62,922 bases of DNA, from NCBI GenBank assembly GCA_964347615.1, contig CAYFZO010000012.1, positions 1 to 62,922 of the forward strand, written 5' to 3'. The translations under genes were made by a program, and so were the position numbers. Under the pieces are notes generated by a model. It did no database searches. It was not told where the DNA came from and saw only the letters and a program-made list of their open reading frames with translations. The stretch is from an uncultured Chromatiales bacterium. Lineage in GTDB: Bacteria; Pseudomonadota; Gammaproteobacteria; Poriferisulfidales; Oxydemutatoraceae. Of the stretch, positions 1 through 62,922 are shown one piece after another. Numbering within the stretch: position 1 is the first letter of the stretch; each line of letters begins with the position of its first letter.

Positions 1-3000
1 CACCCGCTCGTCTCCCTCGAGCACCGGGTCCGTCGTCACCCTGACCTCGGTTGATCCCCCGGCAACGAACTGCGCCAGGTCCTGACCCGCGTACCCCGAA
101 AGCGACAGGCTCACGCCGCGAACGACGGCGACCGCCAAAGTATCCGTCGTCACCCGCGCGTTGCCGAGCAACGACGCATCCTCGTCCAGCGTCACGAACA
201 CCGCACCGCTGCTTGCCTCCCGCGTCGCTTCGACGGTCACCGCCGTGGCATTGTCCGTCGGGGTCAACGTCACCGGGCCCCGCGGACTCACCACCGCCAC
301 GCCGGTCGCGCTCAACGAGACCACCAACGCTTCGCCGCTCTGCAACTCAGGCTCGGTTCTCATCGTCACCGTCTGCGAAGCTGTCGCCGGCGCCGCGCCA
401 CCGCGCACCAGCGTAATCCGTCTCGGCTCGAAAAACACCCTGATCTCGCGTTGCTCCACCGTCGCCGACAGGGTCGTTTCAGCCACCCGGACGTTGTCCG
501 GCAACACCGACGCCGCGGCGTTCAGGCTTTCCGCGTCCGGGGTTACATAGTCGGCGTCTCGGTTCGCGCTGACCCGTACGCGCGTGGTCGCGCCGGCGTC
601 GCGACCCAAACTCACCACGGACAGGCTCTCCCCCGACTCCGACCTCACCTCGAGACCCGGACTCGGCGTCAGCGTCACCACCACCGTCTCGCCCGGCTCG
701 AGCAAGTTATCCCTTTCCAACGTCAACTCCACGAGCTCGGATGAGCCGCCCGCAATCAAACTCACTTCCGCCGGATTGAAAGACAACCGCAGATCCCGCT
801 CGACCCGCACCGGCAACGCCGTCTCTTCCAGCCTCACCGCCGACGGGCGCACCGACGTCACCGTCAAGGTCCCTCTCTCACCCGGCGTTCGCGCGAAAAT
901 CAACACCGTGGCCGACCCGGACTCCGTCAAACTCACCCTTTGCGGGTCCACCCCCAGCCCCGGACCTTCGGTCATCACCGCAAAATCCAGCGCTTCGCCC
1001 GGATACAACCCGGAGGTCTCGCCCAAGCGCAGCATTACCTCGGTCGCGTCCGAAACCGTCAGCACCGCCTCGGCCACGTCAAACTCCACCGAAACCGACA
1101 CCACCCTGAGCCTCACGCTCACCGACAACAACGCCTGCTCGTCCGCCGCACCGAACCCGTTGCCGCTCAGGGCCGATGTAATCCCGGTCTCACCGGGCGG
1201 CGCGTCGAAACTCGTCTCAATCCTGACCTCACGCCGAGTCGTCGCACCGTCCAAGCGCAGCGTCAAGACGCTCTCGCCACCGCCGAAGGAAAGCCCCGCC
1301 TGCGCCGTCAGCACCACCGTCGCCGACTGACCCGGAGACAACTCGGGCATCGTCGCCACCGTCACCGTGACGCCGTCACCCTGCTCAACATCGACCTCGT
1401 CCGGCGTGAACGTGACCGATACCGGGTTCACCACCAACGACGACCGCGGAGGTTGCGGCTCGAACCCGACGAAACTTTCCCACGCCGCCGCGACCAGCCC
1501 CGACCGTGTGCCGGCGGCCATCGAAACCCTCACTTCCTCGCGTTGTATCGTTTCGCCGTCCAAGTGCAGCGTCAAAACGTTCCCGGCGCCGTTCAGGAAA
1601 ACCCCGGGCGACGCCGTCAACGTCACCGTCGCCGACTCACCGGGCAGCAACGCCGGAACCGTCCCCAGCGTGAACGCGACGCTGCTGCCCGGGGCGACGT
1701 CGACCGCACCCGGGCTGAACACGACCGAAATCTCCCTGTCGCCCGGCGCTCTCACTTGAACCGAATAATCGTCAAGCGTCAACGAACCGAAGTAGGAGAG
1801 ATCCGCAGAGTTGTCCGCAAGGTCGGTGATGCTCGCGCCGTTGAGATCCAACGCACCGTCAGGAACGACAACGTCCACCAAGGCTTCATCGTCGCTCTGC
1901 GGCGTATACCGGAACGCCAGGGTGTCCCTGGAACTCAAATCCTCGTCGTAGACCGCGGTCCGATCCTCACCGCCTATCTCCAGACTCAACGTCGGGTTGA
2001 GACCGTTCGAACCCGGAATCACGAAAACCCTTTCGCTGAAGCGGACGCGAGCAACGACTTCCTTGCCGGCCTCGACCGTGACCTCCGACACGCTCGGGGA
2101 GACGCCGTCATCCAAGCTGAATTCGTTGTCCCAGTCAATCGTGAAACCGCTGAAGCATTGACCGTTGTATCGCTCATAAATCTCGCAACTGTCAGGCGGC
2201 GGCGATAAGGCAATGAACTCCAGCGTCGGAGACCGCCCCGTCGGAGACACCAAAAATGCTTCGCTTCGCGTCTCGCCCGCCGGAATCGTCACGACGTTGC
2301 CGGGCAGCCCTGATATCTCGGCGTCGGATACCACCGCCCCGGCCCGCAGGGAATAGGGCGCTCCGTCGGACAACACGACCCTGAGCGACAGTTCCCCGGA
2401 TACCGTCGCCCGCGCCGCGGGCTCAAGATCCACCGCCAATTCAAAATTGGCGCCGGGATTGCTACCTAAGTGCAGCACGATCAGATTCGAGAGACCTCGA
2501 AACACTCCTTTCGGCAACGAAACCAATTGGTTGCGGTACAGACGCAGTTTCCTCAGTTCGCCAAGGCCGTCGAACGTGCCTGCCGGCAACGTGGTCAAGA
2601 GACCGTTGCTTAGAAACAGGTTCCTCAGTTCGCCGAGGCCGGCGAATATGTCCGCCGGCAACGTGGTCAGGCGGTTGCCGTCCAGACGCAGGATCTCCAG
2701 TTTGCCGAGGCCGGCGAACGTGCCTGCCGGCAACGTGGTCAAATGGTCGCTGTTGCTTAGAATCAATTCCCTCAATTCGCCGAGGCCGGCGAACGTGCCC
2801 GCCGGCAACGTGGTCAGGCGGTTGCCGTTCAGACGCAGGATCTCCAGTTTGCCGAGGCCGGCGAACGTGCCCGCCGGCAACGTGGTCAATTCGTTGTCGT
2901 GTAGATCCAGTTCCTCCAGTCCGCCGAGGCCCTTGAACGTGCCCGTCGGCAACGTGGTCAATTCGTTGTCGCGTAGATTCAGTCTTCTCAGTCCGCCGAG

Positions 3001-6000
3001 GCCCTCGAACACGCCCGCCGGCAACGTGGTCAATTCGTTGGTGTGCAGATTCAGCTCCCTCAGTTTGCCGAGGCCGAAGAAATCCCCTCTCTTGAGGCTG
3101 CTCAGGCCGGTTCCCGCCAAGTTAAGGTCGGAGCTGTATCCAGCCAGGTCTCTTTCGGTTACTTTGGCGCAACTGAAGACACCGGACAACATAACAAGCC
3201 TCTGGCGAACCAGCCGCGTCCGATCGCAGATCCCTCTCTCGGTAATCTCAACCCTGACCGCCGACGGCGAAGCCAGGATATAGCCGCTCCCGGTCGACGG
3301 GGTCAACGACACCGTGAAAAACTCGCTCGGCCGCTCGGGGACCTCGTCGTCACGGATCGAAACCCGGACGCGCCCGCGCGTCTCGCCCGCCCCAACCATG
3401 ACCGTGCTCGAAACCTCACCGGCGGCATAGTCGCCGCCGTCCGCGGTGTCTCCCGGCGCGCCGACGCGGTAGCCCACGGACAGTGCCGACCTCGCCGGCG
3501 GGGCGACCGTGAAAGGCAACTCGAGCGTCGTCTCAACTTCCTCGGTCGAAATCGCCTCGAGGTCAAACGACACCAAGTGCGTCGCAACAACTTGGCGGGC
3601 GGCGACGAGGGTCAGAAAACCATCCGGCAACGAAAGGTTCGCGGCGACGCCCAAAGCGTCGAGCACGGTCGCGCCGTTCAATTCCAACCCGCTTGCCGAG
3701 GCAATACTGACGTCGCCAAGATCCTCCGCCGCGAGCACATAGCTGAAACGCAAGACGCCGTCGGCGGTTCGACCCGGCAGATAGTCGGCACGATACTCTC
3801 GATTCCCGACCGACAACTGCAACGACGGGACACCGCCCGAGGTATCCACGATCAACCCCCTGTCGAAAACCACGTCGACGAAGATCGTCTCCACCCCGGC
3901 AACGTAGCCGGCGGCGAGGTATCGCGGCGACGAAAAACGCATCGTCGTCGCCTGAGGCGCCGACGGCAACCCGCCTGCTTCGCCTTCATAGGCCAACGAC
4001 CCGCCCGACGCGATTTCAAAACCGGCGTAGCAAGGAGCGTAACCGCAGCCCGAATCGCCCAGCCGATCATCTTGTGAGCGACTCTGGAACGGCAACGACG
4101 GATCGCCCAGACTCAAGCGCAGCGTGTGACCGGTCTGGCGTACGACGCTTAAGGTTTCGCTGCGCGTACTCCCCGCCGGAATTGTCACCGTCGAAGTAGT
4201 CAAGAAGACAGGGGTCGAACCCTCCGCGGTCAACGGAAACGACACCTCAAGCGGTGCGCCCTGGGCCAGGTAAAGGTAAAACTCGAGATCGTCGTTGGCG
4301 GCGCTCACGACTCGGAACGCCGCGGTCAGAACGAAATCCGACGAGCCGTCGTCCGGGTTGTCCTCGAGGCGCAAACTCCCTGAAACGCGCCCCAGACCGC
4401 TCAGGCCCGCGAACAGACCCGCCGGCAGCTCACGAACGTCGTTGTCGTGCAACAGCAACTGCTCCAAGCCACTCAAACCCGCGAAAGCCCGCGGATGCAA
4501 GCTGTTCAGACCGCCCGACGATAAATCCAAGCGCTTCAACCTGGTCAATCCATCGCCGAACGCGTTCACCCTCAGCGCTTGCAAACCGGCGTTGCCGCTC
4601 AAGTCCAGCCGCTCGAGCGCGTCCATATCGTTGAAATCGGAAGGCTCGAAATCGCTCAAACCCGCGGCGCTCGCGTCCAACCGCGACGCAGCCCGCAGCG
4701 CGTAGGTCGGGAAACTCGCGCAATCGACGCCGTCCCGCAGTGCGAGAATCGCGTCGCGGATGCCCGGCGTACGGGCGCATATCGGCGGGTCGACCGCAAC
4801 GTTGTCCAGAACCAGCCGCGCGGAATAATCAATCTCCAGGCCGGAAAAGCACTCTCCGGTACGAGGATGCCTGTGCCGATTCAAGCAGCCATTCGTAGCG
4901 TATGCCGTCACGCCGGAGAACTCCAGTTCGACCGGCGTCACGCCGGAGGGAATGGACGCAGTGAACGTCTCGCTGTGCGTGCTGCCCGCAGGAATCTCCA
5001 CGGCGGGGATGGACAACTCGCCGCCCGTGATCCCAAGATCAGCCTGCAAACGATACGGCGCCCCCTCGCGCAACGTGACCCTGAGGAGCGCGGAATCGCT
5101 AACCTCGCCGACGACTTCAAACCCCAGCGCGAGGGTAAAAGCGCTGCCGGGGTTGTCGTCCAACCTAAGCCCTTTCAGGTTCGAAAGCCCCGCGAAAATA
5201 CCCGCCGGCAACTCGGACAAACCGTTCCCGTGAAGAGACAGATATTCGAGCTTCCCAAGATCCGAAAACAGCCCCGGCGGCAACCCCGACAACCGCAGGT
5301 TGTTATTCAGGTGCAACACTTCCAATCTGCCGAGCCCGGCGAACACACCCGCGGGCAAGGCTCGCAAATCATTGTCGGACAGATTCAGCCACCTCAGCCT
5401 ACCTAGCCCGGCGAACACGCCCTCAGGCAAGGCTCGCAGATCATTGTCACTCAGATTCAGAACCGACAGCTTACCGAGACCGGTGAACACGTCCGCACGC
5501 AATACCTGCAATTGATTGGCATTCAGAAACAGATCATCCAGCTCGCCCAGCCCGGCGAACACGCCCTCAGGCAAGGCTCGCAGATCATTGCCGCTCAGAC
5601 TCAGACCCGACAGCTTACCGAGACCGGCGAACACGTCCGCACGCAAGACCTGCAATTGATTGTCCCTCAGATACAGATTAACCAGCTTGTCCAGCCCGGC
5701 GAACACGCCCTCAGGCAAGGTTTGCAGCGAGTTGCTGTCCATGTCCAATCCTCGCAGATTGACAAGACCCGAGAAATCTCTCGACAAGAGGCTGGTGATG
5801 CCTTGATCGTACAGAATCACGTCGCTTCGCCGTGCCAAGTGCGCGTCGGTTACGGCGGCACAACCGGACCGTCCTGACAGCACGTCCCGAACCGCCGGCG
5901 TACGGTCGCAGACGCCCTCGCTAATCGTAACCCTCAGTGACGACGGCGAGATCACAACGTAATCCGCCCCGGAGGCGGGCGGCATCAGATACAGCGTGAA

Positions 6001-9000
6001 AAACTTGCTCAGCGGACCTATTCCCTGGTCGTCCACGGTTGAAACGGAAATGTATCTCGTTTCCACACCACCGACTCTAACGACGGTGCTCCCGGTCTCC
6101 AGACGGTAGTCGCCGGCGGTGGCCGTGTCGCCGGCGCGACCGGCGCCGTAACCGACGTCAGGCGACGCCCCCTGCAACGGTGCCGGTCTGACGATGAAAG
6201 GCACGAAGCTTTGATCGCCTTCTGCGATTGTAACCGGGCCCGAATCACCGAAACTCACCAAGTGCGACCTGTGGACTTTGCGGTCGCCGGCGGGAGAGGA
6301 AACAAACCTCGCCAACGACGCGTCCACGTTCACGCGGGAGTAACCGGTCACCGTCGCGCCGTTCAGCTGCAAACTCCGTGCCGAAGCGACGCTGAGACCG
6401 TCCGCGTCGAGATCCTCCCGAGCGAGCGCGTAGCTGAAACGCAGTTTGTCGCCGGCGCCCGAGATTGGCGCGGGGATCGGCGCCGGAGTAGGCACATAAG
6501 TCGCGGTGCGCGTGGTCTCCCCGACCTGCAACGTCAGCGACGGTTCGCCGCCCGCAACGTCCACGACGAGCGGCTCCCGGTCGAAAACCACCTCAACCAC
6601 AACCGTCTCCACACCCGCGACGTACCCGTCATCCAAGTATTGCGGCGGCGGGGTGAACTCCACGCGTTCCACCCGCGGCACCGGGGAATCGTCGTAGATG
6701 AACGGCACCTCGCTCGCCGCGATTCGAAATCCGCTGTAGCAAGGCGGGGTGCCGCAGCCGCCTCGCGGCAGCAACGCCGGAACCGGTGTGCCCAAGCGCA
6801 GGGGCGCCGTTCCCTCGGCTTGGCGACCTACCCTGAACCGGGCGCTTTGCACCTCGCCCGCCGGGATTGTCACTTCAGAGGGGGCGAGAGAACCAAACGC
6901 ACCTCCCGCAATCAACGGAACCGTCACGTCGAACGGAGCGCCTTGCGCCAAATACAGAACCAGCTCGGCTTGATTGCCAACCACGCGCACAAACCTGAAC
7001 TCCACGGTGAAAACAAGATCCGGCGAGACGACGTCCGGGTTGCCGCGAAGACGCAGACTGCCCTCGCGCGACCCTAAATCCAGACCCGCGAAGATCCCCG
7101 CCGGCAAGCTTCGCAAATCGTTGTCGTCCAACCGCAGCGACCGTAATCGGAACAGGCCCGAGAAATCGCCCCCTTTCAGGGATGCGATGCCCTCCTCACT
7201 CAGATCGAGCTCGGTTTGGCCGAACAAGTCCGACGACGTTACATCGGTGCACGCGCCGGCGCCGACCGCGGTCGTCAACGCGTCGCGCACCTGCGACGTG
7301 CGGTCGCAAACCCCCTCCTTGATCGTGACCACCACCTGCGCCGGCGAAGCCAGGAAATAGGCGTCGGAACCGGAATCGCTCAGGGACACCGTAAAACTCT
7401 CGCGCGGCGACTCGACCGCCTCGTCGTCCCGGATCGAAATCCGGATGGTGCCGTTCCGTTCGCCCGCGAAAACCGAAATCGCGCCGGCGCCGACGTCGCT
7501 GTAGTCTTCGTCTCCCGCCGTGTCCCCGAACGCACCGATGACGTAGGTGACGCTGGCTGATACCACCGCCCGACTCGCGGTCACACCCAGCTCGAACGTC
7601 TCCCCTTCGACAACCTCGACCGAGGCGACGTCGAACCGCAACAAGCCGCCCGGTCGAACCTTGGGTCCGGCGACGTCCACGACGTCCGCCAGCGACGGGT
7701 TCGCGGACGTGCCGAAAGCGTCGGTGACGACAGCCCCGTTCAGGCGCAAGGCGTTCGCCGAGTTGACGTGGACGCCGTCTTCGTCGACGTCGCCGTCGCA
7801 ATCGTCCCCGCCCCTGCAGCCGATTGTGTAACTGAAACGCAGTCTGCCGCTCGAACCCGACGCCGACGCGTAGGTCGCGGTGCTCACAGCACCTGCAATC
7901 TCCAGCATCAACTCCGGTTCGCCGTCCGAGGTATCTACGTTCAACTCCCGGTCGAAAACCACCTCGACGGTGAACGCCTCCGCACCCGGGGTGGTGCGAT
8001 CGTTGAGATAGGCGTCGTCGAAGTAGCGCGGCACCGAGAACTCGACGCCCGTCACCCGCAGCGGCGGTGGCGGCGTACCGGAGTAGACCAACGGCTCACC
8101 CGACGCGATCTCAAACCCGGCGTAGCAGGGGACGTAGCCGCAACCCGAGTTACTTTGGGAGTTACCCTCCGAGTCACCTCCCGAGTCACCTTGCGGCAAC
8201 GACGGCGCAACGCCCAAACTCAATTTCAGCGCCTGTCCGGCGGCGCGGGTGACGCGCATGGTCTCGCCTCGCGTGCTTCCCGCCGAAATCCCTACTGTCG
8301 AGGGAACCGAACCGGTGGAACCCGTCGCGGTCAATGGAAAACTCAGGGCAAACGGCGCACCTTGAGGCAAATACAGATAAAACTCCAAGTCGTCGCCCGA
8401 CGCGCCCGCGACCTTCAGCTGCGCGGTCAATACAAAGTTCAAAGAGCCGTCGTTGGAGTCGAGGTCGGGGTTGTTGCCCTCAAGACGCAAGCTCCCCGAA
8501 GCGCTCCCCAGACCGGTCAGACCCTCGAAGATCCCCGCCGGCAAGGTTTGCAGATCGTTGTCCTGCAACAGCAACTGCTCCAGACGCCCGAGACCCGCGA
8601 AAGCTTTCGGGTGCAACTCACGCAACCCGCCCGACGACAAATCCAGCCGCTTCAGGTCGCCGAGATAGTCGAACACCGACTCGCCGAGCGCTTGCAACGG
8701 CGCGTTGCCGCTCAAGTCCAAACGTTGAAGCCGAATCATGGGCACGAAGTCTTCCCTCGAAATTGCGCTCAAGCCCACGTTGCTCGCGTCCAGATACGCC
8801 GCAAACCCCAGTGCTTCGTAGGGAAAGTCGGCGCAGCCCGCGGGGCTGCCCGGCAGCTGCAGGATCGCGTTGCGAATCCCCGGCGTTCGACCGCACACCG
8901 TCGGCCCGGAACCGGGGGAACCGGGCGTCGCCGGGAAAGACCGCTCGTCCGAGGTGATTTCGAAACCCTGAAACGCCGTGAGTTGGTCGAACGGCAGACG

Positions 9001-12000
9001 GCCAAGAATATCTCCGGGGCTAACGTTCATTCCCAAGGTCCGTGCGCCAGGTGCACGGGTCACGAAAAACACCTCGCTTTGCGTACTGCCCGCCGCAATC
9101 GCCACCGTCGGACTGCTCGACGCACCGCCGACCACCGAAACGCTGACGTCCAAATAGTATGGTGCACCGTGGCGCAGCGTCAGCCTGATGGGGACGGGCT
9201 GGTCCACCGCCAGCGGCGACTGCGGGCCGCCGGCAAGCTCAACCCTCAGCGGCAAACTGAAAGGCGAACCCGGGTTGGCGCCTAAGTCAAGCGCCTGCAA
9301 ACCCGTGAGCCCAGAAAACACGCCTTCCGGCAAGACCCGCAGAAAGTTGCCGTTCAACCGCAATTCCTGCAGACCGGCCAGACCTGAGAAATCTCCCCGC
9401 TTGACCGCGACCATTCGCGTAGAACTCAGGTCAAGACGCCGTCTTGAAGACAGATACGCCTCTGTGACGGCGGCGCAACCGGAGAACCGCGATGGGGTCA
9501 GCGCCTCACGCACTTTCGGCGTACGGTCGCAAACCCCTTCGGCGATTACCACCCGCAGCGTGGACGGCGAGGCCACGAAGTAGTCGTCCGAAGGAGACAA
9601 CGACACCGTGAAAAACTCCCTGGCCGGTTCGATCTCCTCGTCGTCCCGGATTGAAACCAAAACCGTGCCGCGCGTCGCGCCCGCCTCAACCGTGACCGTG
9701 CCGTCGCCGGCGTCAATGTAGTCGTCGTCATCGGCGGTATCGCCGGGGGCACCGACTCGATAGTCCACCGTCAGACCAACCGACGTCGGCGGATCCAGAC
9801 GAAAAGACAACTCGGCCGTCGTTCCTTCCGTGAACGACGCCAAACTCGTTTCAAACGACAACCGACTGATCCGATGGACTTGACGCTCGGCGACCGGGGT
9901 AACAAAGCGCGCCAGAGAAAGGGCCGCAGCCACCGAGAAAGCGTCGCGCACGGTCGCACCGTTCAGCTCCAACCCATCCGAAACGACGCTGACGCCGTCC
10001 TCATCCACGTCATCCGACGCGAGCGCGTAACTGAAACGCAGCCCGTCGACGCCGGTTCGACCCAGCAGGTAAGACGCTCTGCGCACCTTGCTCCCGACCT
10101 GCAACCGCAGCGACGGCACGCCGCCCGAGGTATCTATAATCAGCGCCTTGTCGAAAATCACGTCAACGGTCATCGTCTCCATCCCCGCAACGTAGCCGTC
10201 GTCGAAGTAACGCGGCGCGGAAAACTCGACCGCCGTGACTTGCGCCGCTTGTCGCGTACCGTCGTAGACGAACGGCGGCCCCGAGGCGATTTCAAAACCG
10301 GCGTAGCAGGGAGCGTAACCGCAACCCGAGTCGCCCCCCGAATTGTCTTCTGCCGAATCGTCTTCTGAGTCAACCCCTGAGTTACCTCCTGAGTTACCCC
10401 CTGAGTTACCTTGCGGCAACGACGGCGGATCACCCAAACTCAAACGCAGAGTCTGATCGGATGCACGATTCACGCTCAAGATCTCGCTTCGCGTGCTCCC
10501 CGCCGGAATCACCACCGTCGAGGACGTGGCCGAGGATGAACCCGGAGATGCCCCTTGAGTGGTCAACAAAAACGACAGCTCAAACGGCGCACCTTGCGCC
10601 AAGTAGAGATAGAAATCGAGCGCGTCGCCCGCGACCTGCGCGACCCGAAACACCGCGGGCAAAACGAAACGCGGCGAGTCGTCGTCCGGATTGCCCTCGA
10701 CGCGCAGGCTCCCCGACGGCGCACCCAGACCGCTCAAGCCCGAGAATATCCCCGCCGGCAGTTCACGCAGGTCGTTGTCGTACAACAGCAACTGCTCCAA
10801 GCTTTCAAGACCGGAGAAAGCCCGGGAATCCAGCGTCCTCAGGCCCATCGACGACAGGTCCAACCGCTTCAAACTGCCCAAATCGCCGAACGCGTTAGCG
10901 CCCAACGCCTGCAAACCGGCGCTGCCGCTCAAATCCAGACGTTCAAGCGACTCCATGCCGGCGAAATTACCCGACGTCAAACCGTTCAAGTCCGCGTCGC
11001 TCAAGTCCAGATACGTCGCAATCCTCAACAAGTCGGTCGGAACGTTGTCGCAGTTGTTGCCGCTCCACAGTTGAATGAGGGCGTTTTGGACCGCCTGCGT
11101 GCGGTCGCACACCGACGTATTGGCCGAGACGTCGAGCAGAGTAAATGGAGCGGGTGCCACGATTTCCAAGCCGCTGAAACAGCGCCCATCGGCGCCTCGC
11201 TGCCAAGATATACAGTCCTCGGGCAGCGGCGACGGGTTGTCAAGCCGCATTACGAAAGCTTGCGCGTTGGCAGGAAACACTTCAAACGTCTCGCTCTGCG
11301 TCGCGCCCGGCGGAATCTCCACGACGGAGACCGACGCACTACCGCCTTCTACCCTAAGATCGCCTCGCAAACGATACGCCGCCCCCTCGCGCACCGTGAG
11401 CTTGACCGGTACGCGCTCGATGTCACCGCTGCCGTCCGTCAGCAACTGCATACCGGCCCCGCCTGCAAACTCAAATCTCAACGTTGACCTGAACGTCGTC
11501 CGCCCGGAATCGTCCAAAGTAAGCGCACGCAAACTCTCCGCAATCCCAGAAAAAATACCCGCCGGCAGTTCGGTCATGGCGTTGTTACCCAACCGCAACC
11601 AATTCAACCCATCGGTGCCTGAAAACACGCCCGCAGACAACGAAGACAGCGGGTTGTCGGTCAGAAGCAACCACCACCCCGCCTGACCGACGCCGGAGAA
11701 CACGCCCGGTGGCAACGAGCTCAACCGGTTGCCTTGCAGACGCAACCGGTTCAGCTTGCCCAGCCCGGAGAACGCGTCCCGACGCAACGATTGGAGTTGA
11801 TTGTTCCTCAACTCGAGCGTGCCCAGATTGTCCAGTCCCTCGAACAAGCCCGACGGCAAACTTTGCAACCGGTTATCGTTCAACAGCAGGCGGGCTAAGT
11901 TGGTCAAGCCCGAAAAGTCCTTTGAACGCAGGCTGGTGACGCCTGCATCGTCCAAGTTCAGCACGTTGTCCACCCCGGCCAAGTCCTGGTTCGTCACGTC

Positions 12001-15000
12001 GAAGCAATTTTCCTTGCCGATCGCCGACAGCAACGCGTCCTGAACCTGCGGCGTACGGTCGCAAATCCCCACCTTGACCGTAACCGACGTCCGCGACGGA
12101 GAAAGCAGAACGTAATCATCCGAAGGCGTCAGCCGCACCTCGAAAGTCTCGCCGCCGTCCCCGACCGGAATCCGAATCATCCCGCGCCGCGACCCCGCCG
12201 GGACCACAACTCTGCCGTCGTAAGCAAAGTCGGCGCCCTCCACGGCGTAGTCGACGACGAACGTCAACCGCGCCGCGGGCAAGACGTTGAAAGGCAGCTC
12301 CAGAATCGAATCTTCCCCGACCGAGACCGTGGTGGCGTCAAACGATAAGGCAATCCCTTGTTGGACTTTGTATCTGGAATCGGCATCGTCGGCACCATCC
12401 GGCAGACGCACGGAGTTAGACTCAAATTCATGAATCAACCCCGTGGCGGTGGCGCCGTTCAATTTCAACCCGTCTCTTGAGACGACCCTGATGCCGTTCA
12501 CGTCAACGTCGTCCTCCCTGAGCGCGTAGGCGAACGTCCAGACGTCGGTGGCGCTCGCGGCCGGAACGTAACTCGCGACGCGCGTCTTGTCCCCGACCCG
12601 CAGTTCCAACCACGGCACGCCACCCTGCTCCGAAGGGATCAAGATCAACTTGTCGTTGAATCGAACCTCGGCGGTAATCGTCTCCGCGCCCGCAACGTAG
12701 CCGCCCGCGTCTTGCGGACGCGGGGTGAACTCGAAACCGTCTATCGATACGGTGCCTCGAGACCCGTAGGTGTATCCGTCAAACCCAAAACTGAATCCAA
12801 AGCCGGTATAGCAGCGGGCGCGACCGCAGCCACCCGCAGGCAACGACGGCAGGACGCCTTCAGGGTAATGAAAACCCAAATCCGGCGGTTCGCCGTTAAC
12901 TCGGGCGGGAAGCACTGCATCATTGCTTTGGCTTCGTACGTCACCGGCGGCGAAGGAAAAATCGGCATTTCTTATAAATCTAATTACCGGATGCTCCGTC
13001 CGAATACCGACGTCTTCCAGAATGAAGTTAAACGGTGCGCCTTGGGCCAAGTAAGGGCGGATGGTGACCACTTCGTCGTTGCTTCGCGGGCTGGTCCCGT
13101 CAATGCCCATCTGGATGACGAAATCAAAGGGCGTACCCGGATTGTTTTCGAGAAACAGATAGCTGGAAGCGTCGCCCAGCCCAACGAGACCTTCGAATAT
13201 CCCCGCCGGTAGGATTTGCAATTCGTTGTCGCGCAAATCCAGCCCCCGCAAGCTGCTGAGGCCCAGAAAATCCCTCGGGTTGAGGCGTTCTATCCCGCGA
13301 TCGCTCAGATCCAAGGTGACCACGCCGGCCAAATCCTCGTTGGTCACCGCGGTGCAATCGTCGCGCCCGGTTACCTCCATCAGCGCGTCGCGCACCTGCG
13401 GCGTGCGATCACAAAGCCCTTCCTCGATCTCGATTGCCACCGTCGCTACGGCGATGGGAACGTAGTCGCCCGAATCCCGCAGGGACACCGTGAAGGTTTC
13501 ACGCGCCCGACCGACCCAGTCGTTGTCGGGAACGGAAACTTGGATACGCCCGCCGGATGCACCCGCCGGAATCCGTCCCGTCGGGAAGCCGCTGATGAGC
13601 GCGCCGGAGAAGTCAGACGAGAAGTTCAGATCGAACGGCCCGCTCACCGAAGGGTCGAGGGTGAAATCCAGAAACACCTGGCTCCCTTCCCTGACCGAAG
13701 CCGTGGCGACGTCAAACATTATCACGGACAGCCGCTGAACTTTTTGGTCGGGATACGTTCCACCGTGATCGGCCAAATCCAGATCCGGAGAGTTATGTCC
13801 AACCAACATATCGTCGATGGTCGCGCCGTTCCTCTCGATTCGCTCGAGGGCGATGCCGTCGTCGTCCGCCGGGTCGTCTCTCAAGAGACGGTAGCGGAAT
13901 CGCATCGCGTCGGAACCGCCTTCGGACGGCACGTAAGTCGCGCGCCTCTCGGCGTTTCCGATTGTCACAACTAGTTCAGGTTTACCTTCGACGACGACGA
14001 TCCTGCTGTCAAAAAGCACCTCGATCACGATTACGTCGAAGCCCGTGACGTAGCCGTCTGAATTTTCCCGCGACGAGACAAAACGGACGTCGCTGACCTC
14101 TGCAGGGGGCCAAAATATCAAGTTGTAGTTGTATATCTCATAGTCAATGGGGTTCCGGTAGCAACCCGGACGCAACCTGCAATTCGCGTCGGGAACATCC
14201 GCGGGGGCTCTGATCACAAAGCCGTCGTAGCAGGGGGAATAACCGCAGCCCGAATTGCCCTGAGGCAACGACGGCAACGCGGTGAACGACACCCGGACGT
14301 CGGGTATTTCGGGGGGATCGCTTCTGGTGTCCGAATGTCTGACCCGGTCTTTTCCCTCGCTGGACAATCCTCCTGCAGAAAGCGACCCGCCCGAGCCGGC
14401 AGGGTCGCTGAATTGACCGCCTTCCACCTTCCATTCGAATTCCACGTCAAACGGTGCGCCTTGGGCCAAGTAGGCAGAGAAGTCGACCCACGAGAAATCA
14501 GAAGTTGCATCGACCCTATGCGCCCTGACCTCCACCACAAGGGCAAAAGGCGTCCTCGGATCGCCGTCGGGGCCCGGGTTGCCCGAAAGGAGCAAGCTCC
14601 CGCCGTAGCCGTCAACGGCGGCGGGATTGAAATCGCGTCCCTCGAATAGCTTCGCGCGCAAGAACCCCAATCGGTTGTTGCGCAAATCCAACTGTTTCAA
14701 TTTGGGAGTATACCGAAGCAGGTCGGCTTCGAGATCCTGCAGTCGGTTGTCGCTCAAATCCAACCGCCTCAAATCGTCGAGGCCGGCGAAGCGGTTACCC
14801 CTGAGTGCTCCCCTCAACCGGTTGTGCTCCAAGTTCAACTCGCGCAGGTTGCTCAGTCCCCTGAATGCTCCTTCCCACGGCAACAATTCCAATCGGTTGT
14901 ACGACAGATCCAAGACCCGCAGTTGGTCGACGTCGCTGAACGCGGAGGGCTTCAAAAACCGCAACTCGTTGTCCGACAGATTCAGCGTTTGCAGACCGGT

Positions 15001-15363
15001 TAAGCCGTCGAACACGCCCGCCGGCAACATTTCTAACCGGTTGCCCGATAAATTCAACGTTTTCACGCCGCCCAGCCCGCTGAAATCCATCGACTTCAAA
15101 TCGCTGATGCTCCTGCCGCTCAGATCCAGAGCGGTTATGCCTTGCAACGTGTTGGGATTGAAAGCGACGCAACCCCCGTCCGTGTCCGTCGCAACAAGGA
15201 TTGCAAATTGAACCGCCAGTGTTCGTTCACACAGCGGCGGGTCGAAACCCTGCGCTTGCGCCTGAATGAAGAAACCCGTGAAGAGCCCCGCGACCGTGCT
15301 CGGCACGACCACCGAGACAAGTGCGCGCAATCGCCGCGAGATCGGCTGTAAGCTAGCCGTCAT
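1..15363 (-). CDS. Giant secreted/surface leucine-rich-repeat protein with Calx-beta-like and Ig-like repeats (>5120 aa, 3' end beyond the window)
   Basis: ATG at 15363 (in-frame TAG upstream at 15379-15381) reads MTASLQPISRRLRALVSVVVPSTVAGLFTGFFIQAQAQGFDPPLCERT..., signal-peptide-like, followed by LxxLxLxxNxLxxLPxxxFxGL repeats. The same frame is still coding-like at base 1 (...VRVTTDPVLEGDERV). The ORF track lists no stop-bounded minus ORF in this frame, implying it is open to the edge. I translated segments, not every codon. Confidence 0.9.
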   Translation of the reverse strand, partial: MTASLQPISRRLRALVSVVVPSTVAGLFTGFFIQAQAQGFDPPLCERTLAVQFAILVATDTDGGCVAFNPNTLQGITALDLSGRSISDLKSMDFSGLGGVKTLNLSGNRLEMLPAGVFDGLTGLQTLNLSDNELRFLKPSAFSDVDQLRVLDLSYNRLELLPWEGAFRGLSNLRELNLEHNRLRGALRGNRFAGLDDLRRLDLSDNRLQDLEADLLRYTPKLKQLDLRNNRLGFLRAKLFEGRDFNPAAVDGYGGSLLLSGNPGPDGDPRTPFALVVEVRAHRVDATSDFSWVDFSAYLAQGAPFDVEFEWKVEGGQFSDPAGSGGSLSAGGLSSEGKDRVRHSDTRSDPPEIPDVRVSFTALPSLPQGNSGCGYSPCYDGFVIRAPADVPDANCRLRPGCYRNPIDYEIYNYNLIFWPPAEVSDVRFVSSRENSDGYVTGFDVIVIEVLFDSRIVVVEGKPELVVTIGNAERRATYVPSEGGSDAMRFRYRLLRDDPADDDGIALERIERNGATIDDMLVGHNSPDLDLADHGGTYPDQKVQRLSVIMFDVATASVREGSQVFLDFTLDPSVSGPFDLNFSSDFSGALISGFPTGRIPAGASGGRIQVSVPDNDWVGRARETFTVSLRDSGDYVPIAVATVAIEIEEGLCDRTPQVRDALMEVTGRDDCTAVTNEDLAGVVTLDLSDRGIERLNPRDFLGLSSLRGLDLRDNELQILPAGIFEGLVGLGDASSYLFLENNPGTPFDFVIQMGIDGTSPRSNDEVVTIRPYLAQGAPFNFILEDVGIRTEHPVIRFIRNADFSFAAGDVRSQSNDAVLPARVNGEPPDLGFHYPEGVLPSLPAGGCGRARCYTGFGFSFGFDGYTYGSRGTVSIDGFEFTPRPQDAGGYVAGAETITAEVRFNDKLILIPSEQGGVPWLELRVGDKTRVASYVPAASATDVWTFAYALREDDVDVNGIRVVSRDGLKLNGATATGLIHEFESNSVRLPDGADDADSRYKVQQGIALSFDATTVSVGEDSILELPFNVLPAARLTFVVDYAVEGADFAYDGRVVVPAGSRRGMIRIPVGDGGETFEVRLTPSDDYVLLSPSRTSVTVKVGICDRTPQVQDALLSAIGKENCFDVTNQDLAGVDNVLNLDDAGVTSLRSKDFSGLTNLARLLLNDNRLQSLPSGLFEGLDNLGTLELRNNQLQSLRRDAFSGLGKLNRLRLQGNRLSSLPPGVFSGVGQAGWWLLLTDNPLSSLSAGVFSGTDGLNWLRLGNNAMTELPAGIFSGIAESLRALTLDDSGRTTFRSTLRFEFAGGAGMQLLTDGSGDIERVPVKLTVREGAAYRLRGDLRVEGGSASVSVVEIPPGATQSETFEVFPANAQAFVMRLDNPSPLPEDCISWQRGADGRCFSGLEIVAPAPFTLLDVSANTSVCDRTQAVQNALIQLWSGNNCDNVPTDLLRIATYLDLSDADLNGLTSGNFAGMESLERLDLSGSAGLQALGANAFGDLGSLKRLDLSSMGLRTLDSRAFSGLESLEQLLLYDNDLRELPAGIFSGLSGLGAPSGSLRVEGNPDDDSPRFVLPAVFRVAQVAGDALDFYLYLAQGAPFELSFLLTTQGASPGSSSATSSTVVIPAGSTRSEILSVNRASDQTLRLSLGDPPSLPQGNSGGNSGGNSGVDSEDDSAEDNSGGDSGCGYAPCYAGFEIASGPPFVYDGTRQAAQVTAVEFSAPRYFDDGYVAGMETMTVDVIFDKALIIDTSGGVPSLRLQVGSKVRRASYLLGRTGVDGLRFSYALASDDVDEDGVSVVSDGLELNGATVRDAFSVAAALSLARFVTPVAERQVHRISRLSFETSLASFTEGTTAELSFRLDPPTSVGLTVDYRVGAPGDTADDDDYIDAGDGTVTVEAGATRGTVLVSIRDDEEIEPAREFFTVSLSPSDDYFVASPSTLRVVIAEGVCDRTPKVREALTPSRFSGCAAVTEAYLSSRRRLDLSSTRMVAVKRGDFSGLAGLQELRLNGNFLRVLPEGVFSGLTGLQALDLGANPGSPFSLPLRVELAGGPQSPLAVDQPVPIRLTLRHGAPYYLDVSVSVVGGASSSPTVAIAAGSTQSEVFFVTRAPGARTLGMNVSPGDILGRLPFDQLTAFQGFEITSDERSFPATPGSPGSGPTVCGRTPGIRNAILQLPGSPAGCADFPYEALGFAAYLDASNVGLSAISREDFVPMIRLQRLDLSGNAPLQALGESVFDYLGDLKRLDLSSGGLRELHPKAFAGLGRLEQLLLQDNDLQTLPAGIFEGLTGLGSASGSLRLEGNNPDLDSNDGSLNFVLTAQLKVAGASGDDLEFYLYLPQGAPFALSFPLTATGSTGSVPSTVGISAGSTRGETMRVTRAAGQALKLSLGVAPSLPQGDSGGDSEGNSQSNSGCGYVPCYAGFEIASGEPLVYSGTPPPPLRVTGVEFSVPRYFDDAYLNDRTTPGAEAFTVEVVFDRELNVDTSDGEPELMLEIAGAVSTATYASASGSSGRLRFSYTIGCRGGDDCDGDVDEDGVHVNSANALRLNGAVVTDAFGTSANPSLADVVDVAGPKVRPGGLLRFDVASVEVVEGETFELGVTASRAVVSASVTYVIGAFGDTAGDEDYSDVGAGAISVFAGERNGTIRISIRDDEAVESPRESFTVSLSDSGSDAYFLASPAQVVVTIKEGVCDRTSQVRDALTTAVGAGACTDVTSSDLFGQTELDLSEEGIASLKGGDFSGLFRLRSLRLDDNDLRSLPAGIFAGLDLGSREGSLRLRGNPDVVSPDLVFTVEFRFVRVVGNQAELVLYLAQGAPFDVTVPLIAGGAFGSLAPSEVTIPAGEVQSARFRVGRQAEGTAPLRLGTPVPALLPRGGCGTPPCYSGFRIAASEVPFIYDDSPVPRVERVEFTPPPQYLDDGYVAGVETVVVEVVFDREPLVVDVAGGEPSLTLQVGETTRTATYVPTPAPIPAPISGAGDKLRFSYALAREDLDADGLSVASARSLQLNGATVTGYSRVNVDASLARFVSSPAGDRKVHRSHLVSFGDSGPVTIAEGDQSFVPFIVRPAPLQGASPDVGYGAGRAGDTATAGDYRLETGSTVVRVGGVETRYISVSTVDDQGIGPLSKFFTLYLMPPASGADYVVISPSSLRVTISEGVCDRTPAVRDVLSGRSGCAAVTDAHLARRSDVILYDQGITSLLSRDFSGLVNLRGLDMDSNSLQTLPEGVFAGLDKLVNLYLRDNQLQVLRADVFAGLGKLSGLSLSGNDLRALPEGVFAGLGELDDLFLNANQLQVLRADVFTGLGKLSVLNLSDNDLRALPEGVFAGLGRLRWLNLSDNDLRALPAGVFAGLGRLEVLHLNNNLRLSGLPPGLFSDLGKLEYLSLHGNGLSELPAGIFAGLSNLKGLRLDDNPGSAFTLALGFEVVGEVSDSALLRVTLREGAPYRLQADLGITGGELSIPAVEIPAGSTHSETFTASIPSGVTPVELEFSGVTAYATNGCLNRHRHPRTGECFSGLEIDYSARLVLDNVAVDPPICARTPGIRDAILALRDGVDCASFPTYALRAASRLDASAAGLSDFEPSDFNDMDALERLDLSGNAGLQALRVNAFGDGLTRLKRLDLSSGGLNSLHPRAFAGLSGLEQLLLHDNDVRELPAGLFAGLSGLGRVSGSLRLEDNPDDGSSDFVLTAAFRVVSAANDDLEFYLYLAQGAPLEVSFPLTAEGSTPVFLTTSTVTIPAGSTRSETLSVVRQTGHTLRLSLGDPSLPFQSRSQDDRLGDSGCGYAPCYAGFEIASGGSLAYEGEAGGLPSAPQATTMRFSSPRYLAAGYVAGVETIFVDVVFDRGLIVDTSGGVPSLQLSVGNREYRADYLPGRTADGVLRFSYVLAAEDLGDVSIASASGLELNGATVLDALGVAANLSLPDGFLTLVAARQVVATHLVSFDLEAISTEEVETTLELPFTVAPPARSALSVGYRVGAPGDTADGGDYAAGEVSSTVMVGAGETRGRVRVSIRDDEVPERPSEFFTVSLTPSTGSGYILASPSAVRVEITERGICDRTRLVRQRLVMLSGVFSCAKVTERDLAGYSSDLNLAGTGLSSLKRGDFFGLGKLRELNLHTNELTTLPAGVFEGLGGLRRLNLRDNELTTLPTGTFKGLGGLEELDLHDNELTTLPAGTFAGLGKLEILRLNGNRLTTLPAGTFAGLGELRELILSNSDHLTTLPAGTFAGLGKLEILRLDGNRLTTLPADIFAGLGELRNLFLSNGLLTTLPAGTFDGLGELRKLRLYRNQLVSLPKGVFRGLSNLIVLHLGSNPGANFELAVDLEPAARATVSGELSLRVVLSDGAPYSLRAGAVVSDAEISGLPGNVVTIPAGETRSEAFLVSPTGRSPTLEFIALSPPPDSCEIYERYNGQCFSGFTIDWDNEFSLDDGVSPSVSEVTVEAGKEVVARVRFSERVFVIPGSNGLNPTLSLEIGGEDRTAVYDEDLSSRDTLAFRYTPQSDDEALVDVVVPDGALDLNGASITDLADNSADLSYFGSLTLDDYSVQVRAPGDREISVVFSPGAVDVAPGSSVAFTLGTVPALLPGESATVTLTASPGVFLNGAGNVLTLHLDGETIQREEVRVSMAAGTRSGLVAAAWESFVGFEPQPPRSSLVVNPVSVTFTPDEVDVEQGDGVTVTVATMPELSPGQSATVVLTAQAGLSFGGGESVLTLRLDGATTRREVRIETSFDAPPGETGITSALSGNGFGAADEQALLSVSVRLRVVSVSVEFDVAEAVLTVSDATEVMLRLGETSGLYPGEALDFAVMTEGPGLGVDPQRVSLTESGSATVLIFARTPGERGTLTVTSVRPSAVRLEETALPVRVERDLRLSFNPAEVSLIAGGSSELVELTLERDNLLEPGETVVVTLTPSPGLEVRSESGESLSVVSLGRDAGATTRVRVSANRDADYVTPDAESLNAAASVLPDNVRVAETTLSATVEQREIRVFFEPRRITLVRGGAAPATASQTVTMRTEPELQSGEALVVSLSATGVAVVSPRGPVTLTPTDNATAVTVEATREASSGAVFVTLDEDASLLGNARVTTDTLAVAVVRGVSLSLSGYAGQDLAQFVAGGSTEVRVTTDPVLEGDERV
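2513..3075 (-). repeat. Near-identical 72/75-nt tandem repeats encoding LRR units
   Basis: ggcaacgtggtca recurs at 2585, 2657, 2729, 2804, 2876, 2948, 3020 (spacing 72,72,75,72,72,72), with a variant at 2513. Confidence 0.9.
5330..5720 (-). repeat. 72-nt LRR-coding tandem repeats with a 144-nt higher-order period
   Basis: gcccggcgaacacgccctcaggcaagg recurs at about 5406, 5550 and 5694, alternating with gacagcttaccgagaccgg units. Confidence 0.85.
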
Positions 15364-15721
15364 GCCGCCCAGCCCCCTCTAATAGAGGGGGGGATCTGGG
15401 CAGGGGTACCATTACATCGAACCTCGGCTTCACCCCTGACGGCGACGGCGTAGCGACAACGGAAAGCCGTTTGCCGAGACGGTTCACAGTCAAGAGACGT
15501 GGTGGCGGCGCAGTGATATATCGAGAGAGGGACGACGCTGAGCCACGGTCGTCGCGTACGCTCGGGCACTTACGATTGCCCCGAGCAGAAATATCTTGTA
15601 TCCCCGTCGCCCAAGTCTGCGTCCATCGGACACCCCTCCGATAAACGACTTCGCCGAACCCCCTTGGTAGAGCCATACCCATGATCCCAGCCCCCGCGTA
15701 TTCCGGATGCTAAAGACAAAC

Positions 15722-15761
15722 GAACCCTGGTATCGGGGCGACCCCCGAGCGACCGGGGTTC
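15722..15761. terminator. Long hairpin, possible terminator/attenuator upstream of the giant LRR gene
   Basis: gaaccctggt-a-tcgggg-cgac-ccccga-gcg-accggggttc folds into an extended stem, followed by T-rich runs on both strands (atttcttct; gtttgtcttt). Confidence 0.4.
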
Positions 15762-16110
15762 ATTTCTTCTCGATTATAGGTACGGAACTGCGCTCCAGTC
15801 AACCGGTTGATATGGGGTCAGCAGATATGAGGCAAAATCAGGTGCCGACGCCAAGATGCCCAAGCTACGCCGTATTGGTGGGCGCCCGACCGCGATTGAC
15901 CGGCGCCAAATCGGCCTCTCCCTGAAATTACCCCGATATGGCAAATAGAACGCCTTGCGCACGGTTCGGTTGACCCGCCGACGCAACCGCCCGTCCCTGT
16001 TTCCGGGAACCGTGCCGCCGTCAACGCGGAAGCTTGTACGAAATCCGCTCACGCGACAATTTCGTTTGAGTTCGGCACTATCGTGAGCACGCGTCAGATA
16101 CGTTGCTAGT

Positions 16111-16989
16111 GGGAACGTAATGTACGTAAATCCGCAAGAGATTGACAAACAGGTAGTAAAATAACGCAATGAAAGTACACCGCACAATCCGTATTCAGCC
16201 GCTTGGGCGGCAAGCGGCACGCATGAAGCATGAAGCCGGGAATTGGTACGCGTATCCGGTGTTCAATATGGAAGCGGCAGAGGCGTCAGTCCCGCGTTCA
16301 ATCCGGGGCGTCGGAATAAACCGGAGCGTCGGTCAGTTGGCGACGTCGGACGGGATGATTGACAGAAAGCGTAATCAGGAGGTTCTTGAGACTCATCTCC
16401 GACGTTACCGGCGGATGACGCTGCGCCGTGACACGGGCAGCCGTAAGAAACGCGTTCCACCGCCAGGTCGTTATCTGCGCGCTAAGTTGCCGCACCGGAA
16501 GACGCGCAAGAAGTTGCTTCACGCGCGAACGGACTGGTGCCACCGGGTATCGCGTGAGTTGACGAACCGCTACGACGTCGCGTATTCGGAAGAGCTGAAC
16601 GTCAAGGGCGTGACCGCCGGCGCGAAAGGCACGGCGGAAGCCCCGGGCAAGCACGTTGCGCAGAAAGCCGGTTCGGACAAGTCGATACCGGATACGGCAT
16701 GGAGCATCGAGCGGTGCCTGGGCTGCAAGATGAGCGTCGAAAAGGTACCGGCGGCATACACGAGCCAGCGTTGCAACGCCTGCGGGCGTACGGAAAAGGC
16801 GAATCGCAACACGCAAAGCGAATTCAAGTGCCGCAAGTGCGGACGTCGGGACAACGCGGAGATGAACGCCGCGTTGAACATCTTAGCTTTCAGGAATGGG
16901 GCGGCTGGACGTGGAGGCGGCAACGTCGGTCGGCCTTTGAAGCGTCAAGTTGATGCAGGATCCCCTGCGAATTTATGTATATAACTCCC
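16111..16989 (+). mobile_element. TIR-bounded tnpB element, copy E1 (non-autonomous, internally deleted)
   Basis: Degenerate left end gggaacgtaatgtac at 16111; right end tatataactccc at 16978-16989; flanks ttgctagt / ttgttact match at 6/8 (possible TSD); contains the tnpB ORF. Confidence 0.7.
16169..16984 (+). CDS. tnpB: TnpB-family RNA-guided endonuclease homologue, internally deleted, with altered RuvC residues (possibly a pseudogene)
   Basis: GINRSVG (RuvC-I), YSEELNV (RuvC-II), YTSQRCNACG...FKCRKCG zinc finger, NAEMNAALNI (RuvC-III); only 271 aa. Confidence 0.85.
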   Translation: MKVHRTIRIQPLGRQAARMKHEAGNWYAYPVFNMEAAEASVPRSIRGVGINRSVGQLATSDGMIDRKRNQEVLETHLRRYRRMTLRRDTGSRKKRVPPPGRYLRAKLPHRKTRKKLLHARTDWCHRVSRELTNRYDVAYSEELNVKGVTAGAKGTAEAPGKHVAQKAGSDKSIPDTAWSIERCLGCKMSVEKVPAAYTSQRCNACGRTEKANRNTQSEFKCRKCGRRDNAEMNAALNILAFRNGAAGRGGGNVGRPLKRQVDAGSPANLCI

Positions 16990-17940
16990 TTGTTACTCTA
17001 TCTTCTGACCCTCGCGTTATCACTGACCTTCCTGTTCTGGGCGGCGGACCGGATGTTGCTGAACGCGGTTGCCGTGTCGCAACACTTCCACGTCCCGCCG
17101 CTGATTATCGGCGCGCTCGTTATCGGTTTCGGCACCTCGGCGCCGGAACTGGTCGTATCCTCGGTCGCCGCGGTGAGCGGCTCCACGCAAATCGCCGTCG
17201 GCAACGCAATCGGCTCCAACGTGGCCAACGTCGCGCTGGTGCTCGGCGCAGCGGCGTTGCTCAGCGGCGTCTCGGCGACGTATTCGGCGTTACACCGAAA
17301 CTTCTTGCTCCTGCTGGCGGCGACGGCGTTGCCGGGGCTGTTGCTGCTCGACCAACGCGACTTGAGCCGCGGTGACGGACTGATTCTGCTCGCCGCGCTC
17401 GTGGTCGCCGTCTACTTGCTGGTCAAATTCGAAAGCGACGCCCCGCCTCCCGACGACGAAATACAACGCCGTGCAGTCAAACAAAGGCACGCCGAGATCC
17501 GTCTCGTCGGATTCACCGGCTTGTTGGTCGCCTTTTCCTACCTCGCCGTCTGGGCCGCGGTGAACCTCGCCGAGGCTCTTGACGTCAGCGAGCTCATCAT
17601 CGGACTGACCGTCCTCGCCATCGGCACCAGTCTGCCCGAGCTTTCGACGGTGCTGGTCGGCGCTTACCGCAAGCAACACGCGATGGCGATCGGCAACGTC
17701 ATCGGCTCAAACGTTTTCAACAGTCTCGCGGTCATCGGCCTGCCGGTGCTGATTGCCCCGGCGCAAATGCCACCGCAGGTGCTGGTACGCGACTATCCGG
17801 TGATGCTCGGCTTGACCGTGCTTCTTCCAGTCTTGTTTCTGGTTCCGCCGCGGGGGCGGGTCGGGCGCGGCAAGGGGCTGCTGCTGCTTGCGTGCTTCTT
17901 CGCGTATCAACTGATGCTGTACCGCGCGGCGTTCACCTGA
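16975..17940 (+). CDS. yrbG: Calcium/sodium antiporter (YrbG family)
   Basis: Two alpha-repeats GTSAPE...GNAIGSNV and GTSLPE...GNVIGSNV; multiple TM helices; upstream of kdsD. The start may instead be TTG at 16990. Confidence 0.9.
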   Translation: MYITPLLLYLLTLALSLTFLFWAADRMLLNAVAVSQHFHVPPLIIGALVIGFGTSAPELVVSSVAAVSGSTQIAVGNAIGSNVANVALVLGAAALLSGVSATYSALHRNFLLLLAATALPGLLLLDQRDLSRGDGLILLAALVVAVYLLVKFESDAPPPDDEIQRRAVKQRHAEIRLVGFTGLLVAFSYLAVWAAVNLAEALDVSELIIGLTVLAIGTSLPELSTVLVGAYRKQHAMAIGNVIGSNVFNSLAVIGLPVLIAPAQMPPQVLVRDYPVMLGLTVLLPVLFLVPPRGRVGRGKGLLLLACFFAYQLMLYRAAFT

Positions 17941-18053
17941 ACCGGCGTGGAGAACCTCAGCATCCGGATCACGTAGGCAAAGGACAAACCGCAGGGGAAC
18001 AACGCGCCTCGCTCGCGCAAGCACGCCGTTCGTCTGACGCTTGGCGCACCGGC

Positions 18054-18129
18054 AGGCGGCGACGTCGGTCGGCTGATGAAACGTCGAGCTGACGCAAAAG
18101 TCCTATAGCAACTATTGTATATAATTCCC
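18054..18129 (+). mobile_element. Right-end remnant E3 of the tnpB element (tnpB 3' end / putative omega-RNA region plus TIR)
   Basis: aggcggcgacgtcggtcggctgatgaaacgtcgagctgacgc...tgtatataattccc aligns by eye with 16915-16989 and about 21305-21383. Confidence 0.75.
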
Positions 18130-18176
18130 TTGCAAACGCTCTCAAAGCTGCGGTGCAACGCGCCCCGCCGAACACC

Positions 18177-19151
18177 ATGGCACTTGACCACGACAAGATA
18201 AAGGCACTCGCGCTGACGGTGCTCGACACCGAAGCGCAGGCGATCGAAGCGCTGAAGACGCGCGTCGGCGAAGCATTTTTCGAAGCCTGTCGGTTGTTGC
18301 ACGACTGCAAAGGGCGCGTCGTACTGATGGGCATCGGCAAATCGGGACACATTGCAAATAAGATCGCCTCGACGCTGGCGAGCACCGGAAGTCCGGCTTT
18401 CTACATCCACCCGGCCGAGGCGGGCCACGGCGACTTCGGCATGTTGTGCCGCGACGACGTCGCCGTATTGGTTTCTCACTCGGGTGAAACCGACGAGGTC
18501 AACGTGCTGCTCGCGCCGCTGAAAGACCTGAAGATTCCGGTTATCGCGCTGACCGGCGAACCGAACTCGACGCTCGGCAAGGCCGCGACCACGTGCCTCG
18601 ACTGCGGCGTCTCCCAGGAAGCGTGCCCGCTGGGACTTGCGCCGACGGCGAGCACCGCCGCCGCGCTGGCGATGGGCGACGCTCTTGCGACCGCCCTGTT
18701 GCTGACCAAAGGCTTCACCCCCGACGACTTCGCCCGCACCCACCCCGGCGGGCGGCTCGGGCGCAGGCTGATCCTGCGCGTCGAGAGCCTGATGCGCACG
18801 GGCGACGCGATTCCCACGGTACCCGCCGGAACGCCGTTGATGGACGCGCTGTGGGAGACGTCGGCGAAAGGGCTCGGGATGACCTTGGTTACCGACGCCG
18901 ACGGGCGAGTCGTCGGCATATTCACCGACGGCGACTTGCGCCGGGCGGTGGACAAGCGCGTCGACGTGCACGCGACGCCGATTGACGCGGTCATGACCAG
19001 GGATTTTCACTCCGCCCGCGTCGGCGAACTGGCAATCGAAGTGCTGGCCGTGATGGAAGCGAAAAAAATCAACTCGATGCCGGTGCTCGACGAAGACGGC
19101 GAACTAGCGGGCGCGCTCAATTTGCATATATTGCTGCACGCTGGCCTGTAA
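18177..19151 (+). CDS. kdsD: Arabinose-5-phosphate isomerase (SIS + 2 CBS domains)
   Basis: GIGKSGHIA, HPAEAGHGDFG, APTASTA and HPGGRLG motifs; ATG at 18177. Confidence 0.95.
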   Translation: MALDHDKIKALALTVLDTEAQAIEALKTRVGEAFFEACRLLHDCKGRVVLMGIGKSGHIANKIASTLASTGSPAFYIHPAEAGHGDFGMLCRDDVAVLVSHSGETDEVNVLLAPLKDLKIPVIALTGEPNSTLGKAATTCLDCGVSQEACPLGLAPTASTAAALAMGDALATALLLTKGFTPDDFARTHPGGRLGRRLILRVESLMRTGDAIPTVPAGTPLMDALWETSAKGLGMTLVTDADGRVVGIFTDGDLRRAVDKRVDVHATPIDAVMTRDFHSARVGELAIEVLAVMEAKKINSMPVLDEDGELAGALNLHILLHAGL

Positions 19152-19177
19152 CCGAGCTGTAACCGGCGCCGGGGCGC

Positions 19178-19906
19178 TTAGATGCGGAAATCCCGCCCCA
19201 GATACACTTGTCTCACCCGCTCGTCGGCAATCACTTCGCCGGCCCCGCCCGCAGCGATGACCTCCCCCTGGTTGACGATGTAGGCGCGGTCGCAGATGCC
19301 CAGCGTCTCGCGCACGTTGTGGTCGGTAATCAGCAAGCCGACGCCGTAGTCGCGCAACCGGCGCGTCAACTCTTGTATTTCGGCGACCGCAATCGGATCA
19401 ACCCCGGCAAAAGGCTCGTCGAGCAGAATGAACGCCGGCTCGGCGGCGAACGCGCGCGCAATCTCGACCCGGCGCCTCTCCCCTCCCGACAAAGCGAGCC
19501 CGTAACTCGAACGCACCTGCCTGATGTGAAACTTATCCAGCAGCTCCTCGAGTTTCGATTCGCGTTCACGCCGACTCAAGCCGCGACGGGCCTCGATCGC
19601 AACCATCAAGTTGTCCTCGACCGTGAGCTTGCGGAACACCGACGCTTCCTGCGGCAGATAACCGATGCCACGTTCGGCGCGCGCGTGCATCGGCAGCCGC
19701 GAGACGTCCTCGCCGTCCATCGAGACTCGCCCGGCGTCGGGGTCGACCAAGCCGACGATGATGTAAAACACCGTGGTCTTGCCGGCACCGTTGGGACCGA
19801 GCAGGCCGACGATTTCGCCGCTGTTGACGACAAGGGACACCGAACGCACCGCGCGGCGGCCCCTGTACTTCTTGCTCAGACCGGACGCGACCAACTCGTG
19901 GGACAT
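19178..19906 (-). CDS. lptB: LPS export ABC transporter ATP-binding protein
   Basis: GPNGAGKTT, YLPQEASVF, LSGGERRRVEIAR, LLDEPFAGVDP, ITDHNVRETL. Confidence 0.97.
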   Translation of the reverse strand: MSHELVASGLSKKYRGRRAVRSVSLVVNSGEIVGLLGPNGAGKTTVFYIIVGLVDPDAGRVSMDGEDVSRLPMHARAERGIGYLPQEASVFRKLTVEDNLMVAIEARRGLSRRERESKLEELLDKFHIRQVRSSYGLALSGGERRRVEIARAFAAEPAFILLDEPFAGVDPIAVAEIQELTRRLRDYGVGLLITDHNVRETLGICDRAYIVNQGEVIAAGGAGEVIADERVRQVYLGRDFRI

Positions 19907-19915
19907 CGCCGCGCC

Positions 19916-20488
19916 TCAGGGATCGATCGTCAGGCGCACGCGCCCCTTGCTTTTCGTCGCGTCCACGATCCGCTTCTCGAGATCGTAGACGATTCGTCCT
20001 CCCCGCAACACTTTTTCACCGTCGTCAACTCTGGCGTTGCCCAAAAACACGATGATCCGTCGTTTGACGTCGTACTCGACCACGTCGGCTTCGGCGCGAA
20101 TAAGGCCTTCTTCGGAACGGCTTTCGAAAGTGCTGGGGTTCGCACGAGCCGTGATGCGGGAAATTTCTCCGGCTTCTGAAAACACTTCGACTTCGTCCCC
20201 GGTCAGATGTACGTCGTCGCGACGGACAACAACGTTGCCGCGGTAGACGCTGCGGCCGGTGTTCCTGTCGTAGTGGATGCTGTCAGCCTCCAAGTCTATG
20301 CCGCCCTCACCCCGACCCGCTTCCCGAGGCGCGCCCTGGAATGCACCCTGAAATGCGCCCTGGGATGCGCCCTGGGATGCACCCTGGGATGCACCTCGGG
20401 ACGGATCTTGATCCTCGGCCCACAACGGTGCCCACGCCGCGACGACGCCGAACGCGACGCCGAAGCACAGGCGTTTCCTACTGTTCAT
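19916..20488 (-). CDS. lptA: LPS transport periplasmic protein LptA (with a GASQ repeat insertion after the signal peptide)
   Basis: Signal peptide; OstA-like IDLEAD...YRGNVVV...GGRIVYDL...GRVRLTIDP; lies between lptC and lptB. Confidence 0.9.
   Translation of the reverse strand: MNSRKRLCFGVAFGVVAAWAPLWAEDQDPSRGASQGASQGASQGAFQGAFQGAPREAGRGEGGIDLEADSIHYDRNTGRSVYRGNVVVRRDDVHLTGDEVEVFSEAGEISRITARANPSTFESRSEEGLIRAEADVVEYDVKRRIIVFLGNARVDDGEKVLRGGRIVYDLEKRIVDATKSKGRVRLTIDP
20331..20400 (-). repeat. 12-bp tandem repeat in lptA encoding (GASQ/GAFQ)x5-6
   Basis: gatgcgccctgg-like units; translation RGASQGASQGASQGAFQGAFQGAP. Confidence 0.9.
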
Positions 20489-21032
20489 GCCGCCCTCTCA
20501 CGTCGCCGAGCAAACTGACCTCTCCGCGTTCAAGGTCGGCAACCATGCCGCGCCCTTCCATCCGTTGTCCGCCGCGCTCGATGACCACCCGTTCCTGCGT
20601 CACCGCAATCCACTCCTCGGTCTTGACCTCGACGTCGCGGGTATCCACCGTCTCCACGGCACCTTCGACACCGGCGGGACGAATCAATTCGACCGCGCCG
20701 TCGAGCTTGACCAAGCGACCTTTCTCCAACACCCTCCCCGACTCCGAGCGCAACGACATGGTTTGCACCCCGTCGGAGTAATACCGCATTTCAAGCGGGT
20801 CGAGCGCGAGCATCCGGCTTTCGCGCCAGTGCCGCACTCGAGCGCTTTCGCTGTGGTAGCGCCTGAGCCCGTCCGGTGCATAGACGCTCGAAACAACCTC
20901 GCTCAGTTCTCCGTCCACGGCGGGAGGGGCGCCGGCGGGAAGCGGCGGCGAAGCCGCGGGCAGCAGGTACGGAATCACCGCGAGCAAAGCGACGACGACG
21001 CAATAAAGCGGAAACACGGAACGATTCATCAT
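20478..21032 (-). CDS. lptC: LPS export periplasmic protein LptC
   Basis: N-terminal TM helix then a beta-jellyroll-like region ending GRGMVADLERGEVSLLGDVRG; upstream of lptA; ATG at 21032 or 21029. Confidence 0.85.
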   Translation of the reverse strand: MMNRSVFPLYCVVVALLAVIPYLLPAASPPLPAGAPPAVDGELSEVVSSVYAPDGLRRYHSESARVRHWRESRMLALDPLEMRYYSDGVQTMSLRSESGRVLEKGRLVKLDGAVELIRPAGVEGAVETVDTRDVEVKTEEWIAVTQERVVIERGGQRMEGRGMVADLERGEVSLLGDVRGRHEQ

Positions 21033-21383
21033 GGGAACTATATACCGAAATCTACACCGAACCTCTACCAAGCTGTGAAACAGCCCCGTGCTGATAAAGC
21101 TTGAGCGGTGCTTGAGTTACAAGACGTCGGTGGAGAAGGTGCTCACGGCATACACGGGTCAGCACTGCAACGCTTACGGACGCACTGAGAAAGCGAACGG
21201 AAAGGAACAAAGCGAGTTCAGGTGCCGCGAACGCGGGCGTCCGGACAATGCGGACGTGAATGCCGCATTGAACGTCCTGGCCTCCGGGAACGGGGCTGCC
21301 GGGCGCGGAGACCGCAACGTTGGTTGGCCGTTGAAGCGTCAAATTGATGCGGAAGTCTCCGTCGGTTCTTGTACATAACCCCC
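21033..21383 (+). mobile_element. Complete TIR-to-TIR miniature element E2 (351 bp) carrying a decayed tnpB C-terminal fragment (21088-21378)
   Basis: Left gggaactatata at 21033-21044; right tacataaccccc at 21372-21383; internal frame ...AYTGQHCNAYG...DNADVNAALNVL...RQIDA is homologous to E1 tnpB; fills the kdsC-lptC gap. Confidence 0.8.
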
Positions 21384-21385
21384 GT

Positions 21386-21913
21386 TCATTTCGAGCAATA
21401 CTCAAGCACCTCTTCCCACTGGCCTTGTTCCTTGATCAGGGCGTCGCACAGCTCACGCGCCGCGCCGCGACCGCCGTCGGCGCGCGCGACCCAATGCGCA
21501 CGTTTTATGACCTCAGGATGCGCGTCGGCGACCGCACACGCGAGACCGGCACGGCGCATCGGCGCAATATCCGGCAGATCGTCGCCCATGTAAGCCGACT
21601 GCTCGGCTTCGACGCCGCAGGCTTCGAGCAGACGTTGAAACGCCGCTCCCTTGTCTCGTTCCCCCTGATACACGTGCTCGACGCCGAGCTCCTCCATGCG
21701 CCGGGCAACGGCGGCGGAACGCCGCCCCGAAAGCACCGCGACCTGTACGCCGTAGTGGAGCAGCAAGGAGATTCCGTGGCCGTCCTTGACGTTGAACGCC
21801 GGTCCACCCCGCCCCTCGTCGTCGAAATAAAGCCGTCCGTCGGTCAATACGCCGTCGACGTCAAAGATCACGAGCCTGACGGAAACCGCGCGGCGTTTGA
21901 AAGAGTCGCTCAT
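21386..21913 (-). CDS. kdsC: KDO-8-phosphate phosphatase (HAD family)
   Basis: FDVDGVLTDG, FNVKDGHG, YMGDDLPD, GGRGAARELCD. Confidence 0.95.
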   Translation of the reverse strand: MSDSFKRRAVSVRLVIFDVDGVLTDGRLYFDDEGRGGPAFNVKDGHGISLLLHYGVQVAVLSGRRSAAVARRMEELGVEHVYQGERDKGAAFQRLLEACGVEAEQSAYMGDDLPDIAPMRRAGLACAVADAHPEVIKRAHWVARADGGRGAARELCDALIKEQGQWEEVLEYCSK

Positions 21914-21944
21914 CGGAGATTTTGCCGAGCAGGGAGTATAAAAT

Positions 21945-22050
21945 GGGAATTATATAGGAAAGTCGACAAACAGGCATTAAAATAACTCCATGAAGACTCA
22001 CCGAGCAATCCGCTGTCGCGTTCACCCGAAAAGTGAGTCACAGGCGAAGC
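21945..22050 (+). mobile_element. Left-end remnant E4 of the tnpB element (TIR, leader and first tnpB codons)
   Basis: gggaattatata at 21945-21956; gacaaacaggcattaaaataactccATGaagactcaccgagcaatccgc matches E1 gacaaacaggtagtaaaataacgcaATGaaagtacaccgcacaatccgt (MKTHRAIR vs MKVHRTIR). Right boundary approximate. Confidence 0.75.
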
Positions 22051-22126
22051 GTCGGCGGTTTTGCGCAACGCACCGAAACAAAACAGAAACGGCGTCCAGC
22101 GTAGCGCCAAGTACAAGCGAGGTCTT

Positions 22127-22450
22127 ATGAACGTTCAACTGTCAGCGCAACACATCGAAATCACCGAAGCCATCCGCGACGTCATCGAGGAAAAGATGGC
22201 GAGACTCAGAAACCACTTTGACAACATGGTGGACGTCCACGTGAACCTCAAGGTGGAAAAATTGAACCACACCGCCGAAGCGACGATCCACGTGCGCGGA
22301 CACACTTTATTCGCCGTGGCCGTCGCCGAAGACATGTACGCCGCGATAGACGCCTTGGTCGGAAAGCTCAACCGCCAGATCATCAAGCACAAAGAGAAAC
22401 TCAAGAGCCACCACGAAAAAGAGGTGGTTCATCATCATCCGCGGAAATGA
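22127..22450 (+). CDS. hpf: Ribosome hibernation promoting factor
   Basis: MNVQLSAQHIEITEAIR...DMYAAIDALVGKLNRQIIKHKEK; ATG at 22127 after GAGG. Confidence 0.95.
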   Translation: MNVQLSAQHIEITEAIRDVIEEKMARLRNHFDNMVDVHVNLKVEKLNHTAEATIHVRGHTLFAVAVAEDMYAAIDALVGKLNRQIIKHKEKLKSHHEKEVVHHHPRK

Positions 22451-22469
22451 GACCGGAGCGCTGAAAACA

Positions 22470-22934
22470 ATGGATTTCTGTTCGTGTCTGTCCCCTGCGT
22501 CGGTGCACCTTGACGACCCGGCGCACAGCAAAAAGAAAGTCTTGGAAACGCTCGCCGACGCGCTTGCGGCGGAAAGCGGACTCAAACCGCAGACGGTGTT
22601 CGAACACCTGCTCGAACGCGAAAAGCTCGGCAGCACCGGACTCGGCAAAGGCGTCGCCGTACCGCACTGCCGCGTTGCCGGAGTCACCCGGCCGCTGGCA
22701 GGATTGCTCAGAACCCGATCCGGCGTTGATTACGACGCCCCGGACGGCGTGCCGGTGTCGTTGTTTTTCGCGTTGCTGGCGCCAGAAGAAGCCACCGACG
22801 AACATTTGCAACTGCTGGCTGAGCTCGCGGGCAAGCTCAGCGAGCCCGAACGGATAAAACGCCTGCACCGAGCGCAAGACGCGGTGCAAATCATCGCCGC
22901 GCTGCGGGAACGCGCTCCGTCACACGCCGCATGA
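22470..22934 (+). CDS. ptsN: PTS EIIA(Ntr)
   Basis: SKKKVLE...REKLGSTGLGKGVAVPHCR phospho-His motif; follows hpf. Confidence 0.92.
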   Translation: MDFCSCLSPASVHLDDPAHSKKKVLETLADALAAESGLKPQTVFEHLLEREKLGSTGLGKGVAVPHCRVAGVTRPLAGLLRTRSGVDYDAPDGVPVSLFFALLAPEEATDEHLQLLAELAGKLSEPERIKRLHRAQDAVQIIAALRERAPSHAA

Positions 22935-23866
22935 ACGAGGAACCGACGGTACAGACCCTGCACGAAGCCTTGGGCGAGGAACTGCACCTGACCTGGCTCG
23001 CGGGCAAGCGCGGCGGCGACAAAAGGTTTCTCAAAGACACCGAAAATCCGAAAGCCGACGTCGCCGGCTACTTCAACCTGATTCATTCCAGCCAAGTGCA
23101 AATCATCGGGCACACCGAATTCAGCTACCTCGAATCACTGAACCAAGCCAATTTCAAATCCGCGCTCGGCAAACTGTTTTCCAAGGAGACCATCCTCGTC
23201 GTCATGGCAAACGACCTGGACCCGCCCGACGAGATGCTCGCGCTTGCCGACAAGCACAACGTCGGCCTGTTCAAGTCGGATCTCAGCGGCGAACACCTGA
23301 GCAACGACCTGCGTTATTACTTAACCCGCCAGCTGGCGAAACAAACCACTTCACACGGCGTTTTCATGGAGGTACTCAGCGTCGGCGTGCTGCTCACCGG
23401 CGCAAGCGGAGTCGGCAAAAGCGAGCTCGCGCTCGAGCTGATTACTCGAGGCCACCGTTTGATCGCCGACGACGCGCCGCTGTTCGCGCGCATCGCCCCG
23501 GACATCATCGTCGGCACCTCACCGCCGGTGATTCAGGATTTTCTCGAAGTGCGTGGCCTCGGCGTCCTGAACATCCGCCAGATGTACGGCGACAGCGCGG
23601 TCAAACCCAGCAAGTACCTCAAGTTAATCATTGACCTGCAACCGTTGCACGGAAAAAGCGCCGATAAGAACCGGCTGGTCACACCGACGCAAACCAGCAA
23701 AATGCTCGACATGGAGATTCCCATATTCACCTTGCCCGTGGCACCGGGACGCAACCTTGCAGTGCTGGTCGAAGCGGCGGTCAGGAACCACATCCTCAGG
23801 CTGGGGGAATACCACGCCGACGTTGACATCATGACCCGTCAACGAAAGATGATGAAAAGAACATGA
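22931..23866 (+). CDS. hprK: HPr kinase/phosphorylase
   Basis: GASGVGKSELALEL, LIADD, LEVRGLG, PGRNLAVLVE. Confidence 0.95.
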   Translation: MNEEPTVQTLHEALGEELHLTWLAGKRGGDKRFLKDTENPKADVAGYFNLIHSSQVQIIGHTEFSYLESLNQANFKSALGKLFSKETILVVMANDLDPPDEMLALADKHNVGLFKSDLSGEHLSNDLRYYLTRQLAKQTTSHGVFMEVLSVGVLLTGASGVGKSELALELITRGHRLIADDAPLFARIAPDIIVGTSPPVIQDFLEVRGLGVLNIRQMYGDSAVKPSKYLKLIIDLQPLHGKSADKNRLVTPTQTSKMLDMEIPIFTLPVAPGRNLAVLVEAAVRNHILRLGEYHADVDIMTRQRKMMKRT

Positions 23867-24723
23867 GGTTGACCATCGTCAGCGGCGTCTCGGGCGCCGG
23901 CAAGTCGGTCGCACTGCACGCTCTCGAAGACGACGGGTTCTATTGCATAGACAACCTTCCCGTCGCACTCATGCTTGAGCTCGTCGAGAAGATCGCGCGC
24001 GGTGAACTCGACCTCAACGACGACGTCGCCGTAAGCATGGACATCCGCAGCCTCGGCAAAACGACGGCGTTCAGCATCAAGCCGATACTTGAACGCCTCA
24101 GGAAAGAAAGCGTCGAAACCACCGTGATATTCCTCGAAGCCGATGAAAACACGCTGCTCAGACGCTACAGCGAGGCACGCCGCCCGCATCCGATGGCGCG
24201 TGAAAGCAAAACCCTCAGAGAGGCAATCGGGCTTGAACGCGCCTGTCTCGACGAAGTCCTGACCCATACCGACCTGAGGATCGACACCACCGAGCTGAAC
24301 CAATGGCAGCTCGGCGAACATATTCGTTCCCGGCTGCGTCTCGGCGGCAAAAAACTGCCGGTGCTGATTCAGTCGTTCGGCTACAAAAAAGGCGTACCGC
24401 TCGACTCGGACTTCGTGTTTGACGCGCGCTGCCTGCCGAACCCCCACTGGAACCCCGAACTCAGGGAAATGACCGGCTGCGACGCACCGGTCGTAAAGTT
24501 TCTGGAGACCGACCCCGGTTGCGACGCGCTGTTCGAGCAAATCCGGACTTTCGTTGAAAACTGGCTCCAGCGATTCGGAAAAACACCGAAAGCCTGCCTG
24601 ACGCTGTCGATCGGCTGTACCGGCGGACAACATCGTTCGGTCTACGTCGTTGAACGCCTGTACTCGACAATGGCCGGCAGCAAAGAATATCGCGTCAGCA
24701 AGAATCACCGCGAGCTGTCCTGA
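23863..24723 (+). CDS. rapZ: RNase adapter RapZ / P-loop NTPase
   Basis: SGVSGAGKS, CIDNLP, SFGYKKGVP, FDARCLPNP, GCTGGQHRS. Confidence 0.95.
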   Translation: MRLTIVSGVSGAGKSVALHALEDDGFYCIDNLPVALMLELVEKIARGELDLNDDVAVSMDIRSLGKTTAFSIKPILERLRKESVETTVIFLEADENTLLRRYSEARRPHPMARESKTLREAIGLERACLDEVLTHTDLRIDTTELNQWQLGEHIRSRLRLGGKKLPVLIQSFGYKKGVPLDSDFVFDARCLPNPHWNPELREMTGCDAPVVKFLETDPGCDALFEQIRTFVENWLQRFGKTPKACLTLSIGCTGGQHRSVYVVERLYSTMAGSKEYRVSKNHRELS

Positions 24724-24725
24724 CC

Positions 24726-25115
24726 ATGGTCGGTGTTCTTCTGGTCACCCACGCGGGCACGGGCAAAGCCATCGTCGACGCGGCGCGCGCAACGCTCGGC
24801 AAGGAACCGCCGCTCAAAACCCGGACGTTCCCGGTCGCGCTCGATTGCGAGCCCGACTCGGCCACGCGGGAGATCCGCCGGCTGTGCCACGAACTCGACG
24901 ACGGCGACGGCGTGCTGATCTTGACCGACCTTTACGGCTCGACCCCGTGCAACGTCAGCACGAACTGTCGCCGAGACGGCGCGGTGCACGTCGTCACCGG
25001 CGTCAATCTTGCAATGCTGCTCAAAATCATGAACTACCACTCGCTCGACCTGCCCGCGCTGACCGAAAAAGCGCTCGAAGGCGGACGAGGCGGCGTGATG
25101 GAATCGTGCAAATGA
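24726..25115 (+). CDS. PTS EIIA, mannose/fructose type
   Basis: LLVTHA phospho-His site, LILTDLYGSTPCN, GVNLAML. Confidence 0.9.
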   Translation: MVGVLLVTHAGTGKAIVDAARATLGKEPPLKTRTFPVALDCEPDSATREIRRLCHELDDGDGVLILTDLYGSTPCNVSTNCRRDGAVHVVTGVNLAMLLKIMNYHSLDLPALTEKALEGGRGGVMESCK

Positions 25116-25381
25116 TTCAACGCAAGCTGAAAATCATCAATAAGCTCGGGCTGCACGCCCGTGCGGCGTCGAAATTCGTGGAACTCGCGTCAGGCTTCAT
25201 CAGCCACGTAGAGGTAATCAAGGACGACAAGAAAGTCAACGGCAAAAGCATCATGGGCATCATGATGCTCGCCGCGGCGCGCGGCGCCGAATTGACGTTG
25301 ACCGCCGACGGCGAAGACGAAACCGAAGCCGTCGCCGCTCTCGGTGCGCTGATCCAAAACCGCTTCGGGGAAAACGAGTAG
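25112..25381 (+). CDS. ptsH: Phosphocarrier protein HPr/NPr
   Basis: NKLGLHARAA and GKSIMGIMML; ATG at 25112 overlaps the upstream stop (ATGA). Confidence 0.92.
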   Translation: MIQRKLKIINKLGLHARAASKFVELASGFISHVEVIKDDKKVNGKSIMGIMMLAAARGAELTLTADGEDETEAVAALGALIQNRFGENE

Positions 25382-25383
25382 CC

Positions 25384-27108
25384 GTGAGCGTCCTGATCAA
25401 CGGTATCGGCGTATCCCGCGGCGTCAGCATCGGCGTCGCACACCTGCTGTACCGCGGCATGGTCGAGATCGAAGAACGCCGCGTGCCGAAAAACAAGATC
25501 AAGACGGAAATCGCGCGCTTTCAGGACGCGCAGAAGGAAGCGGTGAAGCACTTGCGCAAAATCCGCAACACGATCCCGAAAGACGCACCGGCGGACATCG
25601 CAAGTTTCATAGACTCCCACCTCCTGATGCTCGACGACTCCCTGCTCGGGGAAGCACCGATAGACATCATCAGGAAGAACCGCTGCAACGCCGAGTGGGC
25701 GCTCAAACTCCAACAGGAACAACTGGTCAAAGTGTTCGACCAGATGCACGACGATTACCTGCGCACCCGCCGCAACGACGTCGAGCACGTCATCAGCTTG
25801 ATTCAGAGATTCCTGACCAACCGCGACTACGGTGCCGAAGCCCACGACGTCGACCGCAAGAATCAGATCATCATCGCCGACGACCTCACCCCGGCCGATA
25901 CCATCATGCTCCAACATCAGCACGTCGCGGGATTCGTCACCGAGCTGGGCGGAACGACTTCACACACCGCAATCCTTGCGCGCAGCCTCGGTATCCCGGC
26001 GGTCGTCGCGGCACACAACGCCCGCAGACTGCTGCGCGACGGCGAAGAAATCATCCTCGACGGACACGCCGGCACCGTAACCGCGGGCGCCGACAACAAA
26101 CTGCTCAAGGAATACCGCAAAAAGCAACGCGAAGAAAAACTGTATTGGCGTGAGCTGCAGCTGCTGGTCGACAAGGCCGCGCTGACCAAAGACAAGATCC
26201 GGGTCAAGCTGATGACCAACGTGGACGTCGCCGAAGACGTGCGTAACCTGAAAAACAGCGGCGCCGACGGCATCGGCCTGTACCGCACCGAGTTCCTGTA
26301 CTTGGGACAAGACCGGATAACCGACGAAGATAAACAGCTTCAGACCTACCGAAAAGTCCTGCGGGTAATGGAAGGCAAGCCCGTCACCGTCCGCACCCTG
26401 GACCTCGGCGCGGAAAAGGAGTTCGACCCGGAGTACGAACGCCCGCTGGCGCCGAACCCCGCGCTCGGCCTGCGTGCAATCAGACGCTCGCTCAAAGACC
26501 CCGAGATCTTCCTGATCCAGCTGCGTGCAATCCTGCGCGCGTCGGCCTACGGACCGACGCGCATCATGTTTCCGATGCTGACCAATATGTACGAGCTCCG
26601 CCAAGCCCTGCAGCTGCTCGAGACCGCGAAAGAACAGCTGCAGGAAAGCAGGAAGCGGTACGACGAAAACATCGAGATAGGCGGCATGATCGAGGTGCCG
26701 GCGGCGGCGCTGCTGGCGCCGATTCTGGCCAAGCATCTGGACTTCTTGTCGATCGGCACCAACGACCTGATTCAATACACCTTGGCGATCGACCGGATCG
26801 ACGACGAAGTCAGTTACCTTTACGACCCGTTGCATCCGGGATTCCTGAAACTCGTCACGATGGTGATCCAGGCCGGTGAACGGGCGAAAGTGCCCGTGGC
26901 GATGTGCGGAGAAATGGCGGGCGACACGCATTACACCCGCCTTCTGCTCGGACTCGGACTCAAGGAATACAGCGTCTATCCGTCGGCGTTGCCGGAAGTC
27001 AAGAAAATCATCCGCGACAGCAACGTCGCCGAACTGAAGAAAAAATGCCGCGCGATACTGAACCACTCCGACCAGCATAAGATCGCGCGGTTGGTCGCGG
27101 CGCTGTAA
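25384..27108 (+). CDS. ptsI: PEP-protein phosphotransferase, enzyme I (no GAF domain)
   Basis: GGTTSHTAILARS, GLYRTEF, SIGTNDLIQY, MCGEMAG. Confidence 0.95.
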   Translation: MSVLINGIGVSRGVSIGVAHLLYRGMVEIEERRVPKNKIKTEIARFQDAQKEAVKHLRKIRNTIPKDAPADIASFIDSHLLMLDDSLLGEAPIDIIRKNRCNAEWALKLQQEQLVKVFDQMHDDYLRTRRNDVEHVISLIQRFLTNRDYGAEAHDVDRKNQIIIADDLTPADTIMLQHQHVAGFVTELGGTTSHTAILARSLGIPAVVAAHNARRLLRDGEEIILDGHAGTVTAGADNKLLKEYRKKQREEKLYWRELQLLVDKAALTKDKIRVKLMTNVDVAEDVRNLKNSGADGIGLYRTEFLYLGQDRITDEDKQLQTYRKVLRVMEGKPVTVRTLDLGAEKEFDPEYERPLAPNPALGLRAIRRSLKDPEIFLIQLRAILRASAYGPTRIMFPMLTNMYELRQALQLLETAKEQLQESRKRYDENIEIGGMIEVPAAALLAPILAKHLDFLSIGTNDLIQYTLAIDRIDDEVSYLYDPLHPGFLKLVTMVIQAGERAKVPVAMCGEMAGDTHYTRLLLGLGLKEYSVYPSALPEVKKIIRDSNVAELKKKCRAILNHSDQHKIARLVAAL

Positions 27109-27192
27109 CCCGAAATTCCCGAAGCGCCCGGCCCGGCGCAAGGCACGCGGCACCGGGTATCAGTTAAACTGACGCCTTTACTCAGGCCGGAA

Positions 27193-27231
27193 ACTTGACC
27201 CGACTTGACCCGACTTAACCCGATTTAACCC
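27193..27231 (+). repeat. 10-bp tandem repeat x4 immediately upstream of mgtE
   Basis: acttgacccg acttgacccg acttaacccg atttaaccc. Confidence 0.85.
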
Positions 27232-27242
27232 AGGGAAACCCC

Positions 27243-28589
27243 ATGCCGGAAAACCAGCAACGCATACTGCTTGAACGCTTCACCGAGCTGCTCAACTCGG
27301 GCGCGATGATGCGCACCCAGCAGAATCTGAAAGGATTGCATCCGGCGGAAATCGCCGATTTGCTCGAGTCGCTGCCGATTCCTCAACGGCGCATCCTGTG
27401 GGGCTTGCTCAGTCCCGACGTCGAAGGCGAAGTGCTGCACGAAGTCAGCGAAGGGGTGCGCGGAGACCTGATAGACGTCACCGACCCCGAGGAACTCGTC
27501 TCGGCGCTCGAAGGGCTCGACGTCGACAAGCTCGCCGACTTGTTCACCGAGCTGCCGTCAACCGTCGGTAACCGCGCACTCGCCGGCATGGAGGCGCAGA
27601 ATCGCAAACGCCTCGAGCAAGTGTTGTCGTACGACAAGGACAGCGCCGGCGGGCTGATGGACCTCGACGCCGTTACCGTCAGGACCAACGTCACTCTCGA
27701 CATCGTACTGCGCTACCTTCGCATTCGCCGCAAGCTGCCGCCGTACACCAACAAACTGATCGTGGTGGACAACTCCAACCGCTATCTCGGTACCTTGCAG
27801 CTGTCGAAGCTGCTGACCGAAAACCCCGACACGCCGGTCTTGGAAATCATGGATCGAGACAGCCTGAGCATCGAGGCCGAAACCTCCGCGTCCGAAGTGG
27901 CAAAGCTGTTTGAAGACCGCAATCTGGTGTCGGCGCCCGTCGTCGACAAGAACCGGCGGCTGCTCGGACGCATCACGATCGACGACGTCGTCGACGTAAT
28001 CCGCAGCGAAGCGCAACAGGCCGAATTCAGTGCCGCCGGACTGCCTCTCGACGAAAACCTGTTCAACCCGGCAGCCGAGTCGGCGAAGCGGCGCGCGCTG
28101 TGGCTCGGCGTCAATCTCGGGACCGCGTTCCTCGCGTCCTGGGTCATCAGCCTGTTTCAAGGCACTCTGGAGAAAATCATCGCGCTCGCGGTGCTGATAC
28201 CGGTCGTCGCAAGCATGGGCGGCATCGCCGGCGGACAAACGCTGACGCTGGTCATCCGTGGCATCGCAACCGGACAAATCGGACGCGGCAACACCCAACG
28301 GCTGTTGCTCAAGGAGTCGGCGGTCGGATTGATCAACGGCGTCGCTTGGGCGGTGACGGTCGCGCTGGTGACGATATTCTGGTTCGGCGACCCGTTCATG
28401 GGTCTGGTCATCGGCGCGGCGATGATCGTCAACTTGCTGTGTGCGGGACTCGCCGGCACCTCGGTACCGATACTCCTGAAAAAACTCGGGATAGACCCCG
28501 CGCTCGCCGGCGGCGTCGTGCTGACCACGATCACCGACGTCGTCGGCATCCTCGCGTTTCTCGGGCTGGCGACAATCTTCCTGCTGTAG
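27243..28589 (+). CDS. mgtE: Magnesium transporter MgtE
   Basis: LHPAEIADLLE N-domain, CBS pair (GRITIDDVVD), TM domain with ASMGGIAG and TTITDVVG. Confidence 0.95.
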   Translation: MPENQQRILLERFTELLNSGAMMRTQQNLKGLHPAEIADLLESLPIPQRRILWGLLSPDVEGEVLHEVSEGVRGDLIDVTDPEELVSALEGLDVDKLADLFTELPSTVGNRALAGMEAQNRKRLEQVLSYDKDSAGGLMDLDAVTVRTNVTLDIVLRYLRIRRKLPPYTNKLIVVDNSNRYLGTLQLSKLLTENPDTPVLEIMDRDSLSIEAETSASEVAKLFEDRNLVSAPVVDKNRRLLGRITIDDVVDVIRSEAQQAEFSAAGLPLDENLFNPAAESAKRRALWLGVNLGTAFLASWVISLFQGTLEKIIALAVLIPVVASMGGIAGGQTLTLVIRGIATGQIGRGNTQRLLLKESAVGLINGVAWAVTVALVTIFWFGDPFMGLVIGAAMIVNLLCAGLAGTSVPILLKKLGIDPALAGGVVLTTITDVVGILAFLGLATIFLL

Positions 28590-28635
28590 GCGAGCTTAAG
28601 CACCGCCTCCTTGTCGCTACGCATCGACGCGCCGG

Positions 28636-28644
28636 TGTTATAAT
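28636..28644 (+). promoter_or_regulatory. Extended -10 element (TGnTATAAT) upstream of sat-cysC
   Basis: TGTTATAAT ends 63 nt before ATG 28708. Confidence 0.5.
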
Positions 28645-28707
28645 CACGCGAATTGTCCGCAGGCAGGTTCCTTTACCAGCGTAATTTGGCGGATAAGCAA
28701 GAGACCC

Positions 28708-30429
28708 ATGACTTTACTCCGCCCGGTTGACGACCCTGACAACCAGCATAAAACGTCCGTCTTGCCGCTCGCGGAAGACGAACGCAAGCGACTGACGCAG
28801 GAAGCGGCGGGTTACCCTTTCTGGACGCTCAGCGAGCGTCAGATCTGCGACGTCGAACTGCTGCTCAACGGCGGGTTCGCGCCGCTGACGAGCTTCATGA
28901 GCCGAACCGACTACGAATCGGTGCTCGAGACCATGCGCCTTGCAAACGGGGCGTTGTTCCCGATACCGGTCACGCTCGACGTGTCCCGGGAGTTCATCAC
29001 CCCGCGCACGGCGGACGACAAAATCACTCTACGCGACAAAGAAGGTTTCGCAATCGCGGTCCTGGCCTTGGAAGACATCTGGGAACCGGACTTCGCGCGC
29101 GAAGCGCAGCTTGTCTACGCGACGCAAAACCGCGCGCACCCGGGCGTCGCGTATCTCTACGAATCGTCCCATCCGATTTACGTCGCCGGACGGTTGCAGC
29201 CCATATCCGGCATCCGCCACGTCGACTACCGGGAATACCGCCATACTCCCGAACGGTTGCAGGCCGAATTCAAGCGCAACGACTGGGAAAGGATAGTCGC
29301 CTTCCAGACCCGCAACCCGATGCACCTCGCCCACGTCGCGTTGACCGAGAAAGCGATGCACGAACACGACGCGCGGCTGCTTCTGCACCCGGTCGCCGGC
29401 GTCACCAAGCCCGGCGACGTCGACTACCACACGCGGATGCGCTGCTACCGGCACGTGCTGGAACGTTATCCGCCGGATTCGGTCATGCTCTCGCTGCTGC
29501 CGCTTGCGATGCGCATGGGCGGCCCGCGCGAGGCCCTGTGGCACGGGTTGATCCGAAAGAACTACGGCTGCACTCATTTGATCGTCGGCAGAGACCACGC
29601 CGGGCCGGGCAAAGACGAGACCGGGAAACCTTTCTACGGCGAGTTTGAAGCCCGTGACGCACTGGTTGAGCACGCGCCTGAAATCGGTATCGAACCGGTC
29701 GCTTTCGACCAGATGGTCTACAAACCGCAAGAAAAGAAATACGCGTTCATGAGCGAAATCCAACCCGGAGAGAAAACACTTTCGCTGTCGGGCACCGAAC
29801 TGCGCGCAATTCTCGACCGCGGCGACCCGATTCCTGAATGGTTCACCCTGCCGCAGGTGTCCGAAGAGCTGCACAAGCAACGCCCCCCGCTCAAGGAGAG
29901 AGGCTTCACGGTGTTTTTCACCGGCTTGTCGGGCGCCGGAAAATCCACTCTCGCCCACGCGCTGATCGCCAAATTGCGCGAGAACGGGCGCGCAAGGATT
30001 ACGCTGCTGGACGGTGACGTCGTGCGTCAGCACCTGTCGAACGAATTGGGGTTCTCGCACGAGCATCGCTCGATCAACGTGCGCCGCATCGGTTACGTTG
30101 CAAGCGAGATTACGAAAAACGACGGCGTCGCCGTCTGCGCGCCGATTGCACCTTATGAAGAAGACCGCAAAGCAAACCGCGAATTGATTTCACTCTACGG
30201 AGGCTACGTCGAGGTGTACGTCAGCACCCCGCTCGAGACTTGCGAAAAACGCGACACCAAAGGGCTGTACTTGAGAGCGCGCGAGAACCTCACCCACAAT
30301 TTCACCGGCGTAGACGACCGCTACGAGGCACCGGTGAATCCGGAAGTCGTCGTCGATACGACCAACGCCGAGGTGGACGAGTCCGTGGACAATATCTACG
30401 CCAAAATCCAAGCGTTGGGATACGTGTAA
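28708..30429 (+). CDS. sat: Bifunctional sulfate adenylyltransferase (Sat) / adenylylsulfate kinase (CysC)
   Basis: FQTRNPMH and VGRDHAGPG (ATP sulfurylase); C-terminal FTGLSGAGKST, LLDGDVVR, FTGVDDRYEAP (APS kinase). Confidence 0.95.
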   Translation: MTLLRPVDDPDNQHKTSVLPLAEDERKRLTQEAAGYPFWTLSERQICDVELLLNGGFAPLTSFMSRTDYESVLETMRLANGALFPIPVTLDVSREFITPRTADDKITLRDKEGFAIAVLALEDIWEPDFAREAQLVYATQNRAHPGVAYLYESSHPIYVAGRLQPISGIRHVDYREYRHTPERLQAEFKRNDWERIVAFQTRNPMHLAHVALTEKAMHEHDARLLLHPVAGVTKPGDVDYHTRMRCYRHVLERYPPDSVMLSLLPLAMRMGGPREALWHGLIRKNYGCTHLIVGRDHAGPGKDETGKPFYGEFEARDALVEHAPEIGIEPVAFDQMVYKPQEKKYAFMSEIQPGEKTLSLSGTELRAILDRGDPIPEWFTLPQVSEELHKQRPPLKERGFTVFFTGLSGAGKSTLAHALIAKLRENGRARITLLDGDVVRQHLSNELGFSHEHRSINVRRIGYVASEITKNDGVAVCAPIAPYEEDRKANRELISLYGGYVEVYVSTPLETCEKRDTKGLYLRARENLTHNFTGVDDRYEAPVNPEVVVDTTNAEVDESVDNIYAKIQALGYV

Positions 30430-30544
30430 GCCCGGTTCAAGCCTCCCTCGCCGAACCCGAGCGGATACGGAGCCCCCCATCTCTCAACACCGGCTCAACG
30501 CCGGCTCAACGCCAGCTTGGCGCCGGCTTGGTGCCGACCGCAGC

Positions 30545-31318
30545 TCAAGCTTCCTCGGCCTTGACTTCTTCCCACAGCGCGTCGAGCTCCTGCAACGTCG
30601 CGTCGCGCAACCCTCGCCCCTGCGTTTTCAGCTTGTCTTCGACGCGGTTGAAGCGCGTCTCGAACTTTCGGTTGGCCTTTCGCAACGCGGTTTCGGCGTC
30701 GATCGAGAAACGTCGGCTCAGGTTCACGACCGTGAACAACAAATCGCCGATTTCCTCGGCGAGACCGTCCCCGACCGCGACCGCTTGACGCACCTCGTCG
30801 AGCTCCTCGTCCAACTTGGCGAGGACCTCGACGCCTTCTTTCCAGTCGAAACCGTCCTGTGCGGCGCGGGCTTGCAATTTATGCGCCATGCGCAAAGCCG
30901 GCAGATTGCGCGCCAACCCGTCGAACGCACCGTGGCGTCCCCGCTGCTTGCGCGTACGCGCCTTATCGGCTTCCCAACGCCGGGCCAGCTCGGCGTCGTC
31001 GCCGGCTTGCAGCTCGCCGAATACGTGGGGGTGACGACGCACCAACTTGGCGACGATGGCGCGCGAAACGTCCTCGAAGTCAAACAACCCTCGCTCGCTC
31101 GCAATCTGGGCGTGGTACGCCACTTGCAGCAGCAAATCGCCCAACTCGTCGCGTAGATCCTCGTAGTCCCCGCGCGCAATCGCGTCGGCGACTTCGTAGG
31201 CTTCCTCTATCGTGTAAGGCGCGATCGTCTCAAAGCTCTGCTTGCGGTCCCACGGACACCCCGTCTCGGGGTCGCGCAACCGCGCCATCACCTGCAGCAA
31301 ATCATCGAGCAACTTCAC
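30545..31318 (-). CDS. mazG: Nucleoside triphosphate pyrophosphohydrolase MazG
   Basis: GCPWDRKQ, IEEAYEV, DELGDLL, RRHPHVF; second domain EEIGDLLF. Confidence 0.95.
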   Translation of the reverse strand: MKLLDDLLQVMARLRDPETGCPWDRKQSFETIAPYTIEEAYEVADAIARGDYEDLRDELGDLLLQVAYHAQIASERGLFDFEDVSRAIVAKLVRRHPHVFGELQAGDDAELARRWEADKARTRKQRGRHGAFDGLARNLPALRMAHKLQARAAQDGFDWKEGVEVLAKLDEELDEVRQAVAVGDGLAEEIGDLLFTVVNLSRRFSIDAETALRKANRKFETRFNRVEDKLKTQGRGLRDATLQELDALWEEVKAEEA

Positions 31319-31381
31319 GGGCGGCCATTATAAGCCCGGATAAACCGGGGGCGCGAAGAACCCGTACAGAACCGAAGGCCT

Positions 31382-33973
<2,592 letters not shown>

Positions 33974-34037
33974 TCGGCGTTCATCCGGCGGTCGCCTGAC
34001 CGATGTTCACGGCGGCGGCCCTTTCTGCTTCGGCCAT

Positions 34038-34065
34038 ATATGGCGCCGATCCATGCGTTTTCAAG
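34038..34065 (-). promoter_or_regulatory. Sigma-32 (RpoH) heat-shock promoter of clpB
   Basis: Minus strand CTTGAA-N14-CGCCATAT, close to the CTTGAA-N13-15-CCCCATNT consensus, about 65 nt upstream of clpB. Confidence 0.8.
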
Positions 34066-34107
34066 TTCCACCGCGGTTTCCCGCCCCCGTCGGAACGTGC
34101 CCGCGCT

Positions 34108-34869
34108 TCAGGCCTGCGACGAAGAGCGAAGCCAAATCAGGCTCGCCATGCGACCGGTGCGCCCGTCCCTGCGGTAGGAATAAAACCGGGCGTCGTCGTA
34201 GAAAGTGCAACGAGGTTCGGCGAAGCAGGCGACACCCAAACGACGCAGGCGGTTGACGGCGAGACCGCAGAGGTCGGCGCGCCACGCGCCGACGTTGTCG
34301 GGCACGAACGCCAGCGCGTCCTCTTCGTGCGCGCTTGCGAAGGCGTCGCGGACCTCGTCTCCCACCTGGTACGCGTGCGCGCTGATCGCAGGCCCGAGCC
34401 ACGCCAGCAACGACGCCGGCGAGCGGTCGAGCGCGGCGACCGTCGCTTCGATCACGCCGCCGGACAGACCGCGCCAGCCGGCGTGCACCAGACCCACGCA
34501 GCTTCCCCGGCGGTCGCAGAGAAACACCGGCAGGCAATCGGCGGTCAATACGCCGCACACCTCGCCCGGCTCAAAGCAGACCCAAGCGTCGGCCCGAACG
34601 CCGTCTCCCGAGACCTTCCCGGCGTTGGCGACTTCGACGCCGTGGACTTGATGCAACCAACGTATCTCGGCGTCGAACCCAAGACACTCGCGCAACCGGC
34701 GGCGGTTGGCGGCGACGCATTCAGGATCGTCCCCGACGTGCATCGCCAGATTCAGGCTTTGATACGGTACCGGGCTCACTCCGCCCCGGCGCGTGGTGAA
34801 CGCCGCACCGACGTTCTCGGGGGAAGGCCAGCCGGGACGGATCAGTTCAATCGCTTGAGCCGGCTTCAT
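34108..34869 (-). CDS. pgeF: Peptidoglycan editing factor PgeF (YfiH)
   Basis: QVHG, LTADCLPV, HAGWRG, FYSYRR; between rluD and clpB. Confidence 0.93.
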   Translation of the reverse strand: MKPAQAIELIRPGWPSPENVGAAFTTRRGGVSPVPYQSLNLAMHVGDDPECVAANRRRLRECLGFDAEIRWLHQVHGVEVANAGKVSGDGVRADAWVCFEPGEVCGVLTADCLPVFLCDRRGSCVGLVHAGWRGLSGGVIEATVAALDRSPASLLAWLGPAISAHAYQVGDEVRDAFASAHEEDALAFVPDNVGAWRADLCGLAVNRLRRLGVACFAEPRCTFYDDARFYSYRRDGRTGRMASLIWLRSSSQA

Positions 34870-35836
34870 TACCGTCCGCAGCGTCGTACAAGCTCAGCAG
34901 CTTCAGCAACGCGCCCAGGGCCTCGGGCAACTCGCTTCGCCATTCGCACCGCTCGCCGGTCGCGGGGTGCTTCAAGTCCAAGCGACAGGCGTGCAGAAAT
35001 TGACGCTTGAGCCCCCGCAAGGCCAGGCTCAACTCGTCGCCGGCAACCGGTGCGCGACGGCGGGCACCGTAACTCGCGTCGCCTACGACCGGGTGGCGAA
35101 GATGCGCGGCGTGCACCCTGATCTGGTGGGTGCGCCCGGTCTCCAGACGTACGCGCAACAAAGTGTAACGGGCGAAACGCTCGACAACGCGGTAATGCGT
35201 CACCGCGGCGCGCCCGTCGGCGACGACGGCCATGCGCTTGCGGTCGCGCGGGTGGCGCCCGATGGGAGCGTCTATGCGCCCGCCGGAGATGACCACACCG
35301 TGCACCAGACACAGATACTCTCGACCGAGCGTACGCGCCTGGAGCTGTTCGACCAGCGATTTATGCGCGGCGGGAGTCTTGGCGACGGCCAACAGCCCGC
35401 TGGTGTCCTTGTCGAGGCGGTGGACGACGCCCGCGCGCGGCAAGCCCCTCAGCGCCGGATAATGAAACACGAGCGCGTTCACCAGCGTCCCGCCGGTGCG
35501 CCCGGCGCCCGGATGCACGACCACGCCGGCGGGCTTGTCGACGACCAGCAGCTCGGCGTCGTCGTGCACCACGTTCACCGGCGCGTCCTCGCCCTCGAGC
35601 ACGTCTTCCGCAACGTCGGCTGCATCGTCGCCGCCAAGCTCAAAAACCAAGCGTTCACCGCCGGCGACGAGGTCGCGCGGACGAGCCGAAACCCCGTTCA
35701 CCAGCACCCGACCCTGCTTGATGCGCCTTTGCAGAAACGCGCGTGAGAAAGAGGGAAACAATTCGACCATCACCTTGTCCAACCGGACGCCGGCGTATTC
35801 GTCGTCTATCACGACGTTGAAAGTTCGTTCCTGCAT
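34847..35836 (-). CDS. rluD: 23S rRNA pseudouridine synthase RluD
   Basis: S4 domain, HRLDKDTSG catalytic motif, GRTHQIRVH. Confidence 0.95.
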   Translation of the reverse strand: MQERTFNVVIDDEYAGVRLDKVMVELFPSFSRAFLQRRIKQGRVLVNGVSARPRDLVAGGERLVFELGGDDAADVAEDVLEGEDAPVNVVHDDAELLVVDKPAGVVVHPGAGRTGGTLVNALVFHYPALRGLPRAGVVHRLDKDTSGLLAVAKTPAAHKSLVEQLQARTLGREYLCLVHGVVISGGRIDAPIGRHPRDRKRMAVVADGRAAVTHYRVVERFARYTLLRVRLETGRTHQIRVHAAHLRHPVVGDASYGARRRAPVAGDELSLALRGLKRQFLHACRLDLKHPATGERCEWRSELPEALGALLKLLSLYDAADGNEAGSSD

Positions 35837-35917
35837 CGGCGCTCAAACGTGAAATCAATGGAAATCGTTACGCCAACCGGGCTATAATCCATTCCATCCG
35901 ACACCGATTTTACACAC

Positions 35918-36817
35918 TTGACCCCGCACCTTTCCCCGACCCCGAGAAGACATGGTCCCGCAGCCGCGGGCCGACGCTTGCTTATCGTGCTGCTTGCGAC
36001 GTGCGCGACGGGGTGCGCGTCGTGGTTCGGCGGCGACAAAACCGAAGAGCAGCAGGCGGAAGACCTGTATTTCCGGGCCAAAAGCGCGCTGCAACAGCGC
36101 AATTTCACCGACGCGCTGGAAAAATACAAGAAACTCGAGACCTCTTTCCCGTTCAGCCGCTACGCTCAAAGCGCGGCGGTGGAAAGCGCGTACGCCCACT
36201 ACAAAAGCCACCAGTACGAAGAGGCGATCGTGATCTTGGATCAGTTCATCAAGCTCAACCCCAACCACCCCAACCTCGACTACGTTTATTACCTGAAAGG
36301 GCTTGCGCATTACCACTATGGGCGGGGGCCGCTCAACCGCATCCTGAAAAGAGACCCGACGAACAAGGATCCGACCCCGCTGAGGGACGCGTTCGACGCG
36401 TTCAAGCACCTGCGGCAAAACTACCCGGACAGCGTCTACAGCGACGACGCGTGGCTGCGGGTCGTCATGCTCAGGAACATACTCGCGGTTCACGAAATCC
36501 ACATCGCCGACTACTACATGCGGCGGCAGGCGTATCTTGCGGTCATCAACCGTTGCAAATACGTACTTGAGTATTACCCCAACGCGCAGCACACGCCCGA
36601 GGCTTTGGTGCTGCTGGCCGAAGCGTACCGCCGCGTCGGCTCGCCTGAATTGGCGCGCGACACGCTCGAGGTGCTGGATCTGAATTACCCCGGCTTCGCC
36701 CGCACCGCAAGCCGCCTCGCGCGGGTGTCGGAACGAGACCGAAAGACCTGGTTCTCGAAGATGAAAGACATGACCGACACCCTGCTCGAACGCCTGCGCA
36801 TCAAGCCACGGTATTGA
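35918..36817 (+). CDS. bamD: Outer membrane protein assembly factor BamD (ComL); start uncertain
   Basis: Lipobox-like CATGC, TPR-like helices (FPFSRYA, HPNLDYVYYLKGL); divergent from rluD. Confidence 0.92.
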   Translation: MTPHLSPTPRRHGPAAAGRRLLIVLLATCATGCASWFGGDKTEEQQAEDLYFRAKSALQQRNFTDALEKYKKLETSFPFSRYAQSAAVESAYAHYKSHQYEEAIVILDQFIKLNPNHPNLDYVYYLKGLAHYHYGRGPLNRILKRDPTNKDPTPLRDAFDAFKHLRQNYPDSVYSDDAWLRVVMLRNILAVHEIHIADYYMRRQAYLAVINRCKYVLEYYPNAQHTPEALVLLAEAYRRVGSPELARDTLEVLDLNYPGFARTASRLARVSERDRKTWFSKMKDMTDTLLERLRIKPRY

Positions 36818-36889
36818 CGCGCCGACGCGACGAAGCGCCGTTCGTCCGGAAGCGTCCCCAACAAAGAGTTCGAACCGGACGCCACGCGA

Positions 36890-37553
36890 CGGAAACGACG
36901 GAACTCAAAGCCGCGTCTTCTCCCGGCGGCGAGCCTTGAACCCGGAAGTCATCGCCGGAAATCATCAGATAACGTCGGCCCCTGCCGAACGCCTTCTCGG
37001 TTATCCCGACGCCGGGCGGTGCCCGTCGCCGCTCGTATTCCTGCCTCAGCACCACGTCCAGCAACTTCACGCACCGTCGCCGATCCGAAAGCCCGACGCC
37101 CTGAGACGGAAACGCACGGCTTACCGGTGGGCGGCGGAAACGACGGAACTCAAAGCCGCGTCTTCTCCCGGCGGCGAGCCTTGAACCCGGAAGTCATCGC
37201 CGGAAATCATCAGATAACGTCGGCCCCTGCCGAACGCCTTCTCGGTTATCCCGACGCCGGGCGGTGCCCGTCGCCGCTCGTATTCCTGCCTCAGCACCAC
37301 GTCCAGCAACTTCACGCACCGTCGCCGATCCGAAAGCCCGACGCCCTGAGACGGAAACGCACGGCTTACCGGTGGGCGGCGGAAACGACGGAACTCAAAG
37401 CCGCGTCTTCTCCCGGCGGCGAGCCTTGAACCCGGAAGTCATCGGGTAACGCCGGTCCCTGCCGAACGCCTTCTCGGTTATCCTGACGCCGGGCGGCGCC
37501 TGTCGCCGCTTGTATTCCTGCTTCAACACCATGTCCAGCACTTCACGCACCGT
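36890..37553. repeat. 245-bp tandem array derived from the nadE 3' end (two identical units plus the gene end itself)
   Basis: A 65-bp block is identical at 36890, 37135 and 37380; a diverged 123-bp copy of nadE 37432-37553 occurs at 36955 and 37200. Confidence 0.95.
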
Positions 37554-39062
37554 ATCCTCGGGAAAACCGCGAGCGATCATGTCTTCGTAGGACGCGTCGG
37601 CCTCGATGAATTCCTCGATGATGGCGTCGAGTGTCTCGTACGGCGGCAGACGGTCCTGGTCGGTCTGTCCCGGCGCGAGTTCGGCCGAAGGCGGACGCTC
37701 GATGACGCGCCGCGGAATGACTTCCCGGTCGCGGTTGCAAAATTCGGCGAGTTGGTACACGCGCGTTTTGATCACGTCCTTCAACGGTGCGTAAGCACCC
37801 GCCATGTCGCCGTACAGGGTCGCGTAGCCGACCGCCATTTCACTCTTGTTGCCGGTCGCAATCACCGCGAGACGGTGCTTGTTCGCAATCGCCATCAACA
37901 AATTGCCGCGCACCCGCGCCTGCATGTTCTCTTCGGTCACGTCCGCCGGCGCGGCGGCGAAAACGTCCTTGAGTTGCTCCTGCAGGGTTCGGAAAACCGG
38001 TTCGATGCCGATTTCGTGCAGTTGCACGCCCGCGGCGGCGGCAAGCGTGCGCGAGTCCTCAAGGCTCATGTCCGCAGTGTAACGCGACGGCATCATCACC
38101 GCGCGCACCCGTTCGCCGCCGATCGCCTCGACGGCGAGCATCAATGTCACCGCCGAATCAATCCCGCCCGACAGACCGATGACGGCGCCTTCGAACTCGT
38201 TCTTGCCGATGTAGTCGCGCAACCCCGTCACCAGTGCGCGCCAGATCGTTTCCTGAGTCGAAAGGGCGGCACGCGGCGCGCGAGTGCGCTCGATCCTCCC
38301 CCCGGGCGACAAATCAAGGCAACAAACGTCTTCCTCGAACAACGGCGCCGACCATAACGTGTCGCCGTCGGCGGAAACCGCGCGCGAATCCCCGTCGAAC
38401 ACGAGTTCGTCCTGCCCCCCCACTTGATTCGCGTAAACAATCGGCAAGCCGGTCTCGCGCGTACGCGCGCGCAGCATCTCGCTGCGCTGTTCGCTTTTGC
38501 CGACGTGAAAAGGCGACGCGTTGATGCTGACCAGCACGTCGGCGCCGACCTGCGACGCCTGCGACGCGGGGCCCGCGGCGCTCCAAGCGTCTTCGCACAC
38601 GATCAGCCCTGCGCGCACCTCGCCGGCCCGGACGACGCACGGCGACGCACCCGCCTCGAAATAACGTTTCTCGTCGAATACCGAATAGTTGGGCAGCAGC
38701 ATCTTGTCGTAGTGCGCGAGCACTTTCCCGTGACCGAGATAGAACGCCGAATTGAACAGTTTTCCGCCGGCGCGGCGCGGTGCGCCGACGACGACCCCGA
38801 CTCCCGGCGCCTCGGCGTGCAGTTGTTGCGGCAAGCGCATCAGCACCCGTTCGCTCTCGGCGATGAAATCCGAGCGCAGAAGCAGGTCTTCCGGCGGATA
38901 ACCGGTCAGCGCAAGTTCGGAAAAGACCACGAGCGTCGCACCGTCGCGCTCGACCGAGCGCACGGTTTCGACAATCTTCCCGGCGTTGCCGGCAACGTCT
39001 CCGACCAAGAAATTCAATTGCGCGACGGCGATTCGCACGGAAGAACCCAAGGGACTGCTCAC
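37395..39062 (-). CDS. nadE: Glutamine-dependent NAD+ synthetase
   Basis: CN-hydrolase domain (FSEL, KMLLPNY, VCED) plus synthetase (GLSGGIDS, ATGNKSE, YKRRQAPPG). Confidence 0.96.
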   Translation of the reverse strand: MSSPLGSSVRIAVAQLNFLVGDVAGNAGKIVETVRSVERDGATLVVFSELALTGYPPEDLLLRSDFIAESERVLMRLPQQLHAEAPGVGVVVGAPRRAGGKLFNSAFYLGHGKVLAHYDKMLLPNYSVFDEKRYFEAGASPCVVRAGEVRAGLIVCEDAWSAAGPASQASQVGADVLVSINASPFHVGKSEQRSEMLRARTRETGLPIVYANQVGGQDELVFDGDSRAVSADGDTLWSAPLFEEDVCCLDLSPGGRIERTRAPRAALSTQETIWRALVTGLRDYIGKNEFEGAVIGLSGGIDSAVTLMLAVEAIGGERVRAVMMPSRYTADMSLEDSRTLAAAAGVQLHEIGIEPVFRTLQEQLKDVFAAAPADVTEENMQARVRGNLLMAIANKHRLAVIATGNKSEMAVGYATLYGDMAGAYAPLKDVIKTRVYQLAEFCNRDREVIPRRVIERPPSAELAPGQTDQDRLPPYETLDAIIEEFIEADASYEDMIARGFPEDTVREVLDMVLKQEYKRRQAPPGVRITEKAFGRDRRYPMTSGFKARRREKTRL

Positions 39063-39272
39063 AGGGCGGCGAACCCGCCCCGCGCGCCTTCCCGAAACAA
39101 AGCCCGGTACCTGTCCGCAAACGCGCCCGTCAAGCCGTTCCGGGCCGCTTGTCGGCTCAACCCGCCCGTTCGTCGCCTTGCGCCCGCCGCAACGCGAATC
39201 GGCTCTTTAGAATCGCCGAGCCCGCCCGGCAAGCCGGAGCGGGCGCTTCTGAAACCCAACCGGCGGAGAACC

Positions 39273-39731
39273 ATGAAAAACAAAAAGCAAACTCTGAACA
39301 AAGGCTTCACCCTGATCGAATTGATGATTGCCGTCGCCGTCATCAGCATCCTTGCTGCAATCGCGGTGCCGACTTATCGGGATTATACGATTCGAGCCAA
39401 GATCAGTGAAGCGCTGAACGTCGCCGCGTCCGCGAAAATCTCGATCACGGAATACTACATCAGCGAAGGCAAGCTCCCCGCCAATCTTGATGAAGCCGGG
39501 CTTGAGAACGTCGCCACCGACTACATCAAGTCGTTCGACTACACCGGGGACGAAAACCGAGGACAAATGACAATGACGCTTGCGGACGGCATCGGCGGCG
39601 ACGCCGCAGGCAAGGAAATCATCGTCGAAACCGTCCCAATCCACGACGGCGCGTTGCTCGAATGGAACTGCGCACCGGCGAAGGAAAACGGGGTGGACAA
39701 AAAGTACCTGCCGGCCAATTGCCGGAAGTGA
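39273..39731 (+). CDS. pilA: Type IVa major pilin
   Basis: MKNKKQTLNKG/FTLIELMI class III signal peptide; C-terminal disulfide loop WNC...LPANCRK. Confidence 0.93.
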   Translation: MKNKKQTLNKGFTLIELMIAVAVISILAAIAVPTYRDYTIRAKISEALNVAASAKISITEYYISEGKLPANLDEAGLENVATDYIKSFDYTGDENRGQMTMTLADGIGGDAAGKEIIVETVPIHDGALLEWNCAPAKENGVDKKYLPANCRK

Positions 39732-40930
39732 TGGACGTTCGCGCGCACAAGCACCTGTTCGGCTGGCGCGGGCTCGCCGCCGACGGGCTGCCCTGCTCGG
39801 GGTGGGCGACGGCGCGTGACTTGGAAGACCTGTCTCAGCGTTTGGCCGACGACGGCGTCACTTTGCTCAAGGCGCGACCCCGGCGGTTGGCGGTGCACTT
39901 CAATACGCAGGCGGCGTACCGTTTTCTCGAACAGATCTCATCCTTGCTGAGCGCGGGCGTTCCGATTCTCGAAGCGCTCAACCTGATCAAACAAGACAAG
40001 AGCTCGCGTCGGCTCGACGCAATCATCTCCGGCGTCCTTGAAAACGTCGAATCCGGCTTGCCCCTGTCCGAGAGTCTCGCGCCTTTCATCAAGCGCGGCG
40101 ACCGCATCATCCTGCAGGCGTTGATGCTCGGAGAGCGCAGCGGCAAATTCGACGAAGTCCTCGTCCGTTTGCTGGAACAACGCAAAAAATCCGTGCGCGC
40201 ACGGTCGCAATTGACCCGCGCGGCGGTGTATCCGGCGGTCTTGATGTTTATCTCGACCGCCGTCGTGGTGTTGATGATGGTTTGGGCGGTCCCGGAGTTC
40301 AGCGCAATCTACGCCGACTTCGGCGCCGCCTTGCCGGCTTACACGCTTGCGGTCGTATCGCTCTCCGAGTTCATCATCGCCAACGGTCTCTCTGCAACCG
40401 CGTGGTTCACCGCGACGATGGCCGCCTTGTTCGCGGTGCAACGCGCCAGCCCACCGCTCAGGCGCGTGCTTGCGCAAGCGCAGCTGCACTTGCCGATCGC
40501 CGGGCGTCTGCTGCGCATACGTTTCTATCGCCGGTTCGCAACCGACATGAACTTGATCTACCGCGCCGGGATGCCGCTGGGTGAAGCGTTGAGCTGGCTG
40601 CCGTCCACCAGCGAACACCCGCGCTACCGCGACGCGCTGGAACACGTCTGCGAAAACGTCAGCCGTGGTCTGAGCCTGAACGAGGCGCTGGCCGCCACCC
40701 GGTTTTTCCCTTCCTTCATCGTTCAGACGATCCGGGTCGGAGAAAACAGCGGGTCGTTGGAACAAGCGTTTGCGCGGATCGAACGATTTTACGACGACGC
40801 ACTGGAAAACACCGCCGACAAACTCGTCAAATTGTTCGAGCCGCTGCTGATCGCCGTGCTTTCACTGATTGTCGGCGCGTTGGTCGTTGCGATGTACTTG
40901 CCGATGTTCAATCTCGGTTTTGTCCTATAA
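39731..40930 (+). CDS. pilC: Type IV pilus inner-membrane platform protein (GspF/PilC family)
   Basis: LLSAGVPIL, GERSGKFD, YPAV, GENSGSLE, EPLLI...AMYLPMF; TGATG overlap with pilA. Confidence 0.9.
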   Translation: MDVRAHKHLFGWRGLAADGLPCSGWATARDLEDLSQRLADDGVTLLKARPRRLAVHFNTQAAYRFLEQISSLLSAGVPILEALNLIKQDKSSRRLDAIISGVLENVESGLPLSESLAPFIKRGDRIILQALMLGERSGKFDEVLVRLLEQRKKSVRARSQLTRAAVYPAVLMFISTAVVVLMMVWAVPEFSAIYADFGAALPAYTLAVVSLSEFIIANGLSATAWFTATMAALFAVQRASPPLRRVLAQAQLHLPIAGRLLRIRFYRRFATDMNLIYRAGMPLGEALSWLPSTSEHPRYRDALEHVCENVSRGLSLNEALAATRFFPSFIVQTIRVGENSGSLEQAFARIERFYDDALENTADKLVKLFEPLLIAVLSLIVGALVVAMYLPMFNLGFVL

Positions 40931-40983
40931 TTCAGCTTTCTGATTCCCGACGACGCGCGGACGGAAAACGCGGCCTTGTTCCG

Positions 40984-41859
40984 ATGATCACAATCGCCCC
41001 CCCCCCGATACTTGTCTTGATCGCCGCCGTCGTGCTCGGTCTCGTGGTCGGCAGCTTTCTCAACGTCGTCATCCGCCGCCTGCCGAAGATCCTCAAATAC
41101 CGCTGGCTGCAGGAATCCGCCGAAACGCTTGCCGAAACGGGAAAAGAAGTCCTGATGGACGACTCTCCGATCCCGCCGTCGCTCTCGCTGCCGCCTTCCC
41201 ACTGCCCCACGTGCAAACAATACCTTAAGCCGCTGCATAAAATTCCGGTGCTGAGTTACATCCTGTTGCGGGGACGCTGCGGGTTTTGCCGATCACCGAT
41301 CGGCAAACAATATCCGGTGGTCGAACTGCTCGCGCTGGGTGCGGCGGTTGTCGTCGCGGCACACTTCGGCGCAAGCTTCCAAGGCCTGGCCGCGCTGGCG
41401 TTCAGTTGGATTTTGATCGCCTTGGCGTTTATAGACTACAACGAACAGTTGCTGCCCGACGAACTCACCTTAGGACTGATGTGGATCGGGCTCACCGCCA
41501 ACGCTTTCGGTTTGTTCACCGACGTGGCTTCCGCCGTGTTCGGCGCGGGCTCGGGTTATGCCTTGTTATGGCTGATTTACCAAGGCATGAGGCTCGTGAC
41601 CGGGCGGCACGGCCTGGGGTACGGCGACATGAAGCTGCTCGCCGCAATCGGCGCTTGGTTCGGATGGGAAATCCTGCCTTTCATCCTGTTGGCGGCGTCG
41701 CTTCTCGCGCTTGCGGCCAGCGCGGCCATGCTCGTCGCGCGTAAAATGAAAAAAGAAGAACTGATACCTTTCGGTCCTTACTTGTCCGCGGCGGCGTGGT
41801 TGTTCTTCGTTTATCTTTTCATCCTTGAACGTGAGTGGAAGTTCGCATCGAACCTTTAG
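40984..41859 (+). CDS. pilD: Prepilin peptidase/N-methyltransferase
   Basis: GSFLNVVI, SHCPTC...GRCGFC, FIDY..LLPD, GYGDMKL, PFGPYL. Confidence 0.95.
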   Translation: MITIAPPPILVLIAAVVLGLVVGSFLNVVIRRLPKILKYRWLQESAETLAETGKEVLMDDSPIPPSLSLPPSHCPTCKQYLKPLHKIPVLSYILLRGRCGFCRSPIGKQYPVVELLALGAAVVVAAHFGASFQGLAALAFSWILIALAFIDYNEQLLPDELTLGLMWIGLTANAFGLFTDVASAVFGAGSGYALLWLIYQGMRLVTGRHGLGYGDMKLLAAIGAWFGWEILPFILLAASLLALAASAAMLVARKMKKEELIPFGPYLSAAAWLFFVYLFILEREWKFASNL

Positions 41860-41893
41860 CTCTCGGCAACCCCGCTACGAATACACGCTGAAA

Positions 41894-42502
41894 ATGATCA
41901 AGGTAGGACTCACCGGCGGCATCGGTTCGGGCAAAAGCTTGGCGTGTGAGATATTCGAATCGCTCGGCGTGCCGGTAATCGACGCGGATAAGATCTCCCG
42001 CCGGCTCACCGCCCCCGGCAGCTCCTACCTGGATACGATTCGCGGTATTTTCGGCGAACGCGTGATCGACGCCGAAGGCGCCCTCAGGCGCGACGAGCTC
42101 AGACGCATCGTCTTCTCGGACGACGCAAGAAAAAAACGTCTCGAAGACCTCCTGCACCCGGCGGTGAAAGAGGAAATACAAAACGCCCTCGCCCGTTTGC
42201 ACGCGCCGTACTGCGTCGTCAGCGTGCCCCTGCTGATCGAAAGCGGGTTCTCGGATCTCGTTGACGTGACGGTGGTATTGGATTGTCCGGCGTCCCTGCA
42301 GATCGAGCGCGTCGGGAAAAGAAGCGGGTTCAGCCGAACCGAAACCCTTGCGGTCATTGAAAAACAGGCGTCCCGCGAGCAAAGGCTGGCGGCGGCCGAC
42401 GTTGTTATTGATAATAGCGGGAATCAGGGCACACTGAAAAAACGGCTGGAATCGCTGCACGCAACCCTGATGCGCAGAGCGGCGGACAAAGCGGTGCAGT
42501 AA
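41894..42502 (+). CDS. coaE: Dephospho-CoA kinase
   Basis: MIKVGLTGGIGSGKS, IDAD, VPLLIE; ATG at 41894. Confidence 0.95.
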   Translation: MIKVGLTGGIGSGKSLACEIFESLGVPVIDADKISRRLTAPGSSYLDTIRGIFGERVIDAEGALRRDELRRIVFSDDARKKRLEDLLHPAVKEEIQNALARLHAPYCVVSVPLLIESGFSDLVDVTVVLDCPASLQIERVGKRSGFSRTETLAVIEKQASREQRLAAADVVIDNSGNQGTLKKRLESLHATLMRRAADKAVQ

Positions 42503-42525
42503 AACACGCAACTTGACGGACACGC

Positions 42526-43293
42526 ATGGGCGAATCACGCATCATATACGAGTTCCCGATCACCAACCGGGCGCGGTCTTTCTTGCGCTTCGAATACCTG
42601 ATAGACAAGGTCGAATCCTCGATGAACGGGAGAAACAACTCCATTGAAACCATCCAGACGCTGCACGAACTGCTTGAACTGGCACGCTACAACGACATAA
42701 AAAGCGAGCTGCTGCGCCACATTAGATGGCAGGAACAAAAGCTCCTGGAACTCTCGAACGACCCGCCGGTGAACCAAGACAAGCTATCCCGGCTGGTCGA
42801 GGAGAAGCAACAAATAATCAAAGACCTGCACGAGTTCAACCTGCCGACGTCGGACTACGCAAACAATCACTTCCTTAATTCGACGAAACTCAGGCTCAGC
42901 GTCCCGGGCGGCACCTGCAGCTTCGACCTGCCGCAGCTGCACGCGTGGTTGCACTTCAGCGACGACGCCAAACACAAAGAGCTCGAAACTTGGATCAAGC
43001 CGTTCCGCCGACTCAAGGAGGCGCTTCAGAACACCCTGTCGCTGACCCGCATGAGTGCGGAATTCTCACGGGAAACCGCCGAAAACGGGCATTACATCAA
43101 CAAATCCCTGCCCGGCAAGCATCCGTACTGCATGATCAGGATCGCAACCGAGAACATCCCGGAGATTTACCCCGAAGTCAGCTCGGGGCCGAGCCACTTC
43201 ACGGTCTACTTCTTCACAATCGAAACTTTGGACGTGCGCCCCTGCCAAACGCGCCAAGACGTGCCGTTTGAGCTGGCTTGCTGCGCCTTGTAA
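42526..43293 (+). CDS. zapD: Cell division protein ZapD
   Basis: YEFPITNRARSFLRFE, RLSVPGGTCSFDLP, YPEVSSG, VPFELACC; follows coaE. Confidence 0.9.
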   Translation: MGESRIIYEFPITNRARSFLRFEYLIDKVESSMNGRNNSIETIQTLHELLELARYNDIKSELLRHIRWQEQKLLELSNDPPVNQDKLSRLVEEKQQIIKDLHEFNLPTSDYANNHFLNSTKLRLSVPGGTCSFDLPQLHAWLHFSDDAKHKELETWIKPFRRLKEALQNTLSLTRMSAEFSRETAENGHYINKSLPGKHPYCMIRIATENIPEIYPEVSSGPSHFTVYFFTIETLDVRPCQTRQDVPFELACCAL

Positions 43294-43493
43294 ATCGCAC
43301 GGCTTGCGCGCTCGTTTCGACGCACGCCGGTAAACGCGACAAGCTCGTCGGCGCTGAAGGCAAGCCCAAACCGGTTTTTTCGGAGAAACAAACGGCACGG
43401 CCGGCGGGTTTCGGCAAAGGCGTGCAAAGGCATACAAGGGGGGCAGGATAATCGGAACCGTGGCTCGGTTCCGCCAAAAGACTTCCCGGACGC

Positions 43494-44696
43494 TTACGCC
43501 GACGCCGTGACAACGACAACCCGGCAAAAACGCCGCTTGCCGACTTGGACGACGTAATCGCCGCCCGGAGCAAGCCTGAGGTTGCGGTCCTCGACGCGCG
43601 CGCCGTCCACTTTCACCCCGCCCTGCTGAACCATGCGTATCGCCTCGGCGGTCGAAGGCGTCAAACCCGCCGATTTCAGCGCTTTCACCAGAAGCAAGCC
43701 TTCTTCGCCCGCCTTCAGCCGGCACACGGCCAAGTCGTCGGGCACGTCGCCGCGACGAAAGCGCGCGTCGAAATCCAAAGCCGCGGCTTCGGCGGCTTCC
43801 GCTCCGTGAAAGCGCGCGACAAGCTCTCCGGCGAGCGCCGCTTTCGCGTCACGCGGATTATCCGCCCGCTTAATCGCGTCGATCTCACCGCTTGACTTGA
43901 AACTCAGCAATTCGTAGTAACGCCACATCAAATCATCGGACACCGACATAATCTTGCCGAACATTTCATTCGGCGGGTCGTTGACGCCGACGTAGTTGCC
44001 CAAGGATTTCGACATTTTCTGCACCCCGTCGAGTCCTTCCAGAATCGGCATGGTCATGATGATCTGCGGCGCCTGACCGTAGTCTTTCTGCAATTTCCGC
44101 CCGACCAGCAAATTGAACTTCTGATCGGTCCCGCCGAGCTCGACGTCGGCTTTCATCACCACCGAGTCGTAACCCTGAATCAAGGGGTACAGAAACTCGT
44201 GCACCCCGATCGGCTGCCCTTCGGTGTAGCGTTTGCTGAAGTCGTCACGCTCAAGCATCCGCGCGACCGTATATTTCGACGCGAGCCCGACCAAATCCCG
44301 CGAGCTCATCCCCGACGTCCATTTCGAGTTGAAACAGATTTCGGTTCGGGCGGGATCGAGGATCTTGTAAATCTGCTCCTCGTAGGTTTGCGCGTTGGCC
44401 TTGACCTCCTCCGCAGTCAGCGGAGCACGCGTCACGTTGCGTCCGCTGGGGTCGCCAATCATGCCGGTAAAATCGCCGATGAGAAACTTGACCGCGTGCC
44501 CGCGTACTTGAAATTCCCGCAACTTGTTAATCAGCACGGTGTGCCCCAAGTGCAGGTCAGGCGCGGTCGGGTCGAAACCGGCCTTGACCACCAGCGGCCT
44601 GTCTGCACGCAACCGCGCCTCGAGTTCCTCGGGCTGGAGGACTTCCTCGGCTCCGCGGATGAGCTCTTCGATACCGCCGTTTGATGATACGTTCAT
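43494..44696 (-). CDS. tyrS: Tyrosine--tRNA ligase
   Basis: [19 protein letters not shown]-terminal S4 domain; ATG at 44696. Confidence 0.96.
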
Positions 44697-44943
44697 AAAC
44701 GTCTTTCCGCGGCAACCGAACCGACGCCGCGACCTATTTGTTTCTTGCAACTCCCTTCAGGCCGGCAACGCGCAAACGGCGCCGCGAATCCCCCGCGCCC
44801 GTCCACGTTGCCGTCGCGCCGATTGGCGCGGCGAATCGTGAACAACTTCGCACCGCGGCAATCGAATTCCCCGCTTTTGGATTGCTGCGTTCAATTTTGG
44901 CATAATAGCCGCAATTTAGCCGAACCGGCAAAACCTCGGTTTG

Positions 44944-46431
44944 ATGGATTCAAAGGACTCGACATACTCCCAAGGGCTCAGGCTTCGTTGGGGGACGCTG
45001 TTGTTCGCCGCGCTGGTGGTGTTCGTGCTGCTGGCCAACGCGCGCCAGACCCGGCCGGTGCCGGAACCGACCCCGGAACCGACAACGGCGCAAGCATCCG
45101 AAGCCGTCGCGTTCGCGGAACCCGAGCTCGGAGAAACGTCGTTGCGCAAAGACCCACCGCCCTCGATCGAAAAAGCCGCACCGCCCATAACCTCAGATGC
45201 AACCTCAGACGTAAGCGCAGATACAACCCCGGATATAAACCCAAGTAGAAACCCAGATATAAACCCCGGTATAAACCTCGGGACCGATCCCGCGCCCGAC
45301 GGAAACACCGGCACCGGCTGCGCCGCGGCGACGGACTGCGTCAAGATGCTCGTCGGACGGGGGGACACCCTGTCGGGCATCCTCGACCGTTTCAGCGTAC
45401 ATTCCTCGCTGGGCGGCCTGCTGAAGATAAGAAAGAAAATCGCGCCGTTGATGCACCTCAGGCCGGGCAACCCGATGCACCTCGGCATCAAGGACGGCAA
45501 ACTGATCTCGCTGACTTACGAACGCAGCCCCATCGAGCACCTCGAAATCACGCTTGACGGCGAAAACTACGCCGTTGCAAACCGAGTCCTGCAGATCGAG
45601 AAACAAGAAACCTACGCTCTCGGCGCGGTCAACAGCTCGTTTTATCGAGCCGGTATTGAAGCGGGACTGTCGGACAAGATCATCATCGAAATCGCCAACA
45701 TCCTGGGATGGGACATAGATTTCGTGCTCGACGTACGTCAAGGCGATCAGTTCTCGGTGGCCTACGACGAGGAATTCCTGAACGGCGAGAAGCTGCGCGA
45801 CGGACGGATTCACGCCGTTGAATTCATCAACGCCGGCAAAACCTACCGGGCACTGTGGTACACCGACGCCGACGGCAAGTCGGATTACTTCTCCCCCGAG
45901 GGCAAAAGCATGCGCAAGCCGTTTCTCAGAAACCCGATCGAATACGCGCGGGTCAGCTCCCATTTCAACCCGAGACGATTGCACCCGATTTTCAAAACCG
46001 TGCGCCCGCACCGCGGCGTGGACTACGCCGCGCCCACCGGTACGCCGATACGCGCTTCGGGCGACGGCAAAGTGTCTTTCGTCGGCACGAAACCAGGCTA
46101 CGGCAACACCATCATCGTCCAGCACGGGCGCGTCTACTCGACGCTTTACGCGCACTTGTCGAAATTCGCCCGCGGACTGCGGCGCGGCAGCCGCGTCCGG
46201 CAAGCGCAAGTCATCGGTTACGTCGGTTCAACCGGCTACTCAACCGGCCCTCACTTGCATTACGAGTTCCGCGTCAACGGTACGCACAAGAATCCGTTGA
46301 CCGTGAAACTTCCGGACTCGACCCCGCTGCCGAAAAGCAAAATGGCGCGTTTCAAACAAGCCGTCGCGCCGGCGCTTGCAAAACTCGACACCTTAAACGG
46401 GGCGTACGTCTCAACAAGCCCACGCCGATAA
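44944..46431 (+). CDS. M23 family murein endopeptidase (MepM/OapA-like)
   Basis: HRGVDYAAP, YAHLS, STGPHLHYEF; N-terminal TM and low-complexity repeat. Confidence 0.92.
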   Translation: MDSKDSTYSQGLRLRWGTLLFAALVVFVLLANARQTRPVPEPTPEPTTAQASEAVAFAEPELGETSLRKDPPPSIEKAAPPITSDATSDVSADTTPDINPSRNPDINPGINLGTDPAPDGNTGTGCAAATDCVKMLVGRGDTLSGILDRFSVHSSLGGLLKIRKKIAPLMHLRPGNPMHLGIKDGKLISLTYERSPIEHLEITLDGENYAVANRVLQIEKQETYALGAVNSSFYRAGIEAGLSDKIIIEIANILGWDIDFVLDVRQGDQFSVAYDEEFLNGEKLRDGRIHAVEFINAGKTYRALWYTDADGKSDYFSPEGKSMRKPFLRNPIEYARVSSHFNPRRLHPIFKTVRPHRGVDYAAPTGTPIRASGDGKVSFVGTKPGYGNTIIVQHGRVYSTLYAHLSKFARGLRRGSRVRQAQVIGYVGSTGYSTGPHLHYEFRVNGTHKNPLTVKLPDSTPLPKSKMARFKQAVAPALAKLDTLNGAYVSTSPRR

Positions 46432-46447
46432 GCGCGTCTTCCGTTTG

Positions 46448-47575
46448 ATGAAAGACGTGTACATCGGCGCACTGTCGGGCACCAGCATGGACGCTCTCGA
46501 CGTCGCCGCGGTGCGATTTCCCCCGCAAGGGCAACCGCGACAAAGCGGCAACCGGATCGAACTGCTGGCCAGCGTGAATCGGGAGATCCCGCAACGACTC
46601 CGCGACCGCCTGCTCGCCCTGCAGAAAGAGAACGTCACGACGCCGCAGCAGGCTGCGACCGAACACGAAACGCTCGGGCGGCTGTTCGCCGACGCAATCA
46701 AGCACCTGATCCGGCGGCATTTGCAGGCCGAAACCATCCGCGCGGTCGGTTTGCACGGGCAGACCGTGCTGCACCGCCCCGACGCCGACCCTCCATTCAC
46801 GCTGCAAATCGGCGACCCTGGCGTCGTCGCCGAACGGACCGGCTGCATCACCGTCTCAGACTTCCGCCACGCCGACCTCGCCGCCGGCGGCCAAGGCGCA
46901 CCACTGGCGCCGGCTTTTCACGACGCTTTCTTCTCCGAGGCCGGAGAAACCCGGGCCGTGGTCAACGTCGGCGGCATCTCAAACGTCACTTGGCTTGAAA
47001 GCGACGGCGGCTACAGCGGTTACGACTGCGGCCCCGGCAACATACTGCTCGACGTTTGGAACCGGCGGCATCGCCGTACCGCGTACGACCGCGACGGCGA
47101 GTGGGCACGCTCGGGAGTCTGCGACGATTCACTGCTCGCACGGATGCTCGAAGACGAGTTCTTCACGCGCCCCCCGCCGAAAAGCGTCTGTGCAAGCCGC
47201 TTCGATCCGTCGTGGCTCGAAAAAAAAATGACGGCGCACAAGCACCTCAAGCCGGAAGACGTACAAGCCAGCTTGACCGAACTGAGCGCACGTTGCATCG
47301 CCGGCGCGGTACGTGCTCATTCGCAAGCACCGGCGCGCGTCCTGATCTGCGGCGGCGGCGCACACAACGATTATCTGATGGAGCGCTTGCGCTCGCTGCT
47401 CACAACGTTGATCGAAGACACCGGCGCGGTGGGACTTTCACCGGATTGGGTCGAGGCCTCGGGGTTCGCGTATCTCGCCCGCCGGCGTCTCGACGGCGAA
47501 ACCACCGACCTGCGTTTGGTCACCGGCGCACGTAAACCCGTCGTCCTCGGCGTGATCTACCCACCCTCTTCATGA
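46448..47575 (+). CDS. anmK: Anhydro-N-acetylmuramic acid kinase
   Basis: [36 protein letters not shown]. Confidence 0.95.
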
Positions 47576-47697
47576 CCCCGCAGGACGCGGCGTCTCCCAC
47601 GCGAAGCCGGAATACACCGAAAGAGAGACCAACCATACGGCGGCGGGCGTGCTACAATTCAAGGAGTGAAAATTCCATACAAGGAGCAATTGATTCC

Positions 47698-48087
47698 ATG
47701 AGCGCAACACCTCAGACGACAACCGACACAGAGAAAAAAGCGGCGACCGGAGCACCGCCGGAGCCTTTGATCTTCACCGACTCGGCCGCGACCAAGGTCA
47801 AGGCGCTGATCGAAGAAGAAAAGAACGACAAGCTCAAGCTGCGCGTCTTCGTCAGCGGCGGCGGCTGTTCCGGGTTTCAATACGGTTTCACTTTCGATGA
47901 AAACGAGCAGGACGGCGACACCAAGATCGAGAAGAACGGCGTTACCCTGCTGGTCGACCCGATGAGTTTCCAATACCTTGTCGGCGCCGAAATAGACTAT
48001 ACCGAAGGGCTTGAAGGCGCACAGTTCATTATCCGCAACCCGAACGCCACGACCACCTGCGGCTGCGGCTCTTCATTCTCCCCCTGA
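47698..48087 (+). CDS. erpA: Fe-S cluster insertion protein ErpA
   Basis: [11 protein letters not shown] and [14 protein letters not shown]; ATG at 47698 after AAGGAG. Confidence 0.93.
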
Positions 48088-48310
48088 TCCCCGCTTTCCT
48101 CGGCGCATCCCCGGCGCATCCCCGGCGTATTCTAGAAGCACCGGCGCTTTGAGGGTTCAACGCACGCCGGGGCGTACGTCGCCGGATCAAATCGAAAACG
48201 CCGGGTTCAGCCGCAAGCCGAGCCCAGACCTGACGCCCCGCCCCGACACCGACACCCGACAACGCACAAGGGTGCCGGAAGACGCCCGATGAAAGCTTCC
48301 GGCGACGCGG

Positions 48311-49078
48311 TCAATTCCGAGTCGGGCTGCCGTTCTTGGCGAGCAAAGCCGCCCAAGCGTAGGTCTCCTTAACGGGCTTGGATTTCCTTGAATCGACCAC
48401 CACGCTCAGGCGGCTCGGGTTGAACCGCGCGGGCAGGCGCAAAACCCCCTTGAGACGCTGGAAATACTTGAACGAGAATTTGAGTTCATCCTTGAGGAGA
48501 TCATCTCTTACCAACGCTATTCCCGGCAACCCGGTCTCCCCTTCGACCAGAATCTTCACGCTTCCCTTCACCGCGCCTTTCTTCGTGTCGTGATTGCGCA
48601 GAATCACCTCGATCGGATACACCCGTTCCTCTTCGCTCCGACCGACGTTCACGGAAAATATCGAGAGGTCTTTTCCGCCTTCCTCCGGTGCGACCACCGT
48701 CCGGTAAAAGTACAGATGTTCCTCAAGCTCCTTGATCCTGCGGTCTTTCTCGTACAGATATTCCTTCATCTTCTCCGCCGCCTTGTCCTCGACCTCGACC
48801 CAGCGTTGCAACGCCGAAAAGCGCGCGGGCCAATCAACTCCTTCGTAAGGCAAATTGTAACGCTTGCTCATCTGCTCAAAGTCTCCCATCAAATCATCAA
48901 AGCGGTGTTGGGAGTAAAAGTAGCCTCCGGCAAAGAAAGCCGCGGTCCATGACACCACGATCAACGCCGCAAGAGCGCGCGTAAAAAGCTTGCTGGAACG
49001 GATGTAAAACCAAACAAGGCTTGGCCAAGCGGCGATCTGAAATTTGAGGTACGCGCCCTTGGACGCAAGCCGCTTCAT
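48311..49078 (-). CDS. Membrane-anchored coiled-coil protein, probably DUF6776 family
   Basis: N-terminal TM, coiled coil ending HLYFYRTVVAP, FSFKYFQRLKG..LPARFNP; overlaps the argC stop. Confidence 0.6.
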   Translation of the reverse strand: MKRLASKGAYLKFQIAAWPSLVWFYIRSSKLFTRALAALIVVSWTAAFFAGGYFYSQHRFDDLMGDFEQMSKRYNLPYEGVDWPARFSALQRWVEVEDKAAEKMKEYLYEKDRRIKELEEHLYFYRTVVAPEEGGKDLSIFSVNVGRSEEERVYPIEVILRNHDTKKGAVKGSVKILVEGETGLPGIALVRDDLLKDELKFSFKYFQRLKGVLRLPARFNPSRLSVVVDSRKSKPVKETYAWAALLAKNGSPTRN

Positions 49079-50106
49079 GGCAGGGATGCAACGGCGGCGA
49101 GTCCCGCGGTCTCGTCGAAACCGAACATGAGGTTCATGTTCTGCACGGCTTGCCCTGCCGCCCCCTTGACGAGGTTGTCGATAACCACCAGCACTTTCGC
49201 AATTTCCGAGTCTTGCGGCTTGTGCACCGCAACGTGACAGTCGTTGACGCCGCGCACCGCGCGTATCTGCGGGTGAGAACCGGCTTTCAGCACCGTCACG
49301 AAAGGCTCACCCGCATAGGCGTCCTCGAACAAGGCTTGCAGCTGCGCCTGCGACAGAGAGGTTCTGCAATAAAGCGTCGAATGAATCCCTCTGACGACCG
49401 GCAATAGGTGCGGCGTGAAACTCAACCCCAGTTTTTTGCCCGCGAATTTCTCAAGGCGAACCTTGATCTCCGGGAAATGCCGGTGCGCGGAAGCTTTGTA
49501 CGCCTTGAAGTTACCGTCGACCTCGGCAGTCGAAAGACCGACGTCGGCGCGACGCCCGGCGCCGCTGACGCCGGACTTCGAATCGGCGACAAGGAAGTCG
49601 CAAGCGATCGCACCGCTCTTGAGCAAAGGATAAAACCCAAGCAACACCGAGGTCGGATAACAACCGGGATTCGCAACCAAGCGCGCGCCGGCAACGTCTT
49701 CCCGGTAGAGTTCGGGCAAACCGTAGACGGCTTCAGAAAGCAGTCGCGGGCAGGCGTGCGGTTCCCCGTACCACTTTTCCCAGAGGGCGGCGTCCGGAAG
49801 CCTGAAATCGGCGGCGAGGTCTATCAGCTTGAGATTCGGGTTTTCCAGCAAAGCCGGTGCCTGTTTCATCGCCACGCCGTTGGGCGTTGCGAAAAACACC
49901 AGGTCCAGTCCCTCGGCCGACTCGAGCTCGGCGCTGAAGCGCAGCTCGCTTTTGCCCTCAAAATTGGGGAATACCTCGGCCAGGGCGCGTCCGGCCTCGC
50001 TGCGCGAATGCACCGTCGCCAGCTCCACTTGAGGATGCCCCAGCAGAAGCCGGACCAACTCCAGACCGGTATAGCCGGCCCCACCGATAACGGCTGCACG
50101 AATCAT
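49075..50106 (-). CDS. argC: N-acetyl-gamma-glutamyl-phosphate reductase
   Basis: GGAGYTGLEL, ANPGCYPT, SGVSGAG, DNLVKGAAGQAVQNMN. Confidence 0.96.
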   Translation of the reverse strand: MIRAAVIGGAGYTGLELVRLLLGHPQVELATVHSRSEAGRALAEVFPNFEGKSELRFSAELESAEGLDLVFFATPNGVAMKQAPALLENPNLKLIDLAADFRLPDAALWEKWYGEPHACPRLLSEAVYGLPELYREDVAGARLVANPGCYPTSVLLGFYPLLKSGAIACDFLVADSKSGVSGAGRRADVGLSTAEVDGNFKAYKASAHRHFPEIKVRLEKFAGKKLGLSFTPHLLPVVRGIHSTLYCRTSLSQAQLQALFEDAYAGEPFVTVLKAGSHPQIRAVRGVNDCHVAVHKPQDSEIAKVLVVIDNLVKGAAGQAVQNMNLMFGFDETAGLAAVASLP

Positions 50107-50333
50107 GGCGTCAAACGTCAAAACAGGTAGTTGCGCTGAAGAAACGGCAGTTTAGCAAAAATGCCCGGCGAAAGACGCCCGATGCACGGCATCCCGAGCA
50201 GACCGAAACACCGGTTCGGCGCACCGGCTCGGCGTACTTGGGGCACGTCCGCCGTACGACGAGCGCGTGATATGATGGCCCGGCTTTTGTTTGCGCCCCG
50301 ACGGCACGAGCCAAGCGGCAACCCAAGCCTCCG

Positions 50334-50768
50334 ATGCTCTGGCTGAAATCATTCCATATCATCTTTGCGGTCACTTGGTTCGCCGGCCTGTTCTACCTGC
50401 CCCGGCTGTTCGTCTATCACAGCATGCTCGACGCAGCCGTCGACAAGGCGGGCGACGAACGCTTCAAGGTCATGGAACGCAAGCTGTTCCGGGGCATCAT
50501 GACGCCGGGCGCGGTCCTGACCGTCGGGTTCGGCGCGTGGATGCTGGCGGCGTCGGGCTGGAGCGCCTATACGTCGCAGGCGTGGATGATCGTCAAGCTC
50601 GTCGTTGCCGCCGCCTTGATCGGCTATCACGCGTGGTGCGGAAAGCTCGTCGGAGATTTTGCGCAGGGCAAAAACCGCCGCAGCCACGTCTGGTACCGAT
50701 GGTTCAACGAAGCACCGACCGTCGCGTTGGTCGCAATCGTGATCCTGGCGGTCGTCAAGCCGTGGTGA
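50334..50768 (+). CDS. hemJ: Protoporphyrinogen oxidase HemJ
   Basis: WLKSFHII..TWFAGLFYLPRLFVYH, MERKL, FNEAP...VVKPW. Confidence 0.93.
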   Translation: MLWLKSFHIIFAVTWFAGLFYLPRLFVYHSMLDAAVDKAGDERFKVMERKLFRGIMTPGAVLTVGFGAWMLAASGWSAYTSQAWMIVKLVVAAALIGYHAWCGKLVGDFAQGKNRRSHVWYRWFNEAPTVALVAIVILAVVKPW

Positions 50769-50837
50769 GAATCGCGCCAATCGAAACCAACCACCGAAAC
50801 CAACTACTTGTGGCCGGCCGAGCCGACCCGGCTTGCT

Positions 50838-55088
<4,251 letters not shown>

Positions 55089-55102
55089 GTCGCCGTCCTC
55101 CG

Positions 55103-58100
55103 TCAGTCTTTCTCGAGAGAAACGTTGATACACAACGAGCGGATTTCCTTGACCAGAACCTTGAACGATTCCGGCACGTTGGTATCCGCGTTGTATTCAC
55201 CGCTGATGATGTTCTTGTACATCTTGTTACGTCCGTTCACGTCGTCCGATTTCACCGTCAGCATCTCCTGCAGCACGTGCGAGGCACCGTAAGCCTCGAG
55301 CGCCCATACTTCCATTTCGCCGAAACGCTGCCCGCCGAACTGCGCCTTGCCGCCCAACGGCTGCTGCGTAATCATGCTGTACGGGCCGGTCGAGCGCGCG
55401 TGCATCTTGTCGTCCACCAAGTGGTTGAGTTTGACGATGTACATGTAGCCGACCGTTACCTCGTTGTCGAACAGTTCGCCGGTCCGCCCGTCGCGCAAGC
55501 GCGCTTTCCCTGAAACCGGCAAGCCGGCCGCCTTGAGCAGGTTCTTGATTTCCTTCTCGTGCACACCGTCGAACACCGGGGTCGCCATCGGCACGCCGGC
55601 GCGCAGGTTGCCCGCGAGCTCCTTGATCTCGGTTTCGTTCAAGCCTTTCAGCGAGTGCTGATGGCCTCCGCCCGCGGTGTAGACGTCGTCCAGCTCCTTG
55701 CGCAGATCGGCGCCGCTCGCGCTTTGGTCTATCAGGCGTCCGATGCGCCGCCCCAAGTACTTCGACGCCCACCCGAGGTGGGTTTCCAGCACCTGCCCGA
55801 CGTTCATCCGCGAGGGCACGCCAAGCGGGTTGAGCACGACGTCCACCGGCGTGCCGTCTTCCATGTACGGCATGTCCTCGACCGGCACGATCATCGAAAC
55901 AACCCCCTTGTTGCCGTGCCTGCCCGCCAGCTTGTCTCCCGGCTGCATGCGCCGCTTGACCGCAAGATACACCTTGACCGTCTTGATTACGCCCGGCTGC
56001 AAGTTGTCGCCGGCCTGGATCTTCTTGCGCTGTTCCTCGAAAATCTTGGAGAAGCGCGCGCGCTGCTGCTTAAGGCGCTTCACGAGCACCTCGAACCGGG
56101 CGTTGACGTCGTCGGCGCGCATCCGAACCTTGAGCCATTGCTCGCGCTCCATGCCGTGCAGATAGGCACCGGTGACCTTGGCACCCGCCTTGAGCCCGCC
56201 CGGCCCGCCGTCGGCGACCTTGCCGGTGACCAGATTCTCGATGCGGTGGAAAACGTCGTCTTCGTAAATCCGGGAGCGGTCGCTGATGTCTTTCTCGAAC
56301 TCCTCGAGCTTGGTCTTTTCGATGCTCAGCGCGCGTTCGTCCTTGGGCTCGTCCTCGCGCGTGAACACGCGCACGTCGATCACCGTGCCCTGCATCCCGA
56401 GCGGCACCTTGAGCGACGTGTCCTTCACGTCCGACGCCTTCTCGCCGAAAATCGCGCGCAACAGCTTCTCTTCCGGGGTCAGCTGGCTTTCGCTCTTCGG
56501 CGTCACCTTGCCGACCAGGATGTCCCCCGACTTCACTTCGGCACCGACGTAGACGATTCCCGAAGCATCCAGCTTAGACAAGACCCCCTCGCTGACGTTC
56601 GGGATGTCGGCGGTAACTTCCTCGGGCCCGAGCTTGGTGTCGCGCGCGACGCAACACAGCTCTTCGATGTGAATCGTCGTGAAGCGGTCTTCCTCGACCA
56701 CCCGCTCGGAAATCAAGATCGAGTCCTCGAAGTTGTATCCGTGCCACGGCATGAACGCCACCATGATGTTCTGTCCGAGCGCAAGTTCCCCCATGTCGGT
56801 CGAAGGACCGTCGGCAAGCACGTCGCCGGCGCCGATACGGTCGCCGGGCTTGACCAACGGGCGCTGGTTGATGCAGGTGTCCTGGTTGGACCGCGTGTAC
56901 TTGGTCAACTGGTAGATGTCCACGCCCGAGTCTTCGGCGGCGGTTTCTTTCTCGTTGACGCGCACCACGATGCGGCTCGCGTCCACCGTGTCAACGACGC
57001 CTCCGCGTCTAGCCGTGAGCGTCGCGCCCGAATCGGCGGCGACCACGCCTTCGATTCCGGTCCCGACCAGAGGTTTCTCGGCGCGCAGGGTCGGCACCGC
57101 CTGGCGCTGCATATTGGCGCCCATCAACGCGCGGTTCGCGTCGTCGTGCTCAAGAAACGGAATCAACGCCGCCGCAACCGAGACGATCTGCTTCGGCGAA
57201 ACGTCGATGTACTCGATCTTTTCCGGCGGCGACATCATGAACTCGTTGCGCCAGCGGCACGAAACCAGTTCGTCGATGAGCTTGCCGCTTTCATCCACGC
57301 TCGCGTTCGCCTGTGCAATCACGAACTCGCTCTCCTCGATCGCCGACAGATAAACGATCTTGCTCGTGACCTTGCCTTTATCGACTTTCATGTACGGGGT
57401 TTCCAGGAAACCGTATTCGTTGGTGCGAGCGTAGACCGCGAGCGAATTGATCAAGCCGATGTTCGCTCCTTCCGGGGTCTCGATCGGGCACACGCGCCCG
57501 TAATGCGTCGGGTGGACGTCGCGCACCTCGAAGCCCGCGCGCGTGCGCGTCAGGCCGCCCGGCCCCAACGCCGAAATACGCCGCTTGTGCGTGATTTCGG
57601 ACAACGGGTTGTTCTGGTCCATGAATTGGGACAGCTGGCTGGAACTGAAAAACTCCTTGAGTATCGCCGACATCGGTTTGGGATTGATCAGGTCCTGCGG
57701 CGTGAGCTCGTGCGCTTCGCTCTGAGACAGCCTTTCCCGCACCGCGCGTTCGACCCGGATCAAGCCGCCGCGGTAAATGTTCTCGGTCATCTCGCCGACG
57801 CAACGCACCCGACGATTGCCGAGATGATCGATGTCGTCCACCTTGCCTTCGCCGTTGCGGATGCCGATGATGACCTTGATTACGTCAATGACGTCCTGGA
57901 CGTCCAACGTGCTGCTGCCGGTGATTTCCTTGCGTCCGACCGCGCGGTTGAACTTCATGCGTCCGCACGCCGACAAATCGTAGCGCTCAGGGTTCTGGAA
58001 CAGGTTCTCGAAAAGGTTCCTTGCCGAGTCCTTGGTCGGCAATTCACCCGGCCTCATCACGCGGTAGATCTCGACCTGCGCCTCGAACTCGCTCGAGCTC

Positions 58101-59191
58101 GGGTCGATGTTGAGCGTCGAGGAGATATAGGGGCCGCGGTTGACCTCGTTCGTGTAAATCGTCTTGAAACTCTTGACCCCGCTCGCGCGCAACCGTCCGA
58201 GCATCTCCTCGTCCACTTTCGCGTTTGCGGGGGAAAGCAGCTCACCGGTCTCGGAATCCACGACGTCGTGCGCAACCACCTTGTCGCTGAGGTACTCGGC
58301 CGGCACTTCGAGCGAACTGATGCCGGCGTCCTTGATCGCCTTGACGTGGCGGGCGGTGATTCTGCGTCCGGCCTCGACCAGAACCTTGCCCTTGATTTCG
58401 ACGTCGAAAGCAGCGACTTCGCCGCGCAGGCGCTCCGGCTTCAATCTCATTTCGTAGCTGTCGCCGCCCTTGAACCTAACCGTCTCGAGGTCGAAAAAGG
58501 TCTTGAGGATCTGGTTGTTGTCCATGCCGAGCGCCCGCAAAAGCACCGTCACCGGCAATTTACGGCGCCGGTCTATGCGGACGTAAAGGTAATCCTTGGG
58601 ATCGAACTCGAAATCGATCCAAGAACCGCGGTAGGGAATGATGCGGGAGGAGTACAGCAGCTTGCCCGAAGAGTGCGTCTTCCCCTTGTCGTGCTCAAAG
58701 AACACGCCCGGAGAACGATGCAACTGGGAAACGACGACGCGCTCGGTGCCGTTGATTATGAAAGTGCCGACGTCGGTCATCAACGGCAGCTCACCGAAAT
58801 AAACCTCTTTCTCCTTGACTTCCTTCAGCTTGCTGGTGTCCACCTTGCCGCTCGAGCGTCTCTCGAAGATGACCATGCGCAACTTCACGTGCAGCGGTGC
58901 GGCGTAAGTGACCCCGCGCGACTTGCATTCCCTGACGTCGAACTTGGGCTCGCCGAGCACGTAGCTGACGTACTGCAACTCGATGTGCCCGGAATGACTT
59001 GCGATCGGGAACACCGACTTGAACACGCCGTGCAAACCGTGGTCTTCACGTTTGTCGGGCGCTTTATCCGCCTGCAGAAACCTCGCGTAGGAATCCAGCT
59101 GCATCTGCAGCATGTACGGGATTTTCAGCTTGTCAACGCGCTTGCCGAAGTTCTTTCGGATTCTTTTCTTTTCGGTGAAAGTGTAGGCCAT
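55103..59191 (-). CDS. rpoB: RNA polymerase beta subunit
   Basis: [41 protein letters not shown]. Confidence 0.99.
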
Positions 59192-59241
59192 CAGTCCGTC
59201 TTGGTTTGCCCTTCAAGAGCGTTCACGAAGCGAAAGCGCAA

Positions 59242-59277
59242 CGGCGCCGCCGGGTCGCTCACAACCCGGCGCCGCCG
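59242..59277 (-). terminator. GC-rich hairpin in the rplL-rpoB spacer (possible attenuator)
   Basis: cggcgccgccgggt-cgctcaca-acccggcgccgccg; only a weak U-tract downstream. Confidence 0.4.
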
Positions 59278-59296
59278 CTGCAATCCGTAAGCTCGG

Positions 59297-59671
59297 TTAC
59301 TTAAGCTCAACGTTCGCACCGGCTTCTTCGAGTTGCTTCTTGAGCTCCTCGACTTCTTCCTTCGCAACGCCTTCCTTCACCGTGGCGGGCACGCTCTCGA
59401 CCATCTCCTTGGCCTCTTTCAGGCCAAGACCGGTGATCGTACGCACCGCCTTAATCACGGCGATCTTGTTATCGCCGAAGGAATTCAGGACGACGTCGAA
59501 CGAAGTCTTCTCTTCCGCCGGTGCGGCTTCGCCGCCCGCCGCCGCGACCGGCGCCGCGACCGCAGCCGCCGATACCCCGAACTTCTCCTCCATCTCGGAA
59601 ATCAGATCCACCAGATCCATCACCGACATATTGGAGACCGCTTCGAGAATTTCTTCTTTTGTTGCAGCCAT
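59297..59671 (-). CDS. rplL: 50S ribosomal protein L7/L12
   Basis: [28 protein letters not shown]. Confidence 0.98.
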
Positions 59672-59699
59672 TGTTTTATCTCCTTTAATCTTGCGTTTC

Positions 59700-60230
59700 T
59701 CAGGCGCCCGCCTGTTTCTGGTCTCTCACCGCGGCGAGCGTGCGCACGAATTTCGAAGGCACCGCCGACAAGGTCCTCGCGAACTTCTCGACCGGCGCTT
59801 TCATCACGGCAAGCAGCATCGCAACCGCCTCGTCGTAACTCGGCAAGGACGCAAGCCGCTTGACTGCCGAGACGTCAAGCAACTCACCGTCCAACGCCAC
59901 CAGCTTGACTTCGACTTCCTTGCGCTCGTCGGAAAACTCCTTGAACAGCTTTGCAGCGCTCGCGGGGTCGTCTTTCGAGAACGCAAGAATCAGCGGACCG
60001 CTGAGACCGTCGCGCATGCATTCGAAACCGGTGTTCTCCAGCGCGCGACGCGCCAGCGTGTTCTTAACCACGCGAAGATAAACACCGTGCCGTCTCGCAC
60101 GCTTGCGCAGATCGGTCATCTCCTCGACGTTCAAGCCGTGGTAGTGCGCGGCAATCGCCGACTGGGCGTTCGCCGCAACCTCGGCAACGTCGGAGACGAT
60201 CTGCTTCTTGGTTTCGAGATTCAGAGCCAT
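59700..60230 (-). CDS. rplJ: 50S ribosomal protein L10
   Basis: [28 protein letters not shown]. Confidence 0.97.
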
Positions 60231-60389
60231 CCGGGCATCCCGTAAAACATGAAACCGTTTCCGTCGGAACGCGTCCCGACGGAAACGGTTTCGTTCGATA
60301 CAATGCGAGCCGCGTAAAGCGGCGCCGCATCCGTGAACGATGCGTCCAAACCGGGGAGATCATCACGCGGATCATCACGCCCTGAACAA

Positions 60390-60473
60390 CACACCGTCTG
60401 CGCGGGAGCGGTTTTAAACCCCGGCAAGGCAGCGGCACAAAGCCGCCGCGCCGGGATTCCCGCGGTCTTTGAC
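60390..60473 (-). ncRNA. Ribosomal protein L10 leader (autoregulatory cis element)
   Basis: Minus strand AAAGACCGCGGG...TTAA...CCCGCGCAGACGGTG upstream of rplJ matches the L10-leader pattern. Confidence 0.75.
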
Positions 60474-60564
60474 AATGCCGGAGACCAAGCTCCGCCGTCA
60501 AAACTCGTTAGCGTCATCGTCGCCGTTCTCATCGTTGCTTTCATCGTTGATCCGTCGGCGCCCC

Positions 60565-61260
60565 TCATTGGAGTAAAGCACCGGGGTCAATGCGCAGGCC
60601 GGGACCCATCGTCGAGGAGACGGTGACACTCTTGAAATACACGCCTTTTGCCGAAGCCGGTCTCGCCTTGAGCAAATCGGCGACCAAGGTCTCGAAGTTC
60701 TCCCGCAACTGCGCCGCGTCAAAATCCACGCACCCGATCGAGGAGTGCACCACGCCGCCCTTGTCGGCGCGAAAGCGCGCCTGTCCCGCCTTGGCGTTCT
60801 TGACGGCGGCGGCGACGTTGTCGGTGACCGTGCCGGCCTTGGGGTTCGGCATCAAACCTTTCGGCCCGAGCATCTGTCCCAACTTGCCGACCGTTGGCAT
60901 CGCGTCCGGCGACGCAATCACCACGTCAAAGGGAAAATCACCTTTCTGCACGCGCTCGGCAAGGTCGTTCATTCCCACCGCGTCGGCGCCGGCGTCTTCG
61001 GCGGCTTGCGCTTTCTCGCCCTGGGCGAACACCGCAACGCGCACCGTCTTGCCGAGGCCGTGCGGCAGATTCGACGCACCGCGCACCACCTGATCCCCTT
61101 TCTTCGGGTCGATGCCGAGACGCACGCTGACGTCCACCGACTCCTTGAACTTCACCCGCGGAAGCTCCTTGATCAAGGAGAACGCCTCGTCCGGCGTGTA
61201 GAGCTTGCCCTCGCCGAGACGTTCCTGCGCCGCGCGCATGCGCTTGCCGTTCGCTTTCAT
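60565..61260 (-). CDS. rplA: 50S ribosomal protein L1
   Basis: [36 protein letters not shown]. Confidence 0.98.
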
Positions 61261-61691
61261 TACAGCCCCTCGACCTCGATGCCCATGCTGCGCGCGCTGC
61301 CCGCGATGGTCTTGACCCCGGCCTCCAGATCCACCGAGTTGAGATCGGGCTCCTTGGCCTTGACGATCTCTTCGAGCTGCGCCCGCGTGACCTTGCCGAC
61401 CTTGTTCTTGTTCGGCTCACCGCTGCCCTTCTTGATTCCCGCGGCCTTTCTCAGCAACACCGCCGCGGGCGGCGTCTTGATCACAAAGTCGAAACTGCGG
61501 TCCTCGTAGACGGTAATCACGACCGGCATCGGCATCCCCTTCTCGAGATCCTTGCTGCGGTCGTTGAACGCCTTGCAGAACTCCGCGATGTTCAACCCGT
61601 GCTGGCCGAGCGCGGGGCCGATCGGCGGCGCCGGGTTTGCGTTGCCCGCGGGAATCTGCAACTTCACGTAAGTTTCTATTTTCTTGGCCAC
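61260..61691 (-). CDS. rplK: 50S ribosomal protein L11
   Basis: [22 protein letters not shown]. Confidence 0.98.
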
Positions 61692-61714
61692 GCCTTAACC
61701 CTCCCTCATGCGCC

Positions 61715-62248
61715 TCAAGTCTTGGCAACCTGGCCGAACTCGAGCTCGACCGGCGTCGAACGTCCGAAAATCTGCACCGAGACCTGCAAGCGGCTTTTGT
61801 CGTAGTCAACCTCCTCGACCACCGCGCTGAAGTCGTTGAACGGCCCGTCGGTGACACGCACCACTTCGCCGGTCTCAAACAACACCTTCGGCCTCGGCTT
61901 CTCGGCGCCTTCTTTCATGCGGTTGAGAATCTCGCTCGCGTCGCGCTCGCTGATCGGCGTCGGCTTACTCGGCGTGCCGCCGATGAAACCGCGCACCTTG
62001 GGCGCACTCTTGACCAAATGCCAGGTCTCGTCGTTCATCTCCATCTGCACCAGCACGTAGCCGGGGAAGAATTTGCGTTTGCTCGAACGCTTTTGCCCGG
62101 AACGCATCTCGACGACTTCCTCCATCGGCACCAGAATCTCGCCGAACTTGTCCTGCATGCCTTGACGTTCGATGCGCTCCTTGATGCCGTTGACCACCTG
62201 CTTCTCACAGCCGGAAAACGCATACACGACGTACCATTCCCAAGCCAT
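61715..62248 (-). CDS. nusG: Transcription termination/antitermination factor NusG
   Basis: [20 protein letters not shown] motif [16 protein letters not shown]. Confidence 0.98.
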
Positions 62249-62257
62249 CGCCGCCCC

Positions 62258-62629
62258 CTAGCCGATCAACCACTGCATGAACCAGCTGAGCAGGCGATCA
62301 AGCGCCCACAGAAACAGCGCAACAATCGTCACCACGACGAACACGATCAACGTGGTCTGCAAAGTCTCGTTCTTGGTCGGCCACACCATCCGGCGCAACT
62401 CGACGCGCGAGGTGGCGAGAAAAGAACTCGTCGCTTTCCCCTGAGTGGTGGTGAAGAAGATGGCCGCGGCAATCAGGAAGCCGCCGACGATGCCGAGCGT
62501 GCGGTAGAAGAACGACTCTTCGGAGAAATAATAGAACGCCACCAACGAAACCAGCAGGATAACGCCCGCCGACACCAGCTTCGTTTTGTCGTTCGCCGTT
62601 TGTATGCTTGCTTCTTTCGCCACTTTCAA
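62258..62629 (-). CDS. secE: Preprotein translocase subunit SecE (3-TM type); start uncertain
   Basis: ELRRMVWPTKNET motif; between tRNA-Trp and nusG. Confidence 0.93.
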   Translation of the reverse strand: MKVAKEASIQTANDKTKLVSAGVILLVSLVAFYYFSEESFFYRTLGIVGGFLIAAAIFFTTTQGKATSSFLATSRVELRRMVWPTKNETLQTTLIVFVVVTIVALFLWALDRLLSWFMQWLIG

Positions 62630-62733
62630 AAACCTTCAAACTCCGTTGAACGATACCGCCGTGCGGGAAAATCCAGCACACAAACTCGAATCCCGAAAAA
62701 TTCCGTCAGACCTTGCTTTCCAAAAGCAAAATC

Positions 62734-62809
<76 letters not shown>

Positions 62810-62865
62810 GTGCGCCAAAACTTTCTTTCCCGCAGACGCCTCTTTCGCAGATGCAGGAGCGAGTT

Positions 62866-62922
62866 TCACTCGATGACCTTGGAGACGACGCCGGCGCCGA
62901 CCGTGCGACCACCTTCGCGGAT
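62866..62922 (-). CDS. tuf: Elongation factor Tu, C-terminal 18 codons (partial)
   Basis: IREGGRTVGAGVVSKVIE* directly upstream of tRNA-Trp-secE. Confidence 0.92.
   Translation of the reverse strand: MREGGRTVGAGVVSKVIE

Follow-up and report, generated by a model that had tools for sequence, protein, structure and literature searches.

A ten-headed LRR protein and its giant paralogs: candidate surface adhesins sharing a C-terminal dodecapeptide in a 2.1-Mb gammaproteobacterial genome

The internalins InlA and InlB combine a cap, LRRs, an Ig-like inter-repeat domain, and a C-terminal wall anchor. Giant adhesins are also well described; in anchored forms, the binding heads are followed by a C-terminal Ig-like stalk, whereas LapA-type adhesins run in the opposite orientation, their heads not being N-terminal. 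LRR 'eukaryote-like' proteins are a further known group: one study treats LRR proteins as a hallmark that recurs among symbionts of sponges and other invertebrates, and describes one symbiont genome with 13 such proteins of 1.6–4.8 kb, annotated as adhesion- or matrix-receptor-like (PMC4453008). The gene described here lies at the start of a 62,922-nucleotide stretch of DNA (the window). Our main reading, to which we give a probability of about 0.6, is that it encodes an adhesin with many LRR heads that is exported by Sec, carries disulfide bonds, is displayed on the cell surface, and ends in a lineage-specific tag for sorting or anchoring.

Positions 1..15363 on the minus strand, to which all features below belong, form a single stop-free frame of 5,121 aa, open at the contig start, which cuts off its 3′ end. 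A sequence-only reading of this DNA had proposed an open minus-strand frame of more than 5,100 aa that is missing from the ORF track, and both statements hold: the translation contains zero stops, and the default ORF listing drops a frame running off a contig end. The frame looked 'hidden' because it is open-ended at the contig start; ORF lists that discard open-ended frames miss such genes. Upstream of the ATG at 15363, the stop-to-stop frame extends just five codons, and a Shine-Dalgarno-like run (GAGGGGG) lies 5′ of this ATG. Residues 1–37 (15253..15363) read in translation as a signal-peptide-like N-terminus, with RRLR, a hydrophobic run, and AQA before Q38, from which we infer a Sec-type signal peptide. 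A similar start of the A-x-A-Q type is found in 14 of the 19 family ORFs that have their 5′ terminus within a contig.

Sequencing runs from six studies (ten runs listed, none of RNA) contain DNA of the window stretch, and independent runs from three studies cover the gene in 30 of 30 bins. One of the six studies also includes a very large Hi-C run, at most a hint of a eukaryote genome project and given no weight here as to habitat. At a depth of at least 5, all five in-frame indel events preserve the frame (+12, −3, −1/+1, −3, −1/+1); a further event, seen at depth 4.4, leaves a net change of −1. The reads over the gene assemble into contigs of a few hundred bases, none crossing the whole stretch or useful for extending its 3′ end, and no contig-end overlap was found for the missing part.

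Ten LRR cassettes were found in the frame, where about ten had been proposed, and their caps coincide with the upper ends of the intervals first assigned to them. All ten carry a C(D/E/G/A)RT cap, as the sequence-only reading had stated, with a second cysteine 16–20 residues further on. The cap lies at the upper nucleotide coordinate of each cassette: cassette 1 (14554..15231, cap at aa 45; LRR_8 190.6 bits), cassette 2 (13132..13413, aa 651; 35.5 bits), cassette 3 (11497..12063, aa 1101; 91.5 bits), cassette 4 (10687..11109, aa 1419; 73.9 bits), cassette 5 (9277..9531, aa 1945; 44.4 bits), cassette 6 (8467..8895, aa 2157; 59.6 bits), cassette 7 (7042..7308, aa 2686), cassette 8 (5167..5910, aa 3152; 164.3 bits, with a 72-nt tandem array at 5330–5727), cassette 9 (4357..4779, aa 3529; 78.4 bits), and cassette 10 (2467..3228, aa 4046; 193.2 bits, with a 72-nt tandem array at 2540–3076). 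Cassettes 1, 2, 4, 6, 7, and 9 are of type A and the other four of type B, according to the tails described below. Pfam LRR_8 matches every cassette individually and exceeds its 27-bit cut-off in nine; cassette 7, searched as 7042–7320, scores 24.0 bits. For the two halves of the protein, LRR_8 gives E values of 9e-97 and 1e-105, so the proposed LRR assignment is borne out by profile. An LxLxxNP-like closing cap, claimed for most cassettes, was seen by eye in the translation of nine; the sole exception, cassette 3, closes with LTLDDSGRTTF.

The repeat period is 24 aa (72 nt), and each unit holds three to nine LRRs of the 'typical' class, that is, tandem 24-residue LxxLxLxxNxL repeats matching Pfam LRR_8, LRR_4, or LRR_1. 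In a sequence-profile search, the nearest solved relatives of cassette 1 are IGFALS (E 2.5e-59), followed by LRRC15, TLR13, LGR4/5, and TLR3. The proposed likeness to capped LRRs of animal receptors therefore stands for the repeat class and for the nearest solved structures, all of which are animal extracellular receptors, but not for the caps: Pfam LRRNT and LRRCT find no match in any of the ten cassettes even at E ≤ 10, and by sequence the caps are of a two-Cys kind, C-x(16–20)-C, different from the four-Cys LRRNT/LRRCT of animals. All 42 cysteines of the window protein fall into 21 pairs with members 5–20 residues apart, and the stalk contains none.

Six cassettes had been described as being followed by an L(A/P)QGAP beta domain, a CGxxxCY motif, an Ig-like domain, and a Calx-beta-like domain; both motifs do occur six times. 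These type A tails comprise a beta sandwich (D1), a Cys loop with an Ig-like domain (D2), and a Calx-beta-like domain (D3). The D1–D3 order was assigned from motifs and alignment in tails A1 (13414..14553, no Pfam match) and A2 (12064..13131, no Calx-beta Pfam match), and from alignment in tails A3 (9532..10686, with a Gly/Ser/Asp-rich insert between D1 and D2), A4 (7309..8466), and A5 (5911..7041, no Pfam match); tail A6 (3229..4356) was also modelled. The four type B cassettes are not bare: each is followed by a tail that aligns with D1 of the A tails, namely B1 (11110..11496, D1 homologue and Cys loop only), B2 (8896..9276), B3 (4780..5166), and B4 (2089..2466), the last two again with a Cys loop. 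Three of the four thus have the loop, and B2 is the only tail of either type without a Cys pair.

Support for the proposed Calx-beta-like domain comes only partly from Pfam, and also from fold comparison and from a profile search of solved structures. Calx-beta (PF03160) exceeds its cut-off in one of the six tails (A6, 28.0 against 27 bits), falls below it in two (A4, 21.7 bits; A3, 19.1 bits), and has no match in three. A profile built from eight tails, however, finds the NCX1 CBD among solved structures with an E value of 1.1e-7. An AF2 model of tail A6, of moderate confidence (pLDDT 73.3, pTM 0.49; 8–9 input sequences were used for this model and for that of the paralog stalk) shows three beta domains. 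Its D3 superposes on the Calx-beta structures 3e9t, 3ead, 3fq4, 3gin, and 2dpk with TMt 0.73–0.84 and rmsd 2.3–3.6 over about 117 columns, the values being 0.84 (rmsd 2.3) for 3e9t, 0.80 for integrin beta4 (3fq4), and 0.73 for NCX1 (2dpk). The model supports a Calx-beta/CBD beta-sandwich fold for D3. As to the acidic loops, which in Calx-beta domains would bind Ca2+, the tail alignment shows conserved DD..E and DY motifs. When a single tail was searched for related loci, the one match, in Brevifollis, was Calx-beta-like but weak and unrelated.

Bases 1–2200 had been read as a switch to a different beta-rich repeat of about 100 aa. This holds for 1..1743, the start of a stalk of Cys-free Ig-like repeats of about 103 aa (the best self-shift is 103 aa) that runs past the contig end, but not for 1744..2088 (aa 4426–4540), where a single Ig-like domain of the D2 type, with the D2 motif LDLNGASITD, separates module 10 from the stalk. 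Window positions 1–600 are 94% identical to positions 14909–15506 of C29, the contig of the closest paralog. The AF2 model of the paralog stalk (pLDDT 82.0) contains two beta sandwiches, followed by a coil formed by the last 20 residues, among them the C-terminal tag described below (pLDDT 57–60), and Foldseek places it among generic tandem Ig-like domains.

The modules follow one another in the order AABAB-AABAB, in keeping with the higher-order modular repeats of the sequence-only reading; module similarity, however, backs a five-module duplication only in part. Identities between modules are 28–57%, and the heads differ from each other. M4 and M9 are reciprocal best matches, whereas M3 and M8 are not (the best match of M8 is M10), nor are M1–M6, M2–M7, and M5–M10. 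Since the modules fail to pair by similarity, we discarded the idea of a clean internal duplication of five modules.

The closest paralog, on C29, is complete at 6,811 aa; it is 83% identical to the window protein and collinear with it along the entire 5,121 aa, beyond which it extends by about 1,680 aa. Given this completeness and collinearity, the window protein probably lacks about 1,700 aa, and its full length would probably be about 6,800 aa, the 5,121 aa being its N-terminal three quarters. A 3′ fragment on contig C64 is the best candidate for the missing end, judged by its similarity to the C29 tail (86% over 613 nt), and the codons and post-stop bases around its C-terminal tag are the same as those of C29.

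The family to which both genes belong has at least 25 members, occupies 357,186 of the 2,118,892 bp of the genome (16.9%), is spread over 52 of 77 contigs, and encodes at least 78 capped LRR heads. Members may stand in tandem, with three on C7. Six large contigs carry family genes adjoining other genes: on C12, the contig of the window, the neighbours are housekeeping genes (ZapD, LptA/LptB, RapZ/HPrK), on C14 and C18 they are secretion-system genes, and on C7, C16, and C17 non-family sequence makes up 70%–77% of each contig. LptA/LptB indicate a Gram-negative envelope, and ZapD, LptA/LptB, and the RapZ/HPrK context point to an organism of gammaproteobacterial type. In this binned assembly, small contigs carry many pieces of the family, and most contigs of 2.5–23 kb (C27–C77) are largely family fragments; genes of this kind thus break short-read assemblies.

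When the window gene is compared with C29, the exposed x positions of the LxxLxLxxN repeat have a dN/dS of 2.29 (bootstrap 1.2–5.7), against 0.05 at scaffold positions and 0.58 over the remainder. Across six paralog pairs, which are not independent, dN/dS is significantly above 1 in one and lies at 0.70–2.02 with intervals spanning 1 in the others, with 65–125 codons per pair and gene conversion not modelled. Exposed LRR positions therefore outpace silent sites in the closest pair only.

The complete paralog bears none of the C-terminal elements that the sequence-only reading had looked towards, namely an autotransporter barrel, a T1SS signal, or a known anchor; it has a 12-residue tag instead. 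In all, 25 ORFs end in L(R/K)IRVFLEGALE followed by a stop codon, with 296 of the 300 residues identical. For the window copy, whose C-terminus is missing, the tag is predicted from the paralogs. Each of the 12 positions uses two to six synonymous codons, and the stop codons are TAG (15), TAA (9), and TGA (1). Among the eight positions before the tag, six show 8–11 different residues and two show five each, position −3 being Gly in 22 of 25. Synonymous variation at every codon of the tag means that the constraint acts on the peptide.

That pattern bears on whether the conserved 3′ end might instead act as DNA, for instance as a site of recombination or gene conversion that shuffles cassettes or as part of a terminator, rather than as a peptide signal. 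The family does look highly recombinogenic, with its tandem paralogs, and within some groups the sequence downstream of the stop is similar; all 12 codons nonetheless vary synonymously while the residues stay nearly constant, the stop may be any of the three codons, the groups of downstream sequences are unrelated to one another, and a congener, G004, retains the peptide with yet other codons. The codon pattern largely refutes a DNA-level element, which we consider exceedingly improbable. Neither read-through of the stop codon nor recoding at the tag fits the three stop codons and the unrelated downstream sequences between groups, and both were likewise rejected.

The distribution of the tag is narrow. 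Among 41 relatives, including the genome itself, it occurs in two: in this genome (G000) with 24 copies by this search and in G004 with 10. A sample of 400 further genomes from the whole class yielded none (441 genomes were searched in all). A search with the last 330 aa of C29 retrieved 17 clusters among 1.84 billion, of which nine end with the tag and eight are fragments or end elsewhere; other giant LRR proteins from that search have different C-termini, for example ...RKMLIRK and ...LRF. NCBIfam returned no family at E ≤ 1 for either the last 100 aa or the last 2,183 aa of C29, no Pfam or NCBIfam model matches the tag, and ESM Atlas gave only unrelated clusters for the C29 C-terminus, with best scores of at most 0.87. 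No paper was found for the motif RVFLEGAL in a literature search, and broader searches on giant adhesins and sorting signals yielded nothing specific.

The tag has neither a hydrophobic helix nor a membrane-spanning segment, and the question of how the proteins leave the cell was approached through known machinery. No Pfam or NCBIfam match to an autotransporter beta-barrel (PF03797 or similar) was found in the last 2,183 aa of C29, where Ig-like domains continue up to the tag. Type I secretion of an RTX-type giant adhesin resembling LapA, SiiE, or MpIBP, with the conserved C-terminus as T1SS signal, would account for the giant size, the Ig-like extenders, the Ca-binding type of beta domain, and the conserved extreme C-terminus, and the genome does hold one TolC-family gene. 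Against this, family members bear putative Sec-type signal peptides; RTX/HemolysinCabind and other T1SS-related Pfam or NCBIfam models match neither the window protein nor the last 2,183 aa of C29; the best HlyD-type MFP candidate (TIGR01843) in the 97.2% complete assembly scores 35.1 bits against a cut-off of 208.65; ABC_membrane matches number only three, none beside the loci in question; and the protein places its heads N-terminally and its stalk C-terminally, whereas LapA-type adhesins have the opposite order. We regard type I secretion as very improbable.

Release without anchoring is the other secretory alternative: the proteins would then be soluble multivalent binders or decoys, exported for example by a type II system, and the tag, possibly cleaved off, would direct their secretion or release. 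GspA/B/C/D genes are present, the family proteins have putative N-terminal signal peptides, and a short, unstructured tag that spans no membrane and matches no known anchor family would suit such a role. Binding heads followed C-terminally by a stalk of some 20 or more Ig-like domains are, however, the arrangement expected of an anchored adhesin; tag-free congeners possess the type II system just as well; and to our knowledge no linear C-terminal signals are known for type II substrates. On balance, release seems unlikely.

All three secretin systems of the genome also occur in the tag-free congeners G001–G003 and G005, and two of the three have clear orthologs in G004; since tag-free congeners have them too, the distribution of none of them follows that of the family. 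When the closed congener G003 was subtracted, 126 G000-specific segments (288,403 bp) remained, and the 20 longest of these (83 ORFs) contain no envelope candidate; their genes are those of restriction-modification, Dnd, CRISPR-Cas, SIR2, KAP, Schlafen, and HipA, with some unknowns. No candidate for a sorting enzyme or tag partner thus emerged among the secretins and the 20 longest G000-specific segments.

The prominence of anti-phage defence genes in these strain-specific segments, together with the investment of a sixth of the genome in one family, would fit a protective or structural coat unrelated to a host, that is, a dense layer against phage or grazers or for aggregation, in which LRR variation reflects a phage arms race. 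Two observations lean the other way while remaining compatible with a coat: the LRR type is closest to that of animal extracellular receptors, and LRR proteins are reported to recur in sponge and other invertebrate symbionts (PMC4453008). A host-independent coat strikes us as improbable.

The surface-displayed adhesin remains our preferred reading and could work as follows. The window protein would be exported by Sec, its 21 local disulfides would form by oxidation, and it would be displayed outside the cell. It would present ten internalin-type units in series, each consisting of a two-Cys helical cap, LRRs, and a beta sandwich directly behind, with six of the ten spaced by Ig-like and Calx-beta domains and a long stalk of ~103-aa Ig-like repeats behind the heads. 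To judge from the complete paralogs, the C-terminus would be a free, unstructured L-R-I-R-V-F-L-E-G-A-L-E, ending ...LRIRVFLEGALE-stop. The concave LRR faces may serve as diversified ligand-binding sites held away from the cell by the beta domains and the stalk, and an envelope component may read the tag in trans, such that the family is sorted to or retained at the surface. The sequence-only reading had pictured a multivalent adhesion filament displaying several LRR heads; a giant extracytoplasmic protein with different heads and Ig-like/Calx-beta spacers agrees with this picture, whereas the words 'filament' and 'adhesion' are interpretive. A bolder version is less likely than not: the dodecapeptide would be recognised by an as yet undescribed route that sorts or anchors at least 25 Sec-exported, megadalton-class proteins at the outer membrane, and the family would be a bacterial 'receptor repertoire' that diversifies on its concave faces.

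Four points set the locus apart from the known giant adhesins and LRR 'eukaryote-like' proteins: ten different internalin-like heads on one chain; a reduced 2.1-Mb genome with about one sixth of its DNA in such genes; the same 12 C-terminal residues on every complete member, constrained as a peptide, confined to a narrow lineage, and matching no known sorting signal; and the availability of closely related, tag-free congeners whose genomes are closed, as a comparison. Were the tag a sorting or anchoring signal, it would point to an unknown diderm route that places very large Sec-exported proteins on the surface, and subtracting the tag-free congeners should make the machinery findable. The fast-evolving concave faces provide a delimited group of candidate ligand-binding sites at which recognition can be tested.

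Set against animal LRR receptors (IGFALS, LRRC15, LGR4/5, TLR3/13, VLR), the heads share the 24-residue consensus, with cassette 1 matching at E values from 2.5e-59 to about 1e-31; the matches, however, begin behind the cap, LRRNT/LRRCT are lacking, and the context is bacterial. The tag resembles the signals of LPXTG/sortase, PEP-CTERM/exosortase, GlyGly-CTERM/rhombosortase, and the T9SS CTD in being a lineage-restricted, short C-terminal element common to divergent surface proteins, but it is 12 residues long, has no hydrophobic helix, basic tail, or folded CTD, and matches no NCBIfam or Pfam model. With LapA, SiiE, MpIBP, and BapA, the window protein shares its megadalton scale, tandem Ig-like extenders, beta domains of a Ca-binding type, and distal binding modules, and Foldseek on the tail A6 model lists the MpIBP retention region (5irb) at rank 36; it differs from the giant RTX adhesins in its putative Sec signal peptide, its lack of RTX, the absence of an HlyD-type MFP from our searches, and its opposite polarity. 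Its likeness to internalins is one of architecture only, with a helical cap, an LRR solenoid, a directly fused beta sandwich, and a putative C-terminal sorting signal. Pfam models for LPXTG, GW, Internalin_N, and LRR_adjacent do not match, which leaves the protein outside the internalin family, and its repeats are of 24 rather than 22 residues, its cap has two cysteines, each chain bears ten units, and the envelope is Gram-negative. The LRR 'eukaryote-like proteins' of symbionts are similar in carrying typical-class LRRs in bacteria and in being expanded in particular lineages; by comparison, the family described here has about ten heads per chain, is about 5–10 times longer, fills 16.9% of its genome, and ends in an invariant tag.

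The giant gene reads as a single frame on the minus strand (window bases 1–15363; 5,121 codons from an ATG), open at the window edge both in translation and in an ORF listing that permits open ends. Because the window (62,922 bases) starts at the first base of contig C12, in an assembly of 2,118,892 bp, 77 contigs, and 97.2% completeness (G000), the frame ends at the contig end and not merely at the window edge. The stop-to-stop frame opens just five codons 5′ of the ATG, ahead of which lies a GAGGGGG run. Default ORF settings omit the frame, and it was therefore missing from the ORF track, as the sequence-only reading had remarked; full translation of 1–15363 reveals no in-frame stop. The stretch is also present in sequencing runs from six studies; four runs cover 30 of 30 bins, as contigs of a few hundred bases only, and indel variants within the frame at a depth of at least 5 preserve it in five of five cases. 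The finding is real, and it is more extensive than first reported.

The ten leucine-rich repeat (LRR) cassettes proposed from sequence were borne out, with a C(D/E/G/A)RT cap at the upper end of each of the ten proposed intervals and LRR_8 matches in all ten (nine above the Pfam cut-off), and the repeat period is 24 residues or 72 nt. The motifs L(A/P)QGAP and CGxxxCY each occur six times in the protein, in agreement with the same reading. Every cassette cap has two cysteines, spaced C-x(16–20)-C; none of the protein's 42 cysteines is in the stalk, and all of them fall into 21 local pairs, a pattern suggestive of an oxidised, extracytoplasmic protein. The N terminus resembles a Sec signal peptide (RRLR, a hydrophobic run, then AQA-Q), and 14 of the 19 family ORFs with a 5′ end internal to a contig share an A-x-A-Q type N terminus.

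Six cassettes (type A) are followed by tails of approximately 370 residues, which align well with each other and with paralog tails. Modelled with AlphaFold2 (AF2), the sixth tail comprises three beta domains (pLDDT 73.3, pTM 0.49), the third of which superposes on Calx-beta/CBD structures of NCX1, CALX, and integrin beta4 (TMt 0.73–0.84, rmsd 2.3–3.6). The proposed Calx-beta identity is supported by this modelled fold and by a sequence match of an eight-tail profile to the NCX1 CBD (E 1.1e-7), but just one tail of the six scores above the cut-off of Pfam Calx-beta. Behind the four remaining cassettes (type B), a homologue of the first tail domain is always present, and the Cys loop in three of the four; B modules are therefore A modules minus the Ig-like and Calx-beta domains. 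One extra Ig-like tail domain (aa 4426–4540) lies behind module 10 and is followed by the stalk, whose best self-shift is 103 residues. The module order is AABAB-AABAB; a simple five-module duplication was rejected, since the modules fail to pair up as it requires, with inter-module identity just 28%–57%.

The missing C terminus can be approached through paralogs. Window bases 1–600 share 94% identity with an internal part of C29, the contig bearing the closest paralog; this gene is complete (6,811 aa), 83% identical and collinear over all 5,121 window residues, and continues for some 1,680 further stalk residues. A 7,364-aa orthologue of the C29 gene, 92% identical to the C29 product and 82% to the window product, lies on a 1.16-Mb contig of a public archive assembly, so such protein lengths are not assembly artefacts. 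For the last 230 residues of the C29 protein, the model (pLDDT 82.0) shows two beta sandwiches and then a coil of about 20 low-confidence residues; Foldseek matches to this model were generic tandem Ig-like domains only. No explanatory Pfam or NCBIfam family was found in its last 2,183 residues; the autotransporter barrel, T1SS signal, or anchor suggested for this end did not appear there, and a short peptide tag stands in their place. A 3′ family-gene fragment at a contig end (G000:C64:3302–4331) has tag codons and post-stop bases as in C29, and is 86% identical to the C29 tail over 613 nt; on sequence grounds, it is the strongest candidate for the 3′ end that the window gene lacks.

Every complete giant ORF inspected in G000 ends in L(R/K)IRVFLEGALE-stop, and a six-frame scan yielded 25 such ends. 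Across these copies, 296 of 300 tag residues are identical, whilst two to six synonymous codons are used at each of the 12 positions, the stop is TAG in 15, TAA in nine, and TGA in one, and the post-stop sequences fall into unrelated groups. Of the eight residues before the tag, six positions accept 8–11 amino acids and the other two five each, and position −3 is Gly in 22 of 25 copies; mean column identity over nine aligned C termini is 40% before the tag and 100% inside it. As residues are near-invariant while codons, stops, and flanks vary, the constraint acts on the peptide and not on the DNA. Stop read-through was ruled out by the mixed stop codons and unrelated downstream sequences.

Searched for as a degenerate DNA pattern, the tag is present in two of 41 genomes sampled from the genus, family, and order: G000 (24 copies) and a congener, G004 (10 copies; assembly 85% complete). 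Three closed genomes of the genus lack it, as do all 400 further genomes in a sample across the class. With the final 330 residues of the C29 protein as query, only 17 of 1.84 billion cluster representatives matched, nine ending with the tag and eight being short fragments or ending elsewhere. One A module matched 92 giant proteins, of which 10 carry the tag at their end; the remainder, from other lineages, have quite different C termini; recurrent ones (in P0012–P0093) include ATRKMLIRK, FRLGGTLRL, LQLEGKLEF, and LKAMLRRANKLREDFG. Similar LRR heads appear to be combined with different anchors or signals across lineages. The tag motif was not found in the literature searched.

The preferred reading is that the tag serves sorting or retention and would be recognised in trans by a putative envelope component. 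Four properties suggest this: the tag is invariant at the peptide level, sits at the free C terminus, is unstructured in the model, and is shared by all complete members of a family that otherwise diverges. The main rival is that it serves release, rather than anchoring, of the family proteins. Neither type I secretion nor a type V barrel matched when tried as an explanation, and the same holds for every sorting tag with an NCBIfam model.

No dedicated secretion genes lie beside the window gene. The stretch upstream of its start (window 15364–16168, ~800 bp) offers no convincing reading frame, with two ORFs (109 and 148 aa) lacking Pfam matches, and is followed by a 271-aa ORF (16169–16984, plus strand) with only a C-terminal Cas12f1/TnpB-type TNB domain (48.8 bits), probably a remnant of a TnpB-type transposon gene. 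Farther upstream come a Na/Ca exchanger family gene, a SIS/CBS gene, LptB, LptA, HPr kinase, RapZ, HPr, and enzyme I, then ClpB, PilC/PilD-type genes, ZapD, and rpoBC: the context is Gram-negative housekeeping of gammaproteobacterial type. The sole Rfam match in the window is a tRNA gene (62737–62809, minus strand; 69.9 bits). A fused ATP sulfurylase/APS kinase gene for PAPS synthesis (window 28708–30429, plus strand) and four tandem near-identical ORFs with a PKTGGTT motif (G000:C8:50307–54214, L147), absent from the closed congener G003 and without a Pfam match at 1e-6, make a capacity to sulfate surface molecules possible, the motif being typical of sulfotransferases.

Elsewhere, G000 encodes three secretins, one in a GspA/B/C/D cluster and two in pilus-like clusters. 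Directly adjoining the GspA/B/C/D genes are three tandem genes (742–745 aa) with O-antigen-ligase-type Wzy_C domains, one with TPR (10465–17231, minus strand, within L039, G000:C23:8000–27000). The tag-free congeners G001–G003 and a further relative, G005, have the three secretins as well, and G004 has clear orthologs of two. There are one TolC-family gene and three ABC exporters; no HlyD-type fusion protein scored above cut-off in this 97.2% complete assembly. Subtracting G003 leaves 288 kb in 126 segments, the 20 longest of which hold no envelope candidate and mostly encode defence systems. The largest islands (L133–L146) carry Eco57I-type and other restriction-modification genes, DndB/D/E, SIR2, KAP NTPases, Schlafen-like genes, GmrSD, and HipA, along with Cas3, GSU0053/GSU0054-type Cas proteins, and Cas4.

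The family occupies 357,186 bp, or 16.9% of the G000 assembly, on 52 of 77 contigs (tblastn with three members as queries, E ≤ 1e-10). Most contigs below ~23 kb are largely pieces of family genes; six large ones combine these with other genes, namely C12 (housekeeping), C14 and C18 (secretion-system), and C7, C16, and C17, in which 70%–77% is non-family sequence. A strict form of the cap motif was counted 78 times, spread over 23 contigs. A-tail copies number more than 50 in G000 and 34 in G004, and elsewhere among the 41 relatives only three weak single-domain matches were found. Weak matches to single tail domains at G005:C1:1697743–1698042 and G034:C1:597764–598057 lie in open frames of 11,262 and 4,898 aa; with such long frames in family-free relatives, the broader group also has giant proteins of other kinds. 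In G000, a 1,156-aa frame without a start or stop on its contig (G000:C68:1–3471, L149), Ser/Leu-rich with a stalk-like ~100-aa repeat, was missed by the three queries at E ≤ 1e-10; it probably represents a diverged stalk, either of this family or of a sister one.

When the window gene is compared with C29 (dS 0.15), the exposed x positions of LxxLxLxxN have a dN/dS of 2.29 (bootstrap 1.2–5.7; five positions, 125 codons), with 0.05 for the scaffold and 0.58 for the rest of the protein. In five further paralog pairs, the x positions gave 0.70–2.02, each interval spanning 1, and the scaffold 0–0.12; the pairs are mutually non-independent and the figures ignore recombination. The putative binding faces thus seem to change fast and are probably diversifying, an indication short of proof.

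Taken together, these features describe a protein that would be exported by Sec and stabilised by disulfides. Its ten internalin-like heads form a series, with Ig-like and Calx-beta domains as spacers, and a long Ig-like stalk carries them. Judging from the paralogs, the chain would end in a free dodecapeptide, which an envelope component may read in trans for sorting or retention. The proposed host recognition would fit both an LRR type resembling that of animal receptors and published work on LRR proteins of symbionts (PMC4453008). Giant adhesins and LRR-bearing eukaryote-like proteins are known kinds, on which the window protein is a variation; the novelty lies in the tag shared across the family and in how far the family has expanded.

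Follow-up and report, generated by a model that had tools for sequence, protein, structure and literature searches.

By what enzyme is a tnpB gene moved when it lies between inverted repeats of a DDE transposon? In the IS200/IS605 family the elements have no inverted repeats and make no target duplications, and their insertion beside a fixed motif of 4-5 nt is the work of the Y1 HUH transposase TnpA. The window analyzed here, a stretch of 62,922 nt from an uncultured Chromatiales bacterium, contains four tnpB-related segments (E1-E4). The reading that explains the data best overall is that they are dead remnants of non-autonomous IS1595-family transposons with tnpB as the sole gene, and we consider it very probable.

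Remnants in the window and intact copies of the family

The window was scanned for the end motif GGGAAYTATATA with at most one mismatch allowed, the background being estimated from 100 shuffles. This 12-mer gave four matches (16978-16989 and 18118-18129 on the minus strand, 21033-21044 and 21945-21956 on the plus strand) versus 0.03 expected, and none of the 100 shuffles reached four; the four remnants which the initial annotation had located within 6 kb are thus real and lie where it placed them. An intact 1321-bp copy from the same genome (C23:231-1551) served as the blastn reference for the remnants, along with the copy on contig C4.

E1 (16111-16989, plus strand) is an internally deleted, diverged tnpB element, which aligned with positions 8-79 and 512-1321 of the reference at about 73% identity and has lost approximately 430 bp internally. 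Its left repeat is degenerate, as had been claimed, and the right one has one mismatch. The tnpB pseudogene (16169-16984, plus strand) is an open frame of 271 aa, identified by the Pfam Cas12f1-like_TNB domain (7.6e-13) and by alignment with intact copies, according to which about 145 N-terminal residues are missing; its RuvC-I motif reads GINRS, not GIDRN, and its RuvC-III motif NAE, not NAD. The dN/dS ratio was 0.24-0.31 between E1 and the intact copies versus 0.16 between the intact copies themselves. The TAA stop codon (16982-16984) was correctly seen in the initial annotation to fall within the right repeat. A putative omega-RNA-like scaffold together with this repeat occupies 16884-16989 on the plus strand, where nhmmer aligned positions 2-119 of the family profile at E 2.6e-19.

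The other three segments, all on the plus strand, are shorter. E2 (21033-21383), an internally deleted copy, matched the left end and positions 1041-1292 of the reference and retains the Pfam TNB domain (8.2e-9); it consists of the left repeat, roughly the last quarter of tnpB, an omega-RNA-like scaffold predicted by nhmmer at 21278-21382 and a right repeat that is indeed degenerate, with three mismatches. E3 (18051-18129) is a solo right end that matches profile positions 30-119 (nhmmer E 1.5e-5); of the omega-RNA-like scaffold it retains the 3' portion, which an exact repeat follows. It lies in the yrbG-kdsD spacer, where the same-genus genome G026 has a 1247-bp tnpB pseudogene element and G025 has none. 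E4 (21945 to about 22040) is a solo left end corresponding to positions 1 to about 95 of an intact copy (the blastn alignment spans positions 45-109), its repeat (21945-21956) being exact and the initial tnpB codons starting at 21990; its flank is common to G024, G025 and G026, all of the same genus, as far as tataaaat and diverges beyond. All four copies in the window are dead, inactive remnants.

Intact copies in the same genome are 1.32 kb long and encode TnpB (415-419 aa) as the sole product between inverted repeats, each about 25 bp long. The family was sampled at 80 related tnpB loci, mostly from metagenome-assembled genomes of sponge symbionts and from several phyla, and both ends were present at 40 of them. 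Elements measure 1.25-1.4 kb with tnpB as the only gene: a short leader is followed by a TnpB of 405-420 aa with intact RuvC and zinc-finger motifs, the frame of which extends to 5-28 nt from the right end. The outer 12-13 bp of the repeats (GGGAATTATATAC) are nearly invariant and their inner part is lineage-dependent; two more diverged copies (L052, L070) have the variant repeat GGGAnTTATA, with duplications matching at 8/8 positions. The protein scored 200 bits against the TnpB model NF040570 (cutoff 100) and matched the structures of ISDra2 TnpB at E 1.6e-21. A census of the window's genome revealed 2 intact tnpB genes and 35 right-end segments; no intact IS1595 transposase was detected in it, only truncated fragments on contigs C22 and C20, and the tnpB/IS1595 system looks extinct, or nearly so, in this genome.

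Target duplications, empty sites and the predicted RNA scaffold

Among the 40 complete elements, the flanking 8-mers were identical (8/8) in 22, agreed at 7/8 in 3 and at 6/8 or fewer in 15. Recombination between copies explains some of the low-match duplications, as in L048 and L076, the flanks of which are swapped; the remaining ones either are unexplained or reflect wrongly paired ends. Within the genome of the window, atttataa flanks the C4 copy (91509-92831) on either side, and aaacgttt does so for a 222-bp derivative on contig C53.

Empty sites were recovered for three insertions. The first belongs to an intact copy in the window's own genome, the one with the exact duplication: at locus L003, public contigs from runs X1 and X2 connect position 1460 directly to 2792. 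They skip 1331 bp, the length of the element (1323 bp) and 8 bp more; the joint leaves 8 letters ambiguous and has short contig sides (34 and 26 letters). The four runs all stem from one study, which possibly includes the source sample of the assembled genome. For E1, a single TTGCTGCT in G024 corresponds to TTGCTAGT before and TTGTTACT after the element in the window, and each of the two copies (ttgctagt, 16103-16110, and ttgttact, 16990-16997) agrees with it at 6/8 positions. For E2, the single GTTCATTT of G024 is identical at 8/8 positions to the right copy in the window (gttcattt, 21384-21391), and the left copy (attcatcat, 21024-21032) has decayed to ATTCATCAT; G025 and G026 likewise lack E2. 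The tnpB elements insert with AT-rich 8-bp target duplications, then, and empty sites for them exist. The decayed duplications that the initial annotation had suspected at E1 and E2 are borne out by these same-genus genomes, the exact duplications and empty sites that it expected elsewhere in the family occur, and homology stops at the repeats, as the empty sites demonstrate, rather than running past them.

The predicted RNA fold of the right end is conserved, shows covariation and ends at the right inverted repeat, which supports, at the level of sequence comparison, the earlier idea of an omega-RNA ending there. Its three helices were paired at 92.9%, versus 76.3% in shuffles and 31-47% in slid controls, and contained 73 compensatory cells versus 26 expected (0 of 500 shuffles reached 73), counts that are inflated, because the sequences are related and helix 3 was itself traced by eye on them.

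IS1595 elements as probable partners, and the alternatives

The initial annotation had envisaged full-length copies with an IS1595 transposase beside tnpB. This part did not hold: at none of the 80 related loci was an IS1595 transposase present within 4 kb of tnpB, no full-length element with both genes was found among them, and the tnpB elements are non-autonomous, their size leaving no room for a second gene. PF12762 matches were, however, obtained in all five relatives' genomes tested. Seven elements bounded by the exact 12-mer carry the transposase with methylase or restriction-modification genes (duplications 8/8 in five, 7/8 in one); four additional autonomous elements, plus one in G026, have 8/8 duplications, as do all 13 passenger-free IS copies (1271-1410 bp). 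The partner transposase scored 215 bits against NF033547 (cutoff 75). Autonomous IS1595-family DDE elements share their ends and duplication length with the tnpB elements and coexist with them in the same genomes, including one of the window's genus. In G002 the ends of the two kinds agree at 24 of 26 positions, the repeat of the autonomous element in G026 resembles that of the C4 copy in the window's genome, and a 257-bp derivative (L143) combines the left end of the autonomous element L129 (55/60 identical) with a tnpB-type scaffold and right end. Across 53 genomes of the order, an IS1595 DDE match was found in 18 of 20 with the family's TnpB versus 9 of 33 without it; the two exceptions are the complete genome G054, where 16 TnpB matches contrast with zero IS1595 DDE matches at E 1e-10, and G047, with a single weak TnpB match and no such DDE match either. 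Since the tnpB elements lack a transposase gene yet have IS1595-type ends and 8-bp duplications, they would be moved by a transposase encoded elsewhere, and because these ends are shared with IS1595 elements, an IS1595 transposase presumably acts on them in trans.

It is unlikely that an unrecognised enzyme or TnpB itself moves the elements and that their ends came to resemble those of IS1595 through recombination or convergence. Such a mover would fit the failure to find an IS1595 transposase within 4 kb of tnpB at any of the 80 loci, the 16 TnpB matches of G054 with its zero IS1595 DDE matches, and the fact that one insertion in the window's genome varies across the population although this genome has no intact transposase; against it stand the identical outer 12-13 bp, the agreement of inner repeats within one genome, the equal duplication length, the chimeric derivative with one end of each type and the prevalence of IS1595 in TnpB-positive genomes, and TnpB is not known to have strand-transfer activity. 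We give almost no credence to the view that these are ordinary IS200/IS605-family, IS1341-type tnpB-only elements moved by Y1 TnpA, their repeats being coincidental or part of subterminal hairpins. The family TnpB does score 154 bits with the IS200/IS605 TnpB model, although under its cutoff of 425, some repeats are palindromic in their inner part, and the closest relatives without repeats are of IS605 type, but exact 8-bp duplications of variable sequence at 22 of the 40 complete elements already contradict this view, as do empty sites with one copy of the 8-mer, IS1595 transposase genes bounded by the same ends and zero matches to Y1 TnpA in the window's genome. The initial placement of tnpB between IS1595-type repeats, as opposed to an element of the IS200/IS605 or IS607 kind, is upheld by the same duplications and same-ended transposase elements. 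Very unlikely, finally, is an exaptation of E1 as a nuclease-dead, TldR-like TnpB, which the RNA of its own right end would direct to where the yrbG-like gene begins. In its favour are the persistence of an open frame, the replacement of two acidic RuvC residues (D to N, D to E), a dN/dS different from 1 and the full length of both scaffold and right end; yet the N-terminal residues lost by E1 putatively comprised, judging from their position, the RNA- and TAM-binding domains, its pairwise dN/dS also covers the period in which the copy was an active element and exceeds that between intact copies, G024 lacks E1, and no conserved E1 orthologue was found.

Relation to known systems, origin and consequences

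The partners may belong to the ISNwi1 group, reportedly characterized in ISfinder by the consensus ggnnatTAT and an 8-bp duplication. This IS1595 ISNwi1/ISNwi1+ group, reportedly treated in ISfinder and by Siguier and colleagues in 2009, is said to share with our elements the repeat start GGnnATTAT and AT-rich 8-bp duplications, and with the partners a DDE transposase that has a zinc ribbon at its N terminus (PF12760 and PF12762) and, in many of them, passenger genes, as in ISNwi1+. The tnpB elements differ in having no transposase and in a passenger that would consist of an RNA-guided nuclease and its guide RNA, and the passenger-free partners are longer than the 1080-1200 bp reported for ISNwi1. 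Like the IS1341 group of IS200/IS605, the family has a length of about 1.3 kb, a single tnpB, a putative guide RNA that overlaps tnpB at its 3' end and, besides numerous decayed copies, short derivatives in which the right end is retained; it departs from IS200/IS605 in having repeats, in having duplications and in not being moved by Y1 TnpA to a fixed motif.

Six DDE-associated TnpB branches, DDE-1 to DDE-6, with inverted terminal repeats have been described, as well as solo TnpBs with ends like those of transposase-carrying elements, implying mobilisation in trans (Altae-Tran et al., 2023, PNAS, PMC10691335). As in those branches, inverted terminal repeats enclose TnpB here and its 3' end is near the transposon end; what defines the branches, however, is a DDE gene next to tnpB, and none was found at our 80 loci. 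The partner family named in the main text of that paper is IS630, IS1595 occurring there 0 times, and the text of a 2026 review (PMC13565253) names ISL2, IS630 and IS1031. The principle that DDE-linked TnpBs are moved in trans has thus been known since 2023; judging from that main text, IS1595 seems to be a partner family not yet named. Fanzor1 and Fanzor2*, which occur in cut-and-paste transposons of eukaryotes and viruses (Yoon et al., 2023, NAR, PMC10711439), are, as presented there, similar in being lone TnpB-type nucleases in non-autonomous elements with inverted repeats and target duplications. Unlike them, our family is prokaryotic and has IS1595 as partner; its duplication is a variable 8-mer and therefore would be part of the guide rather than of a fixed scaffold.

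The tnpB and omega-RNA module may have been captured from an IS605-type element, because its nearest relatives without repeats (L077 and L078, 32% and 28% identity) have Y1 TnpA directly upstream. In a quick TnpB tree, a branch with SH-aLRT 100 united 15 rows, 12 without the repeat motif and 3 with a one-sided match, and all 40 two-repeat rows fell outside it, as did two spurious long-branch rows without repeats (L092, L100).

The insertions have reshaped two host genes. An ATG within the right end of E1 (16975-16977, plus strand) is now the sole in-frame ATG of the downstream yrbG-like antiporter gene (16975-17940), which in G024 begins ATG TTG CTG CT at the insertion target of E1, and E1 thus gives this gene its start codon; an in-frame TTG at 16990 is an alternative start. 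E2 split the ATGA overlap of kdsC and lptC, its left duplication copy now supplying the ATGATG start of lptC and its right one holding the kdsC stop codon, both on the opposite strand. For the family itself, about the last 165 nt of the element would be transcribed as the omega-RNA; with the scaffold ending at the right repeat, the guide would comprise the 8-bp duplication and the following flank, and TnpB would cut the empty allele and so favour the copying-back of the element.

Remnants of tnpB elements in the window

The initial annotation had claimed that four homologous remnants in the window derive from a tnpB gene carried between IS1595/ISNwi1-like inverted repeats. These remnants are real, as the end motif GGGAAYTATATA, allowing at most one mismatch, occurs four times in the window against an expectation of 0.03. 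Across the Chromatiales genome to which the window belongs (2.12 Mb, 60% G+C) the exact GGGAAYTATATA was counted 25 times, and TnpB matches number 23, only two of which retain full-length open frames: a tnpB of 419 aa on contig C23 (C23:287-1546) and one of 415 aa on contig C4 (C4:91514-92761), located in elements of 1321 and 1323 bp, respectively, both terminating in inverted repeats. In alignments with these two intact copies, which served as the reference, E1 (16111-16989) displayed about 73% identity with about 430 bp deleted internally, E2 (21033-21383) was reduced to its left end plus ~340 bp at the right, while E3 (18051-18129) and E4 (21945 to ~22040) comprised a right and a left end, respectively. 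The possibility that E3 and E4 are halves of one split element was rejected, since their flanks disagree (3/8).

The frame of E1 encodes 271 aa and is devoid of about 145 N-terminal residues. Both intact TnpB proteins possess the GIDRN, EDL and NADVNAALNI motifs, with the presumed catalytic acidic residues of RuvC, and the two CxxC pairs of a zinc finger; E1 reads GINRS for GIDRN and NAEMN for NADVN, and is consequently without intact RuvC acidic residues. The dN/dS ratio was 0.24-0.31 for E1 versus the intact copies and 0.16 for C4 versus C23. Judged by its sequence, the tnpB of E1 is a decaying gene, and the copies in the window are ordinary decayed, dead insertions.

That the proposed repeats are true element ends is borne out by 8-bp target duplications and by empty sites. 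The C4 copy, which interrupts a glycosyltransferase-like frame, has atttataa at both flanks, and the duplications of the C4 and C53 copies are 8/8. Empty sites, the search for which had been recommended in the initial annotation, were found for E1 and E2 in genomes of the same genus and for C4 in public contigs. For E1, the empty site is the beginning of the yrbG-like gene in G024, with the sequence ATG TTGCTGCT, and in the window the element is flanked by TTGCTAGT on the left and TTGTTACT on the right. For E2, which is absent also from G025 and G026 (two further genomes of the genus), the kdsC/lptC junction of G024 contains GTTCATTT once, where the window has ATTCATCAT to the left of the element and GTTCATTT to its right. 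At the C4 locus, a joint skipping 1331 bp was detected in two runs with short sides of 34 and 26 letters, and two more runs had a joint that was offset, its sides measuring 53 letters; all four runs come from one study with three samples at most, possibly including the source sample. The skipped length is the sum of the 1323-bp element and one 8-mer, and 8 letters at the joint could belong to either side, the hallmark of an empty site. The yrbG-kdsD spacer, where E3 is positioned in the window, is occupied in G026 by a tnpB pseudogene element of 1247 bp whose repeats are exact and whose flanks are TTAAAACA on one side and TTAAAATA on the other; the spacer of G025 contains no element.

Two of the insertions involve the starts of host genes. 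E1 entered the yrbG-like gene directly behind its initiation codon, and the sole in-frame ATG of this gene now lies in the right end of E1 (16975), with a TTG at 16990 as an alternative. E2 entered the four bases (ATGA) by which kdsC and lptC overlap; the right copy of its duplication has kept the kdsC stop codon, and the left copy has mutated, giving a new ATGATG start for lptC. E1 and E2 represent two cases of host genes re-using transposon ends.

Several further features of the window and the genome were recorded. The kdsC-lptC-lptA-lptB genes (window 19178-22450) run in the direction opposite to that of yrbG-kdsD and hpf-ptsN-hprK-rapZ; a recent inversion between element copies was rejected as the cause, the order being collinear in G025 and G026. 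There is no rpoN between lptB and hpf, and the Sigma54_DBD family gave no match anywhere in the 97.2%-complete genome. Near its N-terminus the LptA-like product of lptA (window 20330-20400, minus strand) contains a short tandem peptide repeat, ASQG three times and then AFQG twice, encoded by a near-perfect 15-nt DNA repeat. Upstream of E1, the segments 13500-15366 and 15810-15991 contain no convincing ORF and recur elsewhere in the genome in up to 6 and 8 other copies, respectively, at 78-93% identity (e.g., on contigs C29, C39, C63, C17, C16 and C6), which looks like another repeat family. Finally, four tandem sulfotransferase-like paralogues were located at C9:18500-25400, with a methylase-HNH gene and a fucosyltransferase-like gene between them; the element end motif is present at the 5' end of three of the paralogues, overlapping their first codons within a duplicated stretch.

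Distribution and origin of the tnpB family

TnpB, the ancestor of Cas12, is usually considered a helper of scarless-excising 'peel-and-paste' IS605/IS607 elements. The membership of the present proteins in this family is evident from the NF040570 score (200.5 bits vs a cutoff of 100) and from the ISDra2 TnpB structures 8exa and 8h1j, which match residues 10-386 at E 1.6e-21. A search of a species-representative genome collection with the C4 TnpB as the query returned 80 loci, mostly from metagenome-assembled genomes titled as sponge-associated lineages, with Pseudomonadota, Thermodesulfobacteriota, Chloroflexota, Spirochaetota, Rhodothermota/Bacteroidota and archaea among the hosts. In 40 of the 80 loci the 12-mer (at most 2 mismatches) flanks tnpB on both sides, its two occurrences being 1260-1565 bp apart, plus one 457-bp derivative. 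Exact 8-bp duplications, which the initial annotation had advised looking for, were present in 22 of these 40 two-ended relatives; 3 others had 7/8 and the remaining 15 fewer. The two inverted repeats of an element match each other at 23-30 of the first 40 nt in most of the 40 (range 18-39), and the more diverged bacterial loci L052 and L070 combine variant repeats with 8/8 duplications. In five of these genomes the exact 12-mer was counted 53, 25, 6, 12 and 4 times, and its reversed control 0 times in each. The distance between the tnpB stop codon and the element end is 5-28 nt in 45 of 47 copies, 8 of which use the TAA inside the right repeat as their stop.

Rearranged forms were encountered as well, including those in genome G001. 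Two of its tnpB copies, L048 and L076, have their flanks interchanged (aaaaacaa / aaaaaaag in one, the reverse in the other), suggesting inversion by recombination between copies. At L039 (2118-5232) the tnpB element extends to 3115 bp because a 484-aa transposase gene, IS4/IS1380-like by eye and probably a nested insertion, sits between the left end and tnpB. The short derivatives L143 (G001:C1:3348971-3349227, 257 bp) and L140 (237 bp) keep an omega-RNA-like scaffold and have perfect or 7/8 duplications.

The closest homologues devoid of inverted repeats, L077 (32% identity) and L078 (28%), each have a Y1 TnpA gene directly upstream of tnpB, and Y1 TnpA (PF01797) was found in 5/5 genomes whose distant TnpBs are without inverted repeats. 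The TnpB phylogeny proposed in the initial annotation was reconstructed by a quick search with SH-aLRT support only and midpoint rooting. One branch with support 100 united 15 rows, namely 12 without the repeat motif and 3 with one-sided matches, and all 40 rows with both repeats fell outside it, as did L092 and L100, spurious ORFs on long branches without repeats. Such a topology fits a single capture of an IS605-type tnpB with its guide-RNA module by an IS1595-type element, the direction of which would rest on the midpoint root.

Partner transposases

The expectation that full-length copies would be accompanied by an IS1595 transposase held in part: IS1595 elements with the same ends do exist, but no IS1595 transposase was found within 4 kb of tnpB in any of the 80 loci, so that the tnpB elements cannot be autonomous IS1595 members. 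The initial annotation had also named a contrary outcome, intact copies associated with Y1 TnpA or a serine recombinase and lacking duplications; the 97.2%-complete Chromatiales genome contains 0 matches to Y1 TnpA (PF01797), and the duplications are present. The IS1595-type sequences of this genome are truncated fragments only. One of them, at C22:11089-12360, is what is left of a transposase gene, now truncated and frameshifted; an N6_N4 DNA methylase gene comes after it.

IS1595 DDE genes are present in 5/5 genomes of relatives tested. The exact 12-mer bounds seven DDE-gene-bearing elements of 2.5-3.5 kb, five with 8/8 duplications and one with 7/8, the transposases of which (307-326 aa) possess PF12760 and PF12762 and match NF033547 at 215 bits; their passengers are a DNA methylase or a restriction-modification pair, e.g., N6_N4_Mtase with an Eco47II-type endonuclease. 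Four additional autonomous elements with 8/8 duplications were found, two of them copies in G005, and the window's own genus is represented by an autonomous 2549-bp element with an 8/8 duplication in G026. Other relatives contain passenger-free IS copies (n=13, 1271-1410 bp), all with 8/8 duplications. The sole case of proximity is L133, where an autonomous element harbours a nested tnpB element that is itself flanked by an 8/8 duplication. A protein search of PLSDB with the transposase gave only 'IS1595 family transposase' and ISPepr2 at 38% identity. The terminal sequence GGGAATTAT fits ggnnatTAT, presumably the end consensus of the ISNwi1 group. As for the passengers, complete restriction-modification systems in IS1595-type elements were observed at L123, L125, L126, L128 and L156, and comprise N6_N4 methylase with Eco47II-type endonuclease, N6_Mtase with a specificity domain, and a methylase-HNH fusion.

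The two ends of the partner elements match each other at 19-25 of 25 positions. Within a genome, the likeness between tnpB elements and autonomous ones exceeds the invariant 13 bp (in G002, 24 of 26 positions agree), and the 257-bp L143 of G001 is a chimera of an autonomous left end (55/60 identical) with a tnpB-type 3' region and right end. Among 53 genomes of the order, an IS1595 DDE match was registered in 18 of 20 TnpB-positive versus 9 of 33 TnpB-negative ones; these genomes being kin, the co-occurrence is a description and no test. The two TnpB-positive genomes with no such match are G047 and G054. The latter, a complete genome of the same order, has 16 TnpB matches and no IS1595 DDE match at E 1e-10; either the transposase was lost there after the elements had spread, or another mobiliser exists. 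The simplest reading of these data is that the tnpB elements are moved in trans by IS1595 transposases.

The predicted 3' RNA scaffold, the flanks and their possible meaning

When the 3'-terminal 220 nt of 31 copies were aligned together with 20 nt of flank, nucleotide conservation was well above the expectation from a protein identity of 37-57%. Three helices, two obtained from RNAalifold and the third added by eye, are paired in 92.9% of cells vs 76.3% in shuffles and 31-47% in slid controls, with 73 compensatory cells vs 26 expected, a value reached in 0 of 500 shuffles. Covariation thus supports a predicted conserved RNA fold at the 3' end of the element. A candidate pseudoknot between the helix-1 loop GGGAAU and AUUCCC, the six bases with which the element ends, is weakly supported because its columns are mostly invariant (88.2% paired vs 84.8% in shuffles and 78.5% at a -1 slide; 7 compensatory cells vs 2.2 expected). 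A profile of the 3' region recognized 35 segments in the Chromatiales genome, 3 of them in the window; set against two intact tnpB genes, this number implies that most copies are derivatives keeping the right end. Rfam searches of the intact copies with E up to 1 gave only two chance-level sRNA matches, both outside the element, and in the whole window a tRNA was the only match above the gathering score. The putative omega-RNA would be about 150-190 nt long, starting near the GGCCUCCGGGAAU block and extending about 16-20 nt past the right repeat, and its guide would consist of the 8-bp duplication and the adjoining flank. IS605 TnpB and the Fanzor elements described in PMC10711439 are the analogues from which we infer this guide model.

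The flanks proved to be polar. Counts were restricted to elements with duplications of 7/8 or 8/8, the direction of tnpB giving the orientation. The base directly left of the left duplication was G in 21, A in 4 and T in 2 cases of a first set (n=27), and A in 10 and G in 6 of a second (n=16, drawn from 41 regions, two of the 16 being one orthologous insertion). Over both sets it was a purine in 41/43 and G in 27/43, and C stood in 2/43 at the mirror position beyond the right duplication. Against a simple preference of the transposase, the bias is absent in the 13 passenger-free IS copies. Against a simple TAM of TnpB, 8 of 11 methylase or restriction-modification elements without tnpB also have a one-sided G, seen as C at the mirror position when the transposase gene sets the orientation. 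The polar base accordingly cannot be read with confidence as a TAM or as a mere preference of the transposase.

A more far-reaching interpretation, which we regard as rather improbable, assigns the right inverted repeat two roles, those of transposase substrate and of the 3' end of the omega-RNA scaffold, so that the guide would start with the duplication and TnpB would home into empty alleles. The AUUCCC end would then pair with the GGGAAU loop about 150 nt upstream, the homing TnpB would act for a DDE cut-and-paste element, and the TAM could have the polar left-flank base as its 3' end. Extra guides for the few TnpB proteins might come from the 33 right-end segments of the Chromatiales genome that have no intact tnpB. 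If true, this would be a prokaryotic counterpart of Fanzor in inverted-repeat transposons.

Compared with IS200/IS605 elements of the IS1341 group, the present ones are distinguished by inverted repeats and variable 8-bp duplications instead of fixed-motif insertion, Y1 HUH TnpA being found neither in cis nor elsewhere in the Chromatiales genome. With the IS1595 family they share inverted repeats and 8-bp duplications, and differ in that the transposase gene resides only in partner elements. Six TnpB branches, all with inverted terminal repeats, were described as DDE-associated, and the ends of solo TnpB elements as nearly identical to those of transposase-bearing ones (Altae-Tran et al., 2023, PMC10691335); IS630 is named in the main text of that work, where 'IS1595' and 'ISXO2' have no occurrences. 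Unlike the DDE-associated branches as presented there, a DDE gene beside tnpB within the same repeats was found in 0/80 loci here. In its account of such families, a 2026 review (PMC13565253) lists ISL2, IS630 and IS1031, regards DDE transposons with OMEGA systems as a rarity among prokaryotes and raises the question whether such elements can gain any benefit from them. No literature linking TnpB to IS1595 was found, as judged by title or abstract. The present clade may be one of the DDE branches left unnamed in the main text of PMC10691335, and IS1595 appears to be a new partner family for TnpB. As far as sequence data go, the association of tnpB with the transposase is purely in trans, and families moved in this way are missed by association screens for transposase genes adjoining tnpB.

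The elements are abundant, reaching tens of ends per genome in some hosts, and occur in several bacterial phyla. Clean ends, duplications, empty sites and an identified partner transposase render the question whether TnpB can benefit DDE elements testable, in that one may ask whether a TnpB with a guide beginning in a variable duplication homes into empty sites, and from where it would obtain its TAM. From the practical point of view, the family yields a set of compact TnpBs of ~410 aa that seem to have been under selection recently, and their guide-RNA scaffold can be defined.
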